Shown here: one piece after another, positions 1-64,000 of the stretch
Layout: the number at the start of each line of letters is the position of its first letter
Position numbering within the stretch: position 1 is the first letter of the stretch
Source: Bacillota bacterium
Lineage (GTDB): Bacteria; Bacillota; Peptococcia; Peptococcales; BICA1-8
Assembly (NCBI GenBank): GCA_049323895.1
Contig: JBMOKT010000008.1
Location: 12,985-76,984 of the forward strand
Reading direction: 5' to 3'
Length of the DNA: 64,000 nucleotides
Program-made: the position numbers and the translations under genes
The notes under the pieces: generated by a model
Databases searched by the model: none
What the model saw: only the letters and a program-made list of their open reading frames with translations
What the model was told of the DNA's origin: nothing

Positions 1-195
1 CTCCTTTTCTAAAAATGCCGCTATATTATATATTTCAGCAGCCTTTATTTCTTTTTGTTCATTTATAAATTCTGATTTTATTCTTATAGAAATAATCAGC
101 AGCAACAGTATTATAAAAATACTTGTTAGTAAATACATCCTTTGGATAATGGATAATTTTGATAACTTCTCAATTAGCAAAGTAAGTTCCTCCAT
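1..195 (-). CDS. 5' part of a membrane-anchored protein that runs off the left edge (MEELTLLIEKLSKLSIIQRMYLLTSIFIILLLLIISIRIK...)
   Basis: My own reverse-strand translation. The ATG at 195..193 opens a frame that stays open to position 1 (65 codons). There is an in-frame stop at 207..205 and a hydrophobic TM segment. No clear SD, so the call is weak. Confidence 0.3.
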   Translation of the reverse strand, partial: MEELTLLIEKLSKLSIIQRMYLLTSIFIILLLLIISIRIKSEFINEQKEIKAAEIYNIAAFLEKE

Positions 196-585
196 AACAT
201 TCTGTTAGTAATTTTAATATTTAAAATAATCCTCTTTTTGAATATCGACAATCAACTACCGTCAGTGAAAGTTTTAGGTAATATCACAATTCCAATCCCC
301 CTGATGTTCGACCTAATTACAGAATATTATAAAAGTTTATAGGATGTTAAAGTTTGACATGTTAACTTATTTTTCCTTCTAAATAAAATTTAAATTGGGC
401 TTGAATAGCTAAAATTAAGACAACACAGCAAGGACCAATTTGTGTCCTTGCTGTGCAATATTTGGGGGGATTTAAAAGATGGAATAAATGCAGTACTCAT
501 AGGTACTTTTGGGGATTTTGTAGAAAATATGTTTTCATTATTTTGCTTCTTCAATACCTCAACCTCAGCCTTAAGCCAGCTTTGC

Positions 586-660
586 TGCGCATTTTTTACA
601 GTAAATGCGACAATAAAGATCCCCAGAGGTTCCTCTGGGGGGGTTGTAGGCTTTTATTTT
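586..660 (+). repeat. Family-B two-hairpin repeat, copy 1 (cgcattt/aaatgcg hairpin, then CCCCAGAGgttcCTCTGGGG hairpin, then gttgtaggctttta)
   Basis: Direct reading. It aligns with copies at 1883-1949, 50815-50875 and 54785-54850. Confidence 0.8.
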
Positions 661-673
661 GAAATAGATACTG

Positions 674-1054
674 TTAATCTAATTCCTTAAAACCAATAGG
701 TCCTCCGAAAAAATCAATAAAGCTCACAATTTTAATGGGACGTTCAATGCTTAAATCGTTTAATTTTTTGATTCTATAAAGAACGTCTATGCCAACGTCC
801 TCAGATTTTTCAACAGAAATTATTTGTATTTGTTGCCCACTTTGACCAATTATGATAGCATACGTTTTTAAACCTATTTGTGCAATTCCTTTACTAGTGT
901 TTTCAGTAAAAGGAATGTCTGCTACTTGGCTTTTTATTTCTTGAGGAGCATCCGACAGCGTTAACTCTTTATACGAGACATCTTTTTGTAAATAAAAAGT
1001 AATTGATATAAGTCCTAACAAGATTACAATACCTATTGTGTATTTCTTTTTCAT
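674..1054 (-). CDS. Small exported or membrane-anchored hypothetical protein
   Basis: ORF track, 126 aa. N-terminal signal/anchor KKKYTIGIVILLGLISITFYL. Purine-rich stretch upstream of the ATG. Confidence 0.6.
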   Translation of the reverse strand: MKKKYTIGIVILLGLISITFYLQKDVSYKELTLSDAPQEIKSQVADIPFTENTSKGIAQIGLKTYAIIIGQSGQQIQIISVEKSEDVGIDVLYRIKKLNDLSIERPIKIVSFIDFFGGPIGFKELD

Positions 1055-1284
1055 TTTCTTACCATTCCCCCTGCTTGCATTATATCTCTACTTCGTCAAT
1101 AAAACTTAAAAACCTTTTGTAAATAAATTACTGCACAAAAAACATCTTGTTAAAATGTGTATATGTGACAAAAAAAACTCCTTTATAATTTTAAAGCTTT
1201 TTTAATAACTTTATTAAATAGTAAAATTCAAAGTTTGTAATACTAAAACTACAACATATAGAATTATAAAGGAGGATTCAAGAA

Positions 1285-1851
1285 ATGCCCGTATATTTCT
1301 TTTATCCTATATATACAGCAATTTTCTCACTAATTCTATTAGTGCTTGTACCCGGGAAAGACATTCGACGTCTTTCTATTTATGGAATTATTTTTGGGGG
1401 TTTGATGGATGTATTTATGCTTACAATTGGAAAAGCAACTGGATTATTTGGTTGGATAAATTATGGTCCCTTTGGTTTTATAGGATATTCAATTTTTGCC
1501 TCTGGTTCATGGGCAATATTTTATATTCTATATTTCTACTTTTTACCAAAGTCAAACCTTTTAATTTATATATACGCTGGTGCTGGAATTTTCTTTTCAA
1601 TTTTATATACCAATTTAGTGATTAACCTGGACATTTTTTATTCCTATAATCGAATATTCTTACCATTAGCTGCTTTTATTGTCTGGTTTTCAATTGCCAC
1701 TTGGGGTTACACTAAATTAAGTATTTTTATCCTGAAAAATAACACAAACAGAAAGTTATTTAAGCTAGCCTCTCGACCTGTAAGTAATTTTCTATCCGAA
1801 ATAAACTTTAAGAAACTAACAAAGTTAAAAAAACCAAGTAAATTAAAATAA
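1285..1851 (+). CDS. Polytopic membrane protein, unknown function
   Basis: ORF track, 188 aa. AGGAGG lies 8 nt upstream of the ATG. Multiple hydrophobic segments. Confidence 0.65.
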   Translation: MPVYFFYPIYTAIFSLILLVLVPGKDIRRLSIYGIIFGGLMDVFMLTIGKATGLFGWINYGPFGFIGYSIFASGSWAIFYILYFYFLPKSNLLIYIYAGAGIFFSILYTNLVINLDIFYSYNRIFLPLAAFIVWFSIATWGYTKLSIFILKNNTNRKLFKLASRPVSNFLSEINFKKLTKLKKPSKLK

Positions 1852-1882
1852 TAGTTATTTTAACTTCTTACATTACATTGTT

Positions 1883-1949
1883 TCGCAATTTTTGCAGTAT
1901 AAAAATATCAATCCCCCAGAGATTCCTCAGGGGGATTGTAAGCTTTTAC
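1883..1949 (+). repeat. Family-B two-hairpin repeat, copy 2 (CCCCCAGAGattcCTCaGGGGG, then attgtaagctttta)
   Basis: Direct reading; aligns with the other three copies. Confidence 0.8.
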
Positions 1950-1959
1950 ATCCTTTTCA

Positions 1960-2445
1960 TTACTCCAGGGGGCAGGCTATGCGGCTGATTAAACTGGAAG
2001 GCTCTTGAATTCCTCTAAAATATAGGCACTTTATCTGTTGATCCTTTTGGGCTATAATTTTTAAGGTATTAAGGTTGAAAATCCTTTGGAAGAATGAACT
2101 GTCAACCTCAACATTCTTGATGTTCTTATATTCAAACCGTTCATTGTTGATATAAAAAGCTTCGTCACAGAAATGATAGTCTAAATCCTGATGTGCCTCT
2201 TTGATTTTAGAGTAAAGATAAACGGGTAAAAACAGGATGAAAATTATTAGAGTGCCATATACCCCAACGGCAAAGGAATTAGTAAAGGACAGGTTAAACA
2301 ATGACATGACCAGCATATGTGCAAATACTACTGGTACAAAAAATATACTCCCAAAAATAAAGCTTATAACAACAGCACTAAGTACTCCCAATAACCTATT
2401 AAAATTTGCTCTCTCAATCGTGCAATTCATATTGTTTCCTCTCAT
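1960..2445 (-). CDS. Membrane protein with a bacterial PH (YdbS/YdbT-like, DUF304) domain
   Basis: Two N-terminal TM helices, then the motif FFQRIFNLNTLKI typical of bPH_2 domains. AGGAGG lies 7 nt upstream of the ATG at 2445. Confidence 0.6.
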   Translation of the reverse strand: MRGNNMNCTIERANFNRLLGVLSAVVISFIFGSIFFVPVVFAHMLVMSLFNLSFTNSFAVGVYGTLIIFILFLPVYLYSKIKEAHQDLDYHFCDEAFYINNERFEYKNIKNVEVDSSFFQRIFNLNTLKIIAQKDQQIKCLYFRGIQEPSSLISRIACPLE

Positions 2446-2650
2446 ATTGTTTCCTCCTTTATTTTTTATTTTCTTGTTATTTTATTATAATCTAATTTTT
2501 CAGAATATTTAAATTGCTAATTTTTATCTAGCAATTGGATAGTTACTTATGGTACGAATAAGGGTTTTTTATGTTATATGCCCAACAAAAACGCACCTTT
2601 TTCAGGATTTTCCATATCCTATAGTAGTATTTTGAGAAAGGTGTGATAAG

Positions 2651-3250
2651 ATGAGCTGTAATATTAGAGTTTTAAATGCATGTGTAAATACTGAGTGTCT
2701 AGATATCCATTCCAACAACCAAATCCTTGCAGATCAATGTTCTTACAAATACATTTCCGATTATATCATCTTAGACTCAGGAGACCACATTTTCAAGGTA
2801 AATAAATCCAGCAACAAACACTATCCCATACTAAAGGCTTATACAAAGCTGGTGGATGACTCCTGCCATACCATAGTTGCTTCAGGTATAGGTGATGACA
2901 TTAATCTTTTTGTTGTTCCCGATGCCCACGTCTCCTTCCATACCGACAAGGCATATATTAGATTCGTAAATCTATCTCCTGATGCCGATGCTTTAGATTT
3001 TAGATTTACCAATAATAACTTTATCATGGTTAATGATGTTGAATACAAAGAGGTTACCCAGTACTACCCTGCTTCACCGGGAACCTATACGGTCAGAGGG
3101 TATTTAGCAGGAACAAAGATTGAAGTATTGGAAGTTCCCAACTTTACCATCAGGCGGGGTCGTGGCTATACCATATATATAGTAGGCTCGGTAAAAAATT
3201 TATATACCATGGGATATATTTTCTGTCCTGATGGAAGATATATGGATTAA
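2651..3250 (+). CDS. DUF4397-like domain protein
   Basis: ORF track, 199 aa. Repeated pattern IRFVNLSPDADALDF typical of DUF4397 as I recall it. Confidence 0.5.
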   Translation: MSCNIRVLNACVNTECLDIHSNNQILADQCSYKYISDYIILDSGDHIFKVNKSSNKHYPILKAYTKLVDDSCHTIVASGIGDDINLFVVPDAHVSFHTDKAYIRFVNLSPDADALDFRFTNNNFIMVNDVEYKEVTQYYPASPGTYTVRGYLAGTKIEVLEVPNFTIRRGRGYTIYIVGSVKNLYTMGYIFCPDGRYMD

Positions 3251-3310
3251 TATTGAAATGTACTAAACTATGTGCTAATATGAATTATGTAATTATTAAT
3301 TTCATAAATT

Positions 3311-3397
3311 ACTAGGGGAGCCGGTAGGGCCGGCTGAGAGTTGACCATCTAAGTCTAGACCCTTGACCTGATCTGGGTAATGCCAGCGTAGGGAAGT
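3311..3397 (+). promoter_or_regulatory. TPP (THI-box) riboswitch aptamer
   Basis: actaGGGGagcc...ggCTGAGAg...ACCCTTgaCCTGATCTGGgTAATGCCAGCGTAGGGAAg matches the conserved THI-box core. It sits directly upstream of thiW. Confidence 0.9.
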
Positions 3398-3406
3398 ATG
3401 TTTTTA

Positions 3407-3441
3407 CACCTTTCCCCTGCCTTGGGAAAGGTGTTATTTTA
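3407..3441 (+). terminator. Riboswitch expression-platform terminator
   Basis: cacctttccc / gggaaaggtg 10-bp stem with a 7-nt loop, followed by ttatttta. It lies between the aptamer and the thiW SD. Confidence 0.8.
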
Positions 3442-3463
3442 TTTAAAAGGAGATGATTGTTTA

Positions 3464-3964
3464 ATGGCAACAAAAAAATTAACCTTTTCCGCCTTGCTGG
3501 TGGCTATAGGGACTTTATTGGGTCATCTTATTTACATACCCGCCGGGGTAGCCAAATGTTTTCCTGTGCAGCATACAATAAATGTCCTCTCCGCCGTACT
3601 ATTGGGACCTGGTTATGCTGTAGCAAATGCTTTTGTTATTTCTCTGCTGCGCAATATCCTTGGAACGGGCTCACCCCTTGCCTTCCCAGGAAGTATGCTG
3701 GGCGCATTATTAGCGGGCTTTTTGTATACCAGGTATAAGAAGAATTCTGCTGCAGTAGCCGGTGAAATATTTGGAACTGGAATTTTAGGGGGTATCGCCG
3801 CCTACCCCATTGCCAAATATGTTTTAGGAAGTGAAGCAGCTGTGTTTTTCTTTGTTACACCGTTCTTAGTCAGTACCATCGGAGGAAGCATTATTGGTTT
3901 GTTTATAATTAAACTTCTAGAAAAGAACCAATGGGTACAGCAACAAGGTTTTTTAAGTAAATAA
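3464..3964 (+). CDS. thiW: ECF-transporter S component ThiW (thiazole precursor uptake)
   Basis: The track ORF 3398..3964 is trimmed to the ATG at 3464 (MATKKLTFSALL), which follows AAAAGGAG. The protein is a small polytopic membrane protein with QHTINV..LGPGYA..AFPGSMLGALLAG. It sits under a TPP riboswitch. Confidence 0.8.
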   Translation: MATKKLTFSALLVAIGTLLGHLIYIPAGVAKCFPVQHTINVLSAVLLGPGYAVANAFVISLLRNILGTGSPLAFPGSMLGALLAGFLYTRYKKNSAAVAGEIFGTGILGGIAAYPIAKYVLGSEAAVFFFVTPFLVSTIGGSIIGLFIIKLLEKNQWVQQQGFLSK

Positions 3965-4024
3965 AGGATTTAGGAATCAAAAATGGAATTATTATAAATT
4001 ATTTCTTAAACCTGGAGGTAAAAA

Positions 4025-4345
4025 ATGTTTGTAAAAAAAGGGCAGGGAAATTACATCCCCATGATTGAAGGTGTGAAAAGAAGAACACTTGCCTGCGGCG
4101 AAAAAACCTTGATGATTGAGGTGGAGTTGGCACAAGGAAGCAATATTCCGGGGCACAGTCATCTCCATGAGCAGACAGGTTATTTAGTTTACGGGAAAAT
4201 GATTTTTAATATTGATGGGCAGGAAACCGAAGTTAACCCAGGTGACAGCTGGGCAATACCGGGGAACGCCGTCCATAGCGTAAAAGTATTGGAGGATTCT
4301 TTCGCTGTGGAAGTTTTCTCTCCTGTCCGGGAGGACTATAAATAA
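4025..4345 (+). CDS. Cupin-domain protein
   Basis: 106 aa. GHSHLHEQTGYLVYG ... GDSWAIPGNAVHSV is a two-motif cupin signature. GGAGG upstream. Confidence 0.75.
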   Translation: MFVKKGQGNYIPMIEGVKRRTLACGEKTLMIEVELAQGSNIPGHSHLHEQTGYLVYGKMIFNIDGQETEVNPGDSWAIPGNAVHSVKVLEDSFAVEVFSPVREDYK

Positions 4346-4357
4346 AACGCCTAAATT

Positions 4358-4470
4358 TAGTGGCTAGTATTTAGAAAAAGAGGACTGGCGACTGGTGAAA
4401 TAATGCCGTTGACTATTAGCCGTTGACTCTTAACTATTGACCGTATACTAGTGTAACTTACACTAGTATA
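4358..4470. repeat. Family-A short tandem repeat patch (tagtggctagt; gactggcgactggtga; gttgactattagccgttgactcttaactattgacc) ending in an 11-bp-stem palindrome tatactagtgt/acactagtata
   Basis: Direct reading of the convergent intergenic region. Confidence 0.75.
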
Positions 4471-4471
4471 C

Positions 4472-4506
4472 AAAAAGTCCAGCCCTAGGCTGGACTTAAT
4501 TTTTTA
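4472..4506. terminator. Bidirectional intrinsic terminator between the cupin gene and trpP
   Basis: aaaaAGTCCAGCCctaGGCTGGACTtaatttttt: A-run, 9-bp GC-rich stem, T-run. Confidence 0.8.
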
Positions 4507-5034
4507 TTTAGTTATTTCCTGGGGACGGGACCTTTCCACAACCTGCTTGCTGAAGATAACAATGGGATAAAGAAGGGCGGCACCGATAGTATTGGCAACT
4601 GTTGCCGGTAGAACAACCGTTACGAATAATACTCCAAAGGGTGCTGGTATCCCTGCTAATGCCAAGGCTGACAATAAGAAAACAGTTCCGCTGAATACAG
4701 TCCCTACAGCCCCTATAATACCTGCTGTAATGGCTGAAGGCAATTTATTGTCCAGCATTTTTACCAGACCAAAAACAAACAAACTTGTAATCATTTTATC
4801 AATTAGGTTGGGAATCTGACCTGCGGGGAAAGTGGTGGTTAAAGCACAGATAATCCCGGCGACTCCACCTGCAAGCAGAGTAGATTTTAAATCCTTTTTG
4901 AGCAAAATAACGATAAACAGCATAGCCAAAAGTAAATCCGGCTTCATTCCTGCACCATAGCCGGGGACAATCAACCTCAGGATAAAACCAATAGCTAAAA
5001 GCAAACTAATTTGCGCAATTTCTCTAATACTCAT
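4504..5034 (-). CDS. trpP: Tryptophan transporter TrpP (YhaG family)
   Basis: 176 aa. GMKPDLLLAM, ALTTTFPAGQIPNLIDK and VVLPATVANT match my recollection of B. subtilis TrpP/YhaG almost motif for motif. Confidence 0.8.
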   Translation of the reverse strand: MSIREIAQISLLLAIGFILRLIVPGYGAGMKPDLLLAMLFIVILLKKDLKSTLLAGGVAGIICALTTTFPAGQIPNLIDKMITSLFVFGLVKMLDNKLPSAITAGIIGAVGTVFSGTVFLLSALALAGIPAPFGVLFVTVVLPATVANTIGAALLYPIVIFSKQVVERSRPQEITK

Positions 5035-5197
5035 CTAAACAATTCTCCTCTCAACTTTTCTCAACTAAACTTTTCTAAACTTCTTTGCAAAAACTAAACT
5101 TTACTAATCTCACTGTTCTTTCTCCCCTAAGCACCAGCTCCTTCTCAAATACTTATAAATAACTATAAATGTTTATCGAAGATTTTTCAATAACTTT

Positions 5198-5548
5198 TTA
5201 CTTATTATTTATATCAGGATACCATAAGTCAAAGGTCTCACCAATTATCTTTTGTACGTCGGCTATCATGCGGCCCAATTGGTATTCTGCCTCTAAAAAG
5301 TCCTTTATAACAGGGTGGAAGTTTAATATTTGAGAGGCTTTTTCCAACTCTTGCATTTTGTCTGCCGATACTTCCCTGCCCATCATTTGCAAGCCTTGAA
5401 TTTCCATTTGTTTTTTCCTCAGGCTGGTGAGAATACTTTCTTTCTCCTGATCACCTTTAATTTTACTAAGGGCTGCCTGGTATTTTTCATATTCCTGAGA
5501 GTTTTTCAGACTCCTGGCTAAGTTATGGGCGGAATCATAAACGTTCAT
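5198..5548 (-). CDS. ylbF: YlbF/YmcA-family regulatory protein
   Basis: 116 aa, helical. MNVYDSAHNLARSLKNSQEYEKYQAA...ILNFHPVIKDFLEAEYQ is typical of the UPF0342/YlbF family. Confidence 0.7.
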   Translation of the reverse strand: MNVYDSAHNLARSLKNSQEYEKYQAALSKIKGDQEKESILTSLRKKQMEIQGLQMMGREVSADKMQELEKASQILNFHPVIKDFLEAEYQLGRMIADVQKIIGETFDLWYPDINNK

Positions 5549-5712
5549 TTAAATCCCCCTTTGGTAATTTATTTTAATATATGCCTAAGTATAATAAATG
5601 TTCGAGCATAATCCTTATTCTTCCTTTTTATAATAAAATTTTTTATATATTTATTAGTCTTTTTTTAGTATAATAATTTTTAAAATTATAAAAAAAAGAA
5701 GGTTCTTCTATT

Positions 5713-6657
5713 ATGTCCATCCCACCATACATTCTGCTTATCCTGGCACCATTATTTTGGAGTGTAAATTTTCTTGTCGGGAAGGCTCTTGCAGGAGTCA
5801 TTCCAGCCGGATTTATTACACTTATGCGTTGGTTAATCACATCTATAATTCTTATTCCTATTTATAGAAAGGATCTTCTTAAAAACAGAGAATTATTTAC
5901 CTCAGGTTTGTCTATCTTGATAGCCTTAGGTCTCTCAGGGTATTTCTTTAACAGCGTGAGTACATTTTTGGCTGTACAGCATACTACAGCCATCAATGCC
6001 TCTTTCCTTACTGCCTTAAACCCGGTTGCCATAGTTATTGCAAGCTCCCTTTTATTTAAGGAACGCTCCACATTAATCCAATTGATAGGTATTGTATTTT
6101 CCTTGTTTGGCGTTCTTTGGATAGTATTCAAAGGTCATCTGACTTATATTTTCAGCCTGCAGGTAAATTTAGGTGATGCTTTTATGCTTGTTGCAGTTAT
6201 TAGCTGGGCGCTTTATTCTAATATTTTAAAGAAAAAAGGCAGTATTTTCCCCTGGCCTGCGTTATTTGCCGCCATGACCATAAGTGCTGTTGCAGTAAGT
6301 TTGCCTTATTCCATACTGGAGGTCTATTGGGAAGGCTGGGAATGGATTTTAAATTTACAGGGAAAACATTATCTAAGCATTTTGGCAATAGCAATTTTCC
6401 CTTCCTTACTTGCCTTTTACTGCTGGAATACAGCCATGCAAAAGGTTGACTCCAGCCAGGCTGCTGTTTTCATAAATTTGATTCCGGTTTTTACTACTAT
6501 ATTATCAATAATTTTTTTGGGAGAAAAATTGATGTATCATCACATTATAGGAGGGCTCCTAATTTTTCTTGGCGTTTTTATGGTTACCAACCATAATGTT
6601 TTATCAACTAAAATTAGTAAAATAATAACCACGGGTTCTATAGAACCACGTGGTTAA
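5713..6657 (+). CDS. EamA/DMT-family permease
   Basis: 314 aa, about 10 TM segments in two EamA-like halves. Confidence 0.75.
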   Translation: MSIPPYILLILAPLFWSVNFLVGKALAGVIPAGFITLMRWLITSIILIPIYRKDLLKNRELFTSGLSILIALGLSGYFFNSVSTFLAVQHTTAINASFLTALNPVAIVIASSLLFKERSTLIQLIGIVFSLFGVLWIVFKGHLTYIFSLQVNLGDAFMLVAVISWALYSNILKKKGSIFPWPALFAAMTISAVAVSLPYSILEVYWEGWEWILNLQGKHYLSILAIAIFPSLLAFYCWNTAMQKVDSSQAAVFINLIPVFTTILSIIFLGEKLMYHHIIGGLLIFLGVFMVTNHNVLSTKISKIITTGSIEPRG

Positions 6658-6669
6658 TCTAGAGCCTGG

Positions 6670-8412
6670 TTAGTCTTCAATGGTGGAAAGGTCCCCTGTC
6701 GGCAGATTTAATTCCCAAGCTTTTAATACCCTTCTCATTATTTTCCCGCTGCGTGTTTTTGGCAGTTTATCCTTGAATTCTATTTCCTTGGGTGCAGAAT
6801 GAGCTGATAATCCTTTCTTGACAAATATGATAATTTCCTTCTTTAATTCTTCAGTTGCCTTATATCCTTCTCTTAGAGCGATAAAGGCTTTGATTACCTC
6901 TCCTCTAAGGGGATCAGGCTTGCCAATAACTCCTGCTTCAGCAACCGCCGGGTGTTCCAGCAGCTTATTCTCCACTTCAAAGGGTCCAACACGTTCTCCA
7001 GATGTATTTATTACGTCATCAATACGGCCTCTAAACCAAAAGTACCCTTCCTCATCCCGATATGCCGAATCTCCCGTAATATACCAGCCGGGAATCCGGA
7101 AGTATTCCTGATATTTCTGAGGGTTTTTCCATATTTGCCGCATCATGGAAGGCCATGAGATCTTTACAGCCAGGTTCCCCATTTGGTACGGCGGAAGTTC
7201 ATCTCCTTTATCATCAATAATAGCTGCTTCAATTCCGGGAATAGGTTTTCCCATTGAACCGGGTCTTATTTCCATGCCGGGGTAGTTGCATATCAGTTGT
7301 GCCCCGGTTTCTGTCATCCACCATGTGTCGTGAATACGCTGTTTATACACCTTTAGACCCCAGCGGATAACTTCAGGATTTAACGGTTCCCCCACGCTCA
7401 ACACATGGCGGAGAGAGGACAAATCAAACTTTGACACAGTTGCTTCCCCTGCCCCCATCAGCATACGAAACGCTGTGGGAGCACTATACCAAACGGTTAC
7501 TTTATATTCTTCAATGATAGCATACCAATCATTAGGGCTAAAGCGGCCACCGCGAATGACATTGGTAGCACCATTCAGCCAGGGGGCAAAAATACCGTAT
7601 GAAGTTCCGGTAACCCATCCCGGATCCGCTGTACACCAATAAATATCATCCTCACGCAAATCAAGTACAACTTTGCCGGTATAAAAATGCTGGATCATAG
7701 CATTATGAACATGGTAAACGCCTTTAGGCTTACCGGTAGAACCTGAAGTATAGTGGATGATTAGTCCATCTTCTCTATCAACCCATTCAATTTCCAGTTC
7801 TTCTGAAGACTTTTCCATTTCTTTTTCGAAATTATACTGGTTTGGCTCTAATTGATTTATTTCTCCTACCAAAATAATGTGCTTTAGACAGGGCAGCTCC
7901 CCTACCGGGATTCTGGACAGGAGCAAAGGTGTAGTAATGACGGCCACCGCTTCGCTGTCTTCCAGCCTGTCTTTTACCGCTGTTTCCATAAAGGCTTCAA
8001 ACAAGGGACCAACAATTGCACCAATTTTGACCGCACCTAATAGGGCAAAGTAAAGTTCAGGGGTCCGGGGCATAAAAATAAAAACTCGATCTCCTTTTCC
8101 TATACCTATTTTCTTTAAAACATTCCCTGCCTGATTTGATTTTTTCCTCATTTCCTCATAAGTATATTGCTCTTTCCTGTCACTATCGCTGTAATATAAG
8201 GCAATTTTATCCTTTTTTTCTGATTGGGCATGACGGTCAATTGCTTCATAAGCAATATTAACCTTACCAGTATTGAACCAGGAGAACTCCTGTTCTACTT
8301 CATTCCAAGAAAAGTTTGATCTTGCAGCATTATAATCCCCGAGATTTGATTTTTGTACCGAAACACCAATTGCTTTTTCTTTCAAAGTTTCCACCAGATT
8401 ACCTCCCTGCAT
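6670..8412 (-). CDS. acsA: AMP-forming acetyl-CoA synthetase (AcsA-type)
   Basis: 580 aa. YTSGSTGKPKG AMP-binding motif, WWMTETG, and a C-terminal GKIMRR. Divergent from acuA, as in Bacillus. Confidence 0.85.
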   Translation of the reverse strand: MQGGNLVETLKEKAIGVSVQKSNLGDYNAARSNFSWNEVEQEFSWFNTGKVNIAYEAIDRHAQSEKKDKIALYYSDSDRKEQYTYEEMRKKSNQAGNVLKKIGIGKGDRVFIFMPRTPELYFALLGAVKIGAIVGPLFEAFMETAVKDRLEDSEAVAVITTPLLLSRIPVGELPCLKHIILVGEINQLEPNQYNFEKEMEKSSEELEIEWVDREDGLIIHYTSGSTGKPKGVYHVHNAMIQHFYTGKVVLDLREDDIYWCTADPGWVTGTSYGIFAPWLNGATNVIRGGRFSPNDWYAIIEEYKVTVWYSAPTAFRMLMGAGEATVSKFDLSSLRHVLSVGEPLNPEVIRWGLKVYKQRIHDTWWMTETGAQLICNYPGMEIRPGSMGKPIPGIEAAIIDDKGDELPPYQMGNLAVKISWPSMMRQIWKNPQKYQEYFRIPGWYITGDSAYRDEEGYFWFRGRIDDVINTSGERVGPFEVENKLLEHPAVAEAGVIGKPDPLRGEVIKAFIALREGYKATEELKKEIIIFVKKGLSAHSAPKEIEFKDKLPKTRSGKIMRRVLKAWELNLPTGDLSTIED

Positions 8413-8626
8413 AAAATTCCTCTACAGAATTATACTAATGTGTAATTAAAATTAATCGTCCAGGTAACTTTTAAGACAATTTACAAAATTATGAATATTT
8501 TGTTAATATTATAGCATATTGTAACCTCTAAGCCAATTTTCTTTATCATTGACGTTTTTTATAGCTATCATTTTAAAATTTATTCCTGTAAAATAATTGT
8601 AGTTCCCTGTAAAGGAGTTGTAAGCT

Positions 8627-9259
8627 GTGGAGCACACTAAAATATACCACTGCAAAAAAATCAGCTACAAAAATCGCTCTGTCATAGTTGAAGGACCTGT
8701 TTCGGCAAATTATTTGCTTACCCTTAAAATGAGTACTGAATTAGATGCATTTCGCAAACCGTCAGAACAGCATCAAGCATTGGTTGATATTGCCGAACTT
8801 CCTGAAGGTCGTATTATTATTACCCGGGATAATGAAACCATTGTCGGCTATGTAACCTTCCATTATCCCGATGAGATGGAGCGGTGGTCACAAGGAAATA
8901 TGCAGGATTTAATTGAATTGGGAGCTATAGAAGTTGCAAATGAATACCGTTTACTGGGACTAGGAAAAGAAATGATATGTCTGGCTTTTATTGATTCTCA
9001 AATGGAGAATGTAATAGTATTTACTACAGAATACTATTGGCACTGGGATTTAAAAGGAAGTGGACTTTCCATATGGGACTACAGGAAACTGATGGAGAAA
9101 TTGATGAAGTCCGTAGATATGGTCTGGCATGCTACCGATGACCCTGAAATTTGCTCTCACCCTGCAAACTGCTTGATGGTCAGAATTGGAAAAGAAGTAC
9201 CCCTGGAATCAATTGAACAGTTCGACCGGCTCCGTTTTCAACGACGGTTTATGTATTAA
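8627..9259 (+). CDS. acuA: Acetoin-utilisation protein AcuA (GNAT acetyltransferase acting on AcsA)
   Basis: 210 aa. LDAFRKPSEQHQALVDIAELPEGRIIITRDNETIVGYVTFHYPD closely parallels B. subtilis AcuA. Divergent from acsA. Confidence 0.8.
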   Translation: MEHTKIYHCKKISYKNRSVIVEGPVSANYLLTLKMSTELDAFRKPSEQHQALVDIAELPEGRIIITRDNETIVGYVTFHYPDEMERWSQGNMQDLIELGAIEVANEYRLLGLGKEMICLAFIDSQMENVIVFTTEYYWHWDLKGSGLSIWDYRKLMEKLMKSVDMVWHATDDPEICSHPANCLMVRIGKEVPLESIEQFDRLRFQRRFMY

Positions 9260-9295
9260 AAAACGCCTTACGGCGTTTAGTGGCTAGTAAAACAC
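9258..9295 (+). repeat. Hairpin plus TAGTGGCTAGTAAAACAC module (family A variant)
   Basis: aaAACGCCttacGGCGTTTAGTGGCTAGTAAAACAC. A near-identical module occurs at 48357-48395, and a partial one at 4346-4368. Each directly follows a plus-strand stop codon. Confidence 0.7.
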
Positions 9296-9370
9296 TTTAA
9301 AAAAGCTGAACTGGGCTAGTTATACACAACTAAAAATTTATTTTTTCCTGAAGGATAAAAAAACTTCTTT

Positions 9371-10390
9371 TCACTCTTTTAAAATTTCTTCAAATATCTT
9401 CTCCCCACCATCTTCCATTACATTATAGACATTGACTGTCACACTTTTTTCAATTGCCTTCCGCAGGGCATCTTTATCGACAAAGGCCTCTTCATAATCC
9501 TCACTGTTAAAACGGAATTTTGGATAATAGGGATTTACTGTCACACAAATAATATTTGACCTTTTTTTTACCCTTAAGTTTATACCATTGCTGCTAAGTT
9601 CATTTATTATTTTATGAGTGGTTATTGCATTTCCCATAACTAAGATTTTGATAGGGTCTTGAAAAATTATTTTTTTCTTTTTCAAATCACTTAATTGACT
9701 TATCCTCTTAGACAAATAGCTAAAGCTTTTTTCCCCAATTATACCTTCTATTTCAACCGTGTCTTCATGACGCATTTTGCTTATCAAATCCTCAACAGCA
9801 TGGGTATTTAAAATAGAGCCTATCCTTTCAAACCAGCCTTGTTCCTGTATTAATTCAGTATTAAATATTTCAACAATACAATGAGTCTCATGGGCTAAGT
9901 CTATTATCTTAGACTTCCTAGCCGCCCCTGTTGTAAGTATTAAACCATTAACCTCAACCATAGGGGCTATACGGTTAAGGGCACCATCTACCAATATAAA
10001 ATCTAAATTATAGCGGCGGAGCTTACTCAATACTTTTTTTAGTTCACTGCTTTTGTTTGGACCGGCAACTACCAGTCTCCCCCCCCTAAATACCTTGCCC
10101 AGTATTATTTTTCCTAGGGGAGTAGAAATGTCCGTTACCTCAAATACATCAATTTTTGCATCACTTACTTCCAGGCACTTTTCAGCTGCCGCCACTAAAA
10201 CTCCAGGCCAGACTTCTATCTTTGGCTTAGGCAGACCTGTAACGTTATCTAAATCTTCGCCATCATAGCCGATACTTGTCAGACCTAAATTTAATTTTCT
10301 TCTTTGAATTTGCTCCATAATCACATTAGTTGTTGTTGTCTTACCTGTGTTCTTTGCAGTTCCGGCTATTCCTATTACTTTGGTCTCCAT
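9371..10390 (-). CDS. P-loop NTPase of unknown function, last gene of the cryptic operon
   Basis: The track ORF is trimmed to the ATG at 10390 (METKVIGIAGTAKNTGKTTTT, a Walker A motif), which has GAAGG 6 nt upstream. That start lies 1 nt after the stop of the 600-aa gene. Confidence 0.6.
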   Translation of the reverse strand: METKVIGIAGTAKNTGKTTTTNVIMEQIQRRKLNLGLTSIGYDGEDLDNVTGLPKPKIEVWPGVLVAAAEKCLEVSDAKIDVFEVTDISTPLGKIILGKVFRGGRLVVAGPNKSSELKKVLSKLRRYNLDFILVDGALNRIAPMVEVNGLILTTGAARKSKIIDLAHETHCIVEIFNTELIQEQGWFERIGSILNTHAVEDLISKMRHEDTVEIEGIIGEKSFSYLSKRISQLSDLKKKKIIFQDPIKILVMGNAITTHKIINELSSNGINLRVKKRSNIICVTVNPYYPKFRFNSEDYEEAFVDKDALRKAIEKSVTVNVYNVMEDGGEKIFEEILKE

Positions 10391-10391
10391 T

Positions 10392-12194
10392 TCAGCCTTC
10401 TTGTACTGTATTTTTTCCGGCACGACCTGGGTAAGCACCTTCCTCCCGGGTTCCTAATAGTCCATCATATAAAGCCTGGACAAAGTCACCTTTGGCGGCT
10501 ACTTCTTTTAAAACAGCTGCAATGCCTGAGATAATTTCTTCCTTCCATAATTGGGCTTTTTCAGTTGCTTTAACCCCTGCACTTCCTAAGAACCTAAAGC
10601 TTTCTTGAACACCCCGCAAAGTATCAACCTTAGAAGGGACGCTGATGGGTCCGCCTGAATAAGCTTCATCTGCAGAAGCGATGGAAATTGCGTCTACCCC
10701 AAGTGCACTAGCCAGCATACCATGCAGTGAAGTTGCTAAACTTGATTGCACCCTGTCTTCAGTCTGGGTCAAAAATCCAATGGGTGCACCAGGCCAGATG
10801 GGAGCATTTATAATACTTCTTAAAGCCTCAATTTTCGCTGCATTAAAGTCCAGATAATTATCCTCCATTTGTCCGCCGATCATCATTTCCGGTGAATAAG
10901 CAAATAACGGCTGCAGGATGGGTCTGCCTCCCAGCTTTACCGCCAAATCCGCCATAATCAACATACCGGCAAAGGCTTTATAGGCAGGAACTCCCGTCAA
11001 TTCCTCATTGGTTACAATATCAAAAGGCATATTATATTTTGCAGCATATTTAATGGCATAATAGCCATCAACCGTTAAACGGGCAGGATCTGTACCGGCT
11101 GCCAGGGAGCCATAACATATATTTATTTTAGTCAAGTCTGCCCCTATTTTTCCTGCAAGGACTACTGTTTCAGGTGTATTTAAACCCCTGTGGGCTCTAA
11201 CCTGCCAAAGGGTAGATTTCTCTAAGGAATCGTAAATTCTTTTTAGATTTTCCGGGGTAATGACGGTTCCATCCTCCTGATGGGTTAGGTTCCCCCCCAG
11301 AAAACCTTCGGTGCGGGCGCCCCAGGATGGGTCAAAATGGACAACACCATCTACACCCCAAGCTTCACTTACTTTAATATGACCAATATCCATAAATGGA
11401 CAGCCTGTCCCATACTGATTCCAGACTATTGGGAGTTTTTTTGTATGCTGTAATTTTTTTACCTTCATATTTTTTTTGACTTCATTGATAAAGGAATGAT
11501 AACTGTCTAATTCGTCCCTTGTTAGTTCCCTTGTTTTAGGATGGATCTTACCCTCCAAATAATACTCCCGTGGAACCTGATCGCATAATTGGGGATATTT
11601 TGCAAGAAATTCTGTATTATCACCATTAAAAGTCCAAACTCCATCCCTTAGCTTTGCCCTCTCAACACCTGGAGAAGTCTTGTTTTTAGCCCAACTGATA
11701 ATCTGATTGCTTATTTTGTCAAGCAAATCACCAATATTCGCGTTGTAGTACCTATAATTATAGCCTTGAGTGATGTCGATTTTTTCCTTTCTTACTACTG
11801 CATCCTCAGGATTGTATTCCCGCCCTTCTACAAAGGCTAAGGCTTCTTCTACTGTGGTTCCTGGTCCAAAGCCGGCATCAAAACCTAACTCAGCCGCTAA
11901 TTCGGGGCGAATTGCCATCCCACCGATGCCGATCTTTACTTTTTCCCGCAACCCAGCAGCATCAGCCAGATCAACAAACCTTGCCAGCAATTCTGCTACA
12001 CCGTATCCTAAAGTTCTACTCAACAGCAGAGTATTGAATTGTTCATCCATAGCAATTCTGATTATTTCCTCCGGCGGTGTATCAGGCGGCAACAGCTTAG
12101 TTTCTATTCCCAATTCCTCAAGTGCCCGTTTAATCATTTTTAACCCTATATCATGAACAGGGTCTAAAGGGGACAATAATACCTTTTTGGACAT
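10392..12194 (-). CDS. Fusion protein: N-terminal B12-binding-like Rossmann domain plus a large C-terminal TIM-barrel-like domain (mutase/aminomutase-like)
   Basis: 600 aa. The N-terminal roughly 130 aa read LLSPLDPVHDIGLKMI...LLLSRTLGYG...KIGIGG, like a cobalamin-binding domain (HxxG retained, Asp shifted by one). The remainder is long alpha/beta sequence. Family assignment is not verified. Confidence 0.45.
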   Translation of the reverse strand: MSKKVLLSPLDPVHDIGLKMIKRALEELGIETKLLPPDTPPEEIIRIAMDEQFNTLLLSRTLGYGVAELLARFVDLADAAGLREKVKIGIGGMAIRPELAAELGFDAGFGPGTTVEEALAFVEGREYNPEDAVVRKEKIDITQGYNYRYYNANIGDLLDKISNQIISWAKNKTSPGVERAKLRDGVWTFNGDNTEFLAKYPQLCDQVPREYYLEGKIHPKTRELTRDELDSYHSFINEVKKNMKVKKLQHTKKLPIVWNQYGTGCPFMDIGHIKVSEAWGVDGVVHFDPSWGARTEGFLGGNLTHQEDGTVITPENLKRIYDSLEKSTLWQVRAHRGLNTPETVVLAGKIGADLTKINICYGSLAAGTDPARLTVDGYYAIKYAAKYNMPFDIVTNEELTGVPAYKAFAGMLIMADLAVKLGGRPILQPLFAYSPEMMIGGQMEDNYLDFNAAKIEALRSIINAPIWPGAPIGFLTQTEDRVQSSLATSLHGMLASALGVDAISIASADEAYSGGPISVPSKVDTLRGVQESFRFLGSAGVKATEKAQLWKEEIISGIAAVLKEVAAKGDFVQALYDGLLGTREEGAYPGRAGKNTVQEG

Positions 12195-12433
12195 TATTTA
12201 ACCTCCTCCCCTGAAAATAACCATCCATACCTATCACCAGATCTATGTAAATATGCCCTGGTCCTCACCCTGGCTCCAGGACCGATAAATTCCATAAATA
12301 CAATATCAACATCATCAAAGCCTAAATTCTTCATCATCTGCAGAGCCATTTTCTTCCCCTCTTCTTCGCTGTCACATACTAAAAATGTCTCTACATCCAA
12401 GGCATCCATTACCTTTTCTAAAACCTTAGCCAA
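12194..12433 (-). CDS. Small (79 aa) protein translationally coupled to the B12-domain protein
   Basis: TTG start with GGAGGG 6 nt upstream. Its stop TAA overlaps the downstream ATG (TAATG). Confidence 0.55.
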   Translation of the reverse strand: MAKVLEKVMDALDVETFLVCDSEEEGKKMALQMMKNLGFDDVDIVFMEFIGPGARVRTRAYLHRSGDRYGWLFSGEEVK

Positions 12434-12527
12434 CTAAGACCCTCCTTTACCTCAATATAATCAATCAATAATTTCTCTAGTAAAGTTTTCCCTAATTTTA
12501 AAATAAAAATGTGGATTTTTAAAAAAT

Positions 12528-12668
12528 AGTTACTAGTGACTGGTGACTGGTGACTTGTAAGTCTTAGACTTAACCTTAAAATACCGGAGTCGTATACTAG
12601 TAGGTATTATAGTTGATGGTCAATAGTTGATGGTCAATAGTCAATGGTCAGGTAGTAAATAGTGACCG
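12528..12668. repeat. Family-A tandem repeat patch: (ACTGGTG)x3, then (TTGATGGTCAATAG)x2.5
   Basis: tagttactagtgactggtgactggtgacttg ... atagttgatggtcaatagttgatggtcaatagtcaatggtcagg, read directly. Confidence 0.85.
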
Positions 12669-12853
12669 TTCAAATGTGGTAGATGGCAAGGCACATAAAA
12701 TCCCCGAGGCCGCAGGCGTATATAAATTGGGGACATTCCTCATCCACAAAGCTAAACTTGCAGAGAGGAGTGTCCCCTTTCCTTTTTCCGTTGAGGATTT
12801 TGACCCTTTTTTGGAACGCAGCTATGCGAAGTTTTTCAAAAGCCAATCATAAT

Positions 12854-14242
12854 CTACATGAGGAGGATGGCTACTATTGTCGCCCCCAGCAACCCCGCCA
12901 CCACAGGGATAAAGTTTCTACGGGCTAATTCCATAGGGTCTACCCCACAGATAGCCGCAACAGGTATCAACCCCCAGGGAACTACCGTTCCGCCGCCGAC
13001 CCAAACAGATGCCAGCTGTCCTAAAGCACCTAATGTACCTTTATCAACTGCAATAGCACTGCTGAAAGTTTGAGCTAGTGACCCTACTAAAGGAAGTCCG
13101 GAAAAACCGGAACCATCCAATCCTGTAATCGCCCCAATAATAAGTTGGATGAAGGCCACAGGGACTCTGCTTAAAGGTACTGAGGCGGCTAAAGCATTTC
13201 CTAAGTCTGTAAGAAGTCCGGTAGCCTGCTCTCCCAGGATAACCTTAGCAGTTCCTTCGGAACCAAGGAAGAAAAATCCGCCTATGACAATTACGGGGGC
13301 AAAGATTTTGATTCCAAACATAAAACCGTCTCTTATATAGTCTGTAATCTTCTCTAATGAATCCAATCCAAATTGCAACAGGGCGGCCAAACACATTATA
13401 AATGCTGCTGTCCCACCAATCAGGGCAGTAGCATCACCGCCCCGGATTTGATACAGATAAAGCATAACTACATCTATACCAAAAGCTACAGGTACAAGAA
13501 TGGCTATGAAGTAGGATACCCATGTGAACTTTTGACTAGCCTTAGCTTCTTGCTCTTTAGCCATTTTCTTTTGCTCAGCCTTAAGTGATTCCTGGTTTCT
13601 GCCAATATCCCTTTTCAACATCACAAATGCAGTTACAGAAGCAATAATAGAACAGGTAAGCCAAAGAGGTATACTAGGTCCAATTACCCCCGAGGCATCA
13701 GCAAAACCAGCTGACTTAGCAGTAATGGCAGGCGCTCCCTGTATAAAGTAGTCAGATGATAATCCTATACCATGACCAAAAATATTCATGGCGATAGCTG
13801 CACCCATTACCGGCAGTCCTGCCCGAACAGCAACGGGCAGCACTATGGCGCCTATTAACGCTACAGCAGGAGATGGCCAGACAAACCACGAGACTAACAA
13901 CATCGCAAAACCCAAAACCCAAAAGGCAATATTGGGATTTACCATTGCCCTGGCTGCCGGCTGCATGACCAGATAGTCGGCTCCTACATCGGCAAGTGCC
14001 TTGGACATGGCAACCACTAGAGAGATTATGGCAATAATACCCCAAAATTCATTGCCTGCTGCAATTAAGGCATTATAAACAACCTGAAAGGAACCGATAA
14101 AATTTCCCTTTGCAGCAAATCCGATTATAAATAATCCTAAGAAACAAGGTAGTACCGTGTCTCTTCTAAGTATCATGGTTATTAGAACTACTAAAACCAT
14201 AAATACGTAAACCCAGTGCAGCATAGTTAATTGTACTTCCAC
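12854..14242 (-). CDS. Large polytopic permease (ion-transporter-superfamily-like), substrate unknown
   Basis: 462 aa. GTG start with GGAGGG 6 nt upstream. About 12 hydrophobic segments with a central charged loop (KAEQKKMAKEQEAKASQK). Confidence 0.6.
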   Translation of the reverse strand: MEVQLTMLHWVYVFMVLVVLITMILRRDTVLPCFLGLFIIGFAAKGNFIGSFQVVYNALIAAGNEFWGIIAIISLVVAMSKALADVGADYLVMQPAARAMVNPNIAFWVLGFAMLLVSWFVWPSPAVALIGAIVLPVAVRAGLPVMGAAIAMNIFGHGIGLSSDYFIQGAPAITAKSAGFADASGVIGPSIPLWLTCSIIASVTAFVMLKRDIGRNQESLKAEQKKMAKEQEAKASQKFTWVSYFIAILVPVAFGIDVVMLYLYQIRGGDATALIGGTAAFIMCLAALLQFGLDSLEKITDYIRDGFMFGIKIFAPVIVIGGFFFLGSEGTAKVILGEQATGLLTDLGNALAASVPLSRVPVAFIQLIIGAITGLDGSGFSGLPLVGSLAQTFSSAIAVDKGTLGALGQLASVWVGGGTVVPWGLIPVAAICGVDPMELARRNFIPVVAGLLGATIVAILLM

Positions 14243-14266
14243 AGCTTTCCCTCCTTTTACTGAGGA

Positions 14267-15547
14267 TTATACTACCGATTGATTATAAAAATTAGTCATC
14301 CCAGCTTTTTCTACTTTTTGTTTTATTTGATTAATTTCAGTGGTGTATAGATTTAATTCTTTCATTCTTTGGAAATAGACAGAACCGGAGAATGTATACT
14401 TCTTGGTAATACCTTCTTCCGTACCCATCTGTTCATTGACATGGGCAATGGCATCACCGATAGCTAAACTAGTAGGTATTTCTTTCAGCTCTTTACCTGC
14501 CGCATATCGTACAGCATTGTTACCCGCTAAACTTCCGGTGACAATAGCTTCAGTATGCCCTACTAAAAGCCCTGCCTTTTCCCCGCCGCAGAAAAGGTTA
14601 TCAACACCTTTTGTCTTTAGGTAATTGTCACGGGGGGAAAGTGCTAAATAGCGCATTGAGTTTCCAATACCACCTGCATATGGGTCTTCGAAACGGGCAT
14701 TTTCAAAGCCCGGAATCATACGCAGTGTTTCTAAAGGATAATATGGTGACATCAGCTTAGCATGTCCGGTATCCAGCAAAATAATATTTTCCTGGAATTC
14801 TTTCAGGGCATATTGCTGACATGCCTTAGACTCCAATGCACCTTCCTTTTGCAATTTAGCAGGGATAGGAATTACTGCAACACCTTTAGCATTTAACTCT
14901 TCCACAATGCTTTCGGCAAGGGATTCCTTATGCAACTTACAGGAGCCGCTCATTGCCCCAACCGAACCATCAGCCTTCTTACCTTTAAATTCTTCTACCC
15001 CGCACTTGGTTGCCAACTCAATACGTGGTCCAAAGGTTGGACAGCGGTAAATACACATGGCACAACCATTGCCATATTTCAAACAGTTGCCCTGGGGACC
15101 TGCCGTACCACTGGCTTCTACAAAAACATCGCCTGTATATTCATTGCCATCTTGGTCAATAACCGCTGCTATTTTTTTTCCTTCCATTTTTACATCCTTA
15201 ACCCTTGCCTCCAGCTTATATTCAACACCGGCTTCATCAAGCTTACGGCGAACTGCAGGCTCTATTTTGGCCACATCATATAATGTAGCATGCTTGTGCC
15301 CTGGGAATTCTATATTTTTGTGACGGGCAGTCTCATCAACGGCATCAAATAATTCATTAGCCCCCATCGCAATAGATTCTTCTGTAGCTGTAAAACGTCC
15401 GTTATTGCGCATAATTCCGCCAACCAACCCTGTACCCAAAAACATATCCGTTCTTTCTAAAACTATAACATCTGCACCGGCTTTTTTTGCCGTAAGACCG
15501 GCGGCACAGCCGGCCCAGCCCCCACCGACAACTACAACTCTAACCAT
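14267..15547 (-). CDS. FAD-dependent protein of the GidA/TrmFO-like fold with a CxxCxxxC cysteine motif
   Basis: Trimmed to the ATG at 15547 (MVRVVVVGGGWAGCAAG, a dinucleotide-binding motif) with GGAG 8 nt upstream. The C-terminal LRMIPGFENARF...LFCGGEKAGLLVGHTEAIVTGSLAG resembles TrmFO/GidA. The cysteine motif is GNGCAMCIYRCP. Confidence 0.55.
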   Translation of the reverse strand: MVRVVVVGGGWAGCAAGLTAKKAGADVIVLERTDMFLGTGLVGGIMRNNGRFTATEESIAMGANELFDAVDETARHKNIEFPGHKHATLYDVAKIEPAVRRKLDEAGVEYKLEARVKDVKMEGKKIAAVIDQDGNEYTGDVFVEASGTAGPQGNCLKYGNGCAMCIYRCPTFGPRIELATKCGVEEFKGKKADGSVGAMSGSCKLHKESLAESIVEELNAKGVAVIPIPAKLQKEGALESKACQQYALKEFQENIILLDTGHAKLMSPYYPLETLRMIPGFENARFEDPYAGGIGNSMRYLALSPRDNYLKTKGVDNLFCGGEKAGLLVGHTEAIVTGSLAGNNAVRYAAGKELKEIPTSLAIGDAIAHVNEQMGTEEGITKKYTFSGSVYFQRMKELNLYTTEINQIKQKVEKAGMTNFYNQSVV

Positions 15548-15671
15548 GTAAAATCTCCTTTCAATAAGATAAACTAAGCCTGATAGCCAAATAATCTTTA
15601 GCAATAGTATTCAAACTTCACTTACTATTGACTATTGAGCATTAACAAGGAATATTTCTTCATAAATTGTG

Positions 15672-15731
15672 CTAGTCACTAGCAACTAATAGCTTTTTAC
15701 TAGCCACTAGCGACTAACAACTAGCCACTAA
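15672..15731. repeat. Family-A heptamer patch in inverted orientation (ctagtcactag..., tactagccactagcgactaacaactagccacta)
   Basis: Direct reading. It is the reverse complement of the TAGTGGC-type arrays and abuts the stop of the PLP gene. Confidence 0.8.
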
Positions 15732-17192
15732 TTAAAGCACCCCTGCATGCTTACATACAATCTCAATAAGTTTAACCAAAGCTCTCACGGCAATTCTCAT
15801 TCTGTCAGGGATTAGATTTCCATCGTCATCAGTAGTACCTAAACCGGTAGAAATATAGATGTTGCCATCGTAAGCAATTGTTGGAATTACACCAAATTTA
15901 GTCATCCCGGTTTGTAATATATTTGTTCCGGAATACATATCTTCGATGGAGAAGATAGGAATACCCATTTGTCCATTTTTCCAAGTGCCTTCGTAGTTTA
16001 CTTCCACAGCTGTAGAATTATATACCTTGGTTATCTTAATGCCATCTCTAAACTTAGCTGGGATATTCTTGAATTCTTCAACAACAATATCATACATTTC
16101 ATCAACAGGCTTAGTTAACACTTCAGGTTTATCACGCAGAACTTTTAATGCCTGCAGTTGAGTCAGCAAGGCTTCTTTACCTGGGTCAAAGGTTACATAT
16201 GCTGCTTTACCATAGGAGGATGGAGTTCCCCAACGGTCTCCATGCATACCTAGAGCGCGGCGGATAGGAACCATTACTTCTTCTTTTCCTATAATTAGTC
16301 CACTGGTGGCTGCTCCTGTGGCTTTATCCATACTGTAAGTAATTACGTCGCAATCAATTTTCACGGGGTCAATGCCTACGAAGGGAAGACCCCAGGCATT
16401 GTCAATTACATATGGTACATTATAGGAGTGTGCCAAGTCCGCAATATATTTGCAAAGTAATGGAGTGCCTTCCTCATCTTTAACTCCATAACCGTAACCA
16501 GGTGAAGGATAACCTAAAGAGGTAAAGCCTGTTAAAAATGCTTCGTGGATTTCAGCATGCAGGGCAATTCTTTCAATAGCCGCTTCCGGGTCAACTTCCG
16601 CTAGAAGTGGAACTGGATGGTTCTTAATTCCGTGGACTTCATACTTTGCACCTTCGAGTGGAACGATTACAGTATCAAGATTGTTTTGTCTCTTGCCATA
16701 GAAGCCTAACTCACCTGCAGTTGAACCCCTGTCGGCAAATAAATCCTTATATTTTCCCGGGAAAGGACGTCCATAACTGCCTTGGTGATGTAAATGCTTT
16801 TCATAGGGAGCAATATACCTTGCCCGGTAGTTGTCACCTCTTCCCTGCATGGGAGGTGTAAACAGGGTATCAAAGCAAGTCCAGAGAGTTGCTTCACAGG
16901 TACTGGTGGATGCAGCTTCCCAGCCATCACCATAAACATCTTTTACTACTTCCCTGATTTCATCCATTAATTTTGCCAGGGGAATTACTTCTTTGGCTCC
17001 GACTTCACCAGCTTCCAAAATATCTTTTCTTAAAGGAGCAGGACAACCTGAAATTGCACCGGTCAATCCAAACCTACCCCTAATCTCATGGGGAACACCA
17101 ATTTCATCTGCAGCCTTGGCTGCATCGGCATATATTTCAGGAACTTTGGCATGAAGCTGTTTGTACATTTGATATTTATATTTAGGACTCAT
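15732..17192 (-). CDS. Fold-type-I PLP enzyme of the SelA/DgaE-like group (possible ammonia-lyase or aminotransferase)
   Basis: 486 aa. YSMDKATGAATSGLIIGKEE resembles the PLP-lysine region of SelA-like proteins. AAGGAGG upstream. Confidence 0.5.
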   Translation of the reverse strand: MSPKYKYQMYKQLHAKVPEIYADAAKAADEIGVPHEIRGRFGLTGAISGCPAPLRKDILEAGEVGAKEVIPLAKLMDEIREVVKDVYGDGWEAASTSTCEATLWTCFDTLFTPPMQGRGDNYRARYIAPYEKHLHHQGSYGRPFPGKYKDLFADRGSTAGELGFYGKRQNNLDTVIVPLEGAKYEVHGIKNHPVPLLAEVDPEAAIERIALHAEIHEAFLTGFTSLGYPSPGYGYGVKDEEGTPLLCKYIADLAHSYNVPYVIDNAWGLPFVGIDPVKIDCDVITYSMDKATGAATSGLIIGKEEVMVPIRRALGMHGDRWGTPSSYGKAAYVTFDPGKEALLTQLQALKVLRDKPEVLTKPVDEMYDIVVEEFKNIPAKFRDGIKITKVYNSTAVEVNYEGTWKNGQMGIPIFSIEDMYSGTNILQTGMTKFGVIPTIAYDGNIYISTGLGTTDDDGNLIPDRMRIAVRALVKLIEIVCKHAGVL

Positions 17193-17214
17193 TTAAAATA
17201 AAACCTCCTTAATT

Positions 17215-17278
17215 TAGTGACTAGTGACTAGTCTTTTATTAGTAGTTAGTGGCTAGTGGCTAGTGGCTAGTTGGCTAG
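17215..17278. repeat. Family-A heptamer array: (TAGTGAC)x2, then (TAGTGGC)x3-4
   Basis: tagtgactagtgactagtcttttattagtagttagtggctagtggctagtggctagttggctag. It starts 4 nt upstream of the SD of the PLP gene. Confidence 0.9.
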
Positions 17279-17513
17279 AAAACGCGTTTCGCCATGAATG
17301 ACTAGCTTACTTGACGTGACATCATTAACCGTTGCTTCATTTGAAAAAATATATTCTTGCGTTAGTGATAATATATTTGGTCGGAGATTGCTTCAATCGC
17401 AAGCTCATTCGCAATGACAGGGTTAAAAATGCCGACCTATAATGAAACCTGTTAGACGTCATGCCTTTTTACAGTTAACTCGCCCACTGACATTCTGATT
17501 AACCTTTAAGCTA

Positions 17514-17978
17514 TCAGCTCTTCACTTTTACAATCATTTCTACTTCACAGGTTGAATCTAATGGAAGCTCATTGACTCCTACTGCTGCCCGGGCATGCTG
17601 ACCCTTTTCCCCAAAAATTTCACCAATCAATTCACTTGCACCATTAATTACTTTAGGCTGCAAACTAAAACCATCACTGCTAGCGACAAAACCCGTAACC
17701 TTTACTACTTTTTCCACCTTGTCTAAATCACCAATTACACCTTTGATAACACTTAAACAATTTAAGGCGCAAATTTTTGCTGCCTGGTACGCATCATCTT
17801 CTTTGACATCTTTCCCTACCTTGCCTTTATACTTTAGTTCACCGTTAACAAATGGAATTTGACCTGAAGTATAAACATAGCCATCAACTAGTACGGCAGG
17901 TACATAGGCTGCCACCGGCTTTGGAGCCTCAGGTATTTCCAGACCCATACTTTTTATCTTTTCCTCAATCTTGGACAT
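17514..17978 (-). CDS. RidA/YjgF/RutC-family protein (enamine/imine deaminase-like)
   Basis: 154 aa. YVYTSGQIP...ARAAVGVNELPLDSTCEVEMIV is typical of the family. GGGAGG upstream. Confidence 0.75.
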   Translation of the reverse strand: MSKIEEKIKSMGLEIPEAPKPVAAYVPAVLVDGYVYTSGQIPFVNGELKYKGKVGKDVKEDDAYQAAKICALNCLSVIKGVIGDLDKVEKVVKVTGFVASSDGFSLQPKVINGASELIGEIFGEKGQHARAAVGVNELPLDSTCEVEMIVKVKS

Positions 17979-18052
17979 AAATAAATCCTCCCTTCTAATT
18001 TTTTCTTCTTAGCAATCCTCTATTATTTTTCTTATGTGGCTGAACAATTATT

Positions 18053-18490
18053 CTAATGCTTATTTACAATAACTTCCATTCCAATTTCTGCATTAAGCTC
18101 TACCCCGGTAAGCCTTTGGTTGGATTTAATTACAATGTTTAAATGATTTGGCATATGGGTTTCATCAAAGCCGGCAATACTTCCAATTAATTGATTACCC
18201 AGGTACAGTTTATCTCCTGAAAGCATGACACTTCCCTGTTCCACCTCAAAAAAACCTAAATATGATATGGTATCTACCTTTTTGCCTGGTCCTGCTTCCG
18301 GTTCATCGGTAATTATCAATTCATGAATTTCATTTTTATTAAGTGCCCTGGAAATAGGTGTTATTAACTTTAAATTTCGCCCCTCCAGCTTGCCATCTAA
18401 GACAACAACCAAAGTACCCTTGATTTCCCTTTTTTTTGCATAAGGATTTGTTTTAAACAGCCCAGCCAGATATGGATCAATTCCTGGCAA
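18053..18490 (-). CDS. Hypothetical protein, first gene of the cryptic operon
   Basis: The track ORF 18053..18514 is trimmed to the TTG at 18490, because the sequence AAGGAGGTG lying inside the track N-terminus is a far better SD for it. No family recognised. Confidence 0.5.
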   Translation of the reverse strand: MPGIDPYLAGLFKTNPYAKKREIKGTLVVVLDGKLEGRNLKLITPISRALNKNEIHELIITDEPEAGPGKKVDTISYLGFFEVEQGSVMLSGDKLYLGNQLIGSIAGFDETHMPNHLNIVIKSNQRLTGVELNAEIGMEVIVNKH

Positions 18491-18583
18491 GAAACCACCT
18501 CCTTTTTTACACAAGTTAATTAATTAAATGTTATTATCCGCCATTTTTTTTGTTTTATGTAAAGAGAGTCTCAGTTTTTACTA

Positions 18584-18616
18584 AGAAAAAGAAGGGGCAG
18601 ACCTCAGGTCCGCCCC
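18584..18616 (-). terminator. Intrinsic terminator after the SDH-protease gene
   Basis: Minus sense: GGGGCGGACctgaGGTCTGCCCC followed by ttctttttc. Confidence 0.7.
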
Positions 18617-18689
18617 CTATAAATACATATTAAATTTTTAAATTGAATCATTATTGTATAAATACAGCAATACTTTAGATTTTAATTTA

Positions 18690-19511
18690 CTAGGAATTAT
18701 CTCGATTATAGGGTATAGGTATATACTGGACTGAAGGGCGGCGGTTATTAGTCTGGGGATAGAGGTCCATTAACTTGTATACTTCATAGGGCATATCAGT
18801 ACTTACAAATAGTCCCAGCTCTTTTAATTCCTCATAACGGATTGGATAATCATGAGTCCAACGTCCTTCACTGAATACCTTAGCAAGCTCACAAGCCTTA
18901 TCCTGTGAAAAATGTTCCGCTAAAATAAAACACAAGGTTTCCTCTACCTGTTTGATGGCCTTCCTTGCTACATCAGCGTAGATTAAGGTCTCGTCATCTA
19001 TTTCATTGATATGTTTATCCTTAACTACACTCAGCAGAGAGACTGCCGGATATTGACCAAGCTGGGGATCCACCGGACCTAAGACTGCATTTTCATCCAT
19101 AACAATCCTATCTGCCGCCAGTGCAATCATTGTCCCGCCAGACATAGCATAGTGGGGAACAAAGACCGTAACATCTGCTTTATGTTTCTTAAGGGCATAA
19201 GCTATTTGTTCCGAAGCCAAAACTAATCCTCCAGGAGTATGCAAAATAATATCTATGGGCATATCAGTGGGTGTAAACCTTATTGCCCGCAGGATTTCTT
19301 CCGAATCCTCTATGTTGATAAATTTCCGAAAAGCAAAGCCTAAAAAACTCATGGATTCCTGCCTGTGTATCAGGGAAATTACCCTTGAGCCTCTCTTTTT
19401 CTCCAAATCCCGCATAATTCTGATACGGCTCATTTCTAAGGAGCGCTGCTTCAAAACAGGGATGAGCATAGATGCAATAAATAATAGCCAAAAAATACTG
19501 CCAAAATCCAT
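18690..19511 (-). CDS. SDH-family Clp-fold serine protease (membrane-anchored)
   Basis: 273 aa. N-terminal TM, then IILHTPGGLVLASEQIA...HYAMSGGTMIALAADRIVM, as in the SppA/ClpP-fold 'serine dehydrogenase proteinase' family. Confidence 0.7.
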   Translation of the reverse strand: MDFGSIFWLLFIASMLIPVLKQRSLEMSRIRIMRDLEKKRGSRVISLIHRQESMSFLGFAFRKFINIEDSEEILRAIRFTPTDMPIDIILHTPGGLVLASEQIAYALKKHKADVTVFVPHYAMSGGTMIALAADRIVMDENAVLGPVDPQLGQYPAVSLLSVVKDKHINEIDDETLIYADVARKAIKQVEETLCFILAEHFSQDKACELAKVFSEGRWTHDYPIRYEELKELGLFVSTDMPYEVYKLMDLYPQTNNRRPSVQYIPIPYNRDNS

Positions 19512-19550
19512 ATCATTTCCACCTCCAACACTACATTTGTTATACCCAAA

Positions 19551-20054
19551 TTAGAGAATATTTAAAAATCGGAGTTTTTTACGGCATTCCCGCCAGTTAG
19601 GACACGCCTTCTCAACTAAACGCCAAAATTTTGGTCCATGGTTTGCCTCTTGAAGGTGGCAGAGCTCATGGACAACTACATAACTTATTAAATCCAAAGG
19701 TGCATTCTTTAGTTTATGGGAAATATATATTTTTTTTGATCTTAGGCTGCAGCTACCCCAACGGCTTTGCTGTTTTTTAAAGGTTATGCTTTTGAAGAAG
19801 TAGTTGTAATACTCCTCATTTATTTTTTTGGCTAATTCGAACAGTTGTTTGTCATCGCTAATTTCACCAGCGATTAAGCTGATAGGTTGCTGTTTTATGT
19901 TTTGTGCTTTGTGCAAAAGTCTTTCCTGCAAAATCTTGATGTGTTCCTGCTGATGAGCTAAAGGAACATTGGCTGATATATATAAAACTATACGCCCATT
20001 ACGAATTATACCTGAAGAGTTCTTCTTATTTTTATAAATTATCTCAATTTCCAT
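19551..20054 (-). CDS. YgjP/DUF45-family (SprT/M48-like) metal-dependent hydrolase
   Basis: SRWGSCS and HELCHL motifs. Start moved to the ATG at 20054 (AAGGTGG 9 nt upstream), because the track GTG start lies inside repeat C1. Confidence 0.7.
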   Translation of the reverse strand: MEIEIIYKNKKNSSGIIRNGRIVLYISANVPLAHQQEHIKILQERLLHKAQNIKQQPISLIAGEISDDKQLFELAKKINEEYYNYFFKSITFKKQQSRWGSCSLRSKKIYISHKLKNAPLDLISYVVVHELCHLQEANHGPKFWRLVEKACPNWRECRKKLRFLNIL

Positions 20055-20074
20055 TTGTGAATTCCACCTTTTTC

Positions 20075-20177
20075 TTAGAAACACGGCTTGCGCCGAGCCT
20101 TTGGCGACTGCGGAAGCCGATGTTGCACTTATACTTATTACCTTGTAAAAGTTATACTATCCTGATAAGTATGAAAA
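20075..20177 (+). repeat. Family-C conserved element, copy 1 (about 100 nt)
   Basis: ttagaaacacggcttgcgccgagcctttggcgactgcggaagccgatgttgcacttatacttattaccttgtaaaagttatac... is nearly identical to 59751-59856 and highly similar to 40374-40477. Confidence 0.85.
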
Positions 20178-20215
20178 AGCAACCTCGTAAAGTTTAAAAA
20201 GGTTGCTTTTATTTT
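20174..20215. terminator. Bidirectional hairpin terminator (3' of repeat C1 and of the GGDEF gene)
   Basis: aaaaaGCAACCTcgtaaagtttaaaaAGGTTGCttttatttt. Confidence 0.7.
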
Positions 20216-21855
20216 GCCGTTTGGAGCAATTCTTTTGTATGGGTAATCATACCGCAAAACCCTTTTAACAAAACAGGATCATAATGGATACCGGAAAACT
20301 TTAATAGTTCCTCAATGGCTTGTTCTTTGGACATGGCTTCCTTATAAGGACGGTTGGTAGTGATAGCATCATAGCTGTCAATAATCCTTAAAATCCTTGC
20401 ACCTAAGGGTATCTTCTCCCCTTTAAGCCCAAAAGGATAGCCTGTTCCGTCAAAGTTTTCATGATGGTACAAAACAATATCCAGGGTCCCCTTTAAAGAC
20501 TTGAGGGGTCTGATAATATCGGCGCCCCATTGGGGATGCTGCTTGAATTGCTGCCATTCAGTATTGTTAAGTTTTTTAGGCTTGTTTAAAACTTCCCGGG
20601 ATATTTCTATTTTTCCAATATCGTGGAGTAAGGAGCCGTATAGTAAATCCTTGCCCAACTGGTCGTCCAAACCATACACCTCTGCAAACCTTTTTGATAA
20701 TTCCATAACCCTTTCCGAATGGCCATAGGTATACCTGTCCTTGGCATTAATTACCATACTGAGGGTCCTGATAGAATTAAACAGTTCCTTTTCTTCCTCT
20801 TTTAAAGAAAGGCTTAAATCATCGAAAACTGAATAATAGGTTTCAACTTTATTTTTACTGACAAACTTAGCCTTATATAAGGCTTCATCAGCCTTTTGGA
20901 TTAGTTTTTCTTTATTATCTGCCATGCTGGGAAATTCTGCAATACCTATAGAAATGGTTAATTTTCCTTTAGGCAGAACCTCCATTCCAGGAAAAACTGC
21001 CTGTTCAACCTGGCTGCGGATTTCTTCACCTAAGACCTTTGCCGGCTTTATCCCCACATTGGGCAGAATAATTGCAAACTCCTCACCACCGTAACGAGCA
21101 CAATACCCTAAAGTCCCCGCCATTTTTTTCAATATTTCTGCCACTTTTATTAAAACCTGGTCGCCTTTTTGATGCCCTAATGAGTCATTATAGACCTTAA
21201 AATAATCCAAATCTAAAAGCATAAGGTTTAGCTTTGAGTTGTTTTTCTTAGCTTGAATCAGTTCTTCATCAAGTATAGCTTGGAAGCTTCTGTGATTTAG
21301 TATATCGGTTAAGCTGTCGTGGGTGGCTAAACGTTCCAGTTCTGTTCTAATTTTCGCTTCAGTTTCGGTCATATTTCCTAAAAGCCAGGCAAGAAGAAAC
21401 AATATCCCACTTAGCATTATGTCTGCATCAAATGAAGCCGAGTCACTAATAATGGTAACATAAAATGATGATATGGAAGTTAAAATCGCCGCAGCGAATG
21501 ATAGCATTGTACCATATCTTAAAGCAGTGACCAATACAGGCATCAATAATACAATCTTAAATAAATTATCTTTTTCCGTCATAAATAAATAATTGGTGAG
21601 AAAAATAAAAAAAACAATGATTGCAAAATCTAAAATAACATTGCTTAACTCTGATTTGGTTTTTAATAAATTTAAAAACGGCAAAAAGGCTAAAACAAAA
21701 ATAAATAATAAGACATTGCCACTTTTGTCAATAATATTTTCATAGGAAAAATTAGCTGTTCTTAGCATTAAAATACCAAGTATTAAGAAAAATAATACTT
21801 GTGATACTAATATATAATTGTTCACGTAATTATTTCTTTTATTTTTTAGCTTCAA
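20209..21855 (-). CDS. Membrane-bound GGDEF plus HD-GYP dual-domain c-di-GMP signalling protein
   Basis: 548 aa. About 5-6 N-terminal TM segments, RYGGEEFAIILP (GGEEF), then LLHDIGK and HHENFDGTGYP (HD-GYP). Confidence 0.85.
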   Translation of the reverse strand: MKLKNKRNNYVNNYILVSQVLFFLILGILMLRTANFSYENIIDKSGNVLLFIFVLAFLPFLNLLKTKSELSNVILDFAIIVFFIFLTNYLFMTEKDNLFKIVLLMPVLVTALRYGTMLSFAAAILTSISSFYVTIISDSASFDADIMLSGILFLLAWLLGNMTETEAKIRTELERLATHDSLTDILNHRSFQAILDEELIQAKKNNSKLNLMLLDLDYFKVYNDSLGHQKGDQVLIKVAEILKKMAGTLGYCARYGGEEFAIILPNVGIKPAKVLGEEIRSQVEQAVFPGMEVLPKGKLTISIGIAEFPSMADNKEKLIQKADEALYKAKFVSKNKVETYYSVFDDLSLSLKEEEKELFNSIRTLSMVINAKDRYTYGHSERVMELSKRFAEVYGLDDQLGKDLLYGSLLHDIGKIEISREVLNKPKKLNNTEWQQFKQHPQWGADIIRPLKSLKGTLDIVLYHHENFDGTGYPFGLKGEKIPLGARILRIIDSYDAITTNRPYKEAMSKEQAIEELLKFSGIHYDPVLLKGFCGMITHTKELLQTAK

Positions 21856-21870
21856 CTTAAATTACCTCAC

Positions 21871-21903
21871 AATTAAAGATTGAGGTGGGCTTGTCCACCT
21901 CAA
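21871..21903 (-). terminator. Hairpin after agrD (possible partial terminator before the GGDEF gene)
   Basis: Minus sense: TTGAGGTGGacaagcCCACCTCAA followed by tctttaatt (only a moderate T-run). Confidence 0.45.
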
Positions 21904-21907
21904 TTCT

Positions 21908-22030
21908 TTATTTTTGTAAGCTCTTTGGTGTCTTAGGTTGATAGTTCCACCAAGTACAAGCAAAAGAGGAACTGATTGTTGCAAGCAACATTAATAGAGT
22001 AGAAATACCTACAAATAATGATTTTTTCAT
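21908..22030 (-). CDS. agrD: AgrD-like autoinducing-peptide precursor (40 aa): MKKSLFVGISTLLMLLATISSSFACTWWNYQPKTPKSLQK
   Basis: Not in the ORF track (<60 aa); translated by me. Its ATG overlaps the agrB stop (ATGA). It has an amphipathic leader, a single Cys followed by TWWN, then a Pro-containing charged tail (YQPKTPKSL) like clostridial AgrD. Confidence 0.75.
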   Translation of the reverse strand: MKKSLFVGISTLLMLLATISSSFACTWWNYQPKTPKSLQK

Positions 22031-22611
22031 TCTTGTACACCTCCTTTATTATTTAAGATGGGTATAAGAGTCAATGATTGGTAAAATATACCCAAAACAA
22101 TACTTAATTTCAAAACATTTGAATTTAAAACAAAATAAATAATAGTTGAAACTATCATAATAGATAATGAAGTTATTTTTAATTTTCTTTTAAAAGAAAG
22201 AGAAATTATTGGTTTTGCAGGGCTGTCTTGGGGAGCAAAACAAAAAACCAGAACAAAACTTAAAATAAGGAATAAAAAACTATAATTTACAAAAACAGTG
22301 AATAATAAATATTTATTTATAAATATACCAATTAATGTATATACTGCTGTTCCAAAAAATAAACATTTGAGAGGGGAGTCAAAATGAAAACCTCCGGATA
22401 CCTTTCTCAACAAACCGCCGAATATTGCAGCAACTGAAGCCGGAATTAGAGCTTCAAAAACAAAGGAAACAGCTACAATTAACAAAAATCCTCCCAGTTG
22501 CACAATAATATTTTCTATTGAATAAGCAATGATTTCTTTTTTTTCTTCATCATAGTTAAGTTCTTTTGTAATGAAATCAGTTAAAAATATACTCATTCTA
22601 GAATAAGTCAT
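22027..22611 (-). CDS. agrB: AgrB, accessory gene regulator B (AIP-processing membrane peptidase)
   Basis: 194 aa, polytopic. LLRKVSGGFHFDSPLKCLFFG carries the His-x6-Cys pair, spaced as in S. aureus AgrB H77/C84. Confidence 0.85.
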   Translation of the reverse strand: MTYSRMSIFLTDFITKELNYDEEKKEIIAYSIENIIVQLGGFLLIVAVSFVFEALIPASVAAIFGGLLRKVSGGFHFDSPLKCLFFGTAVYTLIGIFINKYLLFTVFVNYSFLFLILSFVLVFCFAPQDSPAKPIISLSFKRKLKITSLSIMIVSTIIYFVLNSNVLKLSIVLGIFYQSLTLIPILNNKGGVQE

Positions 22612-22615
22612 CTTT

Positions 22616-23059
22616 TCACCTTTTTCTAAAATAGTTTATAGAATATGGAATTAGAAATAATAGTATAACATATGGAAGAGAAATAATAATACGCATTCTA
22701 ATATCATAAGATAGAACTTCAGAAGAAACGTTTAGTATTTTAATCATTGTACTTGTAGATATGGTTTCTACTATAATCAAAATTAATATTGTACTAATAC
22801 TTACGACAATCGCCTTATTAATGCTAACTTCACCATACTTACTTACAATAAAAAATAATAAACCTATCGCAATGATTGTATGAACTCCAAAGGTAACAGG
22901 CATAAGTCTAATTAAATAGGATGATAGTGATAAAATGACACCAAAAGTAATTATTACTTTTATATTTAACTTTGATTTACTTAAAACTAAAGCTAGATAA
23001 ACAAGAAATATATTTTCAGGCACACCTAGAAACAACCATACTATAAAAGGCATCTTCAT
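22616..23059 (-). CDS. Polytopic membrane protein (147 aa), first gene of the agr unit
   Basis: 4-5 TM segments. Its stop is 4 nt from the agrB start. It resembles a stand-alone membrane sensor module; no kinase domain. Confidence 0.55.
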   Translation of the reverse strand: MKMPFIVWLFLGVPENIFLVYLALVLSKSKLNIKVIITFGVILSLSSYLIRLMPVTFGVHTIIAIGLLFFIVSKYGEVSINKAIVVSISTILILIIVETISTSTMIKILNVSSEVLSYDIRMRIIISLPYVILLFLIPYSINYFRKR

Positions 23060-23150
23060 TATGTAATTCCTCCTAGATAAATATCAATTTCCACAAAATA
23101 TTGGATTTTCCTACCAAAAACACAAAAAATTTTACTACATATTTTTATAT

Positions 23151-23178
23151 ATTTCTACATTTTTCCTCATTTTCCTAC
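23151..23178. promoter_or_regulatory. 28-bp module ATTTCTACAT-N7-CATTTTCCTAC, copy 1 (candidate regulator site upstream of the agr unit)
   Basis: Exact half-sites recur at 23372-23399. An extra half-site ATTTTCCTAC lies at 23105-23114. Copy 1 is about 90-120 bp upstream of the 22616..23059 start. Confidence 0.45.
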
Positions 23179-23371
23179 CTCGCTCCTTAATTGCCAGCAA
23201 ATTTCTTTGTATTCACAAGCAATTTTTCTGCAATATGAAAATGTCAACTAAACTATGAAAAATTATAAATGCTTGTGGCAAATCAAGCACAAATCTGTAG
23301 TAAATAATGACAAACAGCACTTCCATCAATTGCAGCAATCCCCTAAAAACATTTTAACTTTAAACTATTTC

Positions 23372-23399
23372 ATTTCTACATAAAGTTACATTTTCCTAC
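23372..23399. promoter_or_regulatory. 28-bp module ATTTCTACAT-N7-CATTTTCCTAC, copy 2
   Basis: Direct reading; same half-sites and the same 7-bp spacer length as copy 1. Confidence 0.45.
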
Positions 23400-23430
23400 A
23401 AATAAAACCATTTTTTGCAATTATTTTTTG

Positions 23431-23464
23431 TTAAAAAAACCGGGTTTACAATACCCGGTTTTTA
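23431..23464 (-). terminator. Intrinsic terminator of the hdr-flx operon
   Basis: Minus sense: AACCGGGTattgtaaACCCGGTT followed by ttttttt. Confidence 0.8.
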
Positions 23465-23486
23465 CAGTTACCTATAAAAGTTTTCT

Positions 23487-24326
23487 TTAGTACTCAGGGG
23501 GCAGGTCTTTTAGCTGCTCCATGGTAAATACCGGTCCATCCAGACAAACATAACATGAACCAATATTGCAGCGCCCACATTTTCCAATACCGCATTTCAT
23601 TCTCATTTCTAAAGTGGTAATAATATCAGTATCAGCAAAATTCATCTTCTTTAGACCTTGCAAAGTAAACTTAATCATGATGGGAGGTCCGCACAAGATG
23701 GTAACCTGGGGCTTGGGAGCAAGCTCCTCAACGTATGAAGGTACAAAACCCACATGCCCATCCCAGCCTTCTTCTTCCCTGTCGATTGTTACACAAACAT
23801 CCATATTGGGAACCTTGGGCCAATTTTCAAATAAGTCTTCTTTGAAACACAGGTCTCCTTTGCTTCTGGCACCATAAACAACTGTTAACTTGCCAAAGTC
23901 ATCCCGGTTTTTTACACAGTGCATAATCAGACTGCGTACAGGTGCCAGCCCTATACCGCCACCGATAAAGAGAATATCCTTCCCTTTACAGTAGTCTATA
24001 GGAAAACCATTGCCGTATGGTCCGCGAATACCCACTTCCTGCCCGACTTCTATTTCATGCAAGGAATTAGTCAATTGACCTACAGCCCTAATTGCCATTT
24101 CTATATGATTTTCACCCTTATTAGTGATAGAAAACATGCCTTCGCCTATAGCAGGCATTGATAGCATCCCCAACTGACCAGGCGCAGGGTCAAAAGGTAT
24201 TTTGCCATCTATGGTGCTGATGTGAAAGGTTTTTACATCATGGGTTTCCTGGACAATATCGATAATTTTCCCTCTTATAGGTACTAGAGGATTAATTCTT
24301 TTCACCTCTTCAGGAGTAATTGCCAA
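23487..24326 (-). CDS. FlxA-like FAD/NAD(P)-binding oxidoreductase with a C-terminal [2Fe-2S] motif (AsrB/HydG-like)
   Basis: 279 aa. TTG start with GGAGGG 6 nt upstream. GGGIGLAP nucleotide-binding motif. C-terminal CGIGKCGRCNIGSCYVC. Confidence 0.7.
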   Translation of the reverse strand: MAITPEEVKRINPLVPIRGKIIDIVQETHDVKTFHISTIDGKIPFDPAPGQLGMLSMPAIGEGMFSITNKGENHIEMAIRAVGQLTNSLHEIEVGQEVGIRGPYGNGFPIDYCKGKDILFIGGGIGLAPVRSLIMHCVKNRDDFGKLTVVYGARSKGDLCFKEDLFENWPKVPNMDVCVTIDREEEGWDGHVGFVPSYVEELAPKPQVTILCGPPIMIKFTLQGLKKMNFADTDIITTLEMRMKCGIGKCGRCNIGSCYVCLDGPVFTMEQLKDLPPEY

Positions 24327-24345
24327 TCTTCTCCCTCCTTTTCAT

Positions 24346-24476
24346 TAGTGGCTAATGTTAGTGGCTAGTTGTTAGTGGCTAGTGGCTAGTAAATAGTTAC
24401 TGGTGACTGGTGACTGGTGACTGGTTACTGGTTACTAGACAACGGTCGATGGCTAATAGTCGATAGCCAATAGCTA
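24346..24476. repeat. Family-A array block: (TAGTGGC)n, then (ACTGGTG/ACTGGTT)n, then cgatggctaatagtcgatagccaatagc
   Basis: ttagtggctaatgttagtggctagttgttagtggctagtggctagtaaatagttactggtgactggtgactggtgactggttactggttactag..., read directly. It starts 6 nt upstream of the flxA-like SD. Confidence 0.9.
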
Positions 24477-24563
24477 TATTTTTAAAAGCTGATTTACCAC
24501 GCTCCTGTTATTAGCTGGTAATAACAAATCCGTTGAATCTCAGTCCGCAAAGCAAAATCTAAT

Positions 24564-24603
24564 CTTTTTCTGTAGCCACTGTAGACACTGTAGCTACTGT
24601 AGG
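24564..24603. repeat. Family-A nonamer array CTTTTTCTGTAGcca CTGTAGaca CTGTAGcta CTGTAG
   Basis: Direct reading; it ends 11 nt from the stop of the flxB-like gene. Confidence 0.9.
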
Positions 24604-24614
24604 TTCTATTAGGT

Positions 24615-25604
24615 CTACGCTTCCTGTATCTTCTTAATAACAGACGTTATATCAAGGTTCACGGGGCATTTGGTTACACAACGTCCGCATCCTGTGCATA
24701 AAAGCATATTATACCTCTCTGGGAAGTAACGAAGCTTGTGCAAGAAACGGTTCCTGACCCGTTCCTTCTTGCCCGGTCTGGGCTGGTGTCCGCCGGCCAT
24801 CATTGTATATTCGTCAAACATACAGCAGTCCCAGCAGCGTATTTTGACTCCATCTTCCCCCCGCACTTCATTGGCAATGTCAAAACAGTGGCAGGTTGGA
24901 CATACATAGGCACAGGCACTGCAGTTCAGACATTTGCGGGAAATATCATCCCAGATGGGGTGGTCAAACATATCTTTCAGCTTCTCAGGAACACCTTCTA
25001 CATCTGCAGCCAGGGTGAACTCTCCCACCGCCGGAATAGCTGCATCTTCCTCTTGCAGAAGTCCGGAAACTTTATTTAGTATCTCTGTTCCCTTGTCAGA
25101 AAGAGGCTCAAACCCTATTTTCTCGCCTAAATCATAAGCTTGGATATCCGCACCTTGTCCTTTTTGAGGGTCTATACCCATAGATGAACAAAAGCAGGAA
25201 GCCATTGGTTTTACACAGCTTAAAGCGATAAAAATACTGCGATCCCTTTTTTCCTGATAATAGGGGTCTACAAAACCTTTAGTTAGAAAAACTTGGTCTA
25301 GGCAATCTATACTCTTCATATCACAGGAACGTACTCCAAATAGAACCTGAGTTTCTTTTTCACCGGGTATTTCTTCAATTTCCAGTGACTGATCCTTAGT
25401 CTTAAACTTATACATTTTCTCCGTTTGAGGGAAGAAAATATCCTTGGGAGGCATAACTACATTTTCCTCCAGGGCCAGTTCAACATCCTGCTGGTAAGGA
25501 GCAAACCTGGTGACTCCTTGGAATTTAGCAGGGACTAAGACCTTATATTCCTTGGCCAGTGATTCTAAAAACTGGGGTAAATTAGCCTTGGCTATAGTTT
25601 TCAT
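24615..25604 (-). CDS. FlxB-like iron-sulfur protein (AsrA/HydB-like 4Fe-4S dicluster protein)
   Basis: 329 aa. CLNCSACAYVCPTCHC and CTGCGRCVTKCP ferredoxin-type motifs. Confidence 0.65.
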   Translation of the reverse strand: MKTIAKANLPQFLESLAKEYKVLVPAKFQGVTRFAPYQQDVELALEENVVMPPKDIFFPQTEKMYKFKTKDQSLEIEEIPGEKETQVLFGVRSCDMKSIDCLDQVFLTKGFVDPYYQEKRDRSIFIALSCVKPMASCFCSSMGIDPQKGQGADIQAYDLGEKIGFEPLSDKGTEILNKVSGLLQEEDAAIPAVGEFTLAADVEGVPEKLKDMFDHPIWDDISRKCLNCSACAYVCPTCHCFDIANEVRGEDGVKIRCWDCCMFDEYTMMAGGHQPRPGKKERVRNRFLHKLRYFPERYNMLLCTGCGRCVTKCPVNLDITSVIKKIQEA

Positions 25605-25616
25605 CCTAACACCTCC

Positions 25617-26516
25617 CTACATAAATTCTTCTGGGTCATCTTTATCAAAGTGACCTAAAGGAAGTTTACCTTGCGGATCAATACCGGCATCATACTCACC
25701 AAACAAATCATTTATATCCTTAATAAGCTTTTTATTTAACAGCATAATGGGTATGTCCATGGGACAAGCCCTTTCACACTCACCACATTCAATACATCTG
25801 CCGGCAACATGCATAGCCCGGGTCAGAGCAAAGAACTGGTTTTCTGACGAGTTGTTAGCCTTGCCTATCCAGCCCACTCTTGTCTGGTCAAAAATACACT
25901 CCCGGCAGCTGCAGGCAGGACATACATTGCGGCAGGCATAACAACGCAAGCACCTTTCATACTGTTTGGTCCAAAATTCATATTTCTCATCAGGTGTCAT
26001 TTCCTCCAAGGCTTTAACATCTGAATAGTCTACTGCCTCTTTGGTAGCTGCTACCTCTTTCAGGGCTTGGGCATCTCCAATAAAATAATCATAAACTACA
26101 GGATTGGGATATTTGCATTCCACACATTTTTGTGCTGCAGGAATATCGCCCCCTGCACCAAGTTCCTTGGCTTTATCCTGGTCTTTTAAACCATGACACG
26201 GTATGCCGATAAGGATTACCTTGTCCCGCTCAATCTGCTTATCCTGTAACAATCTATTAAAGGCACGGGCGTCACAGCCCTTAACAAAAACTGCTGCTTT
26301 CCCCTCATGGGTGGTATACTCTGTTAAATACTTGCTTAAATTATTGTGGCAATAGTCATCCCAGACAAGCCTTGCCGCGTCTTCGGGTTTATCAATGAAG
26401 GCTGGCGGGGACAAATACCAAAAAGTACCCTTTTCCCAACCAATAACAACCTCAGCTTCACCTTTTTCCAAAATTTCCCGGGCAATGTCTTGCATTTTTT
26501 TGGTTATCTCATTCAT
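25617..26516 (-). CDS. FlxC-like iron-sulfur protein
   Basis: 299 aa. CLRCYACRNVCPACSCRECIF and CIECGECERACP motifs. Overlaps mvhD by 4 nt. Confidence 0.6.
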   Translation of the reverse strand: MNEITKKMQDIAREILEKGEAEVVIGWEKGTFWYLSPPAFIDKPEDAARLVWDDYCHNNLSKYLTEYTTHEGKAAVFVKGCDARAFNRLLQDKQIERDKVILIGIPCHGLKDQDKAKELGAGGDIPAAQKCVECKYPNPVVYDYFIGDAQALKEVAATKEAVDYSDVKALEEMTPDEKYEFWTKQYERCLRCYACRNVCPACSCRECIFDQTRVGWIGKANNSSENQFFALTRAMHVAGRCIECGECERACPMDIPIMLLNKKLIKDINDLFGEYDAGIDPQGKLPLGHFDKDDPEEFM

Positions 26517-26950
26517 TGGGCATCCCTCAACTTCCTGTTAGGCCCCATAGCCCTAATTTCATCAGTAATTTGAGTAACAACCTGCTGGAATTTTGGACCC
26601 TCGGAGCCGGAAATCCATCTGGCTTGGAAACGTTCCGGGTCAACACCTACATATTGCAATAAACGCTGCATCAACATATAACGTCTGCGAGTGAAATAGT
26701 TGCCTGATACATAGTGACAATCCCCTGGATGGCAGCCGGCAACCAGCACACCATCTACACCCCTCTGAAACGCCCTGATTACAAACTGGGGATTTACCCG
26801 TCCCGAGCATGGCACCCGGAGAATTCTTATATTAGGCGGGTACTGCAGACGGCTTAAGCCAGCCAGGTCAGCACCGGCATAGGTACACCAGTTACAGGCA
26901 AAGACCAGGATTTTAGGTTCCCAGTTTTGTTGGTTCTCCTTTACAGACAC
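26513..26950 (-). CDS. mvhD: MvhD/FlxD-type hydrogenase delta-subunit-like iron-sulfur protein
   Basis: 145 aa. ILVFACNWCTYAGADLAG...RVPCSGRV is typical of MvhD. Overlaps the hdrA 3' end. Confidence 0.8.
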   Translation of the reverse strand: MSVKENQQNWEPKILVFACNWCTYAGADLAGLSRLQYPPNIRILRVPCSGRVNPQFVIRAFQRGVDGVLVAGCHPGDCHYVSGNYFTRRRYMLMQRLLQYVGVDPERFQARWISGSEGPKFQQVVTQITDEIRAMGPNRKLRDAQ

Positions 26951-28923
26951 AGTGCATCCACCTCCGCCAAAATTTGTTCGTTAGTAAAGTGTTTCAGGTT
27001 CAATGCTGCGGAACGACAGGCAACAGTACAAGCTCCGCAGCCTTGGCATAAGCCGCTGTTTACTGCAGCAACACTTCGGGAAACTGTTTTGCCGTGTGCC
27101 CTCTCTTGAATGGTCTTCATATCAATTGCCTTATAGGGACATACAGGCACACACATACCACATCCTGCACAAATAGCCTCATTGACTTCAGAGATAATAG
27201 GTTCTGTAGCCATTTGATCCTTGGACAGAAGTCCGCAAGCCTTAACTGCAGCTGCACTGGCCTGGGCAACCGAATCAGGTATATCCTTGGGTCCCTGGCA
27301 AGCCCCAGCCAGAAAAACACCAGCAGTATGGGTTTCTACAGGAGCCAGCTTGGGATGGGCCTCTGTATAGAAGTGGTTCTGGTCATAGGAGAAACCTACC
27401 ATTTGCGCTAATTTTGCCGCATCGGTCTTAGCAATCATAGCCGTAGCCAGAACTACCATATCTGCTTCTACTTCTACGGGTCTGCCCAAAAGGGTGTCCT
27501 CACCGCGAACCATCAGCTTGCCACCTTTTTCATATATCTTGGAAACCCTGCCTCTGATATACTTGGCACCATATTGGTCAGTTGTTCGGGTGTAGAACTC
27601 ATCATAACCCTTACCAGGAGTGCGGACATCCATGTAAAACACGTAGACATTAGAGTCCTTAATCTTTTCTCTGACCAAAGTGGCATGTTTTGCCGTATAC
27701 ATACAGCAGGTTTTGGAACAATAAGCCTTGCCTTTTGCCTCATCCCGCGAGCCAACACACTTAATGAACACCACATTCTTCGGTATTTGCCCGTCGGAAG
27801 GTCTTTTGATTTTTCCCATGGTAGGACCGGAAGCATTAATTAACCTTTCGAAGTGCAGTCCGGTAATAACATCCTTATACTTGCCATAGCCGTACTCACC
27901 ATAGACTTTTTCGTCGAAGAGGTCAAAGCCGGTAGCTACGACGATAGCACCATATCTTTCCTTGACAAGTTCATCCTCTTGGGTAAAATCAACGGCATTG
28001 GTAGGACATACCTTTTGACATACTCCGCATTTGCCAGTTTTAAAGTAACGGCAGTTTGCCCTGTCAATGACAGGCTTATTGGGAATAGCCTGAGGGAAAG
28101 GAGTATAGATGGCTTTACGGTCCATCATTTCCATTTCAAATTCACTGGGTACTTTGGACGGGCATTTCTGATAACAGGTGCCGCATCCCGTACAAGCCTT
28201 CAGGTCAACTGAACGGGCTTTCTTTCTAATTGTTATATCAAAGTTGCCTACATAGCCTTCTACCTTTTCAATTTCCGAAAAAGTTATCAGGTTTACATTA
28301 GGATGATTGGCGACCTCAACCATTTTGGGTGTTAAAATACAAGCTGAACAGTCCAAGGTTGGAAAGGTTTTATCAATCTGGGCCATACGCCCGCCAATGG
28401 ATGGTTCTTTTTCTACCACATCTACAATATGACCGGCATTGGCAATATCTAAGGCAGCCTGGATACCGGCAATACCTCCACCAATTACCAAGGCACGCTT
28501 AGTGATGGGAATAGTAGACCTCTGCAGTGATTCATTTTTCAGAACCTTAGCCACAGCCATCCTTACTAATTCAGTAGATTTAAAGGTAGCACGTTCCTTA
28601 TCATCGGGGTGCACCCAAGAACAATGCTCCCGTATATTGGCCATTTCCAATAAATAAGGATTTAAGCCCCCGCTTTCAATACACCTGCGGAAAGTAGGCT
28701 CATGCATCCGGGGTGAACAGGATGCTACAACAATCCTATCCAGCTTATGGTCCTTAATGGCTTTTTTGATTAGTTCCTGTCCAGGCTCAGCACACATATA
28801 CTTGTAGTCAGTACTGTATGCAACCCCTGGAAAGCTTTTGGCATTTTCTGCAACCTTTTCACAATCAACACTTGCGGCGATATTGGTACCGCAGTGACAA
28901 ATAAATACACCTACACGCTTCAT
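26941..28923 (-). CDS. hdrA: Heterodisulfide reductase subunit A-like flavoprotein
   Basis: 660 aa. VIGGGIAGIQAALD FAD motif, several CxxCxxCxxxCP ferredoxin motifs, N-terminal VFICHCG. Confidence 0.85.
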   Translation of the reverse strand: MKRVGVFICHCGTNIAASVDCEKVAENAKSFPGVAYSTDYKYMCAEPGQELIKKAIKDHKLDRIVVASCSPRMHEPTFRRCIESGGLNPYLLEMANIREHCSWVHPDDKERATFKSTELVRMAVAKVLKNESLQRSTIPITKRALVIGGGIAGIQAALDIANAGHIVDVVEKEPSIGGRMAQIDKTFPTLDCSACILTPKMVEVANHPNVNLITFSEIEKVEGYVGNFDITIRKKARSVDLKACTGCGTCYQKCPSKVPSEFEMEMMDRKAIYTPFPQAIPNKPVIDRANCRYFKTGKCGVCQKVCPTNAVDFTQEDELVKERYGAIVVATGFDLFDEKVYGEYGYGKYKDVITGLHFERLINASGPTMGKIKRPSDGQIPKNVVFIKCVGSRDEAKGKAYCSKTCCMYTAKHATLVREKIKDSNVYVFYMDVRTPGKGYDEFYTRTTDQYGAKYIRGRVSKIYEKGGKLMVRGEDTLLGRPVEVEADMVVLATAMIAKTDAAKLAQMVGFSYDQNHFYTEAHPKLAPVETHTAGVFLAGACQGPKDIPDSVAQASAAAVKACGLLSKDQMATEPIISEVNEAICAGCGMCVPVCPYKAIDMKTIQERAHGKTVSRSVAAVNSGLCQGCGACTVACRSAALNLKHFTNEQILAEVDALCL

Positions 28924-29807
28924 GCAGTATCCCTCCTGCCTTCAGCCTCAACCAGCTTTTTGGCTAAACTCACAGCATCCACAAAATGCTTATTTAAACC
29001 TAATTCTCCCGGATTCATACCAAGGGCTAAACCCATCAATTCAGTAAAATAAAATACAGGCAGCTTGTAATCTTTACCAAACTTAGCCTCTACCTGGGTT
29101 TGACGCATGTCAAGGTTATTCATGCATAAGGGGCAAGCTGTGGCAATGCAGTCTGCTCCGGCATCCTTAGCTGCTGTTAAAATTTTCTCAATCATGGAGA
29201 AACCAACCTCGGATTTGGTAGTAGCATGGGCTGCTCCACAGCACTCGGTCTTAAAGGCCCAGTCTACAGGGGTCCCCCCCATGGCTTTAACTAAATTATC
29301 CATGCTTTGAGGATCTTCCGCGTCATCAAAACCCAATTTGGGCGGGCGTACCAAAAGGCATCCGTAATAACTTGCAACCTTTAAATCCTTTAGAGGATTA
29401 TTAACCAGAGTGTTTACAGCTTCCAGACCTAAGTCATTGACAAACACATCTAATAAGGCCCTGGCTTTGGCTTTTCCGGTATATTCCCGTTCAATTACTT
29501 CATTAATGGTATTTCTCATTTCCATTGACTGGCTGGCTTCCACCTCTGTCGCTTTGCATCTGGCATAACATGCAGCACAAGGAATTGCTACATCCAACCC
29601 TTTTGCCTCGGCAATAGCCAGATTCCTGGCGGGCAAGGCCAATGCCAGCAGATGGTCTGTTAAATGGGCACTGGAGGCGCCGCAGCAGTTCCATTCGGGA
29701 ATTTCCCAAAGCTCAATACCTAAAGCAGCAGCAACTTTTTTGGTGGATATATCATATTCAATTCCGGTGGAACTCAAGGAACATCCTGGGTAATATGCAT
29801 ATTTCAT
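28920..29807 (-). CDS. hdrB: Heterodisulfide reductase subunit B-like (two CCG domains)
   Basis: 295 aa. WNCCGAS and TECCGAAH CCG motifs. Confidence 0.85.
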   Translation of the reverse strand: MKYAYYPGCSLSSTGIEYDISTKKVAAALGIELWEIPEWNCCGASSAHLTDHLLALALPARNLAIAEAKGLDVAIPCAACYARCKATEVEASQSMEMRNTINEVIEREYTGKAKARALLDVFVNDLGLEAVNTLVNNPLKDLKVASYYGCLLVRPPKLGFDDAEDPQSMDNLVKAMGGTPVDWAFKTECCGAAHATTKSEVGFSMIEKILTAAKDAGADCIATACPLCMNNLDMRQTQVEAKFGKDYKLPVFYFTELMGLALGMNPGELGLNKHFVDAVSLAKKLVEAEGRRDTA

Positions 29808-30373
29808 ACCTTTCCACCCCGCTTCCGGACATTAGCAAATATCTTCTTTACTTCCCCGTTATCTTTGATTGTATGGGGCAGTGGAGATAATTTTCCTTTT
29901 AACAGCATACTGGGACCAAAGTGGGCATCTTTAAGAGGCTGCATGCTGAAAATATTAAAGCCCAGTATTAAACCCATTTCGTGTACACGTCCATGATTTT
30001 CTACAGATTTTAAGAAGAGATTATGGAAGATGTCCATTTTCTTTTCAGTGATATAGCCTTTTTTCTTAGCTATAATCCTTAAAGTCTCCATTACCCGGGC
30101 TATGTCAACTTCTCTGGGACACCTGGTTGAACAGGTATCGCAGCTAGCACAGAGCCAGATAGTATGAGAATGCAAAGCATCATCCATAAGCCCCAGCTGT
30201 ACTAACCGCATTATTTCCCGGGGAGTTTTATCCATCGCAAAAGCAACAGGACACCCGGCTGAACATTTACCACACTGATAGCATTTTGAAGCCCTAACGC
30301 CGCTTTCTTGTGTCACCTCGGCTAAAACCTCTTGCCCTTTGGCTAAAGCAGCAGTTAGTTCAATCCTTTCCAT
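29804..30373 (-). CDS. hdrC: Heterodisulfide reductase subunit C-like (4Fe-4S dicluster)
   Basis: 189 aa. CYQCGKCSAGCP and CASCDTCSTRCP motifs. GGAGG upstream. Confidence 0.85.
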   Translation of the reverse strand: MERIELTAALAKGQEVLAEVTQESGVRASKCYQCGKCSAGCPVAFAMDKTPREIMRLVQLGLMDDALHSHTIWLCASCDTCSTRCPREVDIARVMETLRIIAKKKGYITEKKMDIFHNLFLKSVENHGRVHEMGLILGFNIFSMQPLKDAHFGPSMLLKGKLSPLPHTIKDNGEVKKIFANVRKRGGKV

Positions 30374-30626
30374 ACTGTTCCTCCTTCCACTTATTAAAAC
30401 AATTGTGTCTCTGGGAAAACGTTGATAAAATTGGTAATTATAAAATTGTACACAATTTCACTAAGTTCACATAAAGTGACTTATTCGAGATTTTAAATTA
30501 AAATCCTTCTCTTAATAGTTAAACAATTCTATTTATTAAAAAACCTTAGTAATATTATACATGAAAAAAATTTATAAATGAATGTCAATATAGATTTAAA
30601 AACACAGCAGTGTTCACCCGCCGACA

Positions 30627-30650
30627 GAAAAAAACGGCTGGCGCCGTTTT
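30627..30650 (-). terminator. Intrinsic terminator after the DUF2294 gene
   Basis: Minus sense: AAAACGGCgccaGCCGTTTTTTT. Confidence 0.75.
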
Positions 30651-30662
30651 GGTATGTTTAAA

Positions 30663-31016
30663 TTATCTTATATGACTTTCCTTTAAATCTCTAATTATTA
30701 AAGTCACTGATATCTCAGTTTCAGGATCGTAATCCTTAAAAATTGTAATAAAATTCAAACCTAATTCCTGGAGCAAAGCATTTTTAAAACGTTTCTTGTA
30801 TTCGTCCAACAGGGCTAAATCCATTAATCTGGTTGTGTGTCTGTCAATGGCATCAAGGGCTTTAAGGGCTGGAACACGTTTGTTTCTTGTAATTAATAAA
30901 ATTGCATTATCCAATACCTCTACCTTCTGCCACAAAAGACCAACCTGAAATAACTCAATATTAATTTTATTATTTATGGCTTGAATCTGTTGTTTAAATT
31001 GACCTAGACCATTCAT
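30663..31016 (-). CDS. DUF2294 (MpsC-like) protein
   Basis: The track ORF is trimmed to the ATG at 31016 (MNGLGQFKQQ) with AAGGAG 6 nt upstream. The pattern resembles DUF2294. Confidence 0.55.
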   Translation of the reverse strand: MNGLGQFKQQIQAINNKINIELFQVGLLWQKVEVLDNAILLITRNKRVPALKALDAIDRHTTRLMDLALLDEYKKRFKNALLQELGLNFITIFKDYDPETEISVTLIIRDLKESHIR

Positions 31017-31180
31017 AGAGGTCTCCTTAATTTTTTTCAATATATAAAATCCTTCGACAAATCCATAAAAAAACCTGCTTGAGAAAAGATAATTTGCTAA
31101 ATTAGATAAATCAGCGTTCTGAAATATAAATAAACCCATATAAATTTCAATAAATTATAACTCTTATAGGATGGGTTTAT

Positions 31181-32116
31181 ATGTTCAGTATTTTTCTGTT
31201 TTTGGCAGGTTTGCTGATTTTCTTAACAGGCTTATATATCCTTAAAACCGGTCTTAAGTATATGTACAGCATAAACCTAAAAACAGTGATAAATAATTTT
31301 ACCCATACACCACTTAAAGGATGTTTAACCGGGACTGCCTTGACTATGCTCCTCCAATCCTCCAGTGCGGTAACTGTCATCACTATAGGACTTGTCGATA
31401 CAGGGTTGATGGTTTTCACCCAGGCCCTGGGGATTGTCTTGGGCACAAATATCGGTACAACCTTAACGGGTCAAATTTTAGCCTTTAATTTGGAAAAATT
31501 AGGGCTCCCTATTATATATATGGGGTTGCTGCTTATTCTTTTTCCAGGTCTCCTGAGGGGAATTGGTTTTAATCTATGCGGGCTGGGTATGATTTTTTTA
31601 GGAATGGATTTTATGGCAAAAGCCTTTTTATTTATCCAAAGCAACCCACTTTTTTATCACCTTTTAATCATAACCCAAAGAAACAATCTCCTAGCTGTAA
31701 TAGCAGGCATAATCTTTACGGCAATTATCCAATCGAGTAGTGCCATGACAGGAATAGTCCTGGTCCTGGCCAAAAACGGACAGTTAAACCTGGTAACAGC
31801 TACTGCCATAATCCTGGGAAGCAATGTCGGTACTTGCATAACCGCCCTCTTGGCTGCCATAGGTTCCACAACTGCCGGCAAAAGGGTTGCTGCTGCCCAT
31901 GTATTATTAAATATCTTGGGTGTGCTCCTTTTCTATCCCTTCCTTTTACAGTTTACCCAGTTAATGTCCCTTACCAGCACCGATTTGCCGCGGCAAATTG
32001 CCCATACCCATACTGTTTTTAACATTCTAAGTTCTCTTTTAGTATTACCCTTTGCCGGGCTGTTCACCCGGCTGATTTGCTGGATGGTACCGCAGTCAAA
32101 CATTAGTGACCAGTGA
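31181..32116 (+). CDS. Na/Pi-cotransporter-family membrane protein (no PhoU-like tail)
   Basis: 311 aa. Duplicated LGTNIGTT / LGSNVGTC motifs characteristic of the Na_Pi_cotrans family. Confidence 0.75.
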   Translation: MFSIFLFLAGLLIFLTGLYILKTGLKYMYSINLKTVINNFTHTPLKGCLTGTALTMLLQSSSAVTVITIGLVDTGLMVFTQALGIVLGTNIGTTLTGQILAFNLEKLGLPIIYMGLLLILFPGLLRGIGFNLCGLGMIFLGMDFMAKAFLFIQSNPLFYHLLIITQRNNLLAVIAGIIFTAIIQSSSAMTGIVLVLAKNGQLNLVTATAIILGSNVGTCITALLAAIGSTTAGKRVAAAHVLLNILGVLLFYPFLLQFTQLMSLTSTDLPRQIAHTHTVFNILSSLLVLPFAGLFTRLICWMVPQSNISDQ

Positions 32117-32157
32117 CCGGTGCACAATGCCCAGTTGAAAAATATTGTAAAATATTA

Positions 32158-32182
32158 AAACCGCCTTGAAAGAGGGCGGTTT
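32158..32182. terminator. Bidirectional terminator between the Na/Pi gene and mgsA
   Basis: aaAACCGCCttgaaagagGGCGGTTtatttg. Confidence 0.7.
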
Positions 32183-32555
32183 ATTTGTCACAATCAGATA
32201 ATGCTTTTAAAATGAGTTGGGCGGTTCCTATATTAGTTGCAACAGGTATCCTATGGACATCGCAGAGTCTAATTAACGCAGTAACGTCAGGTTCATGGGG
32301 TTGTGGTGTAAGAGGATCTCTAAAGAAAATTACTACGTCCATCTTACCACAGGCGATCTTACTTCCTATCTGCTGATCTCCGCCAAGCGGTCCGGACATA
32401 AAGCAATATATATCAAGTCCGGTGTTTGCTTTTAGTATAGTTCCTGTTGTACCTGTGGCATAAAGCTCTTGCCCTCTAAAAAAATTTAAATTTTCTTTGA
32501 CAAATAGTAATAAGTCATCTTTTTTTTCATTATGGGCAATCAAAGCTATTTTCAT
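32181..32555 (-). CDS. mgsA: Methylglyoxal synthase
   Basis: 124 aa. [11 protein letters not shown]...LYATGTTG...[10 protein letters not shown]...[12 protein letters not shown] matches MgsA motifs. Confidence 0.9.
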
Positions 32556-32558
32556 ATT

Positions 32559-32840
32559 TTACTCCTTTTTTTGAGTATTTATCCCGACTGCAAAATTTTT
32601 TTCAATTAAAATAAGGGTATCATAATCTTGGAGATCTTTACTCTCAACAACAGTATCTGCACCTTGGGGAAGTAAAAAGCCTTCAGTAATCCTCTTTGTC
32701 TCCCAAGAATGAATCCCACTGCACTTATCCGGCAAAATCCTTAAGGCAGCATATCCTTCCTCTTTTAATACCTTTAGTATTTTACTATTTAGTGCAAATC
32801 CACTTCTTAGTGCCAAATATTTTTCCATCATGACCTCCAA
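32559..32840 (-). CDS. Small hypothetical protein upstream of mgsA
   Basis: ORF track, 93 aa. The true start is probably one of the ATGs at 32831/32828, just after GGAGG. No family recognised. Confidence 0.45.
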   Translation of the reverse strand: MEVMMEKYLALRSGFALNSKILKVLKEEGYAALRILPDKCSGIHSWETKRITEGFLLPQGADTVVESKDLQDYDTLILIEKNFAVGINTQKKE

Positions 32841-32975
32841 AAAGCAATATATAGCATATAAATATGTATTTCTTCTATATAATTCTCCTCTTTCCTGCCA
32901 GTATATTTTAAAAAGATTTAAGGAACAATAAGTCTGAATGTAATTAATATATTAATACATTTCAAGGAGGTATTT

Positions 32976-33473
32976 ATGAATAAAAAAGTAATTGGTGTTT
33001 TTTCGTCAAAGGAGCAAGCTGACAGTGCAGCTTCTAAACTGAGAGAATCAGGCTTTAATAAGGAAATTTCTGTTGTGTCCAAAGGGCAGGATAATCAGCA
33101 ACAGCAAGGCAGAAACAATAATCAAGGAACCATGAATATGGGAACAGGCGATTCAGTAGCTGATGGTGCTGCTACAGGTGCAACCTGGGGTGCATTAGGC
33201 GGTTTAGCTTTAGGAGCAGGGGCATTGGCAGTTCCAGGATTTGGTCCCTTATTAGCGGCAGGTCCCATTGCAGCAGCAATAAGCGGAGCAGCCGCTGGCG
33301 GATTGGGTGGAGCATTAATTGATATGGGCATACCAGAAACAGAGAGCAAGAATTATGAAAACGACGTAAGAAAAGGAAAAAGCTTAGTTTCAGTTGAATG
33401 TAATGATGACAAAGCGGCTAAAGCTCAGGAAGTATTGCGTAAATCTGGGGCAGAAAACGTAAAGGTTCACTAG
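32976..33473 (+). CDS. General-stress-type protein with a YflT-like N-domain, a Gly/Ala-rich glycine-zipper core and a C-terminal domain
   Basis: 165 aa. VIGVFSSKEQADSAASKLRESGF, then GAATGATWGALGGLALGAGALAVPGFGPLLAAGPIAAAISGAAAGGLGGALI. AGGAGG upstream. Confidence 0.55.
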   Translation: MNKKVIGVFSSKEQADSAASKLRESGFNKEISVVSKGQDNQQQQGRNNNQGTMNMGTGDSVADGAATGATWGALGGLALGAGALAVPGFGPLLAAGPIAAAISGAAAGGLGGALIDMGIPETESKNYENDVRKGKSLVSVECNDDKAAKAQEVLRKSGAENVKVH

Positions 33474-33488
33474 ATTATTAAAAAAATC

Positions 33489-33524
33489 AAAGGGAGTGCG
33501 GCAAAGTTCATGCTCCCTTTTTTA
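33489..33524 (+). terminator. Intrinsic terminator
   Basis: aAGGGAGtgcggcaaagttcatgCTCCCTTTTTT. Confidence 0.75.
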
Positions 33525-33585
33525 AGTTTAAATCTTTGACTTACTAAAGCAGCGAGCCTGGGAAAGGCTCGCTATCTTTCCTTAT

Positions 33586-34434
33586 TTATGCTTTCCACCA
33601 TGTTACTCTTTTTGTTGATTCGGATACTCCAGTTTCCTGGAATTCTTTGCTTTTTCTTGGGGATTGTTCTCCTTTGTGATTTAAACCAAGAAGAAGATTA
33701 ATGTTTCCACCTAAAATTTTATCCTTCTCCCCTTCAGGTATTTTTAAAAGCAAGATTTTTTTCAATTCTACTACTGGGTGAGAAAGGGGAAACTCAGACC
33801 CAAAAATAATTTTACTAGATCCAACTTTTCCAACAGCTTCTTTGATATGCAAAAAGTTTCCAGTAGAGGTTTCCAGGAAAAAATTATCTATATCTCGAGC
33901 AGCCTCTAAGCCGTCTTGGTCAGCTGGCCCAAAGCCCATATGACCCAAAATAAAATTGGTTTTAGGAAATTGCTTTGCTAAAGCTGCAAACTTGGCAGTG
34001 GAAGCACCTGGACTGTATACTACATGAGTGTAGACTGGATAACCATAATTGCCGCAACATTCTGCCAAATCTGCTATTGCTTTACTAGAAAAGGAAAATT
34101 GATGGGTCATAGGCGATAATTTTAATCCTTTATACCCCACTTTAAAAGCCTGCTCTAATTTATTTGCAGCATTAGCCTCATGAGGATCAACACAGAAATA
34201 CCCTCTAAGGACATCTGGGTTGGATTTAAAAGATTTTTGGACATATTCGTTATTGGGAATTAAATTCTCCGGATTTCTCCGACCGATTATATACTCAGTC
34301 ATTACTCTAACATCCATCATTCCGCCAGGAACTACCACACCCTGGTCAATACCTGCTTCCTTTATTTGCTCTAAATAAAGCTCCGCATTGCCATAATCAG
34401 TTTCAGAAATATGCCCATGTGCATCAATAATCAT
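33586..34434 (-). CDS. Amidohydrolase-2 (TIM-barrel metal hydrolase) family protein
   Basis: MIIDAHGHIS start motif (start chosen at 34434; the track extends to a GTG at 34470). HMGFG and other family features. Unusual roughly 30-aa polar C-terminal tail. Confidence 0.65.
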   Translation of the reverse strand: MIIDAHGHISETDYGNAELYLEQIKEAGIDQGVVVPGGMMDVRVMTEYIIGRRNPENLIPNNEYVQKSFKSNPDVLRGYFCVDPHEANAANKLEQAFKVGYKGLKLSPMTHQFSFSSKAIADLAECCGNYGYPVYTHVVYSPGASTAKFAALAKQFPKTNFILGHMGFGPADQDGLEAARDIDNFFLETSTGNFLHIKEAVGKVGSSKIIFGSEFPLSHPVVELKKILLLKIPEGEKDKILGGNINLLLGLNHKGEQSPRKSKEFQETGVSESTKRVTWWKA

Positions 34435-34521
34435 CTTAACTCTCATCCCTTTCGTTAAACTCAAAGGCACAAAAAATTATAAAACACTTTAATTCCCCAT
34501 TCTCCATTGATAAATAATCTC

Positions 34522-35847
34522 CTATTCTTTTATTACTCGAAGAGTTTTACCTTGAGGTCTGGGGACTTTTCGAACAAGCTCGAATTCACAAGGAATACCA
34601 ACGGCGAATTCCATTTTGCTTGCTAATTTATCAGCCAATTCAGAAGTAGGCTGTACTCCTGCAGCCAATTCTGTACAAATTTTTAATTTATCGTTATTTC
34701 CTTCTTTAATAATAAATTGATACCAATTTCCTACTTCCGGCATGCGCATTAAGAATTCCTCCAGGTAGAAAGGAGAGAAATTAACCCCACGAACTATTAT
34801 TTCATCTACAACTCTGCCTCGCATGTACAGTCGAGGAAAATTAACACCACAACTGCACCGTTCTAAATCAATATAGCCCAAATCCTGAGTGCGGTAACGT
34901 ATCAATGGTGTATCAAGTCTAAGAAGGTTGGTAACTACTATTTCTCCAATTTGCCCTGGCTCTAAAACTTTATTTGTTTTAGGGTCAATTATTTCAACAA
35001 TACAGTGGGCAAGAGGAATATGGTAACCGTCGTGAGCATCACATTCAATACCTATAACACCTGCCTCTAACGATCCATAGTAGAAATTTGCTTTTGTCCC
35101 CCAGATTTTTTCTACCCTATTGCGAAAAGCTGGAGAACACCCTTCCCCGGTTAAATATATTTTCTTTAGAGGAAGACTTGAAAGTTTAAAATTTTCTTGG
35201 ACAGCAGCTTCATAAAGAGTCATAGCATATGAAGGTGTGGTAATAATTATGTTGGGCTGTAGATCATGTAATAATTTTATGGATTTTTCAGGAGTTGAAT
35301 ATGCCCCGCCTTTACCCGCAGGAATAACAGTAGCCTGGCAGCCATCCATAAATACCTTATGGAAGGATAGTCCGGCTGAACTCATTTCATAAGGCAAAGC
35401 ATTAAAACATATATCTCCAGTATTAATATCAAACAAACCGGGATATGCAGGTGCCAAGTCATGTAAGTATAAATCTCGCCACGAGTACATGATGTAAATC
35501 TGTTCACCGCCGGTAGTTCCGGTAGACACATGAATAAGACTAATATCTTTTTTATCACAGGCTACCAGAGCCCAAGGATTACCCCTTAGTTCATCTTTAG
35601 TAGTAAATGGCAGTTTTACTAAATCCTTTATGTTTTTTATATCCTGTGTTCTAACTCCAGCATCAGATATTTTTTTTTGATAAAAGTCTGTACCCCTGTA
35701 TGCGCTATTGACTATTTCCTTAAAGGCAGCACTTTGGAATTCTTGAATTCTTGCCAAAGGTAAGCTGTCTGCCGGAACGTTAAGGTAACGGGTCATAAAA
35801 TGAGCCACTCTTGTATTCTTTATTTTTTTGTCATATTTTGAAAACAT
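34522..35847 (-). CDS. PaaK/F390-synthetase-like adenylate-forming ligase, copy 1
   Basis: 441 aa. LPFTTKDELR and HVSTGTTGG motifs of the phenylacetate-CoA ligase family. Confidence 0.7.
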   Translation of the reverse strand: MFSKYDKKIKNTRVAHFMTRYLNVPADSLPLARIQEFQSAAFKEIVNSAYRGTDFYQKKISDAGVRTQDIKNIKDLVKLPFTTKDELRGNPWALVACDKKDISLIHVSTGTTGGEQIYIMYSWRDLYLHDLAPAYPGLFDINTGDICFNALPYEMSSAGLSFHKVFMDGCQATVIPAGKGGAYSTPEKSIKLLHDLQPNIIITTPSYAMTLYEAAVQENFKLSSLPLKKIYLTGEGCSPAFRNRVEKIWGTKANFYYGSLEAGVIGIECDAHDGYHIPLAHCIVEIIDPKTNKVLEPGQIGEIVVTNLLRLDTPLIRYRTQDLGYIDLERCSCGVNFPRLYMRGRVVDEIIVRGVNFSPFYLEEFLMRMPEVGNWYQFIIKEGNNDKLKICTELAAGVQPTSELADKLASKMEFAVGIPCEFELVRKVPRPQGKTLRVIKE

Positions 35848-35853
35848 ATTTTC

Positions 35854-37875
35854 TCACTCCTCAATATCAATGTCCACCAGTTTTTTATAAGGAGAATCAC
35901 TATTTATCGCTAACAACTTTTTCCACGTTTTCTGGCATTTCTTTACGCCGCCCGTATTTTGGTATAGATTTCCTAAATCATAGAGTACTCGGCAGTAAAG
36001 CTCTTCAGATATCTCACTTTTTCCCTGCTCGTATGCGTTTTTGACAAAGCGCAAGTCTTTGATTGCCTTCTCTGAAAGCGGGAAGAATGCATCTGGTAAA
36101 GATGCTAACAAATACCCCCGCAGTAAACGCAGCTGAACATTTGTATTGTCCTTACTAATTGCTTGTTTTAGCATGTTCATGCCTTTTATAGCGTTGCTAA
36201 ACATAAGGTTGGAGTCATTGGAATCACGGCCTAAAAGGGCTATGGAGCTTGCATAATAACCCAAAACTACAGGATCTTCAGGATAAATTTTGTTAAGTCT
36301 TTCAAAAATATCATGGGCTTTTTTAGTAGCTTTTTTATTCCCGGCCACCCCAATATCATGGAGGTGTATACCCTCTTGCAGCAATTTTTCTTTAGTATTT
36401 AGAGAAGCTATTCTACTATCTATATCCCTGAAGTCAATTTGCTGCTGTTTTTCAATTAAATCATGATATTTATCATATGGTGTCTGGGATAACAGTTTAT
36501 CCCAGATAATTGCTGCTTCTTCTTCCATATCTAAACGTCTGTAGCAAATTCCCAAATCATATAAAATGCGCCAATATGTATCTCTGGGTAGTATCTGATC
36601 ATTTTCTTCATATTGCTGTACCATATATTCAAAGTCAGCGATTGCTGTTGCCGTACGCCTAAAGAATCCTTCCGGAAGCCTATAGCTGTGATAGGCTCTT
36701 ATTTTTCTGATTTCTATATTATCCGGACTATAATTAACTGCTTGATCTAAGAGTTTCATTGCTTTTATTGCATTTTCAAACATGATCATAGGAACCTTAC
36801 TATCTCTTCCAGACATGGACAGGCAGTCAGCATAATAAGCAGTAATAAGTTCATTATGGGGATTAAGTCTATGGGCATTTTCAAAGTACTCCAAGGACTT
36901 GACAACTGCTTCTTTATCTCCGCTAAGAGCAGCAGTATACATCTTTATACCTTCTTCCAAACCAAAAACAGCTTCATCATTTTCACCAGCAATACCTATT
37001 AAATTATCTTTGGCGACATCATCTGTCTCATAAACATTATTATCTGGCAGCTTTTGGACAGTCTCTTGCAGCAAGATATTTTTCTCTTCTAAAATCTCCC
37101 CTAGTCCCTCATTCTTTAACATTTTCATATAGTTAATATCACTAGTAACATCTATGAGCTTTAGCCATGTTTTTCTTGCTTCTTCAACTTTGTTTATATT
37201 TTTATAGGCAATACCTAAATCATAAAGTAAATTCCAGTAGAAATTTTGGGAAAAACTACTTGGGTTTTCCTCATAGCGGGAAATAAGATAGTTAAAATCT
37301 TCTATAGCTGTTTTAGTACGATGAAAATACATTTCCGGCAGGTTATAACATACATGTGCCCTCAAGCTGCGATTCTGAATATTATCGGGTTGAGAATTAA
37401 TAACTTGGTCAAGTATTTTTAATCCTTCCAGCGTCTTGTTCATTCGTTCTGTAGGATTTATTGCATCTCTGCCTAGCATGGTAGTAATGGAGCCAAGATA
37501 CCCCCAGGCTTCAATATTTTCCGGTTCATGTTCAACAAAGTCGCTTAGTAGTTTATAAGCCTGGATTACCGCCTCTTTATCACCTTGAATTCCAAGCTCG
37601 TGAAGCTTTATAGCTTCTTCTAACATATCTGGTCTGTTTTTTTCTTCGTTAACTGAATATTCTTCTACGATCTGCCCTCCGTCCTCAACCTTAGGGGGAG
37701 CTTGGGTAATATCATCCGTTACACTTAAAGATTGCTCTGAAAAATCCTCAGTTACAGTTTGCCTACTATCTACCCAATCCTGAAATTCTATTTTTTCATC
37801 AGATTGTTTTTCTGCATTAATAAATCCAATAGGCCATAAAAAAACCTTTTGTAATCCCTGAAGATTATTCTCCAT
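35854..37875 (-). CDS. Helical (TPR-like) repeat protein built from three roughly 190-aa paralogous modules
   Basis: Start moved to the ATG at 37875 (GGAGGG 8 nt upstream). Three modules are each recognisable by ...GDKEAV...LGRD...NAIKxMxxLDQAV...YDLGxxY...W.KLL. Confidence 0.6.
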   Translation of the reverse strand: MENNLQGLQKVFLWPIGFINAEKQSDEKIEFQDWVDSRQTVTEDFSEQSLSVTDDITQAPPKVEDGGQIVEEYSVNEEKNRPDMLEEAIKLHELGIQGDKEAVIQAYKLLSDFVEHEPENIEAWGYLGSITTMLGRDAINPTERMNKTLEGLKILDQVINSQPDNIQNRSLRAHVCYNLPEMYFHRTKTAIEDFNYLISRYEENPSSFSQNFYWNLLYDLGIAYKNINKVEEARKTWLKLIDVTSDINYMKMLKNEGLGEILEEKNILLQETVQKLPDNNVYETDDVAKDNLIGIAGENDEAVFGLEEGIKMYTAALSGDKEAVVKSLEYFENAHRLNPHNELITAYYADCLSMSGRDSKVPMIMFENAIKAMKLLDQAVNYSPDNIEIRKIRAYHSYRLPEGFFRRTATAIADFEYMVQQYEENDQILPRDTYWRILYDLGICYRRLDMEEEAAIIWDKLLSQTPYDKYHDLIEKQQQIDFRDIDSRIASLNTKEKLLQEGIHLHDIGVAGNKKATKKAHDIFERLNKIYPEDPVVLGYYASSIALLGRDSNDSNLMFSNAIKGMNMLKQAISKDNTNVQLRLLRGYLLASLPDAFFPLSEKAIKDLRFVKNAYEQGKSEISEELYCRVLYDLGNLYQNTGGVKKCQKTWKKLLAINSDSPYKKLVDIDIEE

Positions 37876-38136
37876 AAACAAATCCCTCCTTGTATTTTTG
37901 TTATTATTAAAAATTACCAAATCTTCTATTACAAAATATTCTTTAGTAATTTTTTTGTGATAAAAAAGAGTTAAATATATATTCTAATCAGCAATTTTAT
38001 ATTCTTATAATTCATTTTCTTAAAATTAGATAAGATTGATGAACTTATTCACCTTTCTTTATTACAGCCGCAGAATATAATAAGCTATTATAGATAAAAT
38101 ACCCAATGCTACCAACCGCTGGTAAAATTATACGTA

Positions 38137-38164
38137 AAATGGGAGTTATAAAAACTCCCATTTT
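38137..38164 (-). terminator. Intrinsic terminator after aroA'
   Basis: AAAATGGGAGTtataaaaACTCCCATTTT (bidirectional form). Confidence 0.7.
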
Positions 38165-38193
38165 ACTTTACCTCAGCATATCTTAAATACTAT

Positions 38194-38988
38194 TTAAATT
38201 ACGGCTATTTCTTGCAGCCTTTCTTTTGGCATATCTTCATCTATAACTTGGCGAATAAGGCTGGCAAGGTGTGTGGGATTGTAATGCTGAAATACATTTC
38301 TGCCTATGGAAACCCCTTTTGCGCCAGCTTTAATTGCATCAGAAATCATTTCCAAAAGACTATAGGTTGAATTTACTTTCTGCCCCCCTGCAATTATTAC
38401 CGGGACCTTAACAGCTTGAGTAACCTCTTGGAAGGTTTCAAGAGAGCCTGTATAATGGACTTTGATTAGGTCGGCCCCAACTTCTTCTGCAACACGGGCG
38501 GCATGTTTAATTTTTACAGGATCAAATTCATTTTCTTTGATGCCATCTCTAACATACATCATTGCTAAAAGAGGCATTCCCCATTGGTCACAATACTCGG
38601 CTATTTTACCCATGTCTTTAAGCATTGAACCTTCAGAAATTCCTCCGAGGTTAACGTGTACTGAAACTCCAGTTGCTCCAAGCTTAATTGCATGCTCTAC
38701 CGATGAGACCAGTTCCTTACTATTTGGTACAGGGTCTAGAGCAGTAGAAGCAGATAAATGTACAATCAGTTCACATTTCCCGGCTTTTAACTCCCCGACA
38801 ATCTGCTTAACCAGACCTTTATGAACTATGACTGCATCAGCTCCACCTTCTGCAACCATTTTAACCATTCCCGGCATATCCGTTAAGCCGGCAATAGGAC
38901 CTACCGTAATACCATGGTCCATAGGTACGGTAAATAACCGCTGAGAATGTTTAAACAATTTATTCAGCCGCATCTCTTTTCCAGTCAC
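38194..38988 (-). CDS. aroA': 2-amino-3,7-dideoxy-D-threo-hept-6-ulosonate (ADH) synthase, class-I aldolase family (archaeal-type AroA')
   Basis: 264 aa. [12 protein letters not shown]...[11 protein letters not shown]...GADLIKV.YTG...GRNVFQH closely parallels my recollection of M. jannaschii MJ0400. Adjacent to DHQ synthase II. Confidence 0.75.
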
Positions 38989-39068
38989 TTGTATTTACCC
39001 CCATTTAATTTTCATTTTCTAAGGACTATTGATTACTAGCACTGACTTATATTTCTCCACTCGCCTAT

Positions 39069-40193
39069 TTATTTTTCAATTATAGTTTCTTTGATTTTAA
39101 TACCCACATGTCTGCCTGCCTCACAGCTATAAGCTAATAGTTTTGTTCCAGGCTTAATTTCAGTTGCATTTAAAGGTTTCCCTTCCGCACCCATAATTCT
39201 AATATGCCAATCATCCTGAACCACTACGCTAATTTCCTTATTTTCCACTTCACCTTTGATTAGGAGTAACGGTCTGACTTCTATCTTAACCCTTCCCACA
39301 CTTAACTCCCTAGTTTCACCTTGAGTATTTATACAAAGAACTTTACTGCCCGCTTTTAAATCGGTAAGGTATTCTGCCTTATCCTCGGGCATCCAGACAT
39401 ATGAATGAACAGCCCCTGCATTTACCCTGAAAGGACGTAGGTTCATATAAGGCAGATAGTGGGTTTCCGAACAAACAAAAATCCCCCCGTTAGATGTAGA
39501 TCCAATTAGCATACCTTCATCCTGAGTCATTAAGCCTGTAGTATCTATACAAGCTCTTGCACCCATACCTATATGTTTTACCTCGGTAACTACAAGATGT
39601 TGTAAATCAATATGGTGAATTGCCTGACCTGCAAGATAATCACTTGTTTTTATAATTTCTGATAATTGAGAAGTAGCTAACAGTACCCCATCACTTCCCT
39701 GCTCCATTACTCCTAATGCCACCTGTAAACCTTCGAAAATAGTTTCCCGCTTTAACAAAACTGTCCTATCTTTTTGCAGCCTAGCAATAATCAATTCCAA
39801 AGGGATATTTGTCGGCAGATCAAAATCTACCACTGCATAATCATATTTTTCCGCTTCTTGCCAAGCAGCTTCTAAAGCATCGCGATTAGAAATAAAAAGA
39901 GAAAGACATGTTTTGTATCCCCGCTCCTTTGCCAAGTCTAAAAGTTGTTGATTTGTGGACATTACTATTTCCTCTTTGGGGATACCTTCCAACTCCGCCT
40001 TGTCTTCTATAAATATCATAAATTCTGTTTTTAGTGGGAAGTGTCCGTCCTTGAGTTGAATTGGAGTTATTAAAACTTTATCAATATTAGAGTTATTAAT
40101 AAGCCCCCAAATATCTTGCCGTTCCAGAGATATTTCTCGTCCATCAAACCAGATATTATTTAACTGGTATCCCTTTTTCTTAAAACTTGTCAT
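39069..40193 (-). CDS. aroB': 3-dehydroquinate synthase II (archaeal-type AroB')
   Basis: 374 aa. RPFRVNAGAVHSYV, GRVKIEVRPLLLI and a C-terminal GIKIKETIIEK parallel MJ1249-type DHQ synthase II. Confidence 0.8.
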   Translation of the reverse strand: MTSFKKKGYQLNNIWFDGREISLERQDIWGLINNSNIDKVLITPIQLKDGHFPLKTEFMIFIEDKAELEGIPKEEIVMSTNQQLLDLAKERGYKTCLSLFISNRDALEAAWQEAEKYDYAVVDFDLPTNIPLELIIARLQKDRTVLLKRETIFEGLQVALGVMEQGSDGVLLATSQLSEIIKTSDYLAGQAIHHIDLQHLVVTEVKHIGMGARACIDTTGLMTQDEGMLIGSTSNGGIFVCSETHYLPYMNLRPFRVNAGAVHSYVWMPEDKAEYLTDLKAGSKVLCINTQGETRELSVGRVKIEVRPLLLIKGEVENKEISVVVQDDWHIRIMGAEGKPLNATEIKPGTKLLAYSCEAGRHVGIKIKETIIEK

Positions 40194-40373
40194 ATTTTCA
40201 TCCTTTCTAACAATTAAATAGCCTTATAACAATAGTTTATTTCCAAACCTATATTGTGGTTCTTAAACAAATTAAATTAGGATATTATTTTGCCAAACTT
40301 TAAACGAAAAAAGCTACCAACTAAAGTAATTTTCTCTAATAGCAAATACCATATTTTGGAGGTAACATTTTAC

Positions 40374-40477
40374 TTAGAAAACACAGTTTACACCGAGCCT
40401 TTAGCGACTGCGGAAGCCGATGTTGCTCTTATACTTATTACCTTGTTAAAGTTATACTTTTTGGATAAGTACAAAAA
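40374..40477 (+). repeat. Family-C conserved element, copy 2 (most diverged)
   Basis: ttagaaaacacagtttacaccgagcctttagcgactgcggaagccgatgttgctcttatacttattaccttgttaaagttatac... Confidence 0.85.
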
Positions 40478-40518
40478 AATCCCTTACCACTTTAATAGTG
40501 ATGCGGGATATTGCTTTA

Positions 40519-41775
40519 CTAAAGTTTTATGGGATTAAGATAAGTTTTCTTTTTCATTTCATCTAACGTGTAAATATAGCGAGGTTTACCAACTTCGGCT
40601 ACTTGAAAAAGCTCATTTCGGTTATAAATAGTTCCTTTAGGAACTATTTCTATTTCTAATTTAACCTTATATTTTTCTTCCAAACTATTGATTAAGTCAA
40701 TATCTACAGTATCTCCCCTTTTTTCTTCTTCCACTACGAATTTTAATCCTTCAGGGTTTGGTCCGACTATCCAAAATCGTTGGCAGGGGAAGTGGGAAAC
40801 GATTTCTGTCAAATCCCAGCAATCCAAAGTCCGGCTACCAAATTTAATTATGTCACTGCAACGTCCGTGATGTTCAAAAGAATATTCCTGACCGCAAGGA
40901 CATTGCTCGGGTATTATTCTAGCCCTATCTCCGGTCAGATACCTAATAATCGGTGCCGCCTGTTTCTTCAGAGTTGTAATTACAAGATTACCGGTTTTAC
41001 CAGGTTCCAATTCAGTAATTAAATCATCATCTAAAATTTCAAAAATACACTCATCCTCTGAAATATGATGCCTTCCTAATTGACAGCTAGTTGATGCAGA
41101 ACCTATTTCTGTCATTCCAAAATTATCGGTAATAGGTACTCCCCAGATACTTTCCAGTAATTTTCGTTTCCCAGCAGTAAGTGGTTCTCCCGCTGTAAAA
41201 ACAACTCGCAGGTCAGGAAAATCTTTAGCAGGTTCTAGTCCCATAATTTCTGCAGTTTCAGCTAAGAGAAGAGCCTGTTGTGGTAAACCGGCTAAAACCG
41301 TAACCCTTAGTTTTTGCATTAAATCAATTACTCTTGTAAAGGGGGTGATGGTAGTCCTAGAGCTTGCAGGAATAACACATGCACCTTTTGCTTGAGCAGC
41401 AAAATGCAAGTTGTGTGCAATGGAAGATATTGCATAGGGAAATCTTATTAAAACAGTATCATTTTTTGTAAATTCAAGTCCACCAGAATTAATATTTTTA
41501 GCATGTAGACGAATATCTTCTTTTGTTAACCAGGTAGAAATAGGTCTGCCTGTAGTCCCAAAGGATTCATGATACTGATAAAGCCTTTTATGTGGAACAC
41601 ATACTAAGCCAAAAGGTGAGCTTTTCCTGAGGTCTTCTTTGGTAGTTAAAGGAATTTTCTTAAATTGCTCGATGGAATTTAACGGTTTATCAGGAAGACG
41701 TTCACCATAAAAGGGTGCTTTTCGGCAGTGTTCAATAAGCTGATTTATGACCGTTAATGTATTTTTATGTACCAT
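40519..41775 (-). CDS. PaaK/F390-synthetase-like adenylate-forming ligase, copy 2
   Basis: 418 aa. IPLTTKEDLRK, HESFGTTGRP and related family motifs. Confidence 0.7.
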   Translation of the reverse strand: MVHKNTLTVINQLIEHCRKAPFYGERLPDKPLNSIEQFKKIPLTTKEDLRKSSPFGLVCVPHKRLYQYHESFGTTGRPISTWLTKEDIRLHAKNINSGGLEFTKNDTVLIRFPYAISSIAHNLHFAAQAKGACVIPASSRTTITPFTRVIDLMQKLRVTVLAGLPQQALLLAETAEIMGLEPAKDFPDLRVVFTAGEPLTAGKRKLLESIWGVPITDNFGMTEIGSASTSCQLGRHHISEDECIFEILDDDLITELEPGKTGNLVITTLKKQAAPIIRYLTGDRARIIPEQCPCGQEYSFEHHGRCSDIIKFGSRTLDCWDLTEIVSHFPCQRFWIVGPNPEGLKFVVEEEKRGDTVDIDLINSLEEKYKVKLEIEIVPKGTIYNRNELFQVAEVGKPRYIYTLDEMKKKTYLNPIKL

Positions 41776-42079
41776 ATTTACCTCCTTAAAAAATCATCTC
41801 CCCTATAACGTGTGGGGAATACTGCTTTTTTCTCTTTTTTAGATAATATTCCTAACCTAACTAATTGATGATATTATCTATAAACATATCTTCGTCTTGT
41901 TTTTAGTAAACCTGCCAATTTTTAAGATAAGCAAAGTAATATTCACAATATGAAATAATTAAAGCAAATTTTAAGTACTTAACATAATTTATATTAGAAG
42001 AATTGTTCCTTACTATTTAAGAAAGGAGTAATAGAGCATTAATGACCAAAGAGGACAAAAAAGAAACGAGGTGAATAAA

Positions 42080-42361
42080 ATGAGCAAATCTAAGATAATA
42101 CCCAAAGAAGGCATAAAAAAAGTCCTCCAAGAGTTGGAGACAGCAGGAGCCTTAGAGAAATTGAAGGGAAACAATATTAAATCATCTGCCTCTAGGAACG
42201 GAAAACCAAAAATAGATTTAACCCTTGTCCGTGAGTTTGTTCAAACAATTGAACAAATTGCCGCTTCAGAGACACGGGAGCTAACAAAGGATGAGTTTTT
42301 AAAAGCAATGGAAGCTATAAAAGAATCCCTTTTCAGCCAGCTTGACAATCAAAAAAAATAG
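42080..42361 (+). CDS. Small hypothetical helical protein
   Basis: Track ORF 42071..42361. The ATG at 42080 is preferred (GAGGTG 6 nt upstream). Confidence 0.45.
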   Translation: MSKSKIIPKEGIKKVLQELETAGALEKLKGNNIKSSASRNGKPKIDLTLVREFVQTIEQIAASETRELTKDEFLKAMEAIKESLFSQLDNQKK

Positions 42362-42518
42362 ATTGTTAAAAACCAACACTGTAGATATTAATGTAAGGAA
42401 ACCAGGAGACGAAAATCCAGTTGCTGTGGATACTGCTTAAGCTGGATATTAGTTGACTGGTATTTTCTTTTTTGCAACACATACTCTAAATTAATAAAAA
42501 CTTCAGTCTTGATATATT

Positions 42519-42549
42519 AAAGAAAATAAGCGAGCCCTAGAGGGCTCGC
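42519..42549 (-). terminator. Intrinsic terminator downstream of the 51-aa ORF
   Basis: Minus sense: GCGAGCCCtctaGGGCTCGC followed by ttattttcttt. Confidence 0.7.
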
Positions 42550-42579
42550 AAGTGAAAATCTCTTAGAATAATATTAGAT

Positions 42580-42735
42580 TTAATTATTTTTGGCTTTAAA
42601 TGCCTCAGGATTTAACTGCTTAAACATTTCCCAAACTGCATTGGTTACTTCCTGCCCTGGCTTCTCCCCTTGTGAAGATTTTAAAACTGTATCGGTAAAA
42701 TTACCTATAATAGATTTGAATTGTTGTTTATCCAC
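42580..42735 (-). CDS. Untracked small protein (51 aa): VDKQQFKSIIGNFTDTVLKSSQGEKPGQEVTNAVWEMFKQLNPEAFKAKNN
   Basis: My own translation. GTG start with GGGAGG 7 nt upstream. Followed by a good terminator. Confidence 0.45.
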   Translation of the reverse strand: MDKQQFKSIIGNFTDTVLKSSQGEKPGQEVTNAVWEMFKQLNPEAFKAKNN

Positions 42736-42921
42736 TTCTTTTCCTCCCTTCTTTGCAACTTTCGAGTAATATTATTTACTGTTTTCTTAGATTTTTAAAT
42801 GATCTATATCTCTAATATAATAATATTCCAAATCAATGTCATGAGTGATTATAGTTTATAAAATCTATTATTTGAAGGCTAAATTTAAATAAAAGCTAAT
42901 GTACCATGAATCAGCACTAAT

Positions 42922-43971
42922 TTATTTTGCACCAATCTTAGAAGTCATTTGAACCAGACCTTCAGTCCACTTAATAGTTGTCTGAACAGGTCGGCTGACA
43001 GCCCATCCTGGTTTAGTGGGTAGTAGCAAATATTTAATTCTATCAAACTCAGAAAAAACTCTGACAGTCCCGGAAACTAAATCTTTATGCAGGTCAATGG
43101 AAATGCTGAAATCCACTTCATTATCATTATCAATTAATATTGGGAGCGATGGATTAAACTTAAGAGAAAAACGTCCGGTCTTGCTGTAATCTCTAATGGA
43201 GGTAAGAAGTATTTCTTTTACATGCAGACGACCATTAACTTCCTCAGCATAAATCCTCTCATTATTTTGCTCAATAATTAAATTATTTCCTTCTCTTTCT
43301 ATTATTTTATAAATCTTCACCAAAGGTCCATAATGATATTTCCAGACTTCACCTATAGAAAAGCCATTGGGTCGCTTAACCAGGTTGAGATTTTGGGATA
43401 CTGTCCTAAACACACCTAGGCTGAACTCCTCAGAATAGTAGCCTTCCATACCTGTAAAAAAAATTGGAATCCAAATTTTTCTAGGAATTTTATATTCACA
43501 ATTGTTAAAAAAAACGCTACTGCGCGGACTAGCCAGAGTACTTCTTTCTCTGTACATAATAGGTAAAGAAGTTTTTTTTGAATGTTCCCTAGGATTTATT
43601 AAACCATTATATTTAGTAGAGGGTTTTCCGGCACTATAAAAATTTAAATTTATATTTTCATTATTTATTGCTCTGAATTGCAAATTAATATAAGGCTTAC
43701 CCTTATCTGTTAATTTAACATATTTAATCTCTGAAAATATGGTTTCCCTCATAGCCTTTGTATCTGACATTTGCTCATTATTAATATAGTCAATCTGACT
43801 TTGGTCATGTCTGGTTAAAATCACTCTAATTAAGGAACTATTATTTCCATCCTGAATCATAGCCTCGATCGCTTCATATTCAGGATGATTTTCAAGATAT
43901 AACATAATATGAATATCATTGCGGTTAAAAATTATTGAAAAAGGCTGGATGAAAAAATTATCTGCTTTCAT
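42922..43971 (-). CDS. Hypothetical protein (349 aa), no family recognised
   Basis: ORF track. AGGAGG-like sequence upstream. Lies downstream of the DUF401-like membrane protein on the same strand. Confidence 0.55.
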   Translation of the reverse strand: MKADNFFIQPFSIIFNRNDIHIMLYLENHPEYEAIEAMIQDGNNSSLIRVILTRHDQSQIDYINNEQMSDTKAMRETIFSEIKYVKLTDKGKPYINLQFRAINNENINLNFYSAGKPSTKYNGLINPREHSKKTSLPIMYRERSTLASPRSSVFFNNCEYKIPRKIWIPIFFTGMEGYYSEEFSLGVFRTVSQNLNLVKRPNGFSIGEVWKYHYGPLVKIYKIIEREGNNLIIEQNNERIYAEEVNGRLHVKEILLTSIRDYSKTGRFSLKFNPSLPILIDNDNEVDFSISIDLHKDLVSGTVRVFSEFDRIKYLLLPTKPGWAVSRPVQTTIKWTEGLVQMTSKIGAK

Positions 43972-44030
43972 TATATTCCTCCTCTACTTATGCTTTCTGT
44001 TGGAAATGTCATTGGAATTTTCTTCTTGCT

Positions 44031-45239
44031 TTATAAATTCACTAAGACAATATATGTAATTACTCCCGTAAAAAACATTACAGGCAGGGTTATTTTGTAT
44101 TCAGGGTAGAGTTCCTTAAGAGGGACACGGAAATATTCTACCGTAAGAGCTTGGCACATATGGATAGGTGAAATTAAATAGGCAGAATAAGCCGCAGTAT
44201 AAATCAACATAGCTAGTGCAACCCTGTGTTCTAACTCAATGAGGGGCAGCACTAAGGGATACATCATACTTACTACTACGGAAACGTTAGCAGCGATATA
44301 GGAAAGCAAAAGGGTTATTAATACCACAATAATTTCCAAAGGAATACCTAAGGTCAACAGTTTATCAATAAGGATGCTTAAGTCAGGAATACTTTTTATT
44401 ATTTCCTTAAAGACCATTACACCTGCAGCTGCATAAATAACGGGAAAATTTATGCCTTTAACAACTGTTTCTATTAAAGGTTTTTCTTCCTTACGAATGA
44501 AATATGTAAAAAGACATCCAACAAGTAATGCAATATAGAAAGGCATCCAGAAAACTAAAAAAAGGGAAATAAGAATGGGTGAAGTATAAAGCAGGGTTGA
44601 TAGCAGATATCTAAATCTTTGCTGGTGGTTTACCTTCTTATTTAATTGTTCTTCCTTCAAGGGTTTTATATATACTAAATAAGCTGCCAGGAAACTCATG
44701 AGGGCGATGGGTATCTGGATAACAATAAATTTACCAATCGGTATTTCCGATATAAAAGAAGCATTTATTAAATGGACTGCTATGGGTAAAACAAAATACC
44801 AGGCATGACGAATATAAATATTAACTGCTGCCTTACGGGCATTAGAGAGTCCGACCCGGTCCCCTAGAGTGTCTAAAATTGGAGCAGCCACTATAGCACT
44901 GCCGGTAGCATTAAAGGTTGAAAGCAAAGAAGGAATAAAAAATACCAGCGCCTTGGTACTGTTAAACAGTTGCTCCAAGGATTCTACCATCCTGTCCAGT
45001 ATCCCATAGGACTGCATCATGGTGCTCAAAAATCCAATAAATACTACCGCCAAAACAAGTTCTATAGTATTACTTTCCATTAAACCTCGGAGGATTATCA
45101 TACTAATTTCCTTAACACCCAGACCTGCAAATAAGGCTAGTACCACACCTCCCGAAATGACGGAAATTCCAATTGGGATTTTACGGTTTACCAGGATAAT
45201 TATTAATGAGAAGGATATAAATAAACCAAATACCAACAA
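44031..45239 (-). CDS. Polytopic membrane protein (DUF401-like)
   Basis: 402 aa, about 10-12 TM segments. The family call is from memory and not verified. Confidence 0.5.
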   Translation of the reverse strand: MLVFGLFISFSLIIILVNRKIPIGISVISGGVVLALFAGLGVKEISMIILRGLMESNTIELVLAVVFIGFLSTMMQSYGILDRMVESLEQLFNSTKALVFFIPSLLSTFNATGSAIVAAPILDTLGDRVGLSNARKAAVNIYIRHAWYFVLPIAVHLINASFISEIPIGKFIVIQIPIALMSFLAAYLVYIKPLKEEQLNKKVNHQQRFRYLLSTLLYTSPILISLFLVFWMPFYIALLVGCLFTYFIRKEEKPLIETVVKGINFPVIYAAAGVMVFKEIIKSIPDLSILIDKLLTLGIPLEIIVVLITLLLSYIAANVSVVVSMMYPLVLPLIELEHRVALAMLIYTAAYSAYLISPIHMCQALTVEYFRVPLKELYPEYKITLPVMFFTGVITYIVLVNL

Positions 45240-45380
45240 GACGAAACACCTTCTTAAAATGACTCAATAGACTAGATATTCTAATCAAACTCGGTAACTC
45301 CTTCTTTAGTCTATAAATTGAAACCACGGGGTCCTGCGGATAAACGCGGATATAGCTGGTTTATGAAATACAACAGTATT

Positions 45381-45408
45381 TAAAAGGGCGGACACACATG
45401 TCCGCCCC
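45381..45408 (-). terminator. Intrinsic terminator after copZ
   Basis: Minus sense: GGGCGGACatgtgtGTCCGCCC followed by ttttaaa. Confidence 0.7.
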
Positions 45409-45421
45409 TACAAGATATTTG

Positions 45422-45462
45422 CTTTTTCTGTAGTACTGTAGTTACTGTAGCACTGTAGTCAC
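45422..45462. repeat. Family-A nonamer array CTTTTTCTGTAGta CTGTAGtta CTGTAGca CTGTAGtca
   Basis: Direct reading; it ends 16 nt from the copZ stop. Confidence 0.9.
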
Positions 45463-45478
45463 TTACCACAAAGAATTA

Positions 45479-45715
45479 CTATAAAACCGTATAGCCCGCT
45501 TCCTCAATAGCCGCCTTTATAGCATCTACTGTTACCAAATCTGGATTATACTCAAATCTTACCTCTTTTTCTTCTAAACTTACCACGGCATTTGTTACAC
45601 CATTCAGCTCATCGACAGCCTTCTCTACTGAACCTTTGCAATGACCGCAGGTCATTCCTTCCACCTTTAAAACACCGGTATGAACATGGGATCCGCAGTT
45701 GCAGCACTCACACAT
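45479..45715 (-). CDS. copZ: Copper chaperone CopZ-like HMA-domain protein with a Cys-rich N-terminal extension
   Basis: 78 aa. GMTCGHC metal-binding loop and ferredoxin-like HMA pattern. The N-terminus is MCECCNCGSHVH. Confidence 0.85.
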   Translation of the reverse strand: MCECCNCGSHVHTGVLKVEGMTCGHCKGSVEKAVDELNGVTNAVVSLEEKEVRFEYNPDLVTVDAIKAAIEEAGYTVL

Positions 45716-45749
45716 AAGCCTCCAACCTCCTGTTTTATAATATAATTTA

Positions 45750-45778
45750 ATTTTAAACTACCCTGGGGTATAGGTCAA
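45750..45778 (-). promoter_or_regulatory. copZ promoter (-35 TTGACC, 17-nt spacer, -10 TAAAAT) with a CsoR-type operator TACCCcaGGGTA in the spacer
   Basis: Minus sense: TTGACCtaTACCCCAGGGTAgttTAAAAT. The inverted repeat TACCC/GGGTA (45759-45770) resembles the B. subtilis copZA CsoR operator. Confidence 0.6.
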
Positions 45779-45838
45779 CTTATATAAATAGTATAAAATA
45801 TATAAAAGCAATTCACGGACATAATCAGTAGAAATGGA

Positions 45839-46540
45839 GTGAAAAAGATGCTAGTAATTGGTCATCGTGGAGCAGGTGCATATTCACCCCATAATTCCAG
45901 GCAGTCTTTTGCACAGGCAATTGCCATGGGTGCTCAAATGATTGAGACAGACCTCAGGGTAACCCTGGATAATATTCCTGTAATCCATCATGACCCAGAC
46001 ACCTTGTGGGGACCAATTGACCAATTAAAATGGGATGAGCTTAGGAAATACCCTCTGGAAAATGGTGAACATCTCCTTTCTCTGGAGGAAATGCTCCAGC
46101 TCTTTGGTCAAAAAGTTAGATTTAATCTGGAAATAAAACCAATCAGTGTTGCCGGCATTGACCCAATATTTTTCATTATAAATAGATATGCATTGCCTCA
46201 ACCATTGATTTCCTCCTTTGCTCACAATATTATTAAATATTTACCCCGTTTAGAAAACTATGAAACTGCCCTGCTCGTTGAAGAAAGCCTTCCCATAGAA
46301 AATCTGCTGGCAACCCTTGAACAACTAAAAGTTTCCTGTCTTAATCTTTACTATCCGCTGCTAGATAAAGACTTAGCAGCTACAATTCATCATAATAATT
46401 ACAAAGTAATAGTGTGGTCTGACTTCTTTTCGGAAATATGGAATCCTGTTGAAATGTACCGAAAAGCACATGGTCTGAAATGTGAAGGCTATATAACAGG
46501 TAAACCCAATCTTTTAACCAACTTTCTAAAGTTTAGCTAG
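45839..46540 (+). CDS. Glycerophosphodiester phosphodiesterase family protein
   Basis: 233 aa. VIGHRGAGAYSPHNS...ETDLRVT...PVIHHD are GDPD motifs. The start could be the GTG at 45839 or the ATG at 45848. Confidence 0.8.
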   Translation: MKKMLVIGHRGAGAYSPHNSRQSFAQAIAMGAQMIETDLRVTLDNIPVIHHDPDTLWGPIDQLKWDELRKYPLENGEHLLSLEEMLQLFGQKVRFNLEIKPISVAGIDPIFFIINRYALPQPLISSFAHNIIKYLPRLENYETALLVEESLPIENLLATLEQLKVSCLNLYYPLLDKDLAATIHHNNYKVIVWSDFFSEIWNPVEMYRKAHGLKCEGYITGKPNLLTNFLKFS

Positions 46541-46587
46541 TCCAGGTTTTGGGTATATTATTTACGGTCTTAAGGAGGTCGTAAATC

Positions 46588-48066
46588 TTGAAGATTTTGC
46601 AATTAAGCACTCTTTTACCTGTAAGTCCGGCTTTAGAAATAGTGACCTTTATTTTTACATTAACTATTATATTTATTGGAATTGTTATATTTTTTGAAAA
46701 TGATGACCCCTCCAAAACTTTGGCCTGGCTGCTGGTCCTGGTGTTTTTCCCTGTGTTAGGATTTTTGTTGTATATATTTTTGGGACGTAAATTCCGCAAA
46801 ATAAAAAGATATAAGAAAAAGGGGATTGAAAACCTGGCTGAGCTCTCTAAAATTATTACTAATGAATCCAGGCTTATCACTAAAGGGCAGGGATTTATTG
46901 ATAAATACATCCCCCATAAAAAAAAGCTGATAAATCTTATTACTACTTCTGCCAGTGCCCCCTTTACCATCAACAACAAAACTACCATCTTTAACAACGG
47001 AACCGACACCTTTCAAAGCTTTTTAGAGGAGATTGAAAAAGCGCAGCACCATATCCATTTGGAGTTCTACATATTTAGGGACGATAAAATTGGAACCGAA
47101 ATAAAAGACCTGTTAATAAGTAAAGCTCGCCAGGGGGTTAAGGTGCGATTTATTTATGATGGTTATGGAAGCATTCAATTAAGCAAAAGTTTTATTGAGG
47201 AAATGAAAAAAAACGGTATCCGAACAGTCTGTTTTGCCCCCGTGATCCTGCCCATTATTAACAACAGGATTAATTACCGCAATCATAGGAAGATATTAGT
47301 GGTGGACGGATCGGTGGGTTTTGTGGGAGGGATTAATGTCGGTGATGAATACCTGGGAAAAAGTGAGGATTTTTTTTATTGGCGTGATACCCATCTGCGT
47401 ATAGAAGGCGATGCAGTCAAATTTTTGCAGCATATCTTCATCCAGGATTGGTATTTTGCTGCCAAAGAACGAATTAACGCAAAACAATATTATCCTGATT
47501 CCAGGGAAAACATAGGCGAAGAATTGGTTCAAATTGCTGCAAGCGGTCCAGATTCACCCTGGGAATCAATTATGCAAATGTATTTTTCCATGATTTCCAC
47601 GGCGGATGAGTCCATCTACTTGACTACTCCCTATTTTATTCCCAACGGAAGTATATTAATGGCTTTAAAAAATGCTGCCTTAAGCGGTCTGGACGTACGG
47701 ATTCTCATTCCCGGTAAGCCTGACAGCAGATTTGTCTTATGGGCGTCAATGTCTTACATTAATGAATTATTAGAAGCCGGTGTACGGGTTTATCAATATC
47801 AAAAAGGATTTATTCACTCTAAAACCTTAATAGTTGATAGTCTTGTTTCATCAGTGGGGACTGCTAATATGGATTTGCGAAGCTTTAAACTTAATTTTGA
47901 AGTAAATGCATTTATTTATAATGAAGAATCAGCAAAACAGCTGGTATCAGACTTTTTCAATGATCTTAAAGACAGTAAAGAAATAGACTACTACATGTAT
48001 CAGCAGAGATCCTTAGGCTTTAGATTCCTGGAATCTACCGCCCGTTTATTTTCACCACTGCTATAA
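46588..48066 (+). CDS. cls: Cardiolipin synthase
   Basis: 492 aa. Two N-terminal TM segments and two HKD motifs (NHRKILVVDG; IHSKTLIVDS). TTG start after AGGAGG. Confidence 0.9.
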   Translation: MKILQLSTLLPVSPALEIVTFIFTLTIIFIGIVIFFENDDPSKTLAWLLVLVFFPVLGFLLYIFLGRKFRKIKRYKKKGIENLAELSKIITNESRLITKGQGFIDKYIPHKKKLINLITTSASAPFTINNKTTIFNNGTDTFQSFLEEIEKAQHHIHLEFYIFRDDKIGTEIKDLLISKARQGVKVRFIYDGYGSIQLSKSFIEEMKKNGIRTVCFAPVILPIINNRINYRNHRKILVVDGSVGFVGGINVGDEYLGKSEDFFYWRDTHLRIEGDAVKFLQHIFIQDWYFAAKERINAKQYYPDSRENIGEELVQIAASGPDSPWESIMQMYFSMISTADESIYLTTPYFIPNGSILMALKNAALSGLDVRILIPGKPDSRFVLWASMSYINELLEAGVRVYQYQKGFIHSKTLIVDSLVSSVGTANMDLRSFKLNFEVNAFIYNEESAKQLVSDFFNDLKDSKEIDYYMYQQRSLGFRFLESTARLFSPLL

Positions 48067-48201
48067 TTATGGAGAATTGAGAATTGAGAATAAATAACCG
48101 GAGTTCTATTGAAAAAATCAAAAAGAGGATTTTACATATTAATATCGAAGTAATTATTATTCAATTTCTAACATCTAACTTCTAAAAAGGAGGTCATAAC
48201 A

Positions 48202-48357
48202 ATGGGGATTAATGTTATTGCGTGGTTAACCCTGATTGTATTCAGTGGTATTCTTTTTTATCAAATGTTCGGGCTGGATGACGCATTTGACCCGATGCTG
48301 GCAGAACATGTTGATTTCGATATGAAAAAACCTGAAAACGGAGATCATCATCACTAA
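48202..48357 (+). CDS. Untracked small membrane protein (51 aa): MGINVIAWLTLIVFSGILFYQMFGLDDAFDPMLAEHVDFDMKKPENGDHHH
   Basis: My own translation. AGGAGG 8 nt upstream. One TM helix plus an acidic, His-ended tail. Followed by a hairpin-TAGTGGC module. Confidence 0.55.
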   Translation: MGINVIAWLTLIVFSGILFYQMFGLDDAFDPMLAEHVDFDMKKPENGDHHH

Positions 48358-48449
48358 AAAACGTCTGCGGCGTTTAGTGGCAAGTAAAACACATAAAAAC
48401 CTTTCTACTATAACAAAATCCCAAAGAACTTAATGGGGCTTTCCGCCAA

Positions 48450-50675
48450 TTAAGATACCATGGGATTTTTATATTTATCATTTATCGGGAATACCAATGT
48501 AAAAGTAGTACCATGTTCTTTACTGCTTTCTATTTCAATTCGCCCACTATGACTTTGAATTATTTGATAGGAGATACTCATCCCTAATCCAGTACCTTTC
48601 TCCTTAGTAGTATAGAAAGGTGTGGCTAACTTCATCTTTTCTTCTTCAGACATAATTTTTCCATTGTTATAAATTGAGAGATAGCATTCGGAGGTAATAT
48701 TATCAAATCCAGTTTGAATAATAAGCTTGGGTTTAGGGGTTTCCTCCATAGCATCAATAGCATTCTTTATAATATTCAAAATCACCTGTTTAATCTGGTT
48801 TTCATCAAGCATTATTTTTTCATTAGTATTAGCTAAATTATATTCTACCTTTATTCCCTTTTTAAAGGTATTGGTTTCAATCAAAAGTCTCATTGAGTCA
48901 ATAATATCAACAAGTGATGACTCTTCCAATTTGGGAGGTCTAGGTTTAGCAAAATTTAAGAAATCACTAACAATTTTGTCTAAGCCCTTACTTTCTCTTT
49001 CTATTGCTTGGGCATATTCTTTTATTGCTTCATCATTGGATTTAAAATTAATTAGCTGGCTATAACCTAGAATTGCTGTCAAAGGGTTTTTTACCTCATG
49101 GACAATTCCTGCTGCCATTTGTCCCAATAAGGCTAGCTTTTCTTGCTGTTGTATTATTTCTTGGTCCTGCTTCATTTTTGTTATATCAGATGCTATTGCA
49201 ATTGCTCCAATAATATCACTATCAATATCAAGTATGGGACCTGTATGTAATAGAAACTCTTTAACATGACCCGTAGGAGTAATAATTCTCGCTTGGATAT
49301 TTTCCTTTACTATTTGCCCGGATAATACTTTGTTAGCAAGTCCCCTTTCACTAATTTTAATTAAATCAGCAATTTCATCTATATTCTTACCAACAATATC
49401 CTTAGAATTAAGTTCTGAAGCTTCTTCGAATTCTTTATTGCAAATAATAACCTTTTTTGATTTATCGAAGACTAATACGGCATTATTAACAGCATCTAAT
49501 ATTGTCCGTGTTTGTAGTTGCATATTCTCTATTGCCTGAATTTTCTTAGCTTCATCAAATAGATATAAAAATTTACCACTATTAAGTTTGTATGCATCTA
49601 TAACCAATTTAATCTTTTCTCCAGATGCTTTTGTAAAAATCCGCAGTTGATTCTGTAATATCTGAGGATGTCCATCTTTAAAGCATCTAATCAAAGGAGT
49701 TAAAGAGCCTTCACTTGCAAAGATTTTTTTTGTAATTTCTGTATCTTTTAAACCAGCAAAATCCTTAAAATTATAACCTAATAGTTCTTCTGCTTTTCTA
49801 TTGGCAAAGGTTAATTTATAATCACTATCATATGTTGTAATGGCTAATGGCATTTCATTTAAAATTTCATTTGTATATTTAATGTTTTCCTCCAACTTTT
49901 TGTAGGGAAAGGTTATAACACTAACGATAATTCCTCGAAATAGAAAATAGTAATAAGTAACTCTTAATAAATGCGCTAATATCTGGAAGTAGGCTGAATA
50001 TACATTATTTAAGATTAAGCATATATTTGAAATAGCAGCTACTATAAATGCTAAATATATCCAATAATATATTATTAGTTCTTTAGTAAGTATCTTATCT
50101 CTTAACCTGTATAAGCCTATTAAGAATAATCCTATTAAAAACAATTCGAATAGATTGTAGGCACTACCTATTCCATTTTCATTTAATAAAATATTTTGGG
50201 AAATACGCAATACTTGCAGCGAATAAAAAACACATACTATAATAAGTGAAGAACAGAACAAGCCAAACCATTTGTTCAATCGAAATTTTAATGTTCGCGT
50301 GGATATTATGAACAAAACCATTCCTTCGACTAACCTTAGAACTATGGAATATTCTAACGAAAAATCTTCAAAACCCACAAAGCCATAAAATATGTGGAAT
50401 ATTTCTAAAATTGCAACAATAAAGAAGCCAAATCCTAGTAATTTAACTGCTGGTTTATTATTTTCATAGGTATACCATACAATTAGAAATATTATAAAGG
50501 ATACTAGAAAGGATAAGAATTCAAAAATCTCGTAAAGAAATATTGAATAATTGTGCCAAAAAGGAGAATGCAAAATTAATTTAGCAACAATTATATTTAT
50601 AATTAGAGCTATAACTGCATAAAGATTGATTAACTTTAATTCTTTTTTAATGCCTATTTGCTCCAAATGGCACAC
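48450..50675 (-). CDS. Orphan sensor histidine kinase: large polytopic N-domain, PAS repeats, HisKA and HATPase
   Basis: 741 aa. About 8 TM segments in the first 260 aa. HEVKNPLTAI H-box, and GTGLGMSISYQIIQSHSGRIE G-box. No response regulator adjacent. Confidence 0.85.
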   Translation of the reverse strand: MCHLEQIGIKKELKLINLYAVIALIINIIVAKLILHSPFWHNYSIFLYEIFEFLSFLVSFIIFLIVWYTYENNKPAVKLLGFGFFIVAILEIFHIFYGFVGFEDFSLEYSIVLRLVEGMVLFIISTRTLKFRLNKWFGLFCSSLIIVCVFYSLQVLRISQNILLNENGIGSAYNLFELFLIGLFLIGLYRLRDKILTKELIIYYWIYLAFIVAAISNICLILNNVYSAYFQILAHLLRVTYYYFLFRGIIVSVITFPYKKLEENIKYTNEILNEMPLAITTYDSDYKLTFANRKAEELLGYNFKDFAGLKDTEITKKIFASEGSLTPLIRCFKDGHPQILQNQLRIFTKASGEKIKLVIDAYKLNSGKFLYLFDEAKKIQAIENMQLQTRTILDAVNNAVLVFDKSKKVIICNKEFEEASELNSKDIVGKNIDEIADLIKISERGLANKVLSGQIVKENIQARIITPTGHVKEFLLHTGPILDIDSDIIGAIAIASDITKMKQDQEIIQQQEKLALLGQMAAGIVHEVKNPLTAILGYSQLINFKSNDEAIKEYAQAIERESKGLDKIVSDFLNFAKPRPPKLEESSLVDIIDSMRLLIETNTFKKGIKVEYNLANTNEKIMLDENQIKQVILNIIKNAIDAMEETPKPKLIIQTGFDNITSECYLSIYNNGKIMSEEEKMKLATPFYTTKEKGTGLGMSISYQIIQSHSGRIEIESSKEHGTTFTLVFPINDKYKNPMVS

Positions 50676-50814
50676 CTCTTAAAAACATAGTAATTGAAAT
50701 ATTTTATCATAATATGGTAATGGAAGTATTTTATCATAATAGGTATTGAATATCTTGTCGAAATTAGTAATTATGTAAAGAAGAAATTGTTTATCATATA
50801 AAAATGTTGCCGTA

Positions 50815-50875
50815 TTGCGCAACATTTACAAAGTGTAAAGCACCCCCAGAGGTATTCCTCTGGGGGTGGTGTCTT
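50815..50875 (+). repeat. Family-B two-hairpin repeat, copy 3
   Basis: ttgcgcaacatttacaaagtgtaaagcaCCCCCAGAGgtattCCTCTGGGGGtggtgtcttg. Confidence 0.75.
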
Positions 50876-51068
50876 GATGGACTATTTCGTTGTACTACGA
50901 CATATGAAGTAAATCTTCTAAAGGTTTCCTAATTCCCTCTTATAAGCTAAAATTATGCCATAGAGTGATGCAGGGCTGTACTCCCCATCAATTTTAATGT
51001 GGTTATTAGTTTATCCTTTTATTGTTAATCTTATTTTAGATTAATGAAATTGAAAGAAATCTACCTTT

Positions 51069-51998
51069 TTATATAACCTTTAAGAAAATAATCATAATTG
51101 GAATTGTGATTATTGATAATAAATGGCTAATTAAAGCACATTTAGATGCAAAAACACTGTCACCACCATATTGTTGTGACAGAATTACAACAGTTGTTGC
51201 GGCAGGAAGGACTTCAACTGCAACACAAACATTAATAATAAGAGGATTAACATTAAAAATTCTTAAAAAAACAAAGGTCATAATAGGAACAATAATTAAT
51301 CTTACAAAAGAGCCGTAGTAAACATCCTTATCCGAGAATATATCTTTAAGCCTAACTTTTGCTATTTTCTCTCCTACGATCATCATAGCCAATGGTAGAG
51401 TAATACCTCCCAAAATGGTTAAAGTTTTATCTATTGTATATGGTAATTTAATAGAGAGTATAAAAATAATTAACCCGATAGCTACCCCCAAAATTGCCGG
51501 ATTTTTGAGTTTTGTCAGAAATGGTTTTAGTTTTAATTGTTCTCCCGCTTCTTTTAAAAACATCCCTTGTCCATAAGTCCACATTAATACTTGATTAGGA
51601 ACTAAAAAAATTGAAGCATAAAAAACACCAGTTTGCCCATAGATAGCGAAAATAAATGGCAATCCCATAAAAGCCGCATTAGGGAATACAGCAAAGTAAT
51701 TAAGAACATTTCTCTTATTAAAAGCATAATTTTTAAAGGCTAATCTACTTAAAAGAATAACGATGGTATGTATGAATAATGAAAATATAATAACAATTCC
51801 GGCATTCTCTAACATATCTTTGGAAAATTTAAAAGTAAAGGAAGAAATAATTAAAGCCGGGAGTGCTATATTAATTAATATATCTGATAATCCCTTGCTT
51901 AGTTCATAGTTTATTATATCCTTCTTTTCTGCATAGAATCCTACTGCCATAAGCATAAATAAAATAACTACTTGATTAATTACTGTAAAATTATCCAT
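51069..51998 (-). CDS. AEC (auxin-efflux-carrier) family permease
   Basis: 309 aa, 10 TM segments in two halves, typical AEC/malate-permease-like pattern. Confidence 0.7.
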   Translation of the reverse strand: MDNFTVINQVVILFMLMAVGFYAEKKDIINYELSKGLSDILINIALPALIISSFTFKFSKDMLENAGIVIIFSLFIHTIVILLSRLAFKNYAFNKRNVLNYFAVFPNAAFMGLPFIFAIYGQTGVFYASIFLVPNQVLMWTYGQGMFLKEAGEQLKLKPFLTKLKNPAILGVAIGLIIFILSIKLPYTIDKTLTILGGITLPLAMMIVGEKIAKVRLKDIFSDKDVYYGSFVRLIIVPIMTFVFLRIFNVNPLIINVCVAVEVLPAATTVVILSQQYGGDSVFASKCALISHLLSIITIPIMIIFLKVI

Positions 51999-52209
51999 AT
52001 GTTTGCCTCACCTTGTAAATTTCAAAATATTTTGTATCACTCTAAAGCCTATCTAATACTATATCATCTCCAAGCATATTTATGAACAAATGGAACGCTA
52101 AAAGGTTTGCACAGATAATGGCTTTAATTTGCATGAAAACTCCCGTTCTCAACGTGCCAAATTAATTATTCTTAAATAATTTTACAATACATTTTGCTAT
52201 ATGCACTTT

Positions 52210-53067
52210 TCAACAAAACTTACCTCGTACTTCTCCAAAAGCAGCACCTCCTATAATCAGCACAGCCCCGACGATCTGTAGGAGGTTCAGGTTTTCCCCC
52301 AAAAGTGTTGCCGAGAAAAGCAGAGCCGAAAGCGGCTCCAAATATCCGCAGATTGCCACAGTTTGTACGGACAGACCCCCGATGGAAGAAAAATAAAAAT
52401 AACAGCCGATTCCGGTGTTTACAATACCTAATATTAGTATAGGCATCAGATTTCCCTGCATAATGTTGATTGAAAATCCTTGTTTCAAGCCTAAGAATAT
52501 CGCAACTGTTATAAAGCTCGCAATTAACTGCCACATAGAATTTTCAAGTCCTGTTATGCCCACAGCTTTTTTATTAAAAACCACCATAAAGGCATACATA
52601 ATTGCCGATAATATTCCGAAAATCAATCCCCACGAAGCACTTCCCTGTGACAAAGCTTGCAAGTTTACACAAAGCATTCCAATTATCACAGCAACAAATC
52701 CAAGTAGTTTGGCATTTGTCATCTTTTCCCTGAATATAAGCAGGGAAAGGGTCATGACAATTATAGGACCGCAATAATAAGCAAGTGTTGCAATGCTGAC
52801 GCCGATTTGTGCATATGCCTCATACAGGAACATCCAGCTTGTACCCATTGCCACCCCTGAAATTAACAAATAAAGAAGGTGTGATTTATTTTCCCAGAAC
52901 TGCACCTTCTGTTTAGAAAAAACAAATATCAGGATCAGAAACAAGCTTCCTATCAATGTTCTTGTAAATACAATCTCGTAGCTGCTTAATGAAATATGGC
53001 TTGCAACGATTCCGTTTGATCCGAACAAGAGCAGTGCAGCTATATATTTGAAATATGTTTTTGCCAT
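52210..53067 (-). CDS. EamA/DMT-family permease
   Basis: 285 aa, 10 TM segments. Divergent from a LysR regulator. Confidence 0.75.
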   Translation of the reverse strand: MAKTYFKYIAALLLFGSNGIVASHISLSSYEIVFTRTLIGSLFLILIFVFSKQKVQFWENKSHLLYLLISGVAMGTSWMFLYEAYAQIGVSIATLAYYCGPIIVMTLSLLIFREKMTNAKLLGFVAVIIGMLCVNLQALSQGSASWGLIFGILSAIMYAFMVVFNKKAVGITGLENSMWQLIASFITVAIFLGLKQGFSINIMQGNLMPILILGIVNTGIGCYFYFSSIGGLSVQTVAICGYLEPLSALLFSATLLGENLNLLQIVGAVLIIGGAAFGEVRGKFC

Positions 53068-53245
53068 TTTATCACCATTCAGTTAATTAATTTTGAATTT
53101 GAATCACAGTCAAAAAACATCTTTATGTGCCTTTCCTGCCAAACTTGAATTTTTAATAGTAATAATATATCATGTTCCCGTGCATTACAAAATCAAATGT
53201 TTTTCATGTTTTATATGATAAAATCGGATGCAAAGGAGAAGAAAA

Positions 53246-54115
53246 ATGAATATACAAAAATATTTGGCATTTGTTAAAGCAGTAGAATATGGTAGTTTTA
53301 CAAAAGCTGCCGAAGCATTGAACTATACACAGTCTGGCATCAGCCGAATGATTATCGATTTAGAGACAGAATGGGGTGTTTCCCTTCTTGAAAGAGGACG
53401 TGCCGGTGTCAGTTTAACCTCGGATGGTTTTAAGTTGCTACCTCAGTTAAAGCGAATCTGCAATGAGCATGAAATCTTAATGATGCAGATCGAAGACTTA
53501 CACGATATGCAGTCTGGGTTGATTCGCATTGGAACATTTTCTAGCGTGGCAACCCATTGGCTCCCTAATATGATTAAGATTTTTCAGAAAGGCTACCCAA
53601 AAATTGATTTTGAACTTCTGCTTGGTGATTATACAGAAATCGAAAGCTGGATTTTAGAAGGACGTGTTGATTTCGGTTTTTTGCGGCTACCGACAAAAGC
53701 AGAACTCGAAACTATCTTTTTAGAGCAAGACCGTTTGCTGGTAGTGATTCCGCAAGATCATCCGCTTACTAATTGCGATAAGTTTCCAATCAATGAATTA
53801 GTGAACAGTCCTTTTATGCTATTGGAAAAGGGTGCCAAAGCAGAAATCTCTGAAATTTTTGAGAAGCACCATATTTCACCGCAAATTCATTTTACAACAT
53901 GGGATGACTATGCCATTATGTCCATGGTGGAAAACGGGCTTGGAATCAGTATATTACCAGAACTGATTTTACAGCGTATTCCTTACCAAATTATAACAAA
54001 AGAGCTTGAAGATCCTGCTTTTAGATCTATCGGTATTGCTATGAGAGAGCAAAAATCACTTTCTCTTGCGTCCAAGCGATTTTTAGAATATTTACCATAT
54101 AGAAAGAGGGAGTGA
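53246..54115 (+). CDS. LysR-family transcriptional regulator
   Basis: Start moved to the ATG at 53246 (AAAGGAG upstream). wHTH FTKAAEALNYTQSGISRMI plus a LysR substrate-binding domain. Confidence 0.85.
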   Translation: MNIQKYLAFVKAVEYGSFTKAAEALNYTQSGISRMIIDLETEWGVSLLERGRAGVSLTSDGFKLLPQLKRICNEHEILMMQIEDLHDMQSGLIRIGTFSSVATHWLPNMIKIFQKGYPKIDFELLLGDYTEIESWILEGRVDFGFLRLPTKAELETIFLEQDRLLVVIPQDHPLTNCDKFPINELVNSPFMLLEKGAKAEISEIFEKHHISPQIHFTTWDDYAIMSMVENGLGISILPELILQRIPYQIITKELEDPAFRSIGIAMREQKSLSLASKRFLEYLPYRKRE

Positions 54116-54257
54116 AATAGTGAAAGCCCAAGTTTACTTATCCGTAAGCAAACTTAGGCTTCTTTAAGGCGTAACATAGTTGTACAGCGTAATAATGAAT
54201 ATTTATTTTCTTATTAATCAACAATATAATCATCATTAGTATAAAGCTGGTGAATGT

Positions 54258-54764
54258 ATGAAATACACTATGCAATCTAATAGTAAACATAAAAAAAAGT
54301 TCAAAACATGGACTTGTGGATTTTTGGCAGGATTAATTGCTACAACTATATTAACTGCTATCTCTCTAACACTTTACTTTTCTGGGGTAATACCGATAAG
54401 TATAACGGAATACGGAGCAAGATTTATTTTACATGTACCAGATAAACCCATGCACATTGGCAGATGGATAGTTGGATTTATTACAAATTATAGTTTGGGT
54501 GGACTATTCGGAATACTATCGGCATATCTATACAAAATAACAGGTCCAGAGGAGAAACTTATAAAATTAAGTGGAGTTGCATTTTGCATGTGGTTCTTTC
54601 AGTTAGCAATTGTACCTGCTTTAGACCCAACCATGGATAAATTCGGGACTTATGATACAGCCATTGCTTATTATTTGATATACCATGTTTGGTCAATTAT
54701 TGCGACCTCTTTTATTATAAGATACTTACAATTTCCCGATAATGATAATGCAATGACAAAATAA
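54258..54764 (+). CDS. Four-TM membrane protein, unknown function
   Basis: ORF track, 168 aa. Confidence 0.5.
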   Translation: MKYTMQSNSKHKKKFKTWTCGFLAGLIATTILTAISLTLYFSGVIPISITEYGARFILHVPDKPMHIGRWIVGFITNYSLGGLFGILSAYLYKITGPEEKLIKLSGVAFCMWFFQLAIVPALDPTMDKFGTYDTAIAYYLIYHVWSIIATSFIIRYLQFPDNDNAMTK

Positions 54765-54784
54765 ATAATACTACTCTCCTTATA

Positions 54785-54850
54785 TCGCAATATTTACAGG
54801 ATATGCAACATAAACCCCCCAGGGTTTCCTCTGGGGGGTTGAAGCTTTTA
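54785..54850 (+). repeat. Family-B two-hairpin repeat, copy 4
   Basis: tcgcaatatttacaggatatgcaacataaaCCCCCCAGgGtttcCtCTGGGGGGttgaagctttta. Confidence 0.8.
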
Positions 54851-54953
54851 AAAAGTATATGTGAGCGTGTTAAATTAATTTTACTATTTGTTTTTATTCA
54901 GTTTATTTTTATTTTTGTGCCGGATATGCTCTAGTCACTGGGCACGGGACTGA

Positions 54954-56036
54954 TCACTGGACAGGTGTATAAACCTGCAGCTCCTTATCCCCCAACTTCC
55001 CATCATCAATCTTTTCCTTTTCCGTTTCCGGAATACTAATAGTATTTGGATCTCCATCGCTGATATATCTTTTATCGGGGTTGGTCTCAAAATAATTTAA
55101 CCATTTATCAAATTCTTCCTGAAAAACTTGTATCCTGGGGAGCCTAGTAAAATCATACCCTTTAACCACCGGCGATTTTATTGGTCCGGAGCCAACAAGG
55201 AGTATTGCCTTGTTATGGTATTTGACCCCTTGGTACTCCCCTTCTACTGCCCAATTCACATCCTTAGGACTAATCCCATGGGGCAGGGCCAATGTATCTA
55301 ATTCGTAGCCAGGAACCACTTCCTGAACCATTTTTGCCATTTTACCCAGTTCCTCTTCGACCTTTTCCTTGGGTAAGGTACTAAGCTTGGGGTGATTTAC
55401 GGTATGATTACCTAAATCCATACCCATTTCTACCACAGCCCGCATTTTATCCTGCCAGGAATCCTTCTGTTTAAAAGGGGTGTAGTAGTTGATATAAAAG
55501 GTGGCTTCCAAACCAAAATCAGGGTGTTCCTCGGCAAAGTCCTTTAAAATACCTACGGCACTATTAGGGTCAATAATTCTTTTGCCATCCTGTTCAAGGT
55601 AACGGAAATGACCCTCTGTCCCGTCATCAAAAGTTAAAACAACAGGTGTAAAACCTGCCTCGATGTTAATATTGTTAGTTACTACATCACGCAAACTTAC
55701 TAAACGGTAACCCTTGGCATAAAGGGTTTCCAAATCCTTACGGAAATTAGTATATGTACGAGCCCATCTGTCTTCCTTTTCACCTATAACATGCCACTCT
55801 AAAATCATAATTTGCCCTGCTTCATTTGCTTTAACCTGGACGGGGTCAATTTTCTCCTCTTTTGGTTCCTGGATTTCAGGTGAGATAACCGGTTCCGGAG
55901 TTGATTGACTAGTGTCTTCAGATTTACCAGAATCAAGGGGAGGGTTTTTAGAAACCTCTGTTCCACAGCCGCTAATAAAAAGTGCAAAAATTAAGAAGAA
56001 TACTGCAGCAACCTTTATGATTTTTCCTAGATACAA
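54954..56036 (-). CDS. Polysaccharide deacetylase (NodB-domain) lipoprotein
   Basis: 360 aa. Lipobox LFISGCG. VVLTFDDGTEGHF and GNHTVNHP are NodB motifs. Confidence 0.8.
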   Translation of the reverse strand: MYLGKIIKVAAVFFLIFALFISGCGTEVSKNPPLDSGKSEDTSQSTPEPVISPEIQEPKEEKIDPVQVKANEAGQIMILEWHVIGEKEDRWARTYTNFRKDLETLYAKGYRLVSLRDVVTNNINIEAGFTPVVLTFDDGTEGHFRYLEQDGKRIIDPNSAVGILKDFAEEHPDFGLEATFYINYYTPFKQKDSWQDKMRAVVEMGMDLGNHTVNHPKLSTLPKEKVEEELGKMAKMVQEVVPGYELDTLALPHGISPKDVNWAVEGEYQGVKYHNKAILLVGSGPIKSPVVKGYDFTRLPRIQVFQEEFDKWLNYFETNPDKRYISDGDPNTISIPETEKEKIDDGKLGDKELQVYTPVQ

Positions 56037-56151
56037 TTATTTCTCCTCCTAGCTCGATGGCTTTATGGTTCAATAATATTCTACACTCCCGGGGACAAGT
56101 GTTCCAGAATTATTTCACTGCTAAATTTTCCCTCAGTTTTTCATGAACCAG

Positions 56152-56712
56152 TCAATTATTCACCCGTTCTTTACTTAGGGTACTTAACACAGCCGCTAAA
56201 ACCCTATACATTTCGTCTCTCTCCCTAATGGTATCCCATTGGTTGTTGATTTGGCATTCCCTGTAGATTATTTCCCCATGGGCAACAGCCAGATTAACAC
56301 TAGTCACATTCTGCAGGCAGCTTAATATACTTCCGTCGGTAAATAACAAGCTGCAGCCTGAAACTTCATTTGCATAAGCCTTTTTGAGTTTGTTCCTAAT
56401 AATGTAAGCCCTGGCCCCTTCATCCTTGGCATATGGCTCCCTTACCTTAAGGGGGATTAATATTAAATCTGGATGAAGCGGCAAGGGTGAGGATGCTTTA
56501 CGACCAACCAGAACTCCATACTTCTTCTTCAATTGGGATAAATCAACGGCAAAAACCTTGGCGAGGTTTTTCAGGACAGTATTGGTTTTGTTTGGTATTA
56601 TAACTTTCTCCCCGCCATTTAACCAAATCTCGGTAAAATTACCCCCCTGTTGGTCATAAACAGGGACTAAGCAGTTTATATTTCTCCATTCCTCTTCATA
56701 ATTAAAAGACAT
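56152..56712 (-). CDS. ComK-family protein (competence-type transcription factor family)
   Basis: 186 aa. PLPLHPDLILIPLKVREP and the overall pattern resemble ComK (PF06338) as I recall it. Confidence 0.5.
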   Translation of the reverse strand: MSFNYEEEWRNINCLVPVYDQQGGNFTEIWLNGGEKVIIPNKTNTVLKNLAKVFAVDLSQLKKKYGVLVGRKASSPLPLHPDLILIPLKVREPYAKDEGARAYIIRNKLKKAYANEVSGCSLLFTDGSILSCLQNVTSVNLAVAHGEIIYRECQINNQWDTIRERDEMYRVLAAVLSTLSKERVNN

Positions 56713-56809
56713 TTTTAACCTCCTCTCGGATATGGAATATCTTTAAACCTTGGCGAAGGCTAATATAGTGTAATTTTAACCGAACGTATGTTTGGTTGTC
56801 AACCTGACT

Positions 56810-57259
56810 TTAACCCGAGTTTAGATATTTATTTAAAACTTCACGTGGGAAGAATCTGCCTGGACACTGGGTATTGCTGCCTGGAATTTCTTTGTGTGTT
56901 TCAATTTTTTCCACAGGAATGTTATAAACCCTTTGCAGCTTTTTAATTAAATTCACCAAACCCTTTAACTGCTCCGGTCCAACGCTGTCATACTCAAAAT
57001 TTCCTATCAAACAAATCCCTATTGCCGTAAAATTCCTATTGCCGGCCCGGGTATGAGCTCCAATTTTATCTAGGGGTCTCCCTACCTCCACTTTCCCATC
57101 GGGAAGTACTACATAGTGGTAGCCAATATCACTCCAGCCTCGTTCATTAACATGCCACCCCCTGATCATTTCCCCATCTACACTTACCCATTTTTCACCC
57201 CGCCAAAAACCTCGAGGGCTGGCGGAATGATGGATTACTATTTCCCGCCATTTAACCAT
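56810..57259 (-). CDS. N-acetylmuramoyl-L-alanine amidase (amidase_2/PGRP fold)
   Basis: 149 aa. IVIHHSASP, GWSDIGYHYVV, GAHTRAGNRNFTAIGICLIGNF. Confidence 0.85.
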   Translation of the reverse strand: MVKWREIVIHHSASPRGFWRGEKWVSVDGEMIRGWHVNERGWSDIGYHYVVLPDGKVEVGRPLDKIGAHTRAGNRNFTAIGICLIGNFEYDSVGPEQLKGLVNLIKKLQRVYNIPVEKIETHKEIPGSNTQCPGRFFPREVLNKYLNSG

Positions 57260-57413
57260 TCATTCTTACCTCCTTGAGTGCTTCGATTACCTTGGCCAGT
57301 TCAATTATTGACATGGAAAGGCTCTCCAATTTCCCTTCTATCCGAACCAGCAAATAGATGCTTATTACCATAGGAAAACCATAGTTGCCAATCTGCTGCA
57401 ATAAAGTTTCCAA
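57252..57413 (-). CDS. YvrJ-family small membrane protein
   Basis: The track ORF is trimmed to the TTG at 57413 (GGAGGTG 6 nt upstream), giving METLLQQIGNYGFPMVISIYLLVRIEGKLESL, typical of YvrJ. Overlaps the amidase start by 8 nt. Confidence 0.65.
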   Translation of the reverse strand: METLLQQIGNYGFPMVISIYLLVRIEGKLESLSMSIIELAKVIEALKEVRMNG

Positions 57414-57414
57414 T

Positions 57415-57633
57415 TTAATCACCTCCAGACAAATCAAATTCTTTTATAACCTGTTCTTCGCCGGAGATAATTTCCTGGATTATTTGCAGGCAGGAATTGC
57501 ACAAAAGCAAGTCTCCTACCACCTGCTTTCTATGCCAAATTACCATTCTTTTTTCAACTATCTCCAGACGATCACACAAGTTGCATTTATATTTCTTGGC
57601 AGCCTGATAAGGCTGGATATCGATTTTGTTCAT
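57415..57633 (-). CDS. Small zinc-ribbon-like protein (CxxC...CxxC)
   Basis: 72 aa. KCNLCDRLE...LLCNSCLQ. AAGGAGGG upstream. Its stop is 1 nt from the YvrJ start. Confidence 0.55.
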   Translation of the reverse strand: MNKIDIQPYQAAKKYKCNLCDRLEIVEKRMVIWHRKQVVGDLLLCNSCLQIIQEIISGEEQVIKEFDLSGGD

Positions 57634-57650
57634 GTAAACCCTCCTTTTAT

Positions 57651-57731
57651 TAGTAGTGGCTAGTTGTTAGTGGCTAGTGGCTAGTGGCTAGTAAGGATTA
57701 GTTACTGATGTCTAGTGCCAGGTGACTGGTA
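57651..57731. repeat. Family-A array block: (TAGTGGC)n, then gttactg/gtgactggt
   Basis: tagtagtggctagttgttagtggctagtggctagtggctagtaaggattagttactgatgtctagtgccaggtgactggt. It starts about 5 nt upstream of the SD of the Zn-ribbon gene. Confidence 0.9.
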
Positions 57732-57825
57732 TATGTATGGAAGTATGAGAGTGGGAAAGTTTAATAGTTTGATATGTAGGGGGAGGTTTCCATGCCGCCC
57801 CCCCACAAATAAAACTTCCTTCTAT

Positions 57826-57870
57826 CTTTTTCTGTAGCTACCGTAGTCACTGTAGATACTGTAGCTACTG
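57826..57870. repeat. Family-A nonamer array CTTTTTCTGTAGcta CcGTAGtca CTGTAGata CTGTAGcta CTG
   Basis: Direct reading; it ends 22 nt from the stop of the DUF2922 gene. Confidence 0.9.
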
Positions 57871-57892
57871 ATTCAGATGCCTTTCAACTACC

Positions 57893-58117
57893 TTACACAC
57901 TAACCAATTCAGTGACCTGACGGTTAATCAACCTTGCTCCCACAATTCCTACCAAATCTCCGCCTGTTGAATCAATAACATTGGCGGCGATTATACTATT
58001 CATTGCGGCTTCCACCTCTGTTGAGGTAAGCTCAGCCCTGGGGTCAAGAATACTAAGGGTGACCCTGCCGTTGGCGGCATTGCTGAAAATCATCTGCAGA
58101 GTTTTAGTCTCATCCAT
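57893..58117 (-). CDS. DUF2922-family small protein
   Basis: 74 aa. TLQMIFSNAANGRVTLSILDPRAELTSTEVEAAMNSII pattern. Paired with DUF1659 as in many Firmicutes. Confidence 0.6.
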   Translation of the reverse strand: MDETKTLQMIFSNAANGRVTLSILDPRAELTSTEVEAAMNSIIAANVIDSTGGDLVGIVGARLINRQVTELVSV

Positions 58118-58154
58118 TTATTTCACCTCCCTACTAAAAATAATTTTGCATTTC

Positions 58155-58379
58155 CTACACCTGTTCTAAGCCCACTTCATTGGTGCGATTGACAGCAAAT
58201 AATGGATGCTGCTGCAATCCAGCGATTTCTGCTGCAAATTGATAGACACTATCATTGGTTGCACCAGATTTAATCCTGTTGTAGCTGCGGTTCTCTAACA
58301 AGGGATTGCCCTCGCTATCAGTACCTGTCTGTACAACTACCTGCAGCCTAGAACCTAAAGCTGTTGTAATTACCGGCAT
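58155..58379 (-). CDS. DUF1659-family small protein
   Basis: 74 aa. LQVVVQTGTDSEGNPLLENRSYNRIK pattern. GGAGGTGAGG upstream. Confidence 0.6.
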   Translation of the reverse strand: MPVITTALGSRLQVVVQTGTDSEGNPLLENRSYNRIKSGATNDSVYQFAAEIAGLQQHPLFAVNRTNEVGLEQV

Positions 58380-58616
58380 TTACCTCACCTCCTTTTTTTA
58401 ACTTATCTTTATTTTAGATGGGATTTTATTAAGAGGAAAAAACCGTTTTGTTAGCAAAACCTGGGTATTTACAGCTAAATTGAAGCAGACTAAAATAAAA
58501 AAATTACTAGTACAGGCTTATCTTTTTAATTAACTGTAAAAAAACCAAATATTTGCAGGTGAACTTAGTCCTAAGGTAGAATCTTATTCTAAAAAAAAAT
58601 TGGAGGGAAGGGAATA

Positions 58617-58790
58617 ATGCAAGCGAAGATAATGTGGCATTTTGAACTAGAGGGAGAAAACTTGGAGCCGGAAAAGGTAAAGAAGGCTGCCCAAATGTCT
58701 ATGGAGAAATACTGTTCGGTTTCCCTTTCGTTAAACGCCAGAATTACATACAGCTATGAAGTAAACGGAATTAAATACACTGTCAATTAG
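58617..58790 (+). pseudogene. C-terminal fragment of an OsmC/Ohr-family protein (57 codons)
   Basis: My own translation: MQAKIMWHFELEGENLEPEKVKKAAQMSMEKYCSVSLSLNARITYSYEVNGIKYTVN. The xxKYCSVS...I.Y pattern is the OsmC C-terminus. The N-terminal two-thirds, including the catalytic Cys region, is absent. Confidence 0.5.
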
Positions 58791-58829
58791 TCTTTAGTTT
58801 AGACACTAAATCATTGGAGGGGTTTTTCA

Positions 58830-59684
58830 ATGGAAGGTTTGGGGTTGATTAATGGAAATCTGGTAGGTCTGGATGAGTATGTTGTACCAATTGAGGATCG
58901 TGGACACCAATTAGGTGACGGAGTTTATGAGGTAACCTTGGTTTATGGAGGGAAGCCTTTTTTGGTGATTGACCATATGGAGCGCATGTTCAGAAGTGCT
59001 TCCTTATTAAGAATCGACATTCCCTATACACTTGAAGAATTAGTGAAGTTTCACCTTTTATTAATTGAAAAGACCGGTTTTAAGGAGGCACTTATTTATT
59101 CACAATTTACAAGGGGTATTGCCCCCCGTACCCATGCTTTCCCCGAGGGAATTAAACCCCGTTTGGCAATGACAATAAGACCCTGGACAAAAATAAATCC
59201 TGCATTAAAAGAAAATGGAGCAGCGGCCATACTGCTGCCTGATGAACGCTGGCTAAAATGCAATATTAAATCCCTCAATCTATTAGGTAACGTACTTGTT
59301 AAACAAACAGCCCTGGAAAATGGCTGTTTTGACGGAATTATGCATAGAGATGGGATTGTAACAGAAGGAGCAAATTCCAACGTGTTTGTGGTAAAAGGAG
59401 GAGAAATATTTACCCATCCTGCCAATAACAAAATTTTGTCCGGAATTACCAGAGCAACAATTATCCAATTTGCTTCTCAATTAAACTTAAAAGTAAATGA
59501 AGAACCCTTTACTACTGAGTTTCTGATGAATGCCGATGAAGTTTTTCTGACGGGAACTACCACAGAAGTAATGCCCATTGTAAAAGTAAGCGACCAGCCT
59601 ATTGGAATAGGAAAAGTTGGAATGATTACTAAAAAATTGCATGATTTATACCAAGAAAAGATTATTAAGGAGTGTCGGAGTTAG
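58830..59684 (+). CDS. dat: D-amino-acid (D-alanine) aminotransferase, fold type IV
   Basis: 284 aa. EDRGHQLGDGVYEV, RWLKCNIKSLNLLGNVL, VTEGANSNVF and THPANNKILSGITR are near-collinear with B. subtilis Dat. Confidence 0.85.
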   Translation: MEGLGLINGNLVGLDEYVVPIEDRGHQLGDGVYEVTLVYGGKPFLVIDHMERMFRSASLLRIDIPYTLEELVKFHLLLIEKTGFKEALIYSQFTRGIAPRTHAFPEGIKPRLAMTIRPWTKINPALKENGAAAILLPDERWLKCNIKSLNLLGNVLVKQTALENGCFDGIMHRDGIVTEGANSNVFVVKGGEIFTHPANNKILSGITRATIIQFASQLNLKVNEEPFTTEFLMNADEVFLTGTTTEVMPIVKVSDQPIGIGKVGMITKKLHDLYQEKIIKECRS

Positions 59685-59713
59685 GAACTTCTCGTCTTTC
59701 AGATTAGGACTAT

Positions 59714-59751
59714 GCCAGTGTATTTCCATTGGAAATATATTGGTTATTTTT
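59714..59751 (+). terminator. Intrinsic terminator after dat
   Basis: CCAGTGTATTTCCAtTGGAAATAtATTGG followed by ttatttttt. Confidence 0.7.
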
Positions 59752-59856
59752 TAGAAAAACACGGCTTGCGCCGAGCCTTTGGCGACTGCGGAAGCCGATG
59801 TTGCACTTATACTTAACACCTTATAAAAGCTATACTTTCTAAACAAATATGTGAAA
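59751..59856 (+). repeat. Family-C conserved element, copy 3
   Basis: ttagaaaaacacggcttgcgccgagcctttggcgactgcggaagccgatgttgcacttatacttaacaccttataaaagctatac... Confidence 0.85.
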
Positions 59857-59890
59857 GAGAACCGAAATTTCCGGTTCTCTTTTGTTATTT
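59856..59890 (+). terminator. Hairpin terminator immediately 3' of repeat C3
   Basis: AGAGAACCGgaaatttCCGGTTCTCT followed by tttgttattt. Confidence 0.7.
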
Positions 59891-59996
59891 ACAAAAAAAT
59901 TTTAACTATTATTAAAAAATTTGAAGGAATTACTTGCATAGTGTAGAATTATTAAGTCAATTAAATAAATTTAATAAAATTACGGAGTGATAAAAG

Positions 59997-60683
59997 GTGT
60001 CTAGAAAAACCGTTGGCATCATCGGGGGGATGGGACCCGAAGCTACTGTTGATTTTATGGCAAAAATAATTAAAAAAACTCCTGCCCAGATTGACCAGAA
60101 TCACCTCCATCTTTTGGTGGATAATAATCCGCAAATCCCTGATAGATTAAACGCTATTCTAAATAATGGGCAAAATCCTGGACCTGTTTTAGCACAGGCA
60201 GCGTTAAATTTAGCTAAGTGGGGTGCGGAAATTTTAGCTATGCCGTGCAATACTGCCCACTACTACTATCCGGAAATCCAACAGGCTGTCCAAGTCCCTG
60301 TCTTAAATATCATCGATGAAACAATAAAAATTCTTAAAAGGGACCACGTAAAAAGTGTTGGCTTATTAGCTACCATAGGTACTTTAAAAACAATGCTTTA
60401 CCATGAAAAATTAAAGGAAGCAAATATTAATGTAATTATTCCCGATGAATTTTTCCAAAAAATGATAACACGGAGTATTCTTACACTAAAAAGAGGTGAT
60501 TATCAAGCGGCAAGAGCAAATAATCAACAAATTATTGACCACATTGTAGCAAAAAATGCTGAGGCTATTATTCTAGGCTGTACTGAACTACCTATTGTTT
60601 TCAACAATAAGGAAGAATACGGGGTAACCCTGTACGACCCCACAGAAATATTAGCAGAAGCTGTTGTACGGGAAGCATACTAA
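59997..60683 (+). CDS. Aspartate/glutamate-racemase-family protein (aspartate racemase-like)
   Basis: 228 aa. GIIGGMGPEAT, MPCNTAHYY and LGCTELP (the two catalytic Cys regions). Confidence 0.8.
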   Translation: MSRKTVGIIGGMGPEATVDFMAKIIKKTPAQIDQNHLHLLVDNNPQIPDRLNAILNNGQNPGPVLAQAALNLAKWGAEILAMPCNTAHYYYPEIQQAVQVPVLNIIDETIKILKRDHVKSVGLLATIGTLKTMLYHEKLKEANINVIIPDEFFQKMITRSILTLKRGDYQAARANNQQIIDHIVAKNAEAIILGCTELPIVFNNKEEYGVTLYDPTEILAEAVVREAY

Positions 60684-60709
60684 CTAAAAAAATTTATTGG
60701 AGGTATAAA

Positions 60710-61717
60710 ATGAATTTAGCTCAATTTCCACGTAGACGTTATACTGAAGGGAAAACGCCCCTGGAAAAACTTTCTCGTTTATCAGAACAGTTGGGTGGTC
60801 CAAATATTTATATGAAAAGGGATGATTTATTAGGGCTTACTTTAGGTGGAAACAAAACAAGGAAATTAGAATTTCTGGTAGCTGACGCCCTGGCAAAAGG
60901 TGCCGATACATTAATTACTTGTGGAGCAGTCCAGTCTAACCACTGCCGTTTAACTTTAGCTGCTGCCGTCAAAGAAGGCTTAAAATGCTGTCTTGTTTTA
61001 GAAGAACGGGTGACGGGCAGTTATAAACCACAGGGCAGCGGAAATAATTTTTTGTATCATTTACTTGGCGTTGAAGCTATCAAAGTAGTGCCCGGCGGTT
61101 CCAATATGATGGCAGAAATGGAGTCTGTTGCCAGGGAATTACAGCAGGCAGGAAGAAAACCATACATTATACCCGGGGGTGGTTCGAACGAAATCGGGGC
61201 AACTGGTTACGTTGCTTGTGCCCAGGAAATAATGGAACAGTCCTTTGACATGGGTTTAAATATCAACTGTGTTGTTACAACCAGCGGAAGTACTGGTACC
61301 CATGCCGGTCTTGTCGTAGGCTTCTATAGTTCAAACAGTAATATTCCTGTAATTGGTTTAAATATTAGCCGCAAGAAGGATGTTCAAGAAGAAATGGTTT
61401 ATCAACTAGTAGAAAAAACAGCTAAGCATGTTGGAATAAGCGGTACTATACCCCGGGAAACAGTATTATGTTTTGATGAATATGTTGGTCCAGGTTATTC
61501 TATTCCAACAGATGAAATGGTAGAAGCTACAAAGTTAGTTGCCCAAACCGAAGCAATTTTAATGGATCCTGTATATTCAGGCAAGGCAATGGCAGGTTTA
61601 ATTAACTTAATACGCAAAGGTTACTTTAAAAAGGAAGATAATATTGTCTTCCTGCATACAGGAGGCTCCCCTGCGCTATTTGCCTATACTACAACCTTTT
61701 GGGAAAGCTTAAAATAA
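60710..61717 (+). CDS. dcyD: D-cysteine desulfhydrase / ACC-deaminase-family PLP enzyme
   Basis: 335 aa. TPLEKL...YMKRDDLLGLTLGGNKTRKLEFLVADAL and HTGGSPALFAY. Confidence 0.75.
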   Translation: MNLAQFPRRRYTEGKTPLEKLSRLSEQLGGPNIYMKRDDLLGLTLGGNKTRKLEFLVADALAKGADTLITCGAVQSNHCRLTLAAAVKEGLKCCLVLEERVTGSYKPQGSGNNFLYHLLGVEAIKVVPGGSNMMAEMESVARELQQAGRKPYIIPGGGSNEIGATGYVACAQEIMEQSFDMGLNINCVVTTSGSTGTHAGLVVGFYSSNSNIPVIGLNISRKKDVQEEMVYQLVEKTAKHVGISGTIPRETVLCFDEYVGPGYSIPTDEMVEATKLVAQTEAILMDPVYSGKAMAGLINLIRKGYFKKEDNIVFLHTGGSPALFAYTTTFWESLK

Positions 61718-61750
61718 ATTATTATTTTATTTGTTATACAAGGAGGATAT

Positions 61751-62131
61751 ATGCGTACTATCATTAATACAGACAAGGCCCCTCAAGCCATTGGACCCTA
61801 TTCCCAGGCAGTTAAAGCCGGACAACTGCTCTTTGTGTCTGGTCAAATACCGATCAACGCCCAAACAGGTGAATTAGTTAAAGATGATATTCAGGCTGAA
61901 ACAAAGCAAGTATTGGAAAATTTAAAGGCAATCATTGAAGCAGCAGGAGCTCAGATGAAGGATGTAATAAAAACCACAATATTTCTTAAGGATATGAATA
62001 ATTTTGCCCTGGTAAATGAAACTTATGCAGGTTATTTTCCGGCTGATTCTCCGGCAAGAGCTTGTGTTGAGGTAAGCAGGCTCCCTAAAGATGTAAATGT
62101 AGAGATTGAAGCTATAATACTAGTCCCCTAG
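61751..62131 (+). CDS. ridA: RidA, 2-iminobutanoate/2-iminopropanoate deaminase
   Basis: 126 aa. [42 protein letters not shown]. Confidence 0.85.
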
Positions 62132-62185
62132 CCCCTTTATTCGCTTACCTGGAATATAAAATCATTTTTATGGGAGGGTTAAAAT

Positions 62186-62842
62186 ATGAATATTAATGAG
62201 GTCCATCCCATATTAGCTGCATTAATACCTGTGGCAGAAGGAATAAGGGATAATTTTGGCAGCAGCTGCGAGGTAGTTATTCATGACCTTAGGACTCCTG
62301 AAAATTCTCTTTTTTATCTAGCCGGAAATCTTACCGGCAGGAAGCCCGGTGCCCCTATAACTAATTTAGTACTGGAAAAAATAAAACAAAAGGGGAATTC
62401 AGCAGCAAACCTAATCGGCTATGAGACTACTACTAAAGGGGGAAAAACTCTTAAGTCATCAACCATCTTCATAAAGGACCAATCAGGGGAAATTATTGGT
62501 TGTATGTGCATAAATTTTGATATGACCAACATCTTAACCTGTATGGAAATTTTAGAATCATTTACAAAACTCAACAAGGCTGAGAATGAGACGAAAGAAG
62601 AATTTTTCCATGATGTTAATGAAGCTATGGAGGAGATCGTACACGGTGTACTACGAGAGTACCATAAGCCTAAAACCCTGCTGGAAAAAGAAGACAAAGT
62701 TAATATTGTAGAGAAACTGGAGGATAAAGGGGTTTTCCTAGTAAAAGGTGCTGTAGACTATGTTGCCAGTATTTTAGGTGTTTCCCGCTATACAATCTAT
62801 AACTATCTAGATGAAGTTAGAGCAAACACAAGTACTAATTAG
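62186..62842 (+). CDS. YheO/DauR-like transcriptional regulator (PAS-like sensor plus C-terminal HTH)
   Basis: 218 aa. CEVVIHDLRTPENS...IGCMCINFD (YheO-type PAS), then a C-terminal VASILGVSRYTIYNYL HTH. Confidence 0.7.
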   Translation: MNINEVHPILAALIPVAEGIRDNFGSSCEVVIHDLRTPENSLFYLAGNLTGRKPGAPITNLVLEKIKQKGNSAANLIGYETTTKGGKTLKSSTIFIKDQSGEIIGCMCINFDMTNILTCMEILESFTKLNKAENETKEEFFHDVNEAMEEIVHGVLREYHKPKTLLEKEDKVNIVEKLEDKGVFLVKGAVDYVASILGVSRYTIYNYLDEVRANTSTN

Positions 62843-62943
62843 AAAAAATTATGATTTCTTATAAGTATAAAATATCCTGATTCCAATCCCATTCTCTGCT
62901 TAGAGCGGAGATAATATAATTAAAATTTAAAGGAGGAAAAGGA

Positions 62944-64000
62944 ATGGGAAAAATGAAGTTATCTACTAAGATTTTGATTGGTTTAGTTTTAGGTATTGCA
63001 GTGGGTCTTTTTGTTTCGCCTGATTTTGCCAATACCTTCCTTAAACCAATCGGTACTTTGTTCCTAAGGCTAATTAAGATGGTTATTGCTCCCCTAGTTT
63101 TTGCATCCATTGTTGTAGGTGCATCAAGTGTTGGAGATGTCAAAAAGCTTGGACGTATAGGTAGTAAAACTATTGCGTATTATCTAGTTACTACCGCTAT
63201 CGCTGTTATTATAGGTCTTGTTTTGGGCAATGTTTTACAACCAGGTGCAGGTCTGCAGCTTCCTGTTGATGCTAAGTATGAGGGCAAACAAGCACCCAGT
63301 ATTATTAATGTTCTTTTAGAAGTTGTTCCTGATAATCCTTTGCAAGCACTGGTTTCAGGCAGCATGCTGCAAATAATCTTCTTTGCGATTTTCATAGGAA
63401 TTGCCATCACCCTTATAGGCAAAAAAGGTGACCCCGTTAGAAACTTCTTTGACGGATTTGCCGAAGTAATGTACAAAATTACAGGTATTGTCATGGAAGT
63501 AGCACCATATGGTGTCTTTGGTCTGATTGCCCCTGTAGTTGCAGCGTATGGTTTAGATGTATTAGCTCCTTTAGCTATGGTTATCTTTGCCGTTTATCTT
63601 GGTGCTATAATTCACGGTGCTGTAGTTTACTCTACTGCTGTGAAAATATTTGCCAAAATGAGTCCTCTTACTTTCTTCAAAGGTATTTTCCCAGCACAGG
63701 TAATAGCTTTTTCCACTTGCTCCAGTGCAGGTACGTTGCCGGCTACTATTAAATGCGTAGAAGATAATCTAGGTGTTTCAAATGATACAGCCAGCTTCGT
63801 ATTACCATTAGGTGCAACAATTAATATGGACGGAACTTCCTTATACCAGGGCGTCTGTGCTCTATTTGTTGCCCAAGTTTACGGTATTGATTTATCCCTA
63901 GGCCAGCAGTTGACAGTAGTCATTACTGGAACATTGGCTTCTATTGGTGCAGCCGGGGTTCCAGGAGCAGGTCTGATAATGCTTACCATGGTTTTAGCTT
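62944..64000 (+). CDS. Dicarboxylate/amino-acid:cation symporter (DAACS, GltP/SstT-like), 3' end outside the window
   Basis: My own translation from the ATG at 62944 (AGGAGG upstream): MGKMKLSTKILIGLVLGIAVG...LRLIKMVIAPLVFASIVVG. The frame is open to the window end. The minus-strand track ORFs here are antisense shadows. Confidence 0.8.
   Translation, partial: MGKMKLSTKILIGLVLGIAVGLFVSPDFANTFLKPIGTLFLRLIKMVIAPLVFASIVVGASSVGDVKKLGRIGSKTIAYYLVTTAIAVIIGLVLGNVLQPGAGLQLPVDAKYEGKQAPSIINVLLEVVPDNPLQALVSGSMLQIIFFAIFIGIAITLIGKKGDPVRNFFDGFAEVMYKITGIVMEVAPYGVFGLIAPVVAAYGLDVLAPLAMVIFAVYLGAIIHGAVVYSTAVKIFAKMSPLTFFKGIFPAQVIAFSTCSSAGTLPATIKCVEDNLGVSNDTASFVLPLGATINMDGTSLYQGVCALFVAQVYGIDLSLGQQLTVVITGTLASIGAAGVPGAGLIMLTMVLA

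Follow-up and report, generated by a model that had tools for sequence, protein, structure and literature searches.

An agrBD locus trailed by a putative membrane-bound c-di-GMP synthase/hydrolase in a Bacillota bacterium: gene content, conservation and candidate signalling routes

Gene content of the locus

The genes considered here lie together on the minus strand of the window (the whole stretch of DNA that was analysed, 64,000 nucleotides in length). They are agrB, agrD, the gene of a 147-residue membrane protein, hereafter S147, and the gene of a 548-residue protein that joins a membrane domain, hereafter TM548, to GGDEF and HD-GYP domains. In the direction of transcription, the features are as follows:

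23433–23460, minus strand: terminator-like hairpin read from the sequence, CCGGG-N9-CCCGG followed by T7; it ends the upstream Flx/Hdr-type operon and forms the cassette boundary
23150–23176, minus strand: distal sigma-H-type promoter-like motif, AGGAAAA-N11-TGTAGAAAT, a pattern match
23086–23112, minus strand: proximal sigma-H-type promoter-like motif, ending 27 nt 5' of the S147 start codon
22616–23059, minus strand: S147 gene (147 aa)
22027–22611, minus strand: agrB (194 aa), AgrD-processing membrane cysteine peptidase (PF04647, E=9e-35)
21908–22030, minus strand: agrD (40 aa), cyclic autoinducing peptide precursor (TIGR04223, E=3.6e-11)
21879–21904, minus strand: conserved terminator-like hairpin immediately 3' of the agrD stop codon; a T-rich tail and the enzyme gene's ribosome-binding site come next
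20209–21855, minus strand: 6TM-GGDEF-HD-GYP gene (548 aa), with a TTG start and a GTGAGG ribosome-binding site
21346–21855, minus strand: six-helix membrane domain TM548 (aa 1–170; AF2 model, pLDDT 85.7)
20851–21327, minus strand: GGDEF diguanylate cyclase domain (aa 177–335; PF00990, E=1.4e-42), with an intact GGEEF A-site
20272–20766, minus strand: HD-GYP phosphodiesterase domain (aa 364–528; HD_5, PF13487, E=2.7e-39), with HD and HHENFDGTGYP intact

The preliminary description had placed the 147-aa membrane protein, agrB and agrD in this order, with neither a kinase nor a LytTR regulator behind them, and all of the ORFs were found at the coordinates it gave. The reading frames of agrB and agrD have 4 nt in common. 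Beyond the 548-aa gene come a YgjP-like peptidase and an SDH-type protease, with neither kinase nor LytTR protein among them. AgrC, i.e. a polytopic sensor joined to an HPK10/GHKL (HATPase_c_5) kinase, is absent from the locus, and no AgrC-type kinase is encoded within the 64-kb window, where the sole other kinase is a MASE3-PAS-HisKA protein (48450–50675) located 26 kb from the locus. When the ORFs of the window were scanned by phmmer with a receiver-domain probe and an AgrA probe, no LytTR or receiver domain was matched at E≤1. No c-di-GMP riboswitch was found within the window.

In AgrB, His76 and Cys83 align with the catalytic pair and are invariant in the alignment. The thiolactone ring predicted for AgrD has five residues, CTWWN, and across about 28 loci the flanks of the ring are kept (S[VS]FA/C....YQPKTPKSLQK) while the ring itself is hypervariable. 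Judging by these protein families, AgrB would cyclise and cleave AgrD to give the five-residue thiolactone CTWWN; since the AgrD leader ends in the signal-peptidase-like sequence SSFA/C, the mature peptide may be without a tail. The His/Cys peptidase of AgrB and the cysteine and recognition tail of AgrD are those of agr-type quorum sensing, whose AgrC and AgrA are both missing from the locus.

The catalytic domains of the 548-aa protein are intact. The GGDEF site residues (RYGGEEF, DLDYFK, N223 and D232) are present and are each conserved in 104–108 of 108 full-length homologues; the HD-GYP motifs HDIGK and HHENFDGTGYP are likewise present, with H, D, HHE, G and Y found in all 108 homologues and P in 107. 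The RxxD I-site is absent from the 548-aa protein. From its sequence, the protein is a putative bifunctional c-di-GMP synthase/hydrolase, and a candidate for either the receptor or the output of the cassette.

The upstream region contains promoter-like motifs. With AGGAWWW-N11-12-RNNGAAWWW, which presumably represents the sigma-H consensus, five matches were obtained in the window against 0.72 expected. Of 31 loci, 13 have an exact match no more than 200 nt 5' of their first S147 gene, against about 0.3 expected by chance. The proximal motif is likely to be the operon promoter. The hairpin element further upstream, AAACCGGGC...GCCCGGTTTTTT, recurs in the corresponding position in L001, L025 and L017 (loci of relatives are numbered with the prefix L).

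The gap between agrD and the enzyme gene is occupied by a second hairpin. The preliminary description holds in that the 548-aa gene starts exactly 52 nt past agrD and encodes transmembrane helices (five or six in that description, six in the model) with intact GGEEF and HD-GYP motifs, but the hairpin between the genes, which it called weak, has a 10-bp stem of -19.7 kcal/mol and is conserved. A hairpin is present after every agrD in the relatives, with 88% of the cells paired (versus 36–62% in slid controls) and with compensatory changes in 5 of 10 pairs. The gap measures about 46–62 nt in most loci and about 100 nt in L029; the hairpin and the ribosome-binding site take it up, so that a promoter of the enzyme gene's own would not fit. 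The hairpin being terminator-like, read-through into the enzyme gene is an assumption; a leaky terminator at this position would keep the peptide mRNA abundant and pass some transcripts into the enzyme gene. S147, agrB, agrD and the enzyme gene form one conserved signalling cassette, probably transcribed as a single operon from the sigma-H-like promoter.

Conservation of the cassette and of its two membrane proteins

The arrangement S147-AgrB-AgrD-(6TM-GGDEF-HD-GYP) was found in 16 distinct loci, whose flanking genes fall into at least five contexts (Hdr/Flx, GerA, rplM-rpsI/amidase, acetolactate synthase small subunit, and others); it is present in the complete genomes of Ca. Formimonas warabiya (CP017634) and Thermanaerosceptrum fracticalcis (CP045798). 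In a reverse test, the relatives were chosen only via the enzyme or its membrane domain, namely seven enzyme picks (40–60% identity) and three independent loci identified by a DNA pattern for the membrane domain (40–73% overall), and all ten have one or two S147 genes, AgrB and AgrD directly upstream. The adjacency of agrBD and the c-di-GMP enzyme, for which the preliminary description had proposed a survey of related genomes, is strongly conserved. This goes decisively against the refuting case named there, in which no relative would share the adjacency. Full-text literature searches aimed at this wiring returned no description of an agr system joined to a c-di-GMP enzyme, in agreement with the earlier belief that it was undescribed.

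S147 belongs to a large family of 718 clusters, in which R51 is invariant and P14, E15, P54, G58, H60 and P129 are conserved at 90% or above; its AF2 model has five transmembrane helices (pLDDT 96.4). The family has no Pfam or NCBIfam match. A tblastn search of plasmids and phages with S147 returned nothing, and a profile HMM found an unannotated copy on a Clostridium beijerinckii plasmid. With few exceptions, the gene stands just 5' of agrB in the related loci: in L041 it lies between agrB and agrD, in L024 about 860 nt upstream, and in L029 the locus is truncated and S147 falls beyond view. Enzyme-picked relatives have one or two copies per cassette, and L042 is a distant case of S147 paired with a kinase without agrBD. 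The S147 paralogues do not separate into one clade next to AgrB and another next to the sensor; their duplications are lineage-specific. We conclude that S147 is a large unannotated family that accompanies this clade of AgrB, whichever sensor comes after; it is a conserved accessory membrane subunit of this agr subtype, with a candidate role in peptide maturation or export or as a co-receptor.

TM548 has short loops, and among its conserved residues (D143, D145, W157, G160 and E166) the two aspartates are placed by the AF2 model at the outer end of TM6. Helices 1–5 of the enzyme have a median identity of 27%, versus 60–63% in the catalytic domains, and these helices and the AgrD ring are the fastest-diverging parts of the cassette. 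As far as can be read from sequence, the combination of invariant catalysis, diverging helices and a hypervariable ring is the pattern expected for a receptor/ligand pair, fast divergence of transmembrane segments being common and not specific to receptors.

TM548-type domains occur at agr loci in every case except one weak match, and their partner there may be a kinase: fusions to PAS-HisKA-HATPase kinases beside agr loci were found in L030/31 (5e-40), L033 (4e-45 to the L030 kinase) and L041, i.e. in three lineages, which suggests a swappable input module. Unusual likeness between the enzyme and kinase copies of one genome could point to a shared ligand; the two copies are 51% identical in L030 but 34% in L033. 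The C. beijerinckii plasmid has a frameshifted TM548-type copy 3' of agrD.

Neither membrane protein could be linked to a known sensor. Foldseek searches of the PDB with the two membrane models gave nothing significant (best E-values 1.6 and 0.65) and no AgrC membrane structure among the matches; membrane adenylyl cyclases came up with a loosely similar 6TM arrangement, which was not significant (TM-score 0.51). By hhalign, the N-terminal domain of a C. estertheticum AgrC-type kinase, a single comparator and hence a weak test, gave probabilities of 0.1% with TM548 and 3.6% with S147, and S147 and TM548 showed no relation to each other. Against this one comparator, the comparison that had been proposed between the two membrane domains and the AgrC sensor yields no profile similarity, and the suggestion that the 147-aa protein is a detached sensor module is not borne out, as it is neither detectably AgrC-like nor a copy of the enzyme domain (probabilities of 0.1–3.6%). 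Among 29 homologues, 10 matched DUF4118 over helices 3–6 (best E=9.8e-5) and 6 matched MASE1, all below the Pfam cut-off; MASE1 is the only match of the window's protein (E=0.062).

Candidate receptors for the peptide

Gene linkage leads us to infer that the peptide may bind to the membrane domain of the enzyme or to S147. The extracellular peptide would be sensed by the six-helix domain, alone or together with S147, and this input would shift the enzyme between the synthesis and the degradation of c-di-GMP. As the agr set is always trailed by the membrane enzyme, cell density may act directly on the level of the second messenger, without a kinase and a response regulator in between. That the cassette is such a self-contained peptide quorum-sensing unit with c-di-GMP as its output, read at the six-helix domain with or without S147, is to our mind the likeliest reading, with about an even chance. 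The broader proposal, that the six-helix domain is an unrecognised cyclic-peptide receptor module driving GGDEF/HD-GYP and that Peptococcaceae, Desulfitobacteriia and some Clostridium share a large non-canonical agr subtype in which S147 is a new and obligatory part, is a tentative one that falls a little short of an even chance.

The sister loci bring a different sensor into consideration. In at least 12 loci of Desulfosporosinus and Desulfitobacterium, an orphan 2TM-PAS histidine kinase of about 600 aa follows agrD in place of the enzyme; that kinase and the c-di-GMP enzyme occur together in loci of Gracilibacter and Dichloromethanomonas, L034 and L035 being cases of such co-occurrence. The primary receptor may thus be a kinase, and this genome could encode one at another place. 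On such an account, the peptide is sensed by a distant histidine kinase (2TM-PAS or a homologue of the six-helix domain) and the enzyme is a co-expressed output: induction of the operon co-transcribes the enzyme, so that c-di-GMP changes, while the membrane domain anchors the protein or senses another cue. The substitution of the enzyme by the PAS kinase and the co-occurrence of the two speak for this account, as does the fact that unlinked receptors solve the orphan agrBD of other bacteria, namely VirS (PMC4963840, PMC7492741) and RgaS/RgaR (PMC10602386). However, the cassette is without a kinase in most enzyme-type loci (among them this window, L017, L025, L027, L036–L038 and L043), the sharing of the six-helix domain between the enzyme and the kinases of agr loci points to an input function, and an enzyme that served purely as output would have no need of a polytopic domain that is conserved and occurs almost only beside agrD. 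We consider the output-only account rather unlikely.

Another alternative assigns peptide binding to S147, which as a co-receptor would relay the signal within the membrane to a six-helix enzyme, a six-helix kinase or a 2TM-PAS kinase. S147 is indeed found in 17 of 17 genome loci irrespective of the type of sensor, an extra copy lies directly 5' of the six-helix kinase in L030/31, the pair in L042 lacks agrBD altogether, and a second sensor tends to go with a second S147 copy (L030, L033–L035). Furthermore, the topology inferred for S147 predicts that its invariant polar residues (E15, R51 and H60) sit at the outer face of the membrane. On the other hand, the tight coupling to agrB (gaps or overlaps of 4 nt, and the position between agrB and agrD in C. 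beijerinckii) fits a partner in biosynthesis or export equally well, and a CPBP protease beside agrB in canonical loci suggests a processing role for this accessory slot. The lineage-specific duplications show no ancient split between partners of AgrB and partners of the sensor, and the copy number does not match the number of sensors in L001, L007, L036 and Desulfosporosinus. That S147 is itself the peptide-binding subunit is, in our estimate, distinctly unlikely.

Finally, that an ordinary membrane c-di-GMP enzyme came to lie next to an orphan agrBD by chance, in hosts whose GGDEF and HD-GYP genes are numerous, is highly improbable given the outcome of the reverse test (10/10), the varied flanks, the conserved short gap filled by the hairpin and the near-exclusive occurrence of the membrane domain at agr loci, and the identities of 40–73% oppose a single recently transferred element.

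Should the preferred reading hold, with sensing of the peptide by the enzyme's six-helix domain, its consequences would reach beyond this locus. Peptide quorum sensing in Gram-positive bacteria follows two known routes, via membrane histidine kinases or, after import, via cytoplasmic RRNPP regulators. Pheromone genes hard-wired to a c-di-GMP synthase/hydrolase would constitute a third, linking cell density directly to the messenger of biofilm formation and motility, and this would be the first case in Gram-positive bacteria of a peptide pheromone whose readout in c-di-GMP bypasses both kinases and RRNPP-type regulators. S147 and the input domain of six helices would each define a new family of membrane proteins associated with non-canonical agr loci, and candidate receptors would be at hand for the orphan agrBD of anaerobes involved in bioremediation and in the subsurface cycling of sulfur, metals and organohalides.

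Comparison with known systems

With canonical agrBDCA (the Staphylococcus aureus type, of which Enterococcus gilvus pCR1A and C. estertheticum pCF008-A provide further examples), the cassette shares the His/Cys pair of AgrB, the AgrD cysteine (or serine) five residues before the cleavage point, the charged C-terminal tail of AgrD and the hypervariable ring. It differs in having neither AgrC (a GHKL/HPK10 kinase) nor AgrA (LytTR), in the additional S147 upstream, in the 6TM-GGDEF-HD-GYP protein after agrD, and in its presumed output, which is c-di-GMP and not phosphorylation. DUF4118 (PF13493), the membrane domain of KdpD-type sensor kinases, is like TM548 an N-terminal membrane module of signalling proteins; TM548 is distinguished by its six helices and the conserved D143/D145/W157/G160/E166, and the DUF4118 matches are sub-threshold, with the window's protein unmatched.

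A diffusible quorum signal is also known to act directly, or nearly so, on a c-di-GMP enzyme in Burkholderia and Xanthomonas, through RpfR (a BDSF-binding PAS-GGDEF-EAL protein) and RpfC/RpfG (HD-GYP). There the signals are fatty acids and not a peptide, and they are sensed by a PAS domain in the cytoplasm or through a receiver that a kinase phosphorylates.

Orphan agrBD loci resemble the cassette in having no adjacent two-component system. In Clostridium perfringens (CPE1563-CPE1562-agrB-agrD), the peptide is sensed by VirS/VirR, and the small hypothetical ORFs that lie upstream share a transcript with agrBD and were required for complementation (PMC2706048, PMC4963840, PMC7492741); in C. difficile, the orphan agrBD of agr1 works with RgaS/RgaR (PMC10602386). 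Unlike these loci, the cassette has a signalling protein in a fixed and conserved position right 3' of agrD. An analogous gene architecture is that of ScrABC of Vibrio parahaemolyticus, in which one operon carries the genes for signal production, for an accessory receptor and for a membrane-bound dual-function c-di-GMP enzyme whose direction the autoinducer switches (PMC10269520). The proteins of ScrABC are non-homologous, with a small-molecule signal on a periplasmic binding protein, a GGDEF-EAL enzyme and a Gram-negative host; what the cassette would share with it is a tie between quorum sensing and a c-di-GMP synthase/hydrolase within one operon.

A conserved four-gene cassette

The agr unit and GGDEF/HD-GYP neighbour proposed in the preliminary description are borne out, at the positions given there, by ORF calls and domain matches, and comprise four closely packed ORFs:

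23059..22616, minus strand: S147, the 147-aa membrane protein before agrB; ORF call, no family match in Pfam or NCBIfam
22611..22027, minus strand: AgrB, 194 aa (PF04647, E=9e-35)
22030..21908, minus strand: AgrD, 40 aa (TIGR04223, E=3.6e-11), overlapping agrB by 4 nt
21855..20209, minus strand: the 6TM-GGDEF-HD-GYP protein ("the enzyme"), 548 aa (GGDEF, E=1.4e-42; HD_5/HD-GYP, E=2.7e-39)

Judged from its sequence, the cassette belongs to the AgrB/AgrD signal-production family. AgrD reads MKKSLFVGISTLLMLLATISSSFA, then the predicted five-residue ring CTWWN, then YQPKTPKSLQK, and a gap of 52 nt separates its gene from that of the enzyme. The latter carries the motifs RYGGEEF, DLDYFK, HD and HHENFDGTGYP, together with N223/D232, the canonical guanine-specifying pair; an RxxD I-site is absent from its sequence.

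As had been described, no histidine kinase or LytTR regulator follows, the next genes encoding a YgjP-like peptidase and then an SDH-type protease. Probing of every ORF in the 64-kb window found no LytTR or receiver domain, and no response regulator was detected across the window, which holds a single detectable kinase. Three further features were mapped:

48450-50675, minus strand: orphan MASE3-PAS-HisKA-HATPase kinase, 741 aa
23487-30373, minus strand: heterodisulfide-reductase/Flx-like cluster, directly upstream of the cassette
3304-3411, plus strand: TPP riboswitch (RF00059, 74 bits), the sole Rfam match of the window

The window contains no tRNA genes, and the nearest named relatives of the source are Peptococcaceae. 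The Hdr/Flx-like cluster encodes CCG, a 660-aa HdrA-like protein, FlpD/MvhD, several ferredoxin-type proteins and an NAD-binding oxidoreductase; its synteny with the cassette recurs in three other lineages (loci L001, L025 and L017, the last from intergenic sequence).

Scanning an AgrB alignment against one genome per species gave 17 loci. All 17 have S147, in one or two tandem copies recognized by profile HMM, on the upstream side of agrB: immediately adjacent in 16 and at a distance of ~860 nt in one (L024). A 6TM-GGDEF-HD-GYP gene follows agrD in two of them, Peptococcaceae BICA1-8 and Bacillota ZNE14_Bin80, the AgrB of the latter being only 30% identical; a GHKL kinase and a YcbB-type regulator are present at one distant locus. 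The contexts of S147 homologues revealed the same four genes in Clostridiaceae BRH_c20a and, with wholly different flanks (GerA upstream, an HTH_20 gene downstream), in a metagenome lineage.

In the reverse direction, a metagenome scan with the enzyme's membrane domain alone returned four loci from three independent lineages, all with AgrB-AgrD directly upstream. The full-length enzyme has at least 120 cluster-level homologues (40–73% identity, ~540–565 aa). Seven of these, with identities down to 40%, were looked up blind to context (Ca. Formimonas warabiya, Gracilibacter BRH_c7a, Ca. Dichloromethanomonas, Thermanaerosceptrum fracticalcis and three metagenome lineages), and all seven show the order S147(×1–2)-AgrB-AgrD-enzyme. 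In T. fracticalcis (L038, CP045798.1, 2170-5455) an insertion sequence interrupts the enzyme gene, which is still in place; the element has its DDE transposase on the opposite strand and divides the gene into parts encoding 112 N-terminal and 484 remaining residues. The survey of relatives suggested in the preliminary description yields a total of 16 distinct loci in which agrD precedes a 6TM-GGDEF-HD-GYP gene (enzyme-type loci), and their flanks are of at least five kinds. The cassette is real and strongly conserved, and its four genes are very probably linked in function.

Candidate receivers of the peptide

The best-supported reading is that the cassette forms a self-contained peptide quorum-sensing unit, in which the enzyme's N-terminal membrane domain (aa 1-170), possibly together with S147, would perceive the peptide, and this input would determine whether synthesis or hydrolysis of c-di-GMP prevails. 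In its structural model (pLDDT 85.7) the domain has six helices joined by short loops. Foldseek returned no significant PDB match for it, profile comparison showed no relation to an AgrC-type sensor, and sub-threshold DUF4118 matches occur in 10 of 29 enzyme homologues. Across 108 full-length homologues, median identity to the window protein is 27% in helices 1–5, 54% in TM6 and linker, 60% in GGDEF and 63% in HD-GYP, and the catalytic motifs are essentially invariant. In AgrD, the four residues after the ring Cys differ in almost every lineage between constant flanks (for example CTWWN, CTWWS, CAFWG, CGWWT, CNWGF, CWYST and, with Ser, STVIW). The Ser form (ASA-STVIW-YQP) comes from one enzyme-type locus (L043, 3807-3938), and points to a lactone ring in place of a thiolactone.

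The six-helix domain also occurs on kinases. At the marine-sediment loci L030/L031, a second S147 copy comes after the enzyme gene and directly before a 693-aa kinase (L030 6738-9341 and L031). The N-terminus of this kinase is the same six-helix module (phmmer 5e-40), joined to a pair of PAS domains, HisKA and HATPase. Ca. Formimonas encodes a 531-aa kinase with the module, PAS, HisKA and HATPase (L033, 304-1899), transcribed divergently from the cassette. A C. beijerinckii plasmid (L041, NZ_CP107023.1, 566-3945) has the order AgrB, S147, AgrD and a frameshifted kinase; the kinase gene, broken into four or more reading frames, encodes a related membrane domain as well as fragments of PAS, HisKA and HATPase, and the S147 homologue (1319-1807) is missing from the plasmid's gene table. 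The best case for reading the module as the input for the signal made by its own locus is that it serves two types of output, both at agr loci.

The main rival to direct perception is that a kinase serves as receptor and the enzyme as a co-transcribed output. In Desulfosporosinus/Desulfitobacterium loci (L008–L022), a ~600-aa orphan kinase follows agrD in place of the enzyme; it has two transmembrane helices, a ~130-aa outer domain, one PAS, HisKA and HATPase. Gracilibacter and Dichloromethanomonas have both this kinase and the enzyme, with the kinase gene ahead of the S147 genes (L034, 333-2177; L035, 372-2180). Known orphan agrBD systems likewise use unlinked kinases (PMC4963840, PMC7492741, PMC10602386). 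However, most enzyme-type loci lack a kinase. We consider the chances that the enzyme itself receives the peptide to be evenly balanced, and the self-contained reading yields a directly testable hypothesis.

In its structural model, which is of very high confidence (pLDDT 96.4), S147 has five transmembrane helices. Its family numbers 718 members in a full HMMER search of 1.84 billion representatives; nearly all are stand-alone and ~150 aa long, with R51 invariant and P14, E15, P54, G58, H60 and P129 at least 90% conserved. No meaningful Pfam match was found in 67 members, those with a source name are all labelled "hypothetical", and Foldseek gave no significant PDB relative. A role in peptide maturation or export is favoured by how closely S147 is coupled to agrB and by a canonical locus in which a CPBP protease occupies the corresponding position; other evidence favours a co-receptor, given kinase-adjacent copies, one pair of them without agrBD. 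The phylogeny does not separate into two functional classes. The canonical locus, agrA-agrC-agrD-agrB without S147 (C. estertheticum pCF008-A, L040), has its MroQ-type CPBP intramembrane protease (4586-5188) overlapping the end of agrB. In the pair (L042, 1187-3376), an S147 member is immediately followed by a PAS-HisKA-HATPase kinase whose membrane domain is weakly related; neither agrB nor agrD lies nearby on the contig, which ends 1.2 kb upstream. The earlier suggestion that S147 is a detached sensor module gains no backing from profile comparison, which relates it neither to the enzyme's membrane domain nor to an AgrC-type sensor.

Hairpin and promoter signals

Every locus examined has a stem-loop directly 3′ of the agrD stop codon. 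The preliminary description had noted this hairpin, yet as a weak one; it is flagged as terminator-like by a consensus scan, and its pairing is conserved. Across ten aligned sequences, 88% of cells are paired, versus 36–62% with partners slid, and both partners have changed in five of the ten pairs.

21879-21904, minus strand: hairpin following agrD, with core GAGGTGG/CCACCTC conserved in sequence
23086-23112 and 23150-23176, minus strand: sigma-H-type motif matches (AGGAWWW-N11-12-RNNGAAWWW), just upstream of the S147 gene

After the stem come a T-rich tail and the enzyme's ribosome-binding site, all within ~46–62 nt in most loci. Such a gap is too short to hold a promoter, so expression of the enzyme presumably has to rely on read-through or on a start site within agrBD. 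The core recurs at the same position in L001, L007, L017, L025, L034 and L035, a sequence conservation beyond what a plain terminator requires; it looks like a Shine-Dalgarno sequence paired with an anti-Shine-Dalgarno-like one. The upstream motif, which we take to be the sigma-H consensus, matches five times in the window (0.72 expected); the 200 nt preceding the first S147 gene contain a match in 13 of 31 loci (~0.3 expected). In B. subtilis, phr pheromone genes are sigma-H driven.

Comparison with known systems

The preliminary description knew of no account of this wiring, and the full-text literature searched, which mostly excludes subscription journals, describes neither an agrBD-GGDEF/HD-GYP cassette nor the S147 family nor the six-helix domain. 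Galperin's survey of HD-GYP architectures treats other membrane sensor domains (MASE9–12), and a keyword search of it found neither a domain of the six-helix type nor a link to peptide signalling. The cassette is a variant of known agr-type signalling; unlike canonical agr, it has no AgrC or AgrA features within the locus and 64 kb. In the logic of its gene architecture it comes closest to ScrABC of V. parahaemolyticus, whose proteins and signal are unrelated. In ScrABC, one operon combines the gene for signal production with those for an accessory receptor and for a dual-function c-di-GMP enzyme that the autoinducer switches (PMC10269520).

Follow-up and report, generated by a model that had tools for sequence, protein, structure and literature searches.

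The flxB-like (24615..25604, minus strand) and flxA-like (23487..24326, minus strand) ORFs lie exactly 288 nt apart (gap 24327-24614), in a gene set where the remaining hdrCBA-mvhD-flxCB junctions measure -4, -4, -10, -4 and +12 nt, i.e., all others are overlaps or 12 nt, just as the first-pass annotation of the window (the whole 64-kb stretch of DNA analysed here) had described. The gene names are backed by Pfam (HdrC-like Fer4, HdrB CCG, HdrA, MvhD/FlpD, two Fer4 proteins and a NAD_binding_1/DHODB_Fe-S_bind protein), and the Flx complex (FlxABCD-HdrABC) requires FlxA as a subunit. The gap holds an ordered series of repeat modules (Table 1). The block order previously proposed between the flxB stop and the Shine-Dalgarno (SD) sequence is confirmed, the distance after the stop being 12 nt and not 11, while the supposed fourfold CTACAGNNN-type array retains its AAAAAG end and resolves at base level into three copies and a CTACAG remnant. 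Read out from 24602 to 24564, this A module is CTACAGTAG CTACAGTGT CTACAGTGG CTACAG AAAAAG, in which CTACAGTGG equals CTAGTGG with an inserted CA, and CTAGTGG is the reverse complement of the D unit CCACTAG. The 14-mer of the B module is composed of two heptamers. TRF calls four arrays in the gap, i.e., ACTGGTG (period 7, 5.4 copies at 96% match), TAGTGGC (period 7, 6.6 copies), a 14-mer (2.1 copies) and a 9-mer (3.7 copies), and a repeat search gave families D1-D3 together with a 25-nt inverted repeat of 72% complementarity and a 10-nt palindrome.

Table 1 Features of the flxB/flxA gap and of the other array-bearing intergenic regions in the window
Feature	Position	Strand	Composition and context
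flxB-like stop codon, TAG	24615..24617	-	Followed by 12 nt before the A module
A module, stop-proximal G-type arm	24564..24602	-	(CTACAGNNN)x3 + CTACAG + AAAAAG; shared with 57826-57870 and 45422-45463
Unique AT-rich spacer, about 90 nt	24475..24563	-	Weak AU-rich hairpin at about 24505-24527, without U-tract
B module, 14-mer x2	24445..24474	-	CTATTGGCTATCGA / CTATTAGCCATCGA; analogues at 12609-12663 and 4405-4432
C module, period 7, 96% match	24399..24436	-	AACCAGT x2 + CACCAGT x3; analogues at 12527-12560 and 4390-4400
D module, start-proximal C-type arm	24345..24390	-	(CTAGCCA) array interrupted by CTAACAA and CTAACAT
Shine-Dalgarno sequence, GGAGGG	24333..24338	-	6 nt after the D module, 6 nt before the start codon
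flxA-like start codon, TTG	24324..24326	-	Gene 23487..24326
Second full element	57634..57892	-	A, G/C hairpin, degenerate C, D, SD; flanked by a DUF2922 gene and a 72-aa ORF
Solo A module	45422..45463	-	Begins 15 nt past the stop of an HMA gene
Solo D module + (CACTAGT)x2	17215..17285	-	Directly 5' of the SD of gene 15732..17192
Inverted D module	15693..15731	-	TTAGTGGCTAG...TAGTAAAAAG; directly past the stop of gene 15732..17192
B-type, then C-type array	12527..12663	-	(TTGACCATCAACTA)x3, then CACCAGT x2 and CACTAGT; 5' of ORF 12194..12433
B, C, D, same order as in the flx gap	4360..4440	-	Between convergent genes

Consensus scans, which are blind to other promoter types and to Rho-dependent termination, called neither a sigma-70-like promoter nor an intrinsic terminator in the gap, and the spacer is therefore most likely co-transcribed with the operon. 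Rfam returned no match at the gathering score (at the E-value threshold only a plant miRNA model appeared, E = 0.32), no ORF of at least 20 aa occurs in any frame of the gap, and no sign of a processing structure was found in it. The fold of the whole gap is not unusually stable against shuffles (z-score -0.83), and a structured RNA, i.e., a riboswitch, a leader or an sRNA, was rejected on this fold and on the Rfam result. In the sense direction the D module contains no start codon and has TAG or TAA in all three frames. The same absence of starts holds for the single units CTAGCCA, CTAACCA, CACCAGT, AACCAGT and CACTAGT, among which CTAGCCA, CTAACCA and CACTAGT bring stops in all three frames and CACCAGT has neither stops nor starts.

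Seven intergenic regions of the window carry such arrays, the flx gap and six others, and no array lies outside intergenic DNA. The most complete counterpart is the gap at 57634-57892, where A, C and D recur in the order that had been claimed; its first block with AAAAAGAT and its last block are near-identical to those of the flx gap base for base, and the middles are unrelated. The three CAGAAAAAG sites of the window all sit at the ends of CTACAG arrays. Module order is kept across loci (A .. B, C, D, then the ribosome-binding site) on a fixed strand relative to transcription, and this recurrence of the same blocks, order and strand at other loci bears out the earlier view that the element is not random simple sequence. 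G-type arms stand 0-15 nt past stops (24602, 57870, 45463, 15731, 4346+) and C-type arms 4-10 nt before ribosome-binding sites (24345, 57654, 17215); on the plus strand, the array at 4360-4440 likewise reads as a G-type arm after the stop of a cupin gene, with a bidirectional terminator adjoining at 4475-4497. As the minus strand is the leading strand throughout the window, gene and replication directions coincide, and polarity relative to transcription is here inseparable from polarity relative to replication. The arrays are flanked by genes of unrelated function (flxA, a DUF2922 cluster, a GIDA-like oxidoreductase, TrpP), and the units are varied (CTAGCCA, CACTAGT, NACCAGT, CAATAGT and heptamer-derived 14-mers), each family being dispersed over several loci in the manner of the cyanobacterial STRR.

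The same junction in relatives tells a different story from that of a modular unit of the flx gene set, as which the spacer had been presented. In three relatives (L003, L004, L005) flxB and flxA are 1, 1 and 0 nt apart, in Syntrophobotulus, a Peptococcaceae MAG and Desulfitispora 0, 0 and -11 nt, and in all six the ribosome-binding site lies inside the flxB end. The first-pass annotation had named this comparison as a check, with the lack of any spacer in related genomes as the first half of the case against it, and that is what these six genomes show. Among the relatives compared, only the closest (L002) has a gap; it is 246 nt long and cannot be aligned to that of the window beyond the ribosome-binding-site region. 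Given that six relatives are gapless and that the only other gap is unrelated in content, we regard the window gap as a derived, fast-evolving insertion. The retained flxB end still shows an eroded ribosome-binding site (CAGGAAGCG vs AAGGAGGCG), with a new site downstream, and the flxA start codon is TTG in the window, GTG in the closest relative and ATG in L003, L004 and L005. Judged from these sequences, the ancestral flxB/flxA junction was translationally coupled, with the ribosome-binding site in the last flxB codons and 0-1 nt from stop to start, and it was opened in the clade of the window and its closest relative, so that flxA now has a strong ribosome-binding site to itself (GGAGGG, 6 nt, TTG), from which it is predicted to start. 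Arrays are also missing at orthologous sites of relatives with 85-88% FlxA identity, and in L002 and L003 the region 3' of the orthologous HMA gene has no A module.

Beyond these orthologous sites, the same vocabulary, polarity and stop-to-SD layout were found at non-orthologous positions in three low-GC Peptococcales-type contigs (L055, L110, L266), two of them titled Peptococcaceae/Peptococcales and one a metagenome contig syntenic with the window. In about 230 retrieved loci from more than ten phyla, a stop was followed by a G-arm 88 times and by a C-arm 40 times (p = 3e-5), a C-arm preceded a start 67 times and a G-arm 28 times (p = 8e-5), and inverted pairs had the G..C order in 34 cases and the C..G order in none. 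Period 7 prevails among the retrieved loci (136 arrays vs at most 8 for each of the remaining periods in the range 5-11). The A nonamer had no match in any other retrieved locus, and literature searches for the unit strings gave no match. In arrays outside the family, a filter for start-codon-free orientation gave 7 vs 3 (p = 0.34), and within the gap it was likewise not significant; avoidance of start codons as the cause of the polarity thus has the right direction without reaching significance outside the family. A 20-mer of the D heptamer matched more than 110 genome stretches, and its interrupted variant more than 120 metagenome contigs. Because this variant is so widespread in metagenomes, the CTAACAA interruption common to both gaps is weakened as proof of copy-paste within the genome. 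In viral contigs the D array gave 7 matches and arbitrary control heptamer arrays, which may be coding heptads, gave 3, 1, 10 and 11; with control arrays equally frequent there, a special conservation of the D heptamer across bacteria is not shown.

On unit length and placement, the gap repeats belong to a known class, the intergenic heptameric tandem repeats (STRR, LSSR5-11, TAACTGA, GGGAATC). The STRR of heterocystous cyanobacteria have the canonical units CCCCAGT, TTGGTCA and CAACAGT. With these the window arrays share 7-bp tandem units in several families, intergenic location, hairpin capability and a position within redox-enzyme operons between subunit genes, and their units are only 1-2 nt off (CACCAGT vs CCCCAGT, CTACAGT vs CAACAGT, TTGGCTA/ATGGTCA vs TTGGTCA). 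The STRR hairpins between hupS and hupL have been suggested to stabilise the transcript or to couple translation (PMC2670836). Unlike STRR, the window arrays do not consist of the canonical units and reside in an uncultured Bacillota, one of their arms is now a 9-mer (CTACAGNNN), and a strong ribosome-binding site always follows them.

The polarity itself has a precedent in GGGAATC of Xanthomonas and GGGGAYT of Nostoc, whose G-rich strand lies on the coding strand 0-50 nt past stops and whose complements lie 0-50 nt before starts; these repeats also form inverted pairs and are transcribed (PMC4692102, Rehm et al. 2015). The window arrays follow this stop/start polarity, which was reproduced in the about 230 loci. 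In contrast to those heptamers, no window unit contains a GGG run, and G-quadruplexes are therefore not expected for them. The Xanthomonas repeats, moreover, stand at positions conserved between species, whereas the flx insertion is missing in near relatives. In marine Beggiatoaceae, TAACTGA repeats occur in 2-6 copies directly 5' of starts, in one orientation and with a patchy phylogeny; they carry stops in all frames, a translational role has been proposed for them, and mostly they take the place of a recognisable ribosome-binding site (PMC4679880, MacGregor 2015). The window D arrays resemble them in lying 5' of starts in one orientation with stops in all three frames and in their patchy distribution, and differ in unit, in the canonical GGAGG after every start-proximal array and in having several unit families in a fixed order.

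LSSR5-11 are reportedly dominated by heptamers, occur in large-genome non-pathogens and are ascribed to a general tendency towards slippage expansion (Mrazek et al. 2007). The window arrays fit the definition of LSSR5-11, being tandem repeats of a 5-11-nt unit beyond chance, non-coding and present at seven loci in 64 kb, and they show order, polarity and composite modules, on all three of which that framework is silent. The REP/BIME of enterobacteria, with a palindrome of about 35 bp that is imperfect and an associated RAYT transposase, and the BOX elements of pneumococci are extragenic, mosaic modules of variable copy number past stops within operons, with stems that can affect mRNA fate. The window arrays are similarly extragenic, probably transcribed and modular with variable copy number, and here, too, a module lies past a stop within an operon; unlike REP, BIME and BOX they consist of direct heptamers and show no sequence similarity to these elements, no conserved full-length element and no RAYT in 30 ORFs.

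We therefore lean towards reading the gap as a lineage-specific repeat insertion, made up of polar short tandem arrays of heptamer-based units (STRR / LSSR5-11 type), and not as a flx-specific regulator, and consider it somewhat probable that such repeats populate the intergenic regions of an uncultured low-GC Bacillota lineage with Gracilibacter and Peptococcaceae as relatives. Arrays would expand and shrink via slipped-strand mispairing, recombination may spread or homogenise modules between intergenic regions, and selection at the RNA or translation level may filter their orientation, such that start-proximal arrays would be kept in the ATG/GTG/TTG-free orientation, the D units with a stop per frame, and their complements just past stops. 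The A and D arms are imperfect complements and could pair as an intercistronic stem with the middle looped out; this stem may act as a barrier to 3'-exonucleases or as an insulator, a role already put forward for the STRR hairpins of hupS-hupL. For the operon the overall consequence is probably minor, FlxA being translationally uncoupled with a compensating ribosome-binding site, and a dedicated regulatory switch is probably not what the gap represents. Nevertheless, the modules keep the order B-C-D from locus to locus and between species, and their spacing is tight (12 nt past the stop, 6 nt ahead of the ribosome-binding site); both are more regular than slippage and drift alone would lead one to expect, which hints at a composite dispersed element or at a function.

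Such a function could be that of an intercistronic RNA element, in which the A:D stem in the operon mRNA would set the FlxA:FlxBCD ratio, either by shielding the hdr-flxDCB message from 3'-exonucleases or by bringing the flxB stop beside the flxA ribosome-binding site and so re-establishing coupling over the spacer. The A:D duplex reaches -20.6 kcal/mol compared with -9.3 +/- 2.8 for shuffles (about 4 sd; 1 of 300 shuffles as good), the arms always come as G then C across phyla (34:0), and the same has been proposed for the hupS-hupL hairpins (PMC2670836). We still consider this unlikely, as the whole-gap fold resembles shuffles, the A:D pairing of the 57634-57892 gap is not significant (32 of 300 shuffles as good), six relatives with the same operon miss the element and partnerless solo A or solo D modules exist.

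A wider reading, for which we see only a rather slim chance, is that the (YTAGTGG)n .. (CCACTAR)n arrays form one pan-bacterial, gene-direction-aware intercistronic module that goes beyond independent slippage products. In the Peptococcales-type lineage, CACTAA, A/T and AAGGAGG regularly form the end of the C-arm, and the element may for that reason carry its own ribosome-binding site. If so, it could invade coupled junctions (flxB/flxA, mraY/murD) without killing the downstream gene, and a pan-bacterial module would imply either a conserved RNA-level function (an insulator, anti-Rho sequestration of the C-rich arm or an exonuclease barrier) or conserved array-generating machinery.

HutP-type ring proteins bind UAG at 7-nt spacing, and the D array offers UAG every 7 nt. 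An RNA- or DNA-binding protein that recognises the arrays could thus govern a post-transcriptional regulon across the genome, an idea already advanced for TAACTGA repeats, and in the window as well as in L055, L110 and L266 the arrays do stand 4-10 nt 5' of ribosome-binding sites in fixed orientation. Binding proteins for heptamer arrays have been put forward before (MacGregor 2015, PMC4679880; also a Nostoc preprint). We judge this improbable here: the analysis turned up no candidate protein, the flanking genes have nothing in common functionally, copy number and unit sequence vary freely, and the arrays are missing at orthologous sites even at 85-88% FlxA identity.

Of similarly low probability is a boundary between two transcription units, with hdr-flxDCB ending past the A module and a flxA promoter in the unique spacer. 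The spacer is AT-rich, the solo A module at 45422-45463 is followed by a GC-rich hairpin and TTTT that look terminator-like by eye (uncalled by the consensus scan), and a G/C hairpin follows the A module at 57634-57892. In 24327-24614 itself, however, the consensus scans called no promoter or terminator, the sole hairpin is the AU-rich stem of 8-9 bp without a U-tract, and a separate flxA unit is not expected for an obligate Flx subunit.

Least probable is a MITE- or BIME-like non-autonomous mobile element in which the A and D arrays would serve as terminal inverted repeats and a duplicated junction would account for the second AAAGGAGG copy: A and D are imperfect inverted repeats that bound both full copies, and ATAAAGGAGG..GAATA of the ancestral junction is also present 3' of the L002 gap, but solo modules are common, none of the 30 Pfam-scanned ORFs of the window is a transposase or RAYT, arbitrary heptamer arrays were about equally common in the viral collection scanned, and AAAGGAGG is this genome's ribosome-binding-site consensus (also at 57640, 17200 and 12440), from which a target-site duplication at the junction is indistinguishable. 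The MITE model was rejected because the middles of both full copies are unrelated, i.e., no whole element with terminal inverted repeats and target-site duplication is shared.

Under the preferred reading of a repeat insertion, the flxB/flxA junction is an example of a coupled operon junction opened by repeats, in which the ribosome-binding site leaves the upstream gene and the start weakens from ATG to TTG/GTG, and it bears on how far operon stoichiometry tolerates insertions in a flavin-based electron-bifurcating complex. Heptamer polarity is already published, and our case adds a new carrier of a known kind of repeat; it carries the stop/start rule beyond Xanthomonas, Nostoc and Beggiatoaceae into Bacillota and, via the CCACTAR unit, into many phyla. 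The breadth of this rule argues for a general constraint of bacterial gene expression and not for a lineage-specific regulator. For MAGs there is a practical side, as the arrays can mislead the prediction of operons and gene boundaries. Heptamer arrays also break short-read assemblies, and a Logan contig ends inside the D array.

Along the minus strand the genes run hdrC, hdrB, hdrA, mvhD, flxC-like, flxB-like and flxA-like, with successive junctions of -4, -4, -10, -4 and +12 nt and then, between the flxB-like and flxA-like genes, 288 nt (24327-24614). The first-pass annotation had described this gap as an ordered series of repeat blocks leading from the flxB stop to the flxA ribosome-binding site, and the description is accurate except for the distance after the TAG stop, which is 12 nt and not 11. 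Four modules, A to D in transcription order, occupy the gap; D is followed by 6 nt, GGAGGG, another 6 nt and the TTG of the flxA-like gene.

Genes of the cluster, modules of the gap and further repeat-bearing intergenic regions (window positions)
Feature	Position	Strand	Composition or remark
hdrC	29804-30373	minus	
flxC-like	25617-26516	minus	ferredoxin-type
flxB-like	24615-25604	minus	ferredoxin-type
Module A	24602-24564	minus	CTACAGTAG CTACAGTGT CTACAGTGG CTACAG AAAAAG
Spacer after A		minus	~90 nt, unique, AT-rich
Module B	24474-24445	minus	CTATTGGCTATCGA CTATTAGCCATCGA
Module C	24436-24399	minus	AACCAGT x2 + CACCAGT x3
Module D	24390-24345	minus	CTAGCCA array with CTAACAA and CTAACAT variants
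flxA-like	23487-24326	minus	NAD_binding_1/DHODB_Fe-S_bind, TTG start
Second full element	57634-57892		A, hairpin, degenerate C, D, ribosome-binding site
Past HMA gene	45422-45463		A, begins 15 nt past the stop; then terminator-like hairpin (by eye; scan did not call it)
Intergenic	17215-17285		D + CACTAGT x2, ahead of ribosome-binding site
Intergenic	15693-15731		inverted D immediately past a stop
Intergenic	12527-12663		B then C
Intergenic	4360-4440		B, C, D adjoining bidirectional terminator

The window derives from an uncultured Bacillota MAG whose FlxA relatives belong to Gracilibacter, Syntrophobotulus, Dehalobacter and Peptococcaceae, and we compared the junction across fetched contigs encoding FlxA homologues. 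In three relatives with 85%, 84% and 83% FlxA identity (L003, L004 and L005), flxB and flxA are separated by 1, 1 and 0 nt, respectively, and the sequence there reads ...ATAAAGGAGGCGGAATAAGATG, which places the flxA ribosome-binding site within the last flxB codons. The outgroups have no gap either (0 nt in Syntrophobotulus glycolicus and a Peptococcaceae MAG, -11 nt in Desulfitispora alkaliphila). Among the compared contigs the sole relative with a gap is the closest one (L002, FlxA 88%), where it measures 246 nt and can be aligned to that of the window only over the final heptamers and the ribosome-binding site. In both genomes with a gap, the ribosome-binding site of the retained flxB end is gone (GGAGG to GGAAG) and a new AAAGGAGGG stands ahead of a weaker flxA start codon, i.e., TTG in the window (24324-24326) and GTG in L002 (10001), against ATG in L003, L004 and L005 (10001). 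The gap is therefore a derived insertion. Module A is also absent from the HMA gene 3' region in L002 and L003, where a plain terminator is found; given the tight junctions, the unalignable L002 gap and these HMA 3' regions without A, the arrays are young, lineage-specific and fast-turning-over. The only other contig with an identical FlxA (L001, Logan SRR32167787) has its first base in the D array, 60 nt ahead of flxA (1-60), i.e., short-read assembly was interrupted at the heptamer repeats.

The first-pass annotation had also proposed a modular unit at the flx gap. Its block order does recur elsewhere in the window, but the blocks are not flx-specific, as six other intergenic regions share them beside unrelated housekeeping genes; they are thus a genome-wide family. 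Wherever two or more blocks occur in the window, their order on the transcribed strand is always A .. B, C, D. Aligning the gap with the second full element (57634-57892) shows A plus AAAAAGAT and D to be near-identical and the middles unrelated, and CAGAAAAAG terminates an A array at 3/3 window sites. The units CACTAGC, CACTAGT, CACCAGT, AACCAGT and CAATAGT lie one step apart from each other, and A is a diverged inverted copy of D, since insertion of CA into CTAGTGG, the D unit's complement, gives its nonamer CTACAGTGG. The second full element lies within a small-gene cluster at 56810-58379 (minus) comprising DUF1659, DUF2922, a 72-aa Cys-rich ORF, a 61-aa hydrophobic ORF and Amidase_2. Plus-strand GC skew is negative over nearly the whole window (1-64000), which makes minus the leading strand; it holds most genes and all sense-oriented arrays, gene direction being replication direction within the window.

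Beyond the window, ACTAGCCACTAGCCACTAAC matches more than 110 genome stretches (one genome per species) in Negativicutes, Clostridia, Peptococcales, Acidobacteriota, Planctomycetota, Chloroflexota, Cyanobacteria, Bacteroidota, Alpha- and Gammaproteobacteria, Verrucomicrobiota/Kiritimatiellae, Fibrobacterota and others, and CCACTAACAACTAGCCACTA matches more than 120 contigs in the metagenome scan. Period-7 arrays number 136 in the scanned loci, against at most 8 for each other period from 5 to 11. In the viral collection, D-unit arrays (7) were about as frequent as arrays of arbitrary control heptamers (3, 1, 10 and 11), so that wide recurrence does not show CCACTAG to be special; in so large a database, recurrence of many heptamer classes is expected. 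The CTAACAA "interruption" is no proof of intragenomic copying, because the variant is widespread in the metagenome scan.

Three low-GC Peptococcales-type contigs repeat the layout of the window exactly, at different junctions. In L055 (Peptococcaceae UBA3933) a stop, TTAGTGGCTAG x2, GAAAAAA, spacer, CTAGCCACTAGCCACTAAC, ribosome-binding site and ATG precede a murD-like gene, with a second case one gene upstream (1000-1330 and 3480-3800); both sit in an apparent cell-wall (mur) operon, before the murD-like gene and its preceding gene. L110 has three cases, and L266 (metagenome, GC 0.38, syntenic with window 2600-5070) has a G-type arm directly past the cupin stop and, at another place, a B-C-D composite. 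In Megasphaera sp. WILCCON 0056 (L009, minus strand, ~7570-7760), a single array shows a stepwise gradient (CCACGAG > CCACGAA > CCACTAA > CCCCTAA > CCCCTAG > CCACTAG) that suggests layered point mutation with subsequent expansion.

The arrays are polar. Across ~230 genome and metagenome loci (L006-L267), inverted arm pairs take the order 5'-(YTAGTGG)n, spacer, (CCACTAR)n-3' in 29 + 5 cases and the reverse in 0; in the genome-scan set the two arms lie 17-144 nt apart. The never-seen order would make an equally good hairpin. Long-ORF starts lie downstream of 67 C-arms vs 28 G-arms and stops precede 88 G-arms vs 40 C-arms, two comparisons that are not independent, being linked by antisense ORFs in high-GC DNA. 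All start-proximal units lack ATG, GTG and TTG in sense, GTG or TTG occurs in most of their complements, and D units carry stops in all frames; start-codon avoidance as the source of polarity fits the repeat family (24 vs 8), and in unrelated arrays the difference was not significant (7 vs 3).

Among the long SSRs of prokaryotes, heptamers form the most abundant class, ascribed to a general expansion tendency (Mrazek 2007, as summarized in PMC4679880). Cyanobacterial STRRs are hairpin-forming 7-bp repeats, present between hupS and hupL, with suggested roles in transcript stability or translational coupling (PMC2670836), and TAACTGA repeats face start codons with stops in all frames (PMC4679880). 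For GGGAATC (Xanthomonas) and GGGGAYT (Nostoc), Rehm et al. reported that the G-rich strand is the coding strand in the 50 nt past stops and the non-coding strand in the 50 nt ahead of starts, i.e., already the polarity of the window arrays, together with inverted pairs and transcription (PMC4692102). The gap element thus joins a known class of intergenic heptamer repeats, newly in Bacillota, from which it differs in having several unit families in fixed order, one arm turned into a 9-mer, and arrays that always lead into a canonical ribosome-binding site.

We favour reading the gap as a spacer of polar repeats that is tolerated and co-transcribed, and that uncouples translation of flxA, its own ribosome-binding site compensating. 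The gap would be transcribed with the operon, slippage would drive array growth, and orientation may be selected at the RNA or translation level, possibly with an A:D stem. That such a stem is functional seems unlikely: A:D pairing reaches -20.6 kcal/mol against -9.3 +/- 2.8 in shuffles, yet the equivalent pairing in the 57-kb gap (57634-57892) is not significant, and the whole gap folds no more stably than shuffles (z = -0.83). The gap matches no Rfam family and holds no ORF of at least 20 aa. Arrays serving as protein-binding sites are quite improbable, and to the same degree so is an operon split at the gap, which contains neither a sigma-70-type promoter nor an intrinsic terminator by consensus scan. 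A MITE is the most doubtful reading, with no transposase among the 30 Pfam-scanned ORFs.

Directly downstream of flxA (22027-23059, minus) lie AgrB and an unannotated 147-aa ORF, and in relatives a 40-aa ORF past AgrB is a candidate AgrD autoinducer-peptide precursor (L002 12185-12307, L003 12025-12147). AT-rich 27-nt units are duplicated in tandem (x2) at two places, one where the 147-aa ORF ends (its 3' end, 22637-22688) and one just upstream of a MASE3-PAS histidine kinase (50690-50745). A TPP riboswitch (RF00059, 74 bits) at 3304-3411 (plus) overlaps the listed start of ORF 3398-3964.

Follow-up and report, generated by a model that had tools for sequence, protein, structure and literature searches.

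The gap between two genes at positions 57634-57892 of the stretch of DNA analysed here (64,000 nucleotides, hereafter the window) carries simple-sequence-repeat arrays that, with a probability put somewhat above one half, lie in untranslated mRNA regions, have their orientation constrained by the neighbouring genes and have expanded the gap in this lineage. The host is an uncultured Clostridia-like bacterium of the low-GC Bacillota. According to this reading, an ancestral short gap made of a stop codon, a hairpin and a ribosome-binding site would have been enlarged by the arrays, and the growth of an array pair within one co-directional gap, not the arrival of one element, would have generated the two composites present in the window.

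The gap separates two small genes and, since all the genes here are on the minus strand, it is read as the reverse complement (Table 1). In this sense the DUF2922 stop is followed by a 9-nt array, a G5/C5 hairpin, 7-nt arrays in which ACCAGTC-like units come first and ACTAGCC/ACTAACA units second, the Shine-Dalgarno (SD) sequence AAGGAGGG and the start codon, ATG, of a 72-aa gene. An earlier note on this DNA had placed the nonamer array 22 nt from the DUF2922 stop, as the sequence confirms, and had described a hairpin-bearing spacer of about 90 nt, which is indeed present, measures 95 nt after the nonamer array and contains the hairpin GGGGGGGCGG...CCUCCCCC. The four nonamer repeats that it listed are only partly exact: the array exists and closes with CTACAG and AAAAAG, three units carry an exact CTACAG and one carries CTACGG. 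The distance from the last CTAGCCA to the SD, given there as about 5 nt, is about 10 nt by sequence. The 72-aa Cys-rich protein had no match in a Pfam scan that covered 20 of the window's approximately 70 proteins, and it falls in only two protein clusters in a database of 5.8 billion proteins.

Table 1. Genes, arrays and associated signals of the repeat-bearing gaps (positions in the window)
Feature	Position	Strand	Basis or context
Upstream cistron, 74-aa DUF2922 protein	57893..58117	-	ORF list; Pfam PF11148, E 6.6e-25
TAA stop of the DUF2922 gene	57893-57895	-	22 nt before the nonamer array
Stop-proximal nonamer array CAGTAG CTACAGTAT CTACAGTGA CTACGGTAG CTACAGAAAAAG	57826..57870	-	sequence; TRF period 9; enrichment
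Hairpin GUGGGGGGGCGG..CCUCCCCCUAC	57776..57806	-	fold -21.8 kcal/mol, z -2.5; no U-tract; not called as terminator
Degenerate heptamer run ACCAGTC ACCTGGC ACTAGAC ATCAGTA ACTAATC	57696..57730	-	sequence; regex scan
SD-proximal heptamer array (ACTAGCC)3 ACTAACA ACTAGCC ACTACTA	57651..57692	-	TRF period 7, score 64; preceded by CTT
Shine-Dalgarno AAGGAGGG	57639..57646	-	sequence; TTTAC (5 nt), then ATG at 57633; AT AA between array and SD
Downstream cistron, 72-aa Cys-rich (CxxC...CxxC) protein	57415..57633	-	ORF list; YvrJ and Amidase_2 genes next
24k composite, stop-proximal half CTACAGTAG CTACAGTGT CTACAGTGG CTACAG + AAAAAG	24564..24602	-	begins 12 nt past the TAG stop of the Fer4_22 gene
24k composite, SD-proximal half (ACCAGTN)5 ACTAGCC ACTAGCC ACTAACA ACTAGCC ACTAACA TTAGCC ACTAATG	24343..24432	-	TRF, alignment, regex scan
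24k Shine-Dalgarno AAAAGGAGGG	24333-24342	-	follows the heptamers; TTG start at 24326
Heptamers only, CTAGCCA ACTAGCC x3 ACTAACT ACTAATA AAAG ACTAGTC ACTAGTC ACTAAAT, then TAAGGAGG	17215..17278	-	5' leader of the 486-aa gene
Nonamers only, CTACAGTG CTACAGTAA CTACAGTA CTACAG + AAAAAG	45422..45463	-	11 nt past the stop of the HMA gene
Heptamers ACTAGCC ACTAGCG ACTAACA ACTAGCC ACTAATT	15699..15733	+	complement (A) orientation on the mRNA, directly past the stop of the 486-aa gene
Heptamers ACCAGTC ACCAGTC ACTAGTA	12531-12551	-	leader of the 79-aa gene; TRF, regex scan
Three 14-mers TGACCATCAACTAT	12609-12663	-	leader of the 79-aa gene

The same units recur elsewhere in the window, where five gaps bear heptamers and all 8 arrays fall within the approximately 15% of the sequence that is non-coding (coding fraction 0.85). 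TRF called period-7 arrays at 57654-57692, 24346-24436, 17215-17278, 15699-15730 and 12532-12555. The enrichment is strong: CTACAGNNNCTACAG at no more than 1 mismatch gives 9 matches in the window against 0.13 expected, CTAGCCACTAGCCA at no more than 2 mismatches gives 14 against 0.27, and CTACAGAAAAAG occurs exactly three times, every time on the minus strand and as the close of a nonamer array. The arrays at 12531-12551, 12609-12663 and 15699-15733 add to those listed before; the first two lie about 85 nt upstream of the SD of the 79-aa gene, and the third is the inverted partner of 17233-17271, with which it forms a 39-nt inverted repeat that is 85% complementary.

Alignment of the 57k and 24k gaps bears out the claim that the succession of stop-proximal block, spacer and SD-proximal block is found again at 24327-24614 with common boundary sequences. 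The two gaps have in common the nonamer block with CTACAGAAAAAGAT, the ACCAGTNACC heptamers, an identical 33-nt block, TTACTAGCCACTAGCCACTAACAACTAGCCACTA, and AAAAGGAGGG; in particular, the degenerate run at 57696-57730 aligns with the (ACCAGTN)5 of the 24k gap. Outside the array parts the two gaps do not align, their spacers being unrelated. The SD-proximal half alone at 17k (17215-17278) and the stop-proximal half alone at 45k (45422-45463) were also found as described, and heptamers without nonamers occur at 12k and 15.7k as well. The composite is neither one unit nor, very probably, a mobile element: its halves occur alone in the window, its spacers are unrelated and its halves are not complementary to each other. 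The single architecture proposed in the earlier note does not hold for these reasons, to which the inverted array at 15699-15733, directly after a stop, can be added.

The insertion of a whole non-autonomous mobile or duplicative element of the MITE, REP or BIME kind is in fact very improbable. The two composites share their end sequences and the 24k one was demonstrably inserted between formerly adjacent genes, as such an element would be; against it, the interiors are unrelated, neither composite has terminal inverted repeats or target duplications, and the halves are found separately. The REP/BIME sequences of enterobacteria are likewise intercistronic or located in 3' untranslated regions, are orientation-specific and may lie a few nt from stops, and REPs are imperfect palindromes of about 35 nt mobilised by RAYT transposases; the window has instead tandem units of 7-9 nt and non-palindromic halves.

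The orthologous DUF2922 gap of one relative (L119) is 85 nt long and contains no arrays but only a hairpin, GGGAGGG..CCCTTCCC with a T-run, positioned as the 57k hairpin. At the 24k site, the Fer4_22 and NAD-binding genes abut (0-1 nt) in four to five relatives (L193, L194, L195, L196, L197), in which the SD AAGGAGG is inside the upstream gene. The 24k composite, which lies inside an eight-gene hdr/mvhD-like operon, is consequently interpreted from these orthologous pairs as an insertion into the operon that brought a new ribosome-binding site: 288 nt (24327-24614) now separate the genes, which formerly abutted and were presumably coupled in translation; of the old SD only the decayed form ACAGGAAGCG is left, and the downstream gene, with a TTG start, uses the new SD that closes the insert. 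The gap at this junction measures 246 nt in the closest relative (L192) and has only ACTAGTC ACCAGTA and AAAGGAGGG at its end; its different interior and its two heptamers beside the SD suggest gradual in-situ growth and speak further against a mobile element. No such arrays were found in about 95 kb of DNA from relatives with 83-88% protein identity. In this comparison the arrays are lineage-specific and sporadic, and the architecture is not conserved, being absent from relatives at both orthologous sites.

According to folding predictions the heptamer blocks lack structure (z -0.2 and -1.6), the former value belonging to the 57651-57692 array, which is in forward (S) orientation on the mRNA strand. 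The 57k nonamer array folds on itself (-15.8 kcal/mol, z -3.9) and its 45k copy does not. A simple role of the arrays in keeping the ribosome-binding site open is not supported, because the predicted accessibility of this site in native leaders was no higher than in dinucleotide-shuffled leaders in all four gaps considered; inversion of the leader lowered it in only two of the four. Neither composite gap contains an Rfam 15 family at gathering or permissive thresholds, the best sub-threshold scores being far below gathering; the same search recorded a TPP riboswitch elsewhere in the window.

It is very unlikely that an intercistronic hairpin is built from the two halves as its arms and used to couple translation, stabilise the mRNA or allow RNase III-type processing. 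In both composites the duplex energy of the two halves falls inside the shuffled range (-28.2 against -25.5 +/- 3.8 at 57k and -20.6 against -18.9 +/- 3.3 at 24k), each gap folded as a whole gains no stability over shuffles (z -1.6 and -0.08, respectively) and units of 9 and 7 nt cannot keep register. The idea draws on the 24k centroid fold, in which the last nonamer pairs with a heptamer over 8 bp (AGUGGCUA/UAGCCACU), and on other genomes, where 46 distinct gaps with two orientations have mutually complementary arrays that fold at about -54 kcal/mol, the median distances being 7 nt from the stop to the first arm and 16.5 nt from the end of the second arm to the start codon.

A further possibility, considered improbable, is that the gap joins the end of one transcription unit to the start of the next, the nonamers being a 3'-UTR before a terminator and the heptamers a leader behind a promoter in the spacer. 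At 45k the nonamer array is in fact followed by a strong hairpin (45384-45409) with UUUUAAAU, at -21.5 kcal/mol and z -4.0, which looks like a terminator, yet was not called by the simple terminator scan; a hairpin also follows the DUF2922 stop both at 57k and in L119, the copy of the latter having a T-run. Scans limited to sigma-70-like promoters and intrinsic terminators, however, returned none in the 57k, 24k and 45k gaps, the 57k hairpin is without a U-tract, and the 24k composite is internal to an operon whose orthologous genes abut at that very junction.

Beyond the window, the heptamers are members of a superfamily, NNACYRR, that also takes in the published TAACTGA repeats and is represented here by ACTAGCC, ACTAACA, ACCAGTC and ACTAGTC. 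A scan of a genome collection with (CTAGCCA)2.6 gave ACTAGCC-type heptamers in more than 117 genome loci from many phyla among the matches listed, which do not include the source genome and its close relatives, and the exact 25-mer ACTAGCCACTAACAACTAGCCACTA is present in 59 metagenome contigs with 33-64% GC. Of 131 arrays in other genomes, 130 lie between genes, and the units vary by transitions (ACTAG, ACTAA, ACTGA, ACCAG, ACTGG). Some viral contigs have arrays in nearly every gap, and in viral contigs TAACTGA co-occurs with CCACTGA and TTACTGA units; a separate search of viral contigs with CTACAGNNNCTACAGAAAAAG gave no matches other than coding PTE/PTD repeats, which have no bearing on the present arrays. 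The family is widespread, lying between genes of numerous bacteria and of phage-like contigs, and has been little described; none of 8 million full texts searched for exact matches contained these repeat sequences. No nonamer array was found in 2.5 Mb of other loci. From its resemblance to ACAGTAA/TCAGTGG units, CTACAGTNN may be the complement of NNACTGTAG, and on that assignment the order of the composite would fit a complement-then-forward pair.

In the window, the four start-side heptamer arrays out of four are forward, reading ACYAGYC on the mRNA strand, the sole stop-adjacent heptamer array is complement and all three nonamer arrays come after stops, so that the orientation is not random, and a wider survey of other organisms gives the same polarity, with forward arrays preceding start codons and complement arrays following stops. 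The gene calls of the survey are crude, being based on ORF length and GC3. Among gaps with both orientations, 62 (+4) have the complement-then-forward order and 2 the reverse; the arrangement was read directly in one example (L256). This 62:2 preference is a palindrome-type, strand-symmetric property that alone is no proof of gene-linked polarity, and unpaired arrays were for this reason analysed separately: their arrow points toward the nearer gene in 84 cases against 42, those adjoining start codons are forward in 37 cases and complement in 12, and at stop codons the polarity is only about 1.6:1. The forward strand is C-rich and G-poor. Stop codons are found in about 75% of units; since this content is equal in forward and complement arrays, stops in all frames are a property of the unit and not of its orientation.

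The preference for start codons can also be read as the mark of a trans-acting factor. The arrays would then be multivalent sites for a single-strand nucleic-acid-binding factor governing a post-transcriptional regulon, with the 7-nt period corresponding to one binding module per unit; the binder could be a cold-shock-domain or S1-domain protein, the ribosome itself or a protein like HutP that reads UAG every 7 nt. This explanation is possible and rather doubtful. The HutP site on Bacillus hut mRNA is made of UAG triplets with 4-nt spacers (7-nt period) in a single pair of 3-triplet sites over one terminator, and (ACUAGCC)3 at 57k and 17k likewise repeats UAG at least three times, every 7 nt, on the mRNA strand; the repeats differ from that site in their many loci and in the sibling (ACCAGUC)n without UAG, and to our knowledge they occur also in phyla without HutP. 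The 37:12 excess of forward arrays before start codons, the recurrence of the heptamer family in unrelated phyla and viral contigs, and its presence in almost every gap of some of these contigs, which is hard to square with junk in compact genomes, are in favour of binding, a hypothesis already proposed for the sibling TAACTGA repeats (PMC4679880). The transitions that freely destroy UAG in sibling arrays such as ACCAGUC, the functionally unrelated genes downstream of the window arrays and the close relatives that run the same operons without arrays go against it.

That the arrays act as DNA, serving as contingency (phase-variation) loci or as hotspots of recombination or replication slippage, with an incidental polarity, is quite unlikely. 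Heptamer repeats are prone to slippage and occur in excess in many bacteria, and the short-read assemblies break within the array, as two Logan contigs of SRR32167787 (L001 and L120), identical to the window, end inside it at 57678 and 57663. The position of the arrays, between stop and SD and not in promoter spacers or reading frames, nevertheless offers no classical on/off switching, and the orientation is tied to the neighbouring gene even for unpaired arrays.

Intergenic heptanucleotide arrays with several unit families per genome are reportedly described by Mazel in 1990 (cyanobacterial STRR) and by Mrazek in 2007 (long simple sequence repeats), who are said to put their origin down to polymerase slippage and to give them no established function. 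We know of no gene-linked polarity or two-half intercistronic layout reported in these surveys. The arrays of the window resemble this class in having at least three head-to-tail 7-nt units, at several loci, in non-coding DNA only and in a lineage-specific manner. The over-representation of heptamer simple sequence repeats in many bacteria is given here as Mrazek 2007 is quoted in PMC4679880 and PMC4692102. In Xanthomonas and Nostoc, GGGAATC / GGGGAYT heptamers are intergenic, typically with about 4 units (Rehm 2015, PMC4692102), and like the present arrays they are sometimes found as inverted pairs and vary between close relatives; their units are G-rich and G-quadruplex-forming, whereas those of the window have no G-runs and a G-poor forward strand.

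A close parallel is represented by the TAACTGA direct repeats of marine Beggiatoaceae and of some Cyanobacteria and Bacteroidetes, for which a translational role was proposed (MacGregor 2015, PMC4679880). These are also tandem 7-nt units, form arrays of 2-6 or more copies scattered over many intergenic regions, have the forward orientation just before start codons, are sporadic and lineage-specific and fit NNACYRR. The window differs in its units (ACTAGCC, ACTAACA, ACCAGTC), in its low-GC Bacillota host and in the addition of a 9-nt stop-proximal array with a fixed CTACAGAAAAAG end; moreover, the TAACTGA repeats replace the SD, whereas the arrays at 57k, 24k and 17k are upstream of a strong canonical one (AAGGAGGG or AAAAGGAGGG). 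The complement-after-stop half is absent from the description in PMC4679880, apart from one 'indirect repeat'.

The expansion of untranslated regions by simple-sequence repeats can be outlined as follows. The arrays would most likely arise by slipped-strand mispairing and would also be copied between gaps, as the identical 33-nt block and AAAAGGAGGG at two loci suggest; their forward strand would settle in the leader just before a start and the complement just after a stop. The operon context points to their transcription within polycistronic mRNA, in which they might provide largely unstructured, start-codon-free leader or spacer RNA with stops in all frames, uncoupling the cistrons. Their orientation might perhaps be kept by selection against GUG-rich, G-rich sequence beside start sites. 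Slippage alone hardly accounts for the recurrence of identical units in unrelated phyla, which hints at a shared factor or mechanism. A bolder reading, to which only a small probability is assigned, makes the NNACYRR arrays and their 9-nt derivative one pan-bacterial and phage cis-element system with a fixed gene-linked layout, read by a conserved component of translation or RNA decay or laid down by a templated repeat-adding or copying mechanism; the composite would be its Bacillota version, able to create ribosome-binding sites in operons.

Intergenic bacterial heptamer repeats have been known for about 35 years, as STRR, as Mrazek's long simple sequence repeats and as the TAACTGA repeats of Beggiatoa, with no accepted function. 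The present locus adds a dated evolutionary event, in which a repeat-bearing insert separated two directly adjoining genes in a conserved hdr-like operon and provided a new ribosome-binding site, and it adds breadth, with one unit superfamily across many phyla and viral contigs. In practical terms, the arrays break short-read assemblies and inflate the intergenic gaps in MAGs. The polarity rule, forward before starts and complement after stops (62 against 2 for paired arrays), must be explained by any mechanism, and if it truly reflects an interaction with translation or RNA decay, these arrays would represent a common, overlooked class of untranslated-region elements.

Read on the coding strand, the gap at 57634-57892 (the 57k composite; window GC 37.8%, from an uncultured Bacillota MAG) opens with the TAA stop of a DUF2922 gene and 22 nt, followed by a nonamer block, CAGTAG CTACAGTAT CTACAGTGA CTACGGTAG CTACAGAAAAAG, a 95-nt spacer containing a stable predicted hairpin (GGGGGGGCGG/CCUCCCCC, -21.8 kcal/mol), degenerate heptamers (ACCAGTC ACCTGGC ACTAGAC ATCAGTA ACTAATC), the SD-side heptamers (ACTAGCC)3 ACTAACA ACTAGCC ACTACTA, and the SD AAGGAGGG, located 5 nt before the ATG of a 72-aa gene. 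An earlier note, made from the sequence alone, had described this layout correctly overall, but one nonamer reads CTACGG and the SD lies about 10 nt, not 5, after the last CTAGCCA. The 72-aa CxxC...CxxC protein matches no Pfam family, and a database of 5.8 billion proteins has just two clusters of it, at 100% and 62% identity; it is small, zinc-ribbon-like and of very narrow distribution.

The repeats exceed chance: in the 64-kb window CTACAGNNNCTACAG has 9 matches with at most one mismatch (0.13 expected) and CTAGCCACTAGCCA has 14 with at most two (0.27 expected), while each of the three occurrences of CTACAGAAAAAG is on the minus strand, closing a nonamer array at its 3' end. Eight arrays are distributed across six gaps, all within the non-coding ~15% of the window.

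Positions of the genes flanking the 57k composite and of the repeat arrays
Feature	Position	Strand	Remark
DUF2922 gene	57893-58117	minus	upstream of the gap; preceded by DUF1659 gene
72-aa Cys-rich gene	57415-57633	minus	downstream of the gap; followed by YvrJ and Amidase_2 genes
Nonamer array	24564-24602		
Nonamer array	45422-45463		
Nonamer array	57826-57870		
Heptamer array	12531-12551		further 14-mers at 12609-12663
Heptamer array	15699-15733		
Heptamer array	17215-17278		
Heptamer arrays	24343-24432		
Heptamer arrays	57651-57730		

Relics of one or two units (TTAGTGGCTAGT, GACTGGCGACTGGTGA) are located directly 3' of plus-strand stop codons at 4357-4398, 9271-9302 and 48368-48399, the last two having in common a 32-nt block of 91% identity. 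Two independent short-read Logan contigs of the same organism (L001 and L120, SRR32167787) both end within the ACTAGCC array at 57663-57678 with a 16-nt overlap; such arrays fragment short-read assemblies, and their copy numbers in MAGs are therefore to be read with caution. The window also carries a dispersed ~111-nt element without matching Rfam family (20069-20179, 40369-40479 and 59747-59857; 82-86% identical), whose three copies are all in plus orientation regardless of the flanking-gene strand and conserve a predicted 5' stem-loop, and which may represent a family of small-RNA genes or a DNA element; a TPP riboswitch (RF00059, 74 bits) at 3304-3411, upstream of the plus-strand gene 3398-3964; and two unrelated 27-nt tandem duplications (22637-22688, adjoining an AgrB-like gene cluster, and 50684-50745; TRF scores 74 and 89).

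Alignment with the 24k composite (24327-24614) bore out the block order and boundary sequences that the earlier note had held common to both gaps: near-identity is confined to the repeat parts, namely the nonamer block with CTACAGAAAAAGAT, the heptamers ACCAGTN, 33 consecutive identical nt (TTACTAGCCACTAGCCACTAACAACTAGCCACTA) and AAAAGGAGGG, while the spacers (95-130 nt) are unrelated. The halves also occur alone, as had been claimed for 17k (SD-proximal) and 45k (stop-proximal): heptamers without nonamers are found at 17k, 12k and 15.7k, and nonamers without heptamers at 45k. Moreover, the two halves are not complementary, because their duplex energies fall within the shuffle range; neither gap as a whole is predicted to be more stable than its shuffles (z -1.6 and -0.08), and searches of both composites for Rfam families, sigma-70 promoters and intrinsic terminators found none. 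Unrelated spacers, solitary halves and absence of pairing rule out a single unit or mobile element; therefore, although the repeat parts of the proposed composite architecture do recur at 24k, the composite is the co-occurrence of two array types.

Both types are oriented with respect to genes. Four viral contigs (L231, L246, L256 and L286; IMG/VR, GC ~0.6) carry NNACTRR arrays (CCACTGA, TTACTGA, TCACTGA, TAACTGA) in nearly all gaps, invariably as stop, complement array, loop, forward array and start (e.g., L256 1838-1990 and 2199-2325); contigs such as L256, itself read directly, show (TCAGTAA)n or (TCAGTGG)n after the stop and (CCACTGA)n or (TTACTGA)n before the start in nearly every gap. 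Among all fetched loci, 62 (+4) two-orientation gaps have the complement-then-forward order versus 2 with the reverse. In 46 distinct paired gaps a median of 7 nt separates the stop from the first array and a median of 16.5 nt the second array from the start, the pair being predicted to fold into a long hairpin of about -54 kcal/mol; the opposite strand is slightly more stable in 31 of 43 cases. Since the paired order preference is identical read from either strand, unpaired arrays were tested apart: 84 point to the nearer gene versus 42 away, with forward prevailing beside starts (37 vs 12 complement) and complement beside stops (47 vs 30 forward). The window obeys this rule, as all four start-side arrays are forward and the sole heptamer array directly 3' of a stop (15699-15733) is complement, forming an inverted pair, 85% complementary, with the array in the leader of the gene that ends there. 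That 486-aa PLP-enzyme-like gene is thus bracketed by inverted 39-nt ACTAGCC arrays (15699-15737, directly after its stop, and 17233-17271, in its leader), and its mRNA ends could therefore pair. By resemblance, the nonamer CTACAGTNN may be a complement-type unit (ACAGTAA, TCAGTGG) plus two bases.

Intergenic heptanucleotide repeats are a known, unexplained class, described in PMC4679880, PMC4692102 and PMC6749651 as STRR, long simple sequence repeats, TAACTGA and GGGAATC, to which the window arrays belong; a full-text literature search for the repeat sequences returned no paper. Compared with the TAACTGA repeats published for Beggiatoaceae (PMC4679880), they keep a canonical SD, differ in their units, add a stop-proximal 9-nt array whose end is fixed and reside in a Bacillota host; unlike the hairpin-forming array pairs of other genomes, their halves are not complementary. 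All these heptamer units and their siblings fit the formula NNACYRR, as does TAACTGA, found together with CCACTGA and TTACTGA in L246, L256 and L286. Among the matches listed, (CTAGCCA)2.6 occurs at >117 genome loci of Planctomycetota, Acidobacteriota, Cyanobacteria, Bacteroidota, Proteobacteria, Patescibacteria, Clostridia and one Peptococcaceae MAG, usually with the siblings ACTAGTC, ACCAGCC, ACCAGTC and ACTAACC, and the 25-mer ACTAGCCACTAACAACTAGCCACTA in 59 metagenome contigs (GC 33-64%). Viral contigs hold 18 loci of (CTAGCCA)n and 113 of (CCACTGA)n, versus 1 and 10 for the control heptamers (CATGCCA)n and (CGATCCA)n. That a single unit family recurs in different phyla and in phage-like contigs leaves room for factor binding or a templated origin, an explanation we consider unlikely. 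The arrays would originate by slippage and by copying between gaps. In a Megasphaera sp. locus (L028, rc 7728) one array grades from CCCTAAC through CCCTAGC to CCACTAG and CCACTAA and ends at an ATG, a snapshot of unit evolution via single transitions.

The arrays lie between genes, have a polarity, are lineage-specific and change fast. They would be co-transcribed with the operons, and any role would be that of a leader or spacer RNA with little structure. Fold z-scores of the heptamer blocks are -0.2 and -1.6, and their forward strand lacks AUG, GUG and UUG and has a stop in every frame. A role in keeping the RBS open failed a direct computational test.

In a syntenic relative (L119; Zn-ribbon protein 62% identical) the DUF2922/Zn-ribbon gap is 85 nt long and contains a hairpin (GGGAGGG..CCCTTCCC) with a T-run and the SD, without repeats; the 57k hairpin is thus ancestral, and the arrays were added on both its sides. 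The genes flanking the 24k composite are the last two of an eight-gene operon (23487-30373; hdrCBA/mvhD/FrhB-like/Fer4_22/NAD-binding) kept in Gracilibacter-like relatives; for one operon protein, the nearest named relatives are Gracilibacter sp. BRH_c7a (83%), Syntrophobotulus glycolicus (81%) and Dehalobacter (78%). The same gene pair is 0-1 nt apart in L193, L194 and L195 (84-85% identity) and in Gracilibacter L196 and L197 (83%), with the SD AAGGAGG inside the 3' end of the upstream gene; in the window 288 nt separate the genes, ACAGGAAGCG is what is left of the former SD, TTG serves as start codon and the insert ends in a new AAAAGGAGGG. In L192, the closest relative (88%), the gap measures 246 nt and has another interior, whose sole repeat-like part is the start-adjoining ACTAGTC ACCAGTA ACTTAAT AATAAAGGAGGG; no arrays of this kind were found in ~95 kb of relatives' DNA. 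In the comparison of the window operon with L192-L197, only the source MAG and GCA_012720075.1 have a long insert before the last operon gene; in both, the internal SD of the ancestor has degenerated and ATG has given way to TTG or GTG as start codon. The window arrays are thus recent, lineage-specific and fast-evolving, and can bring a ribosome-binding site into an operon; the 24k insert uncoupled two cistrons, presumably coupled earlier, and gave a new SD.
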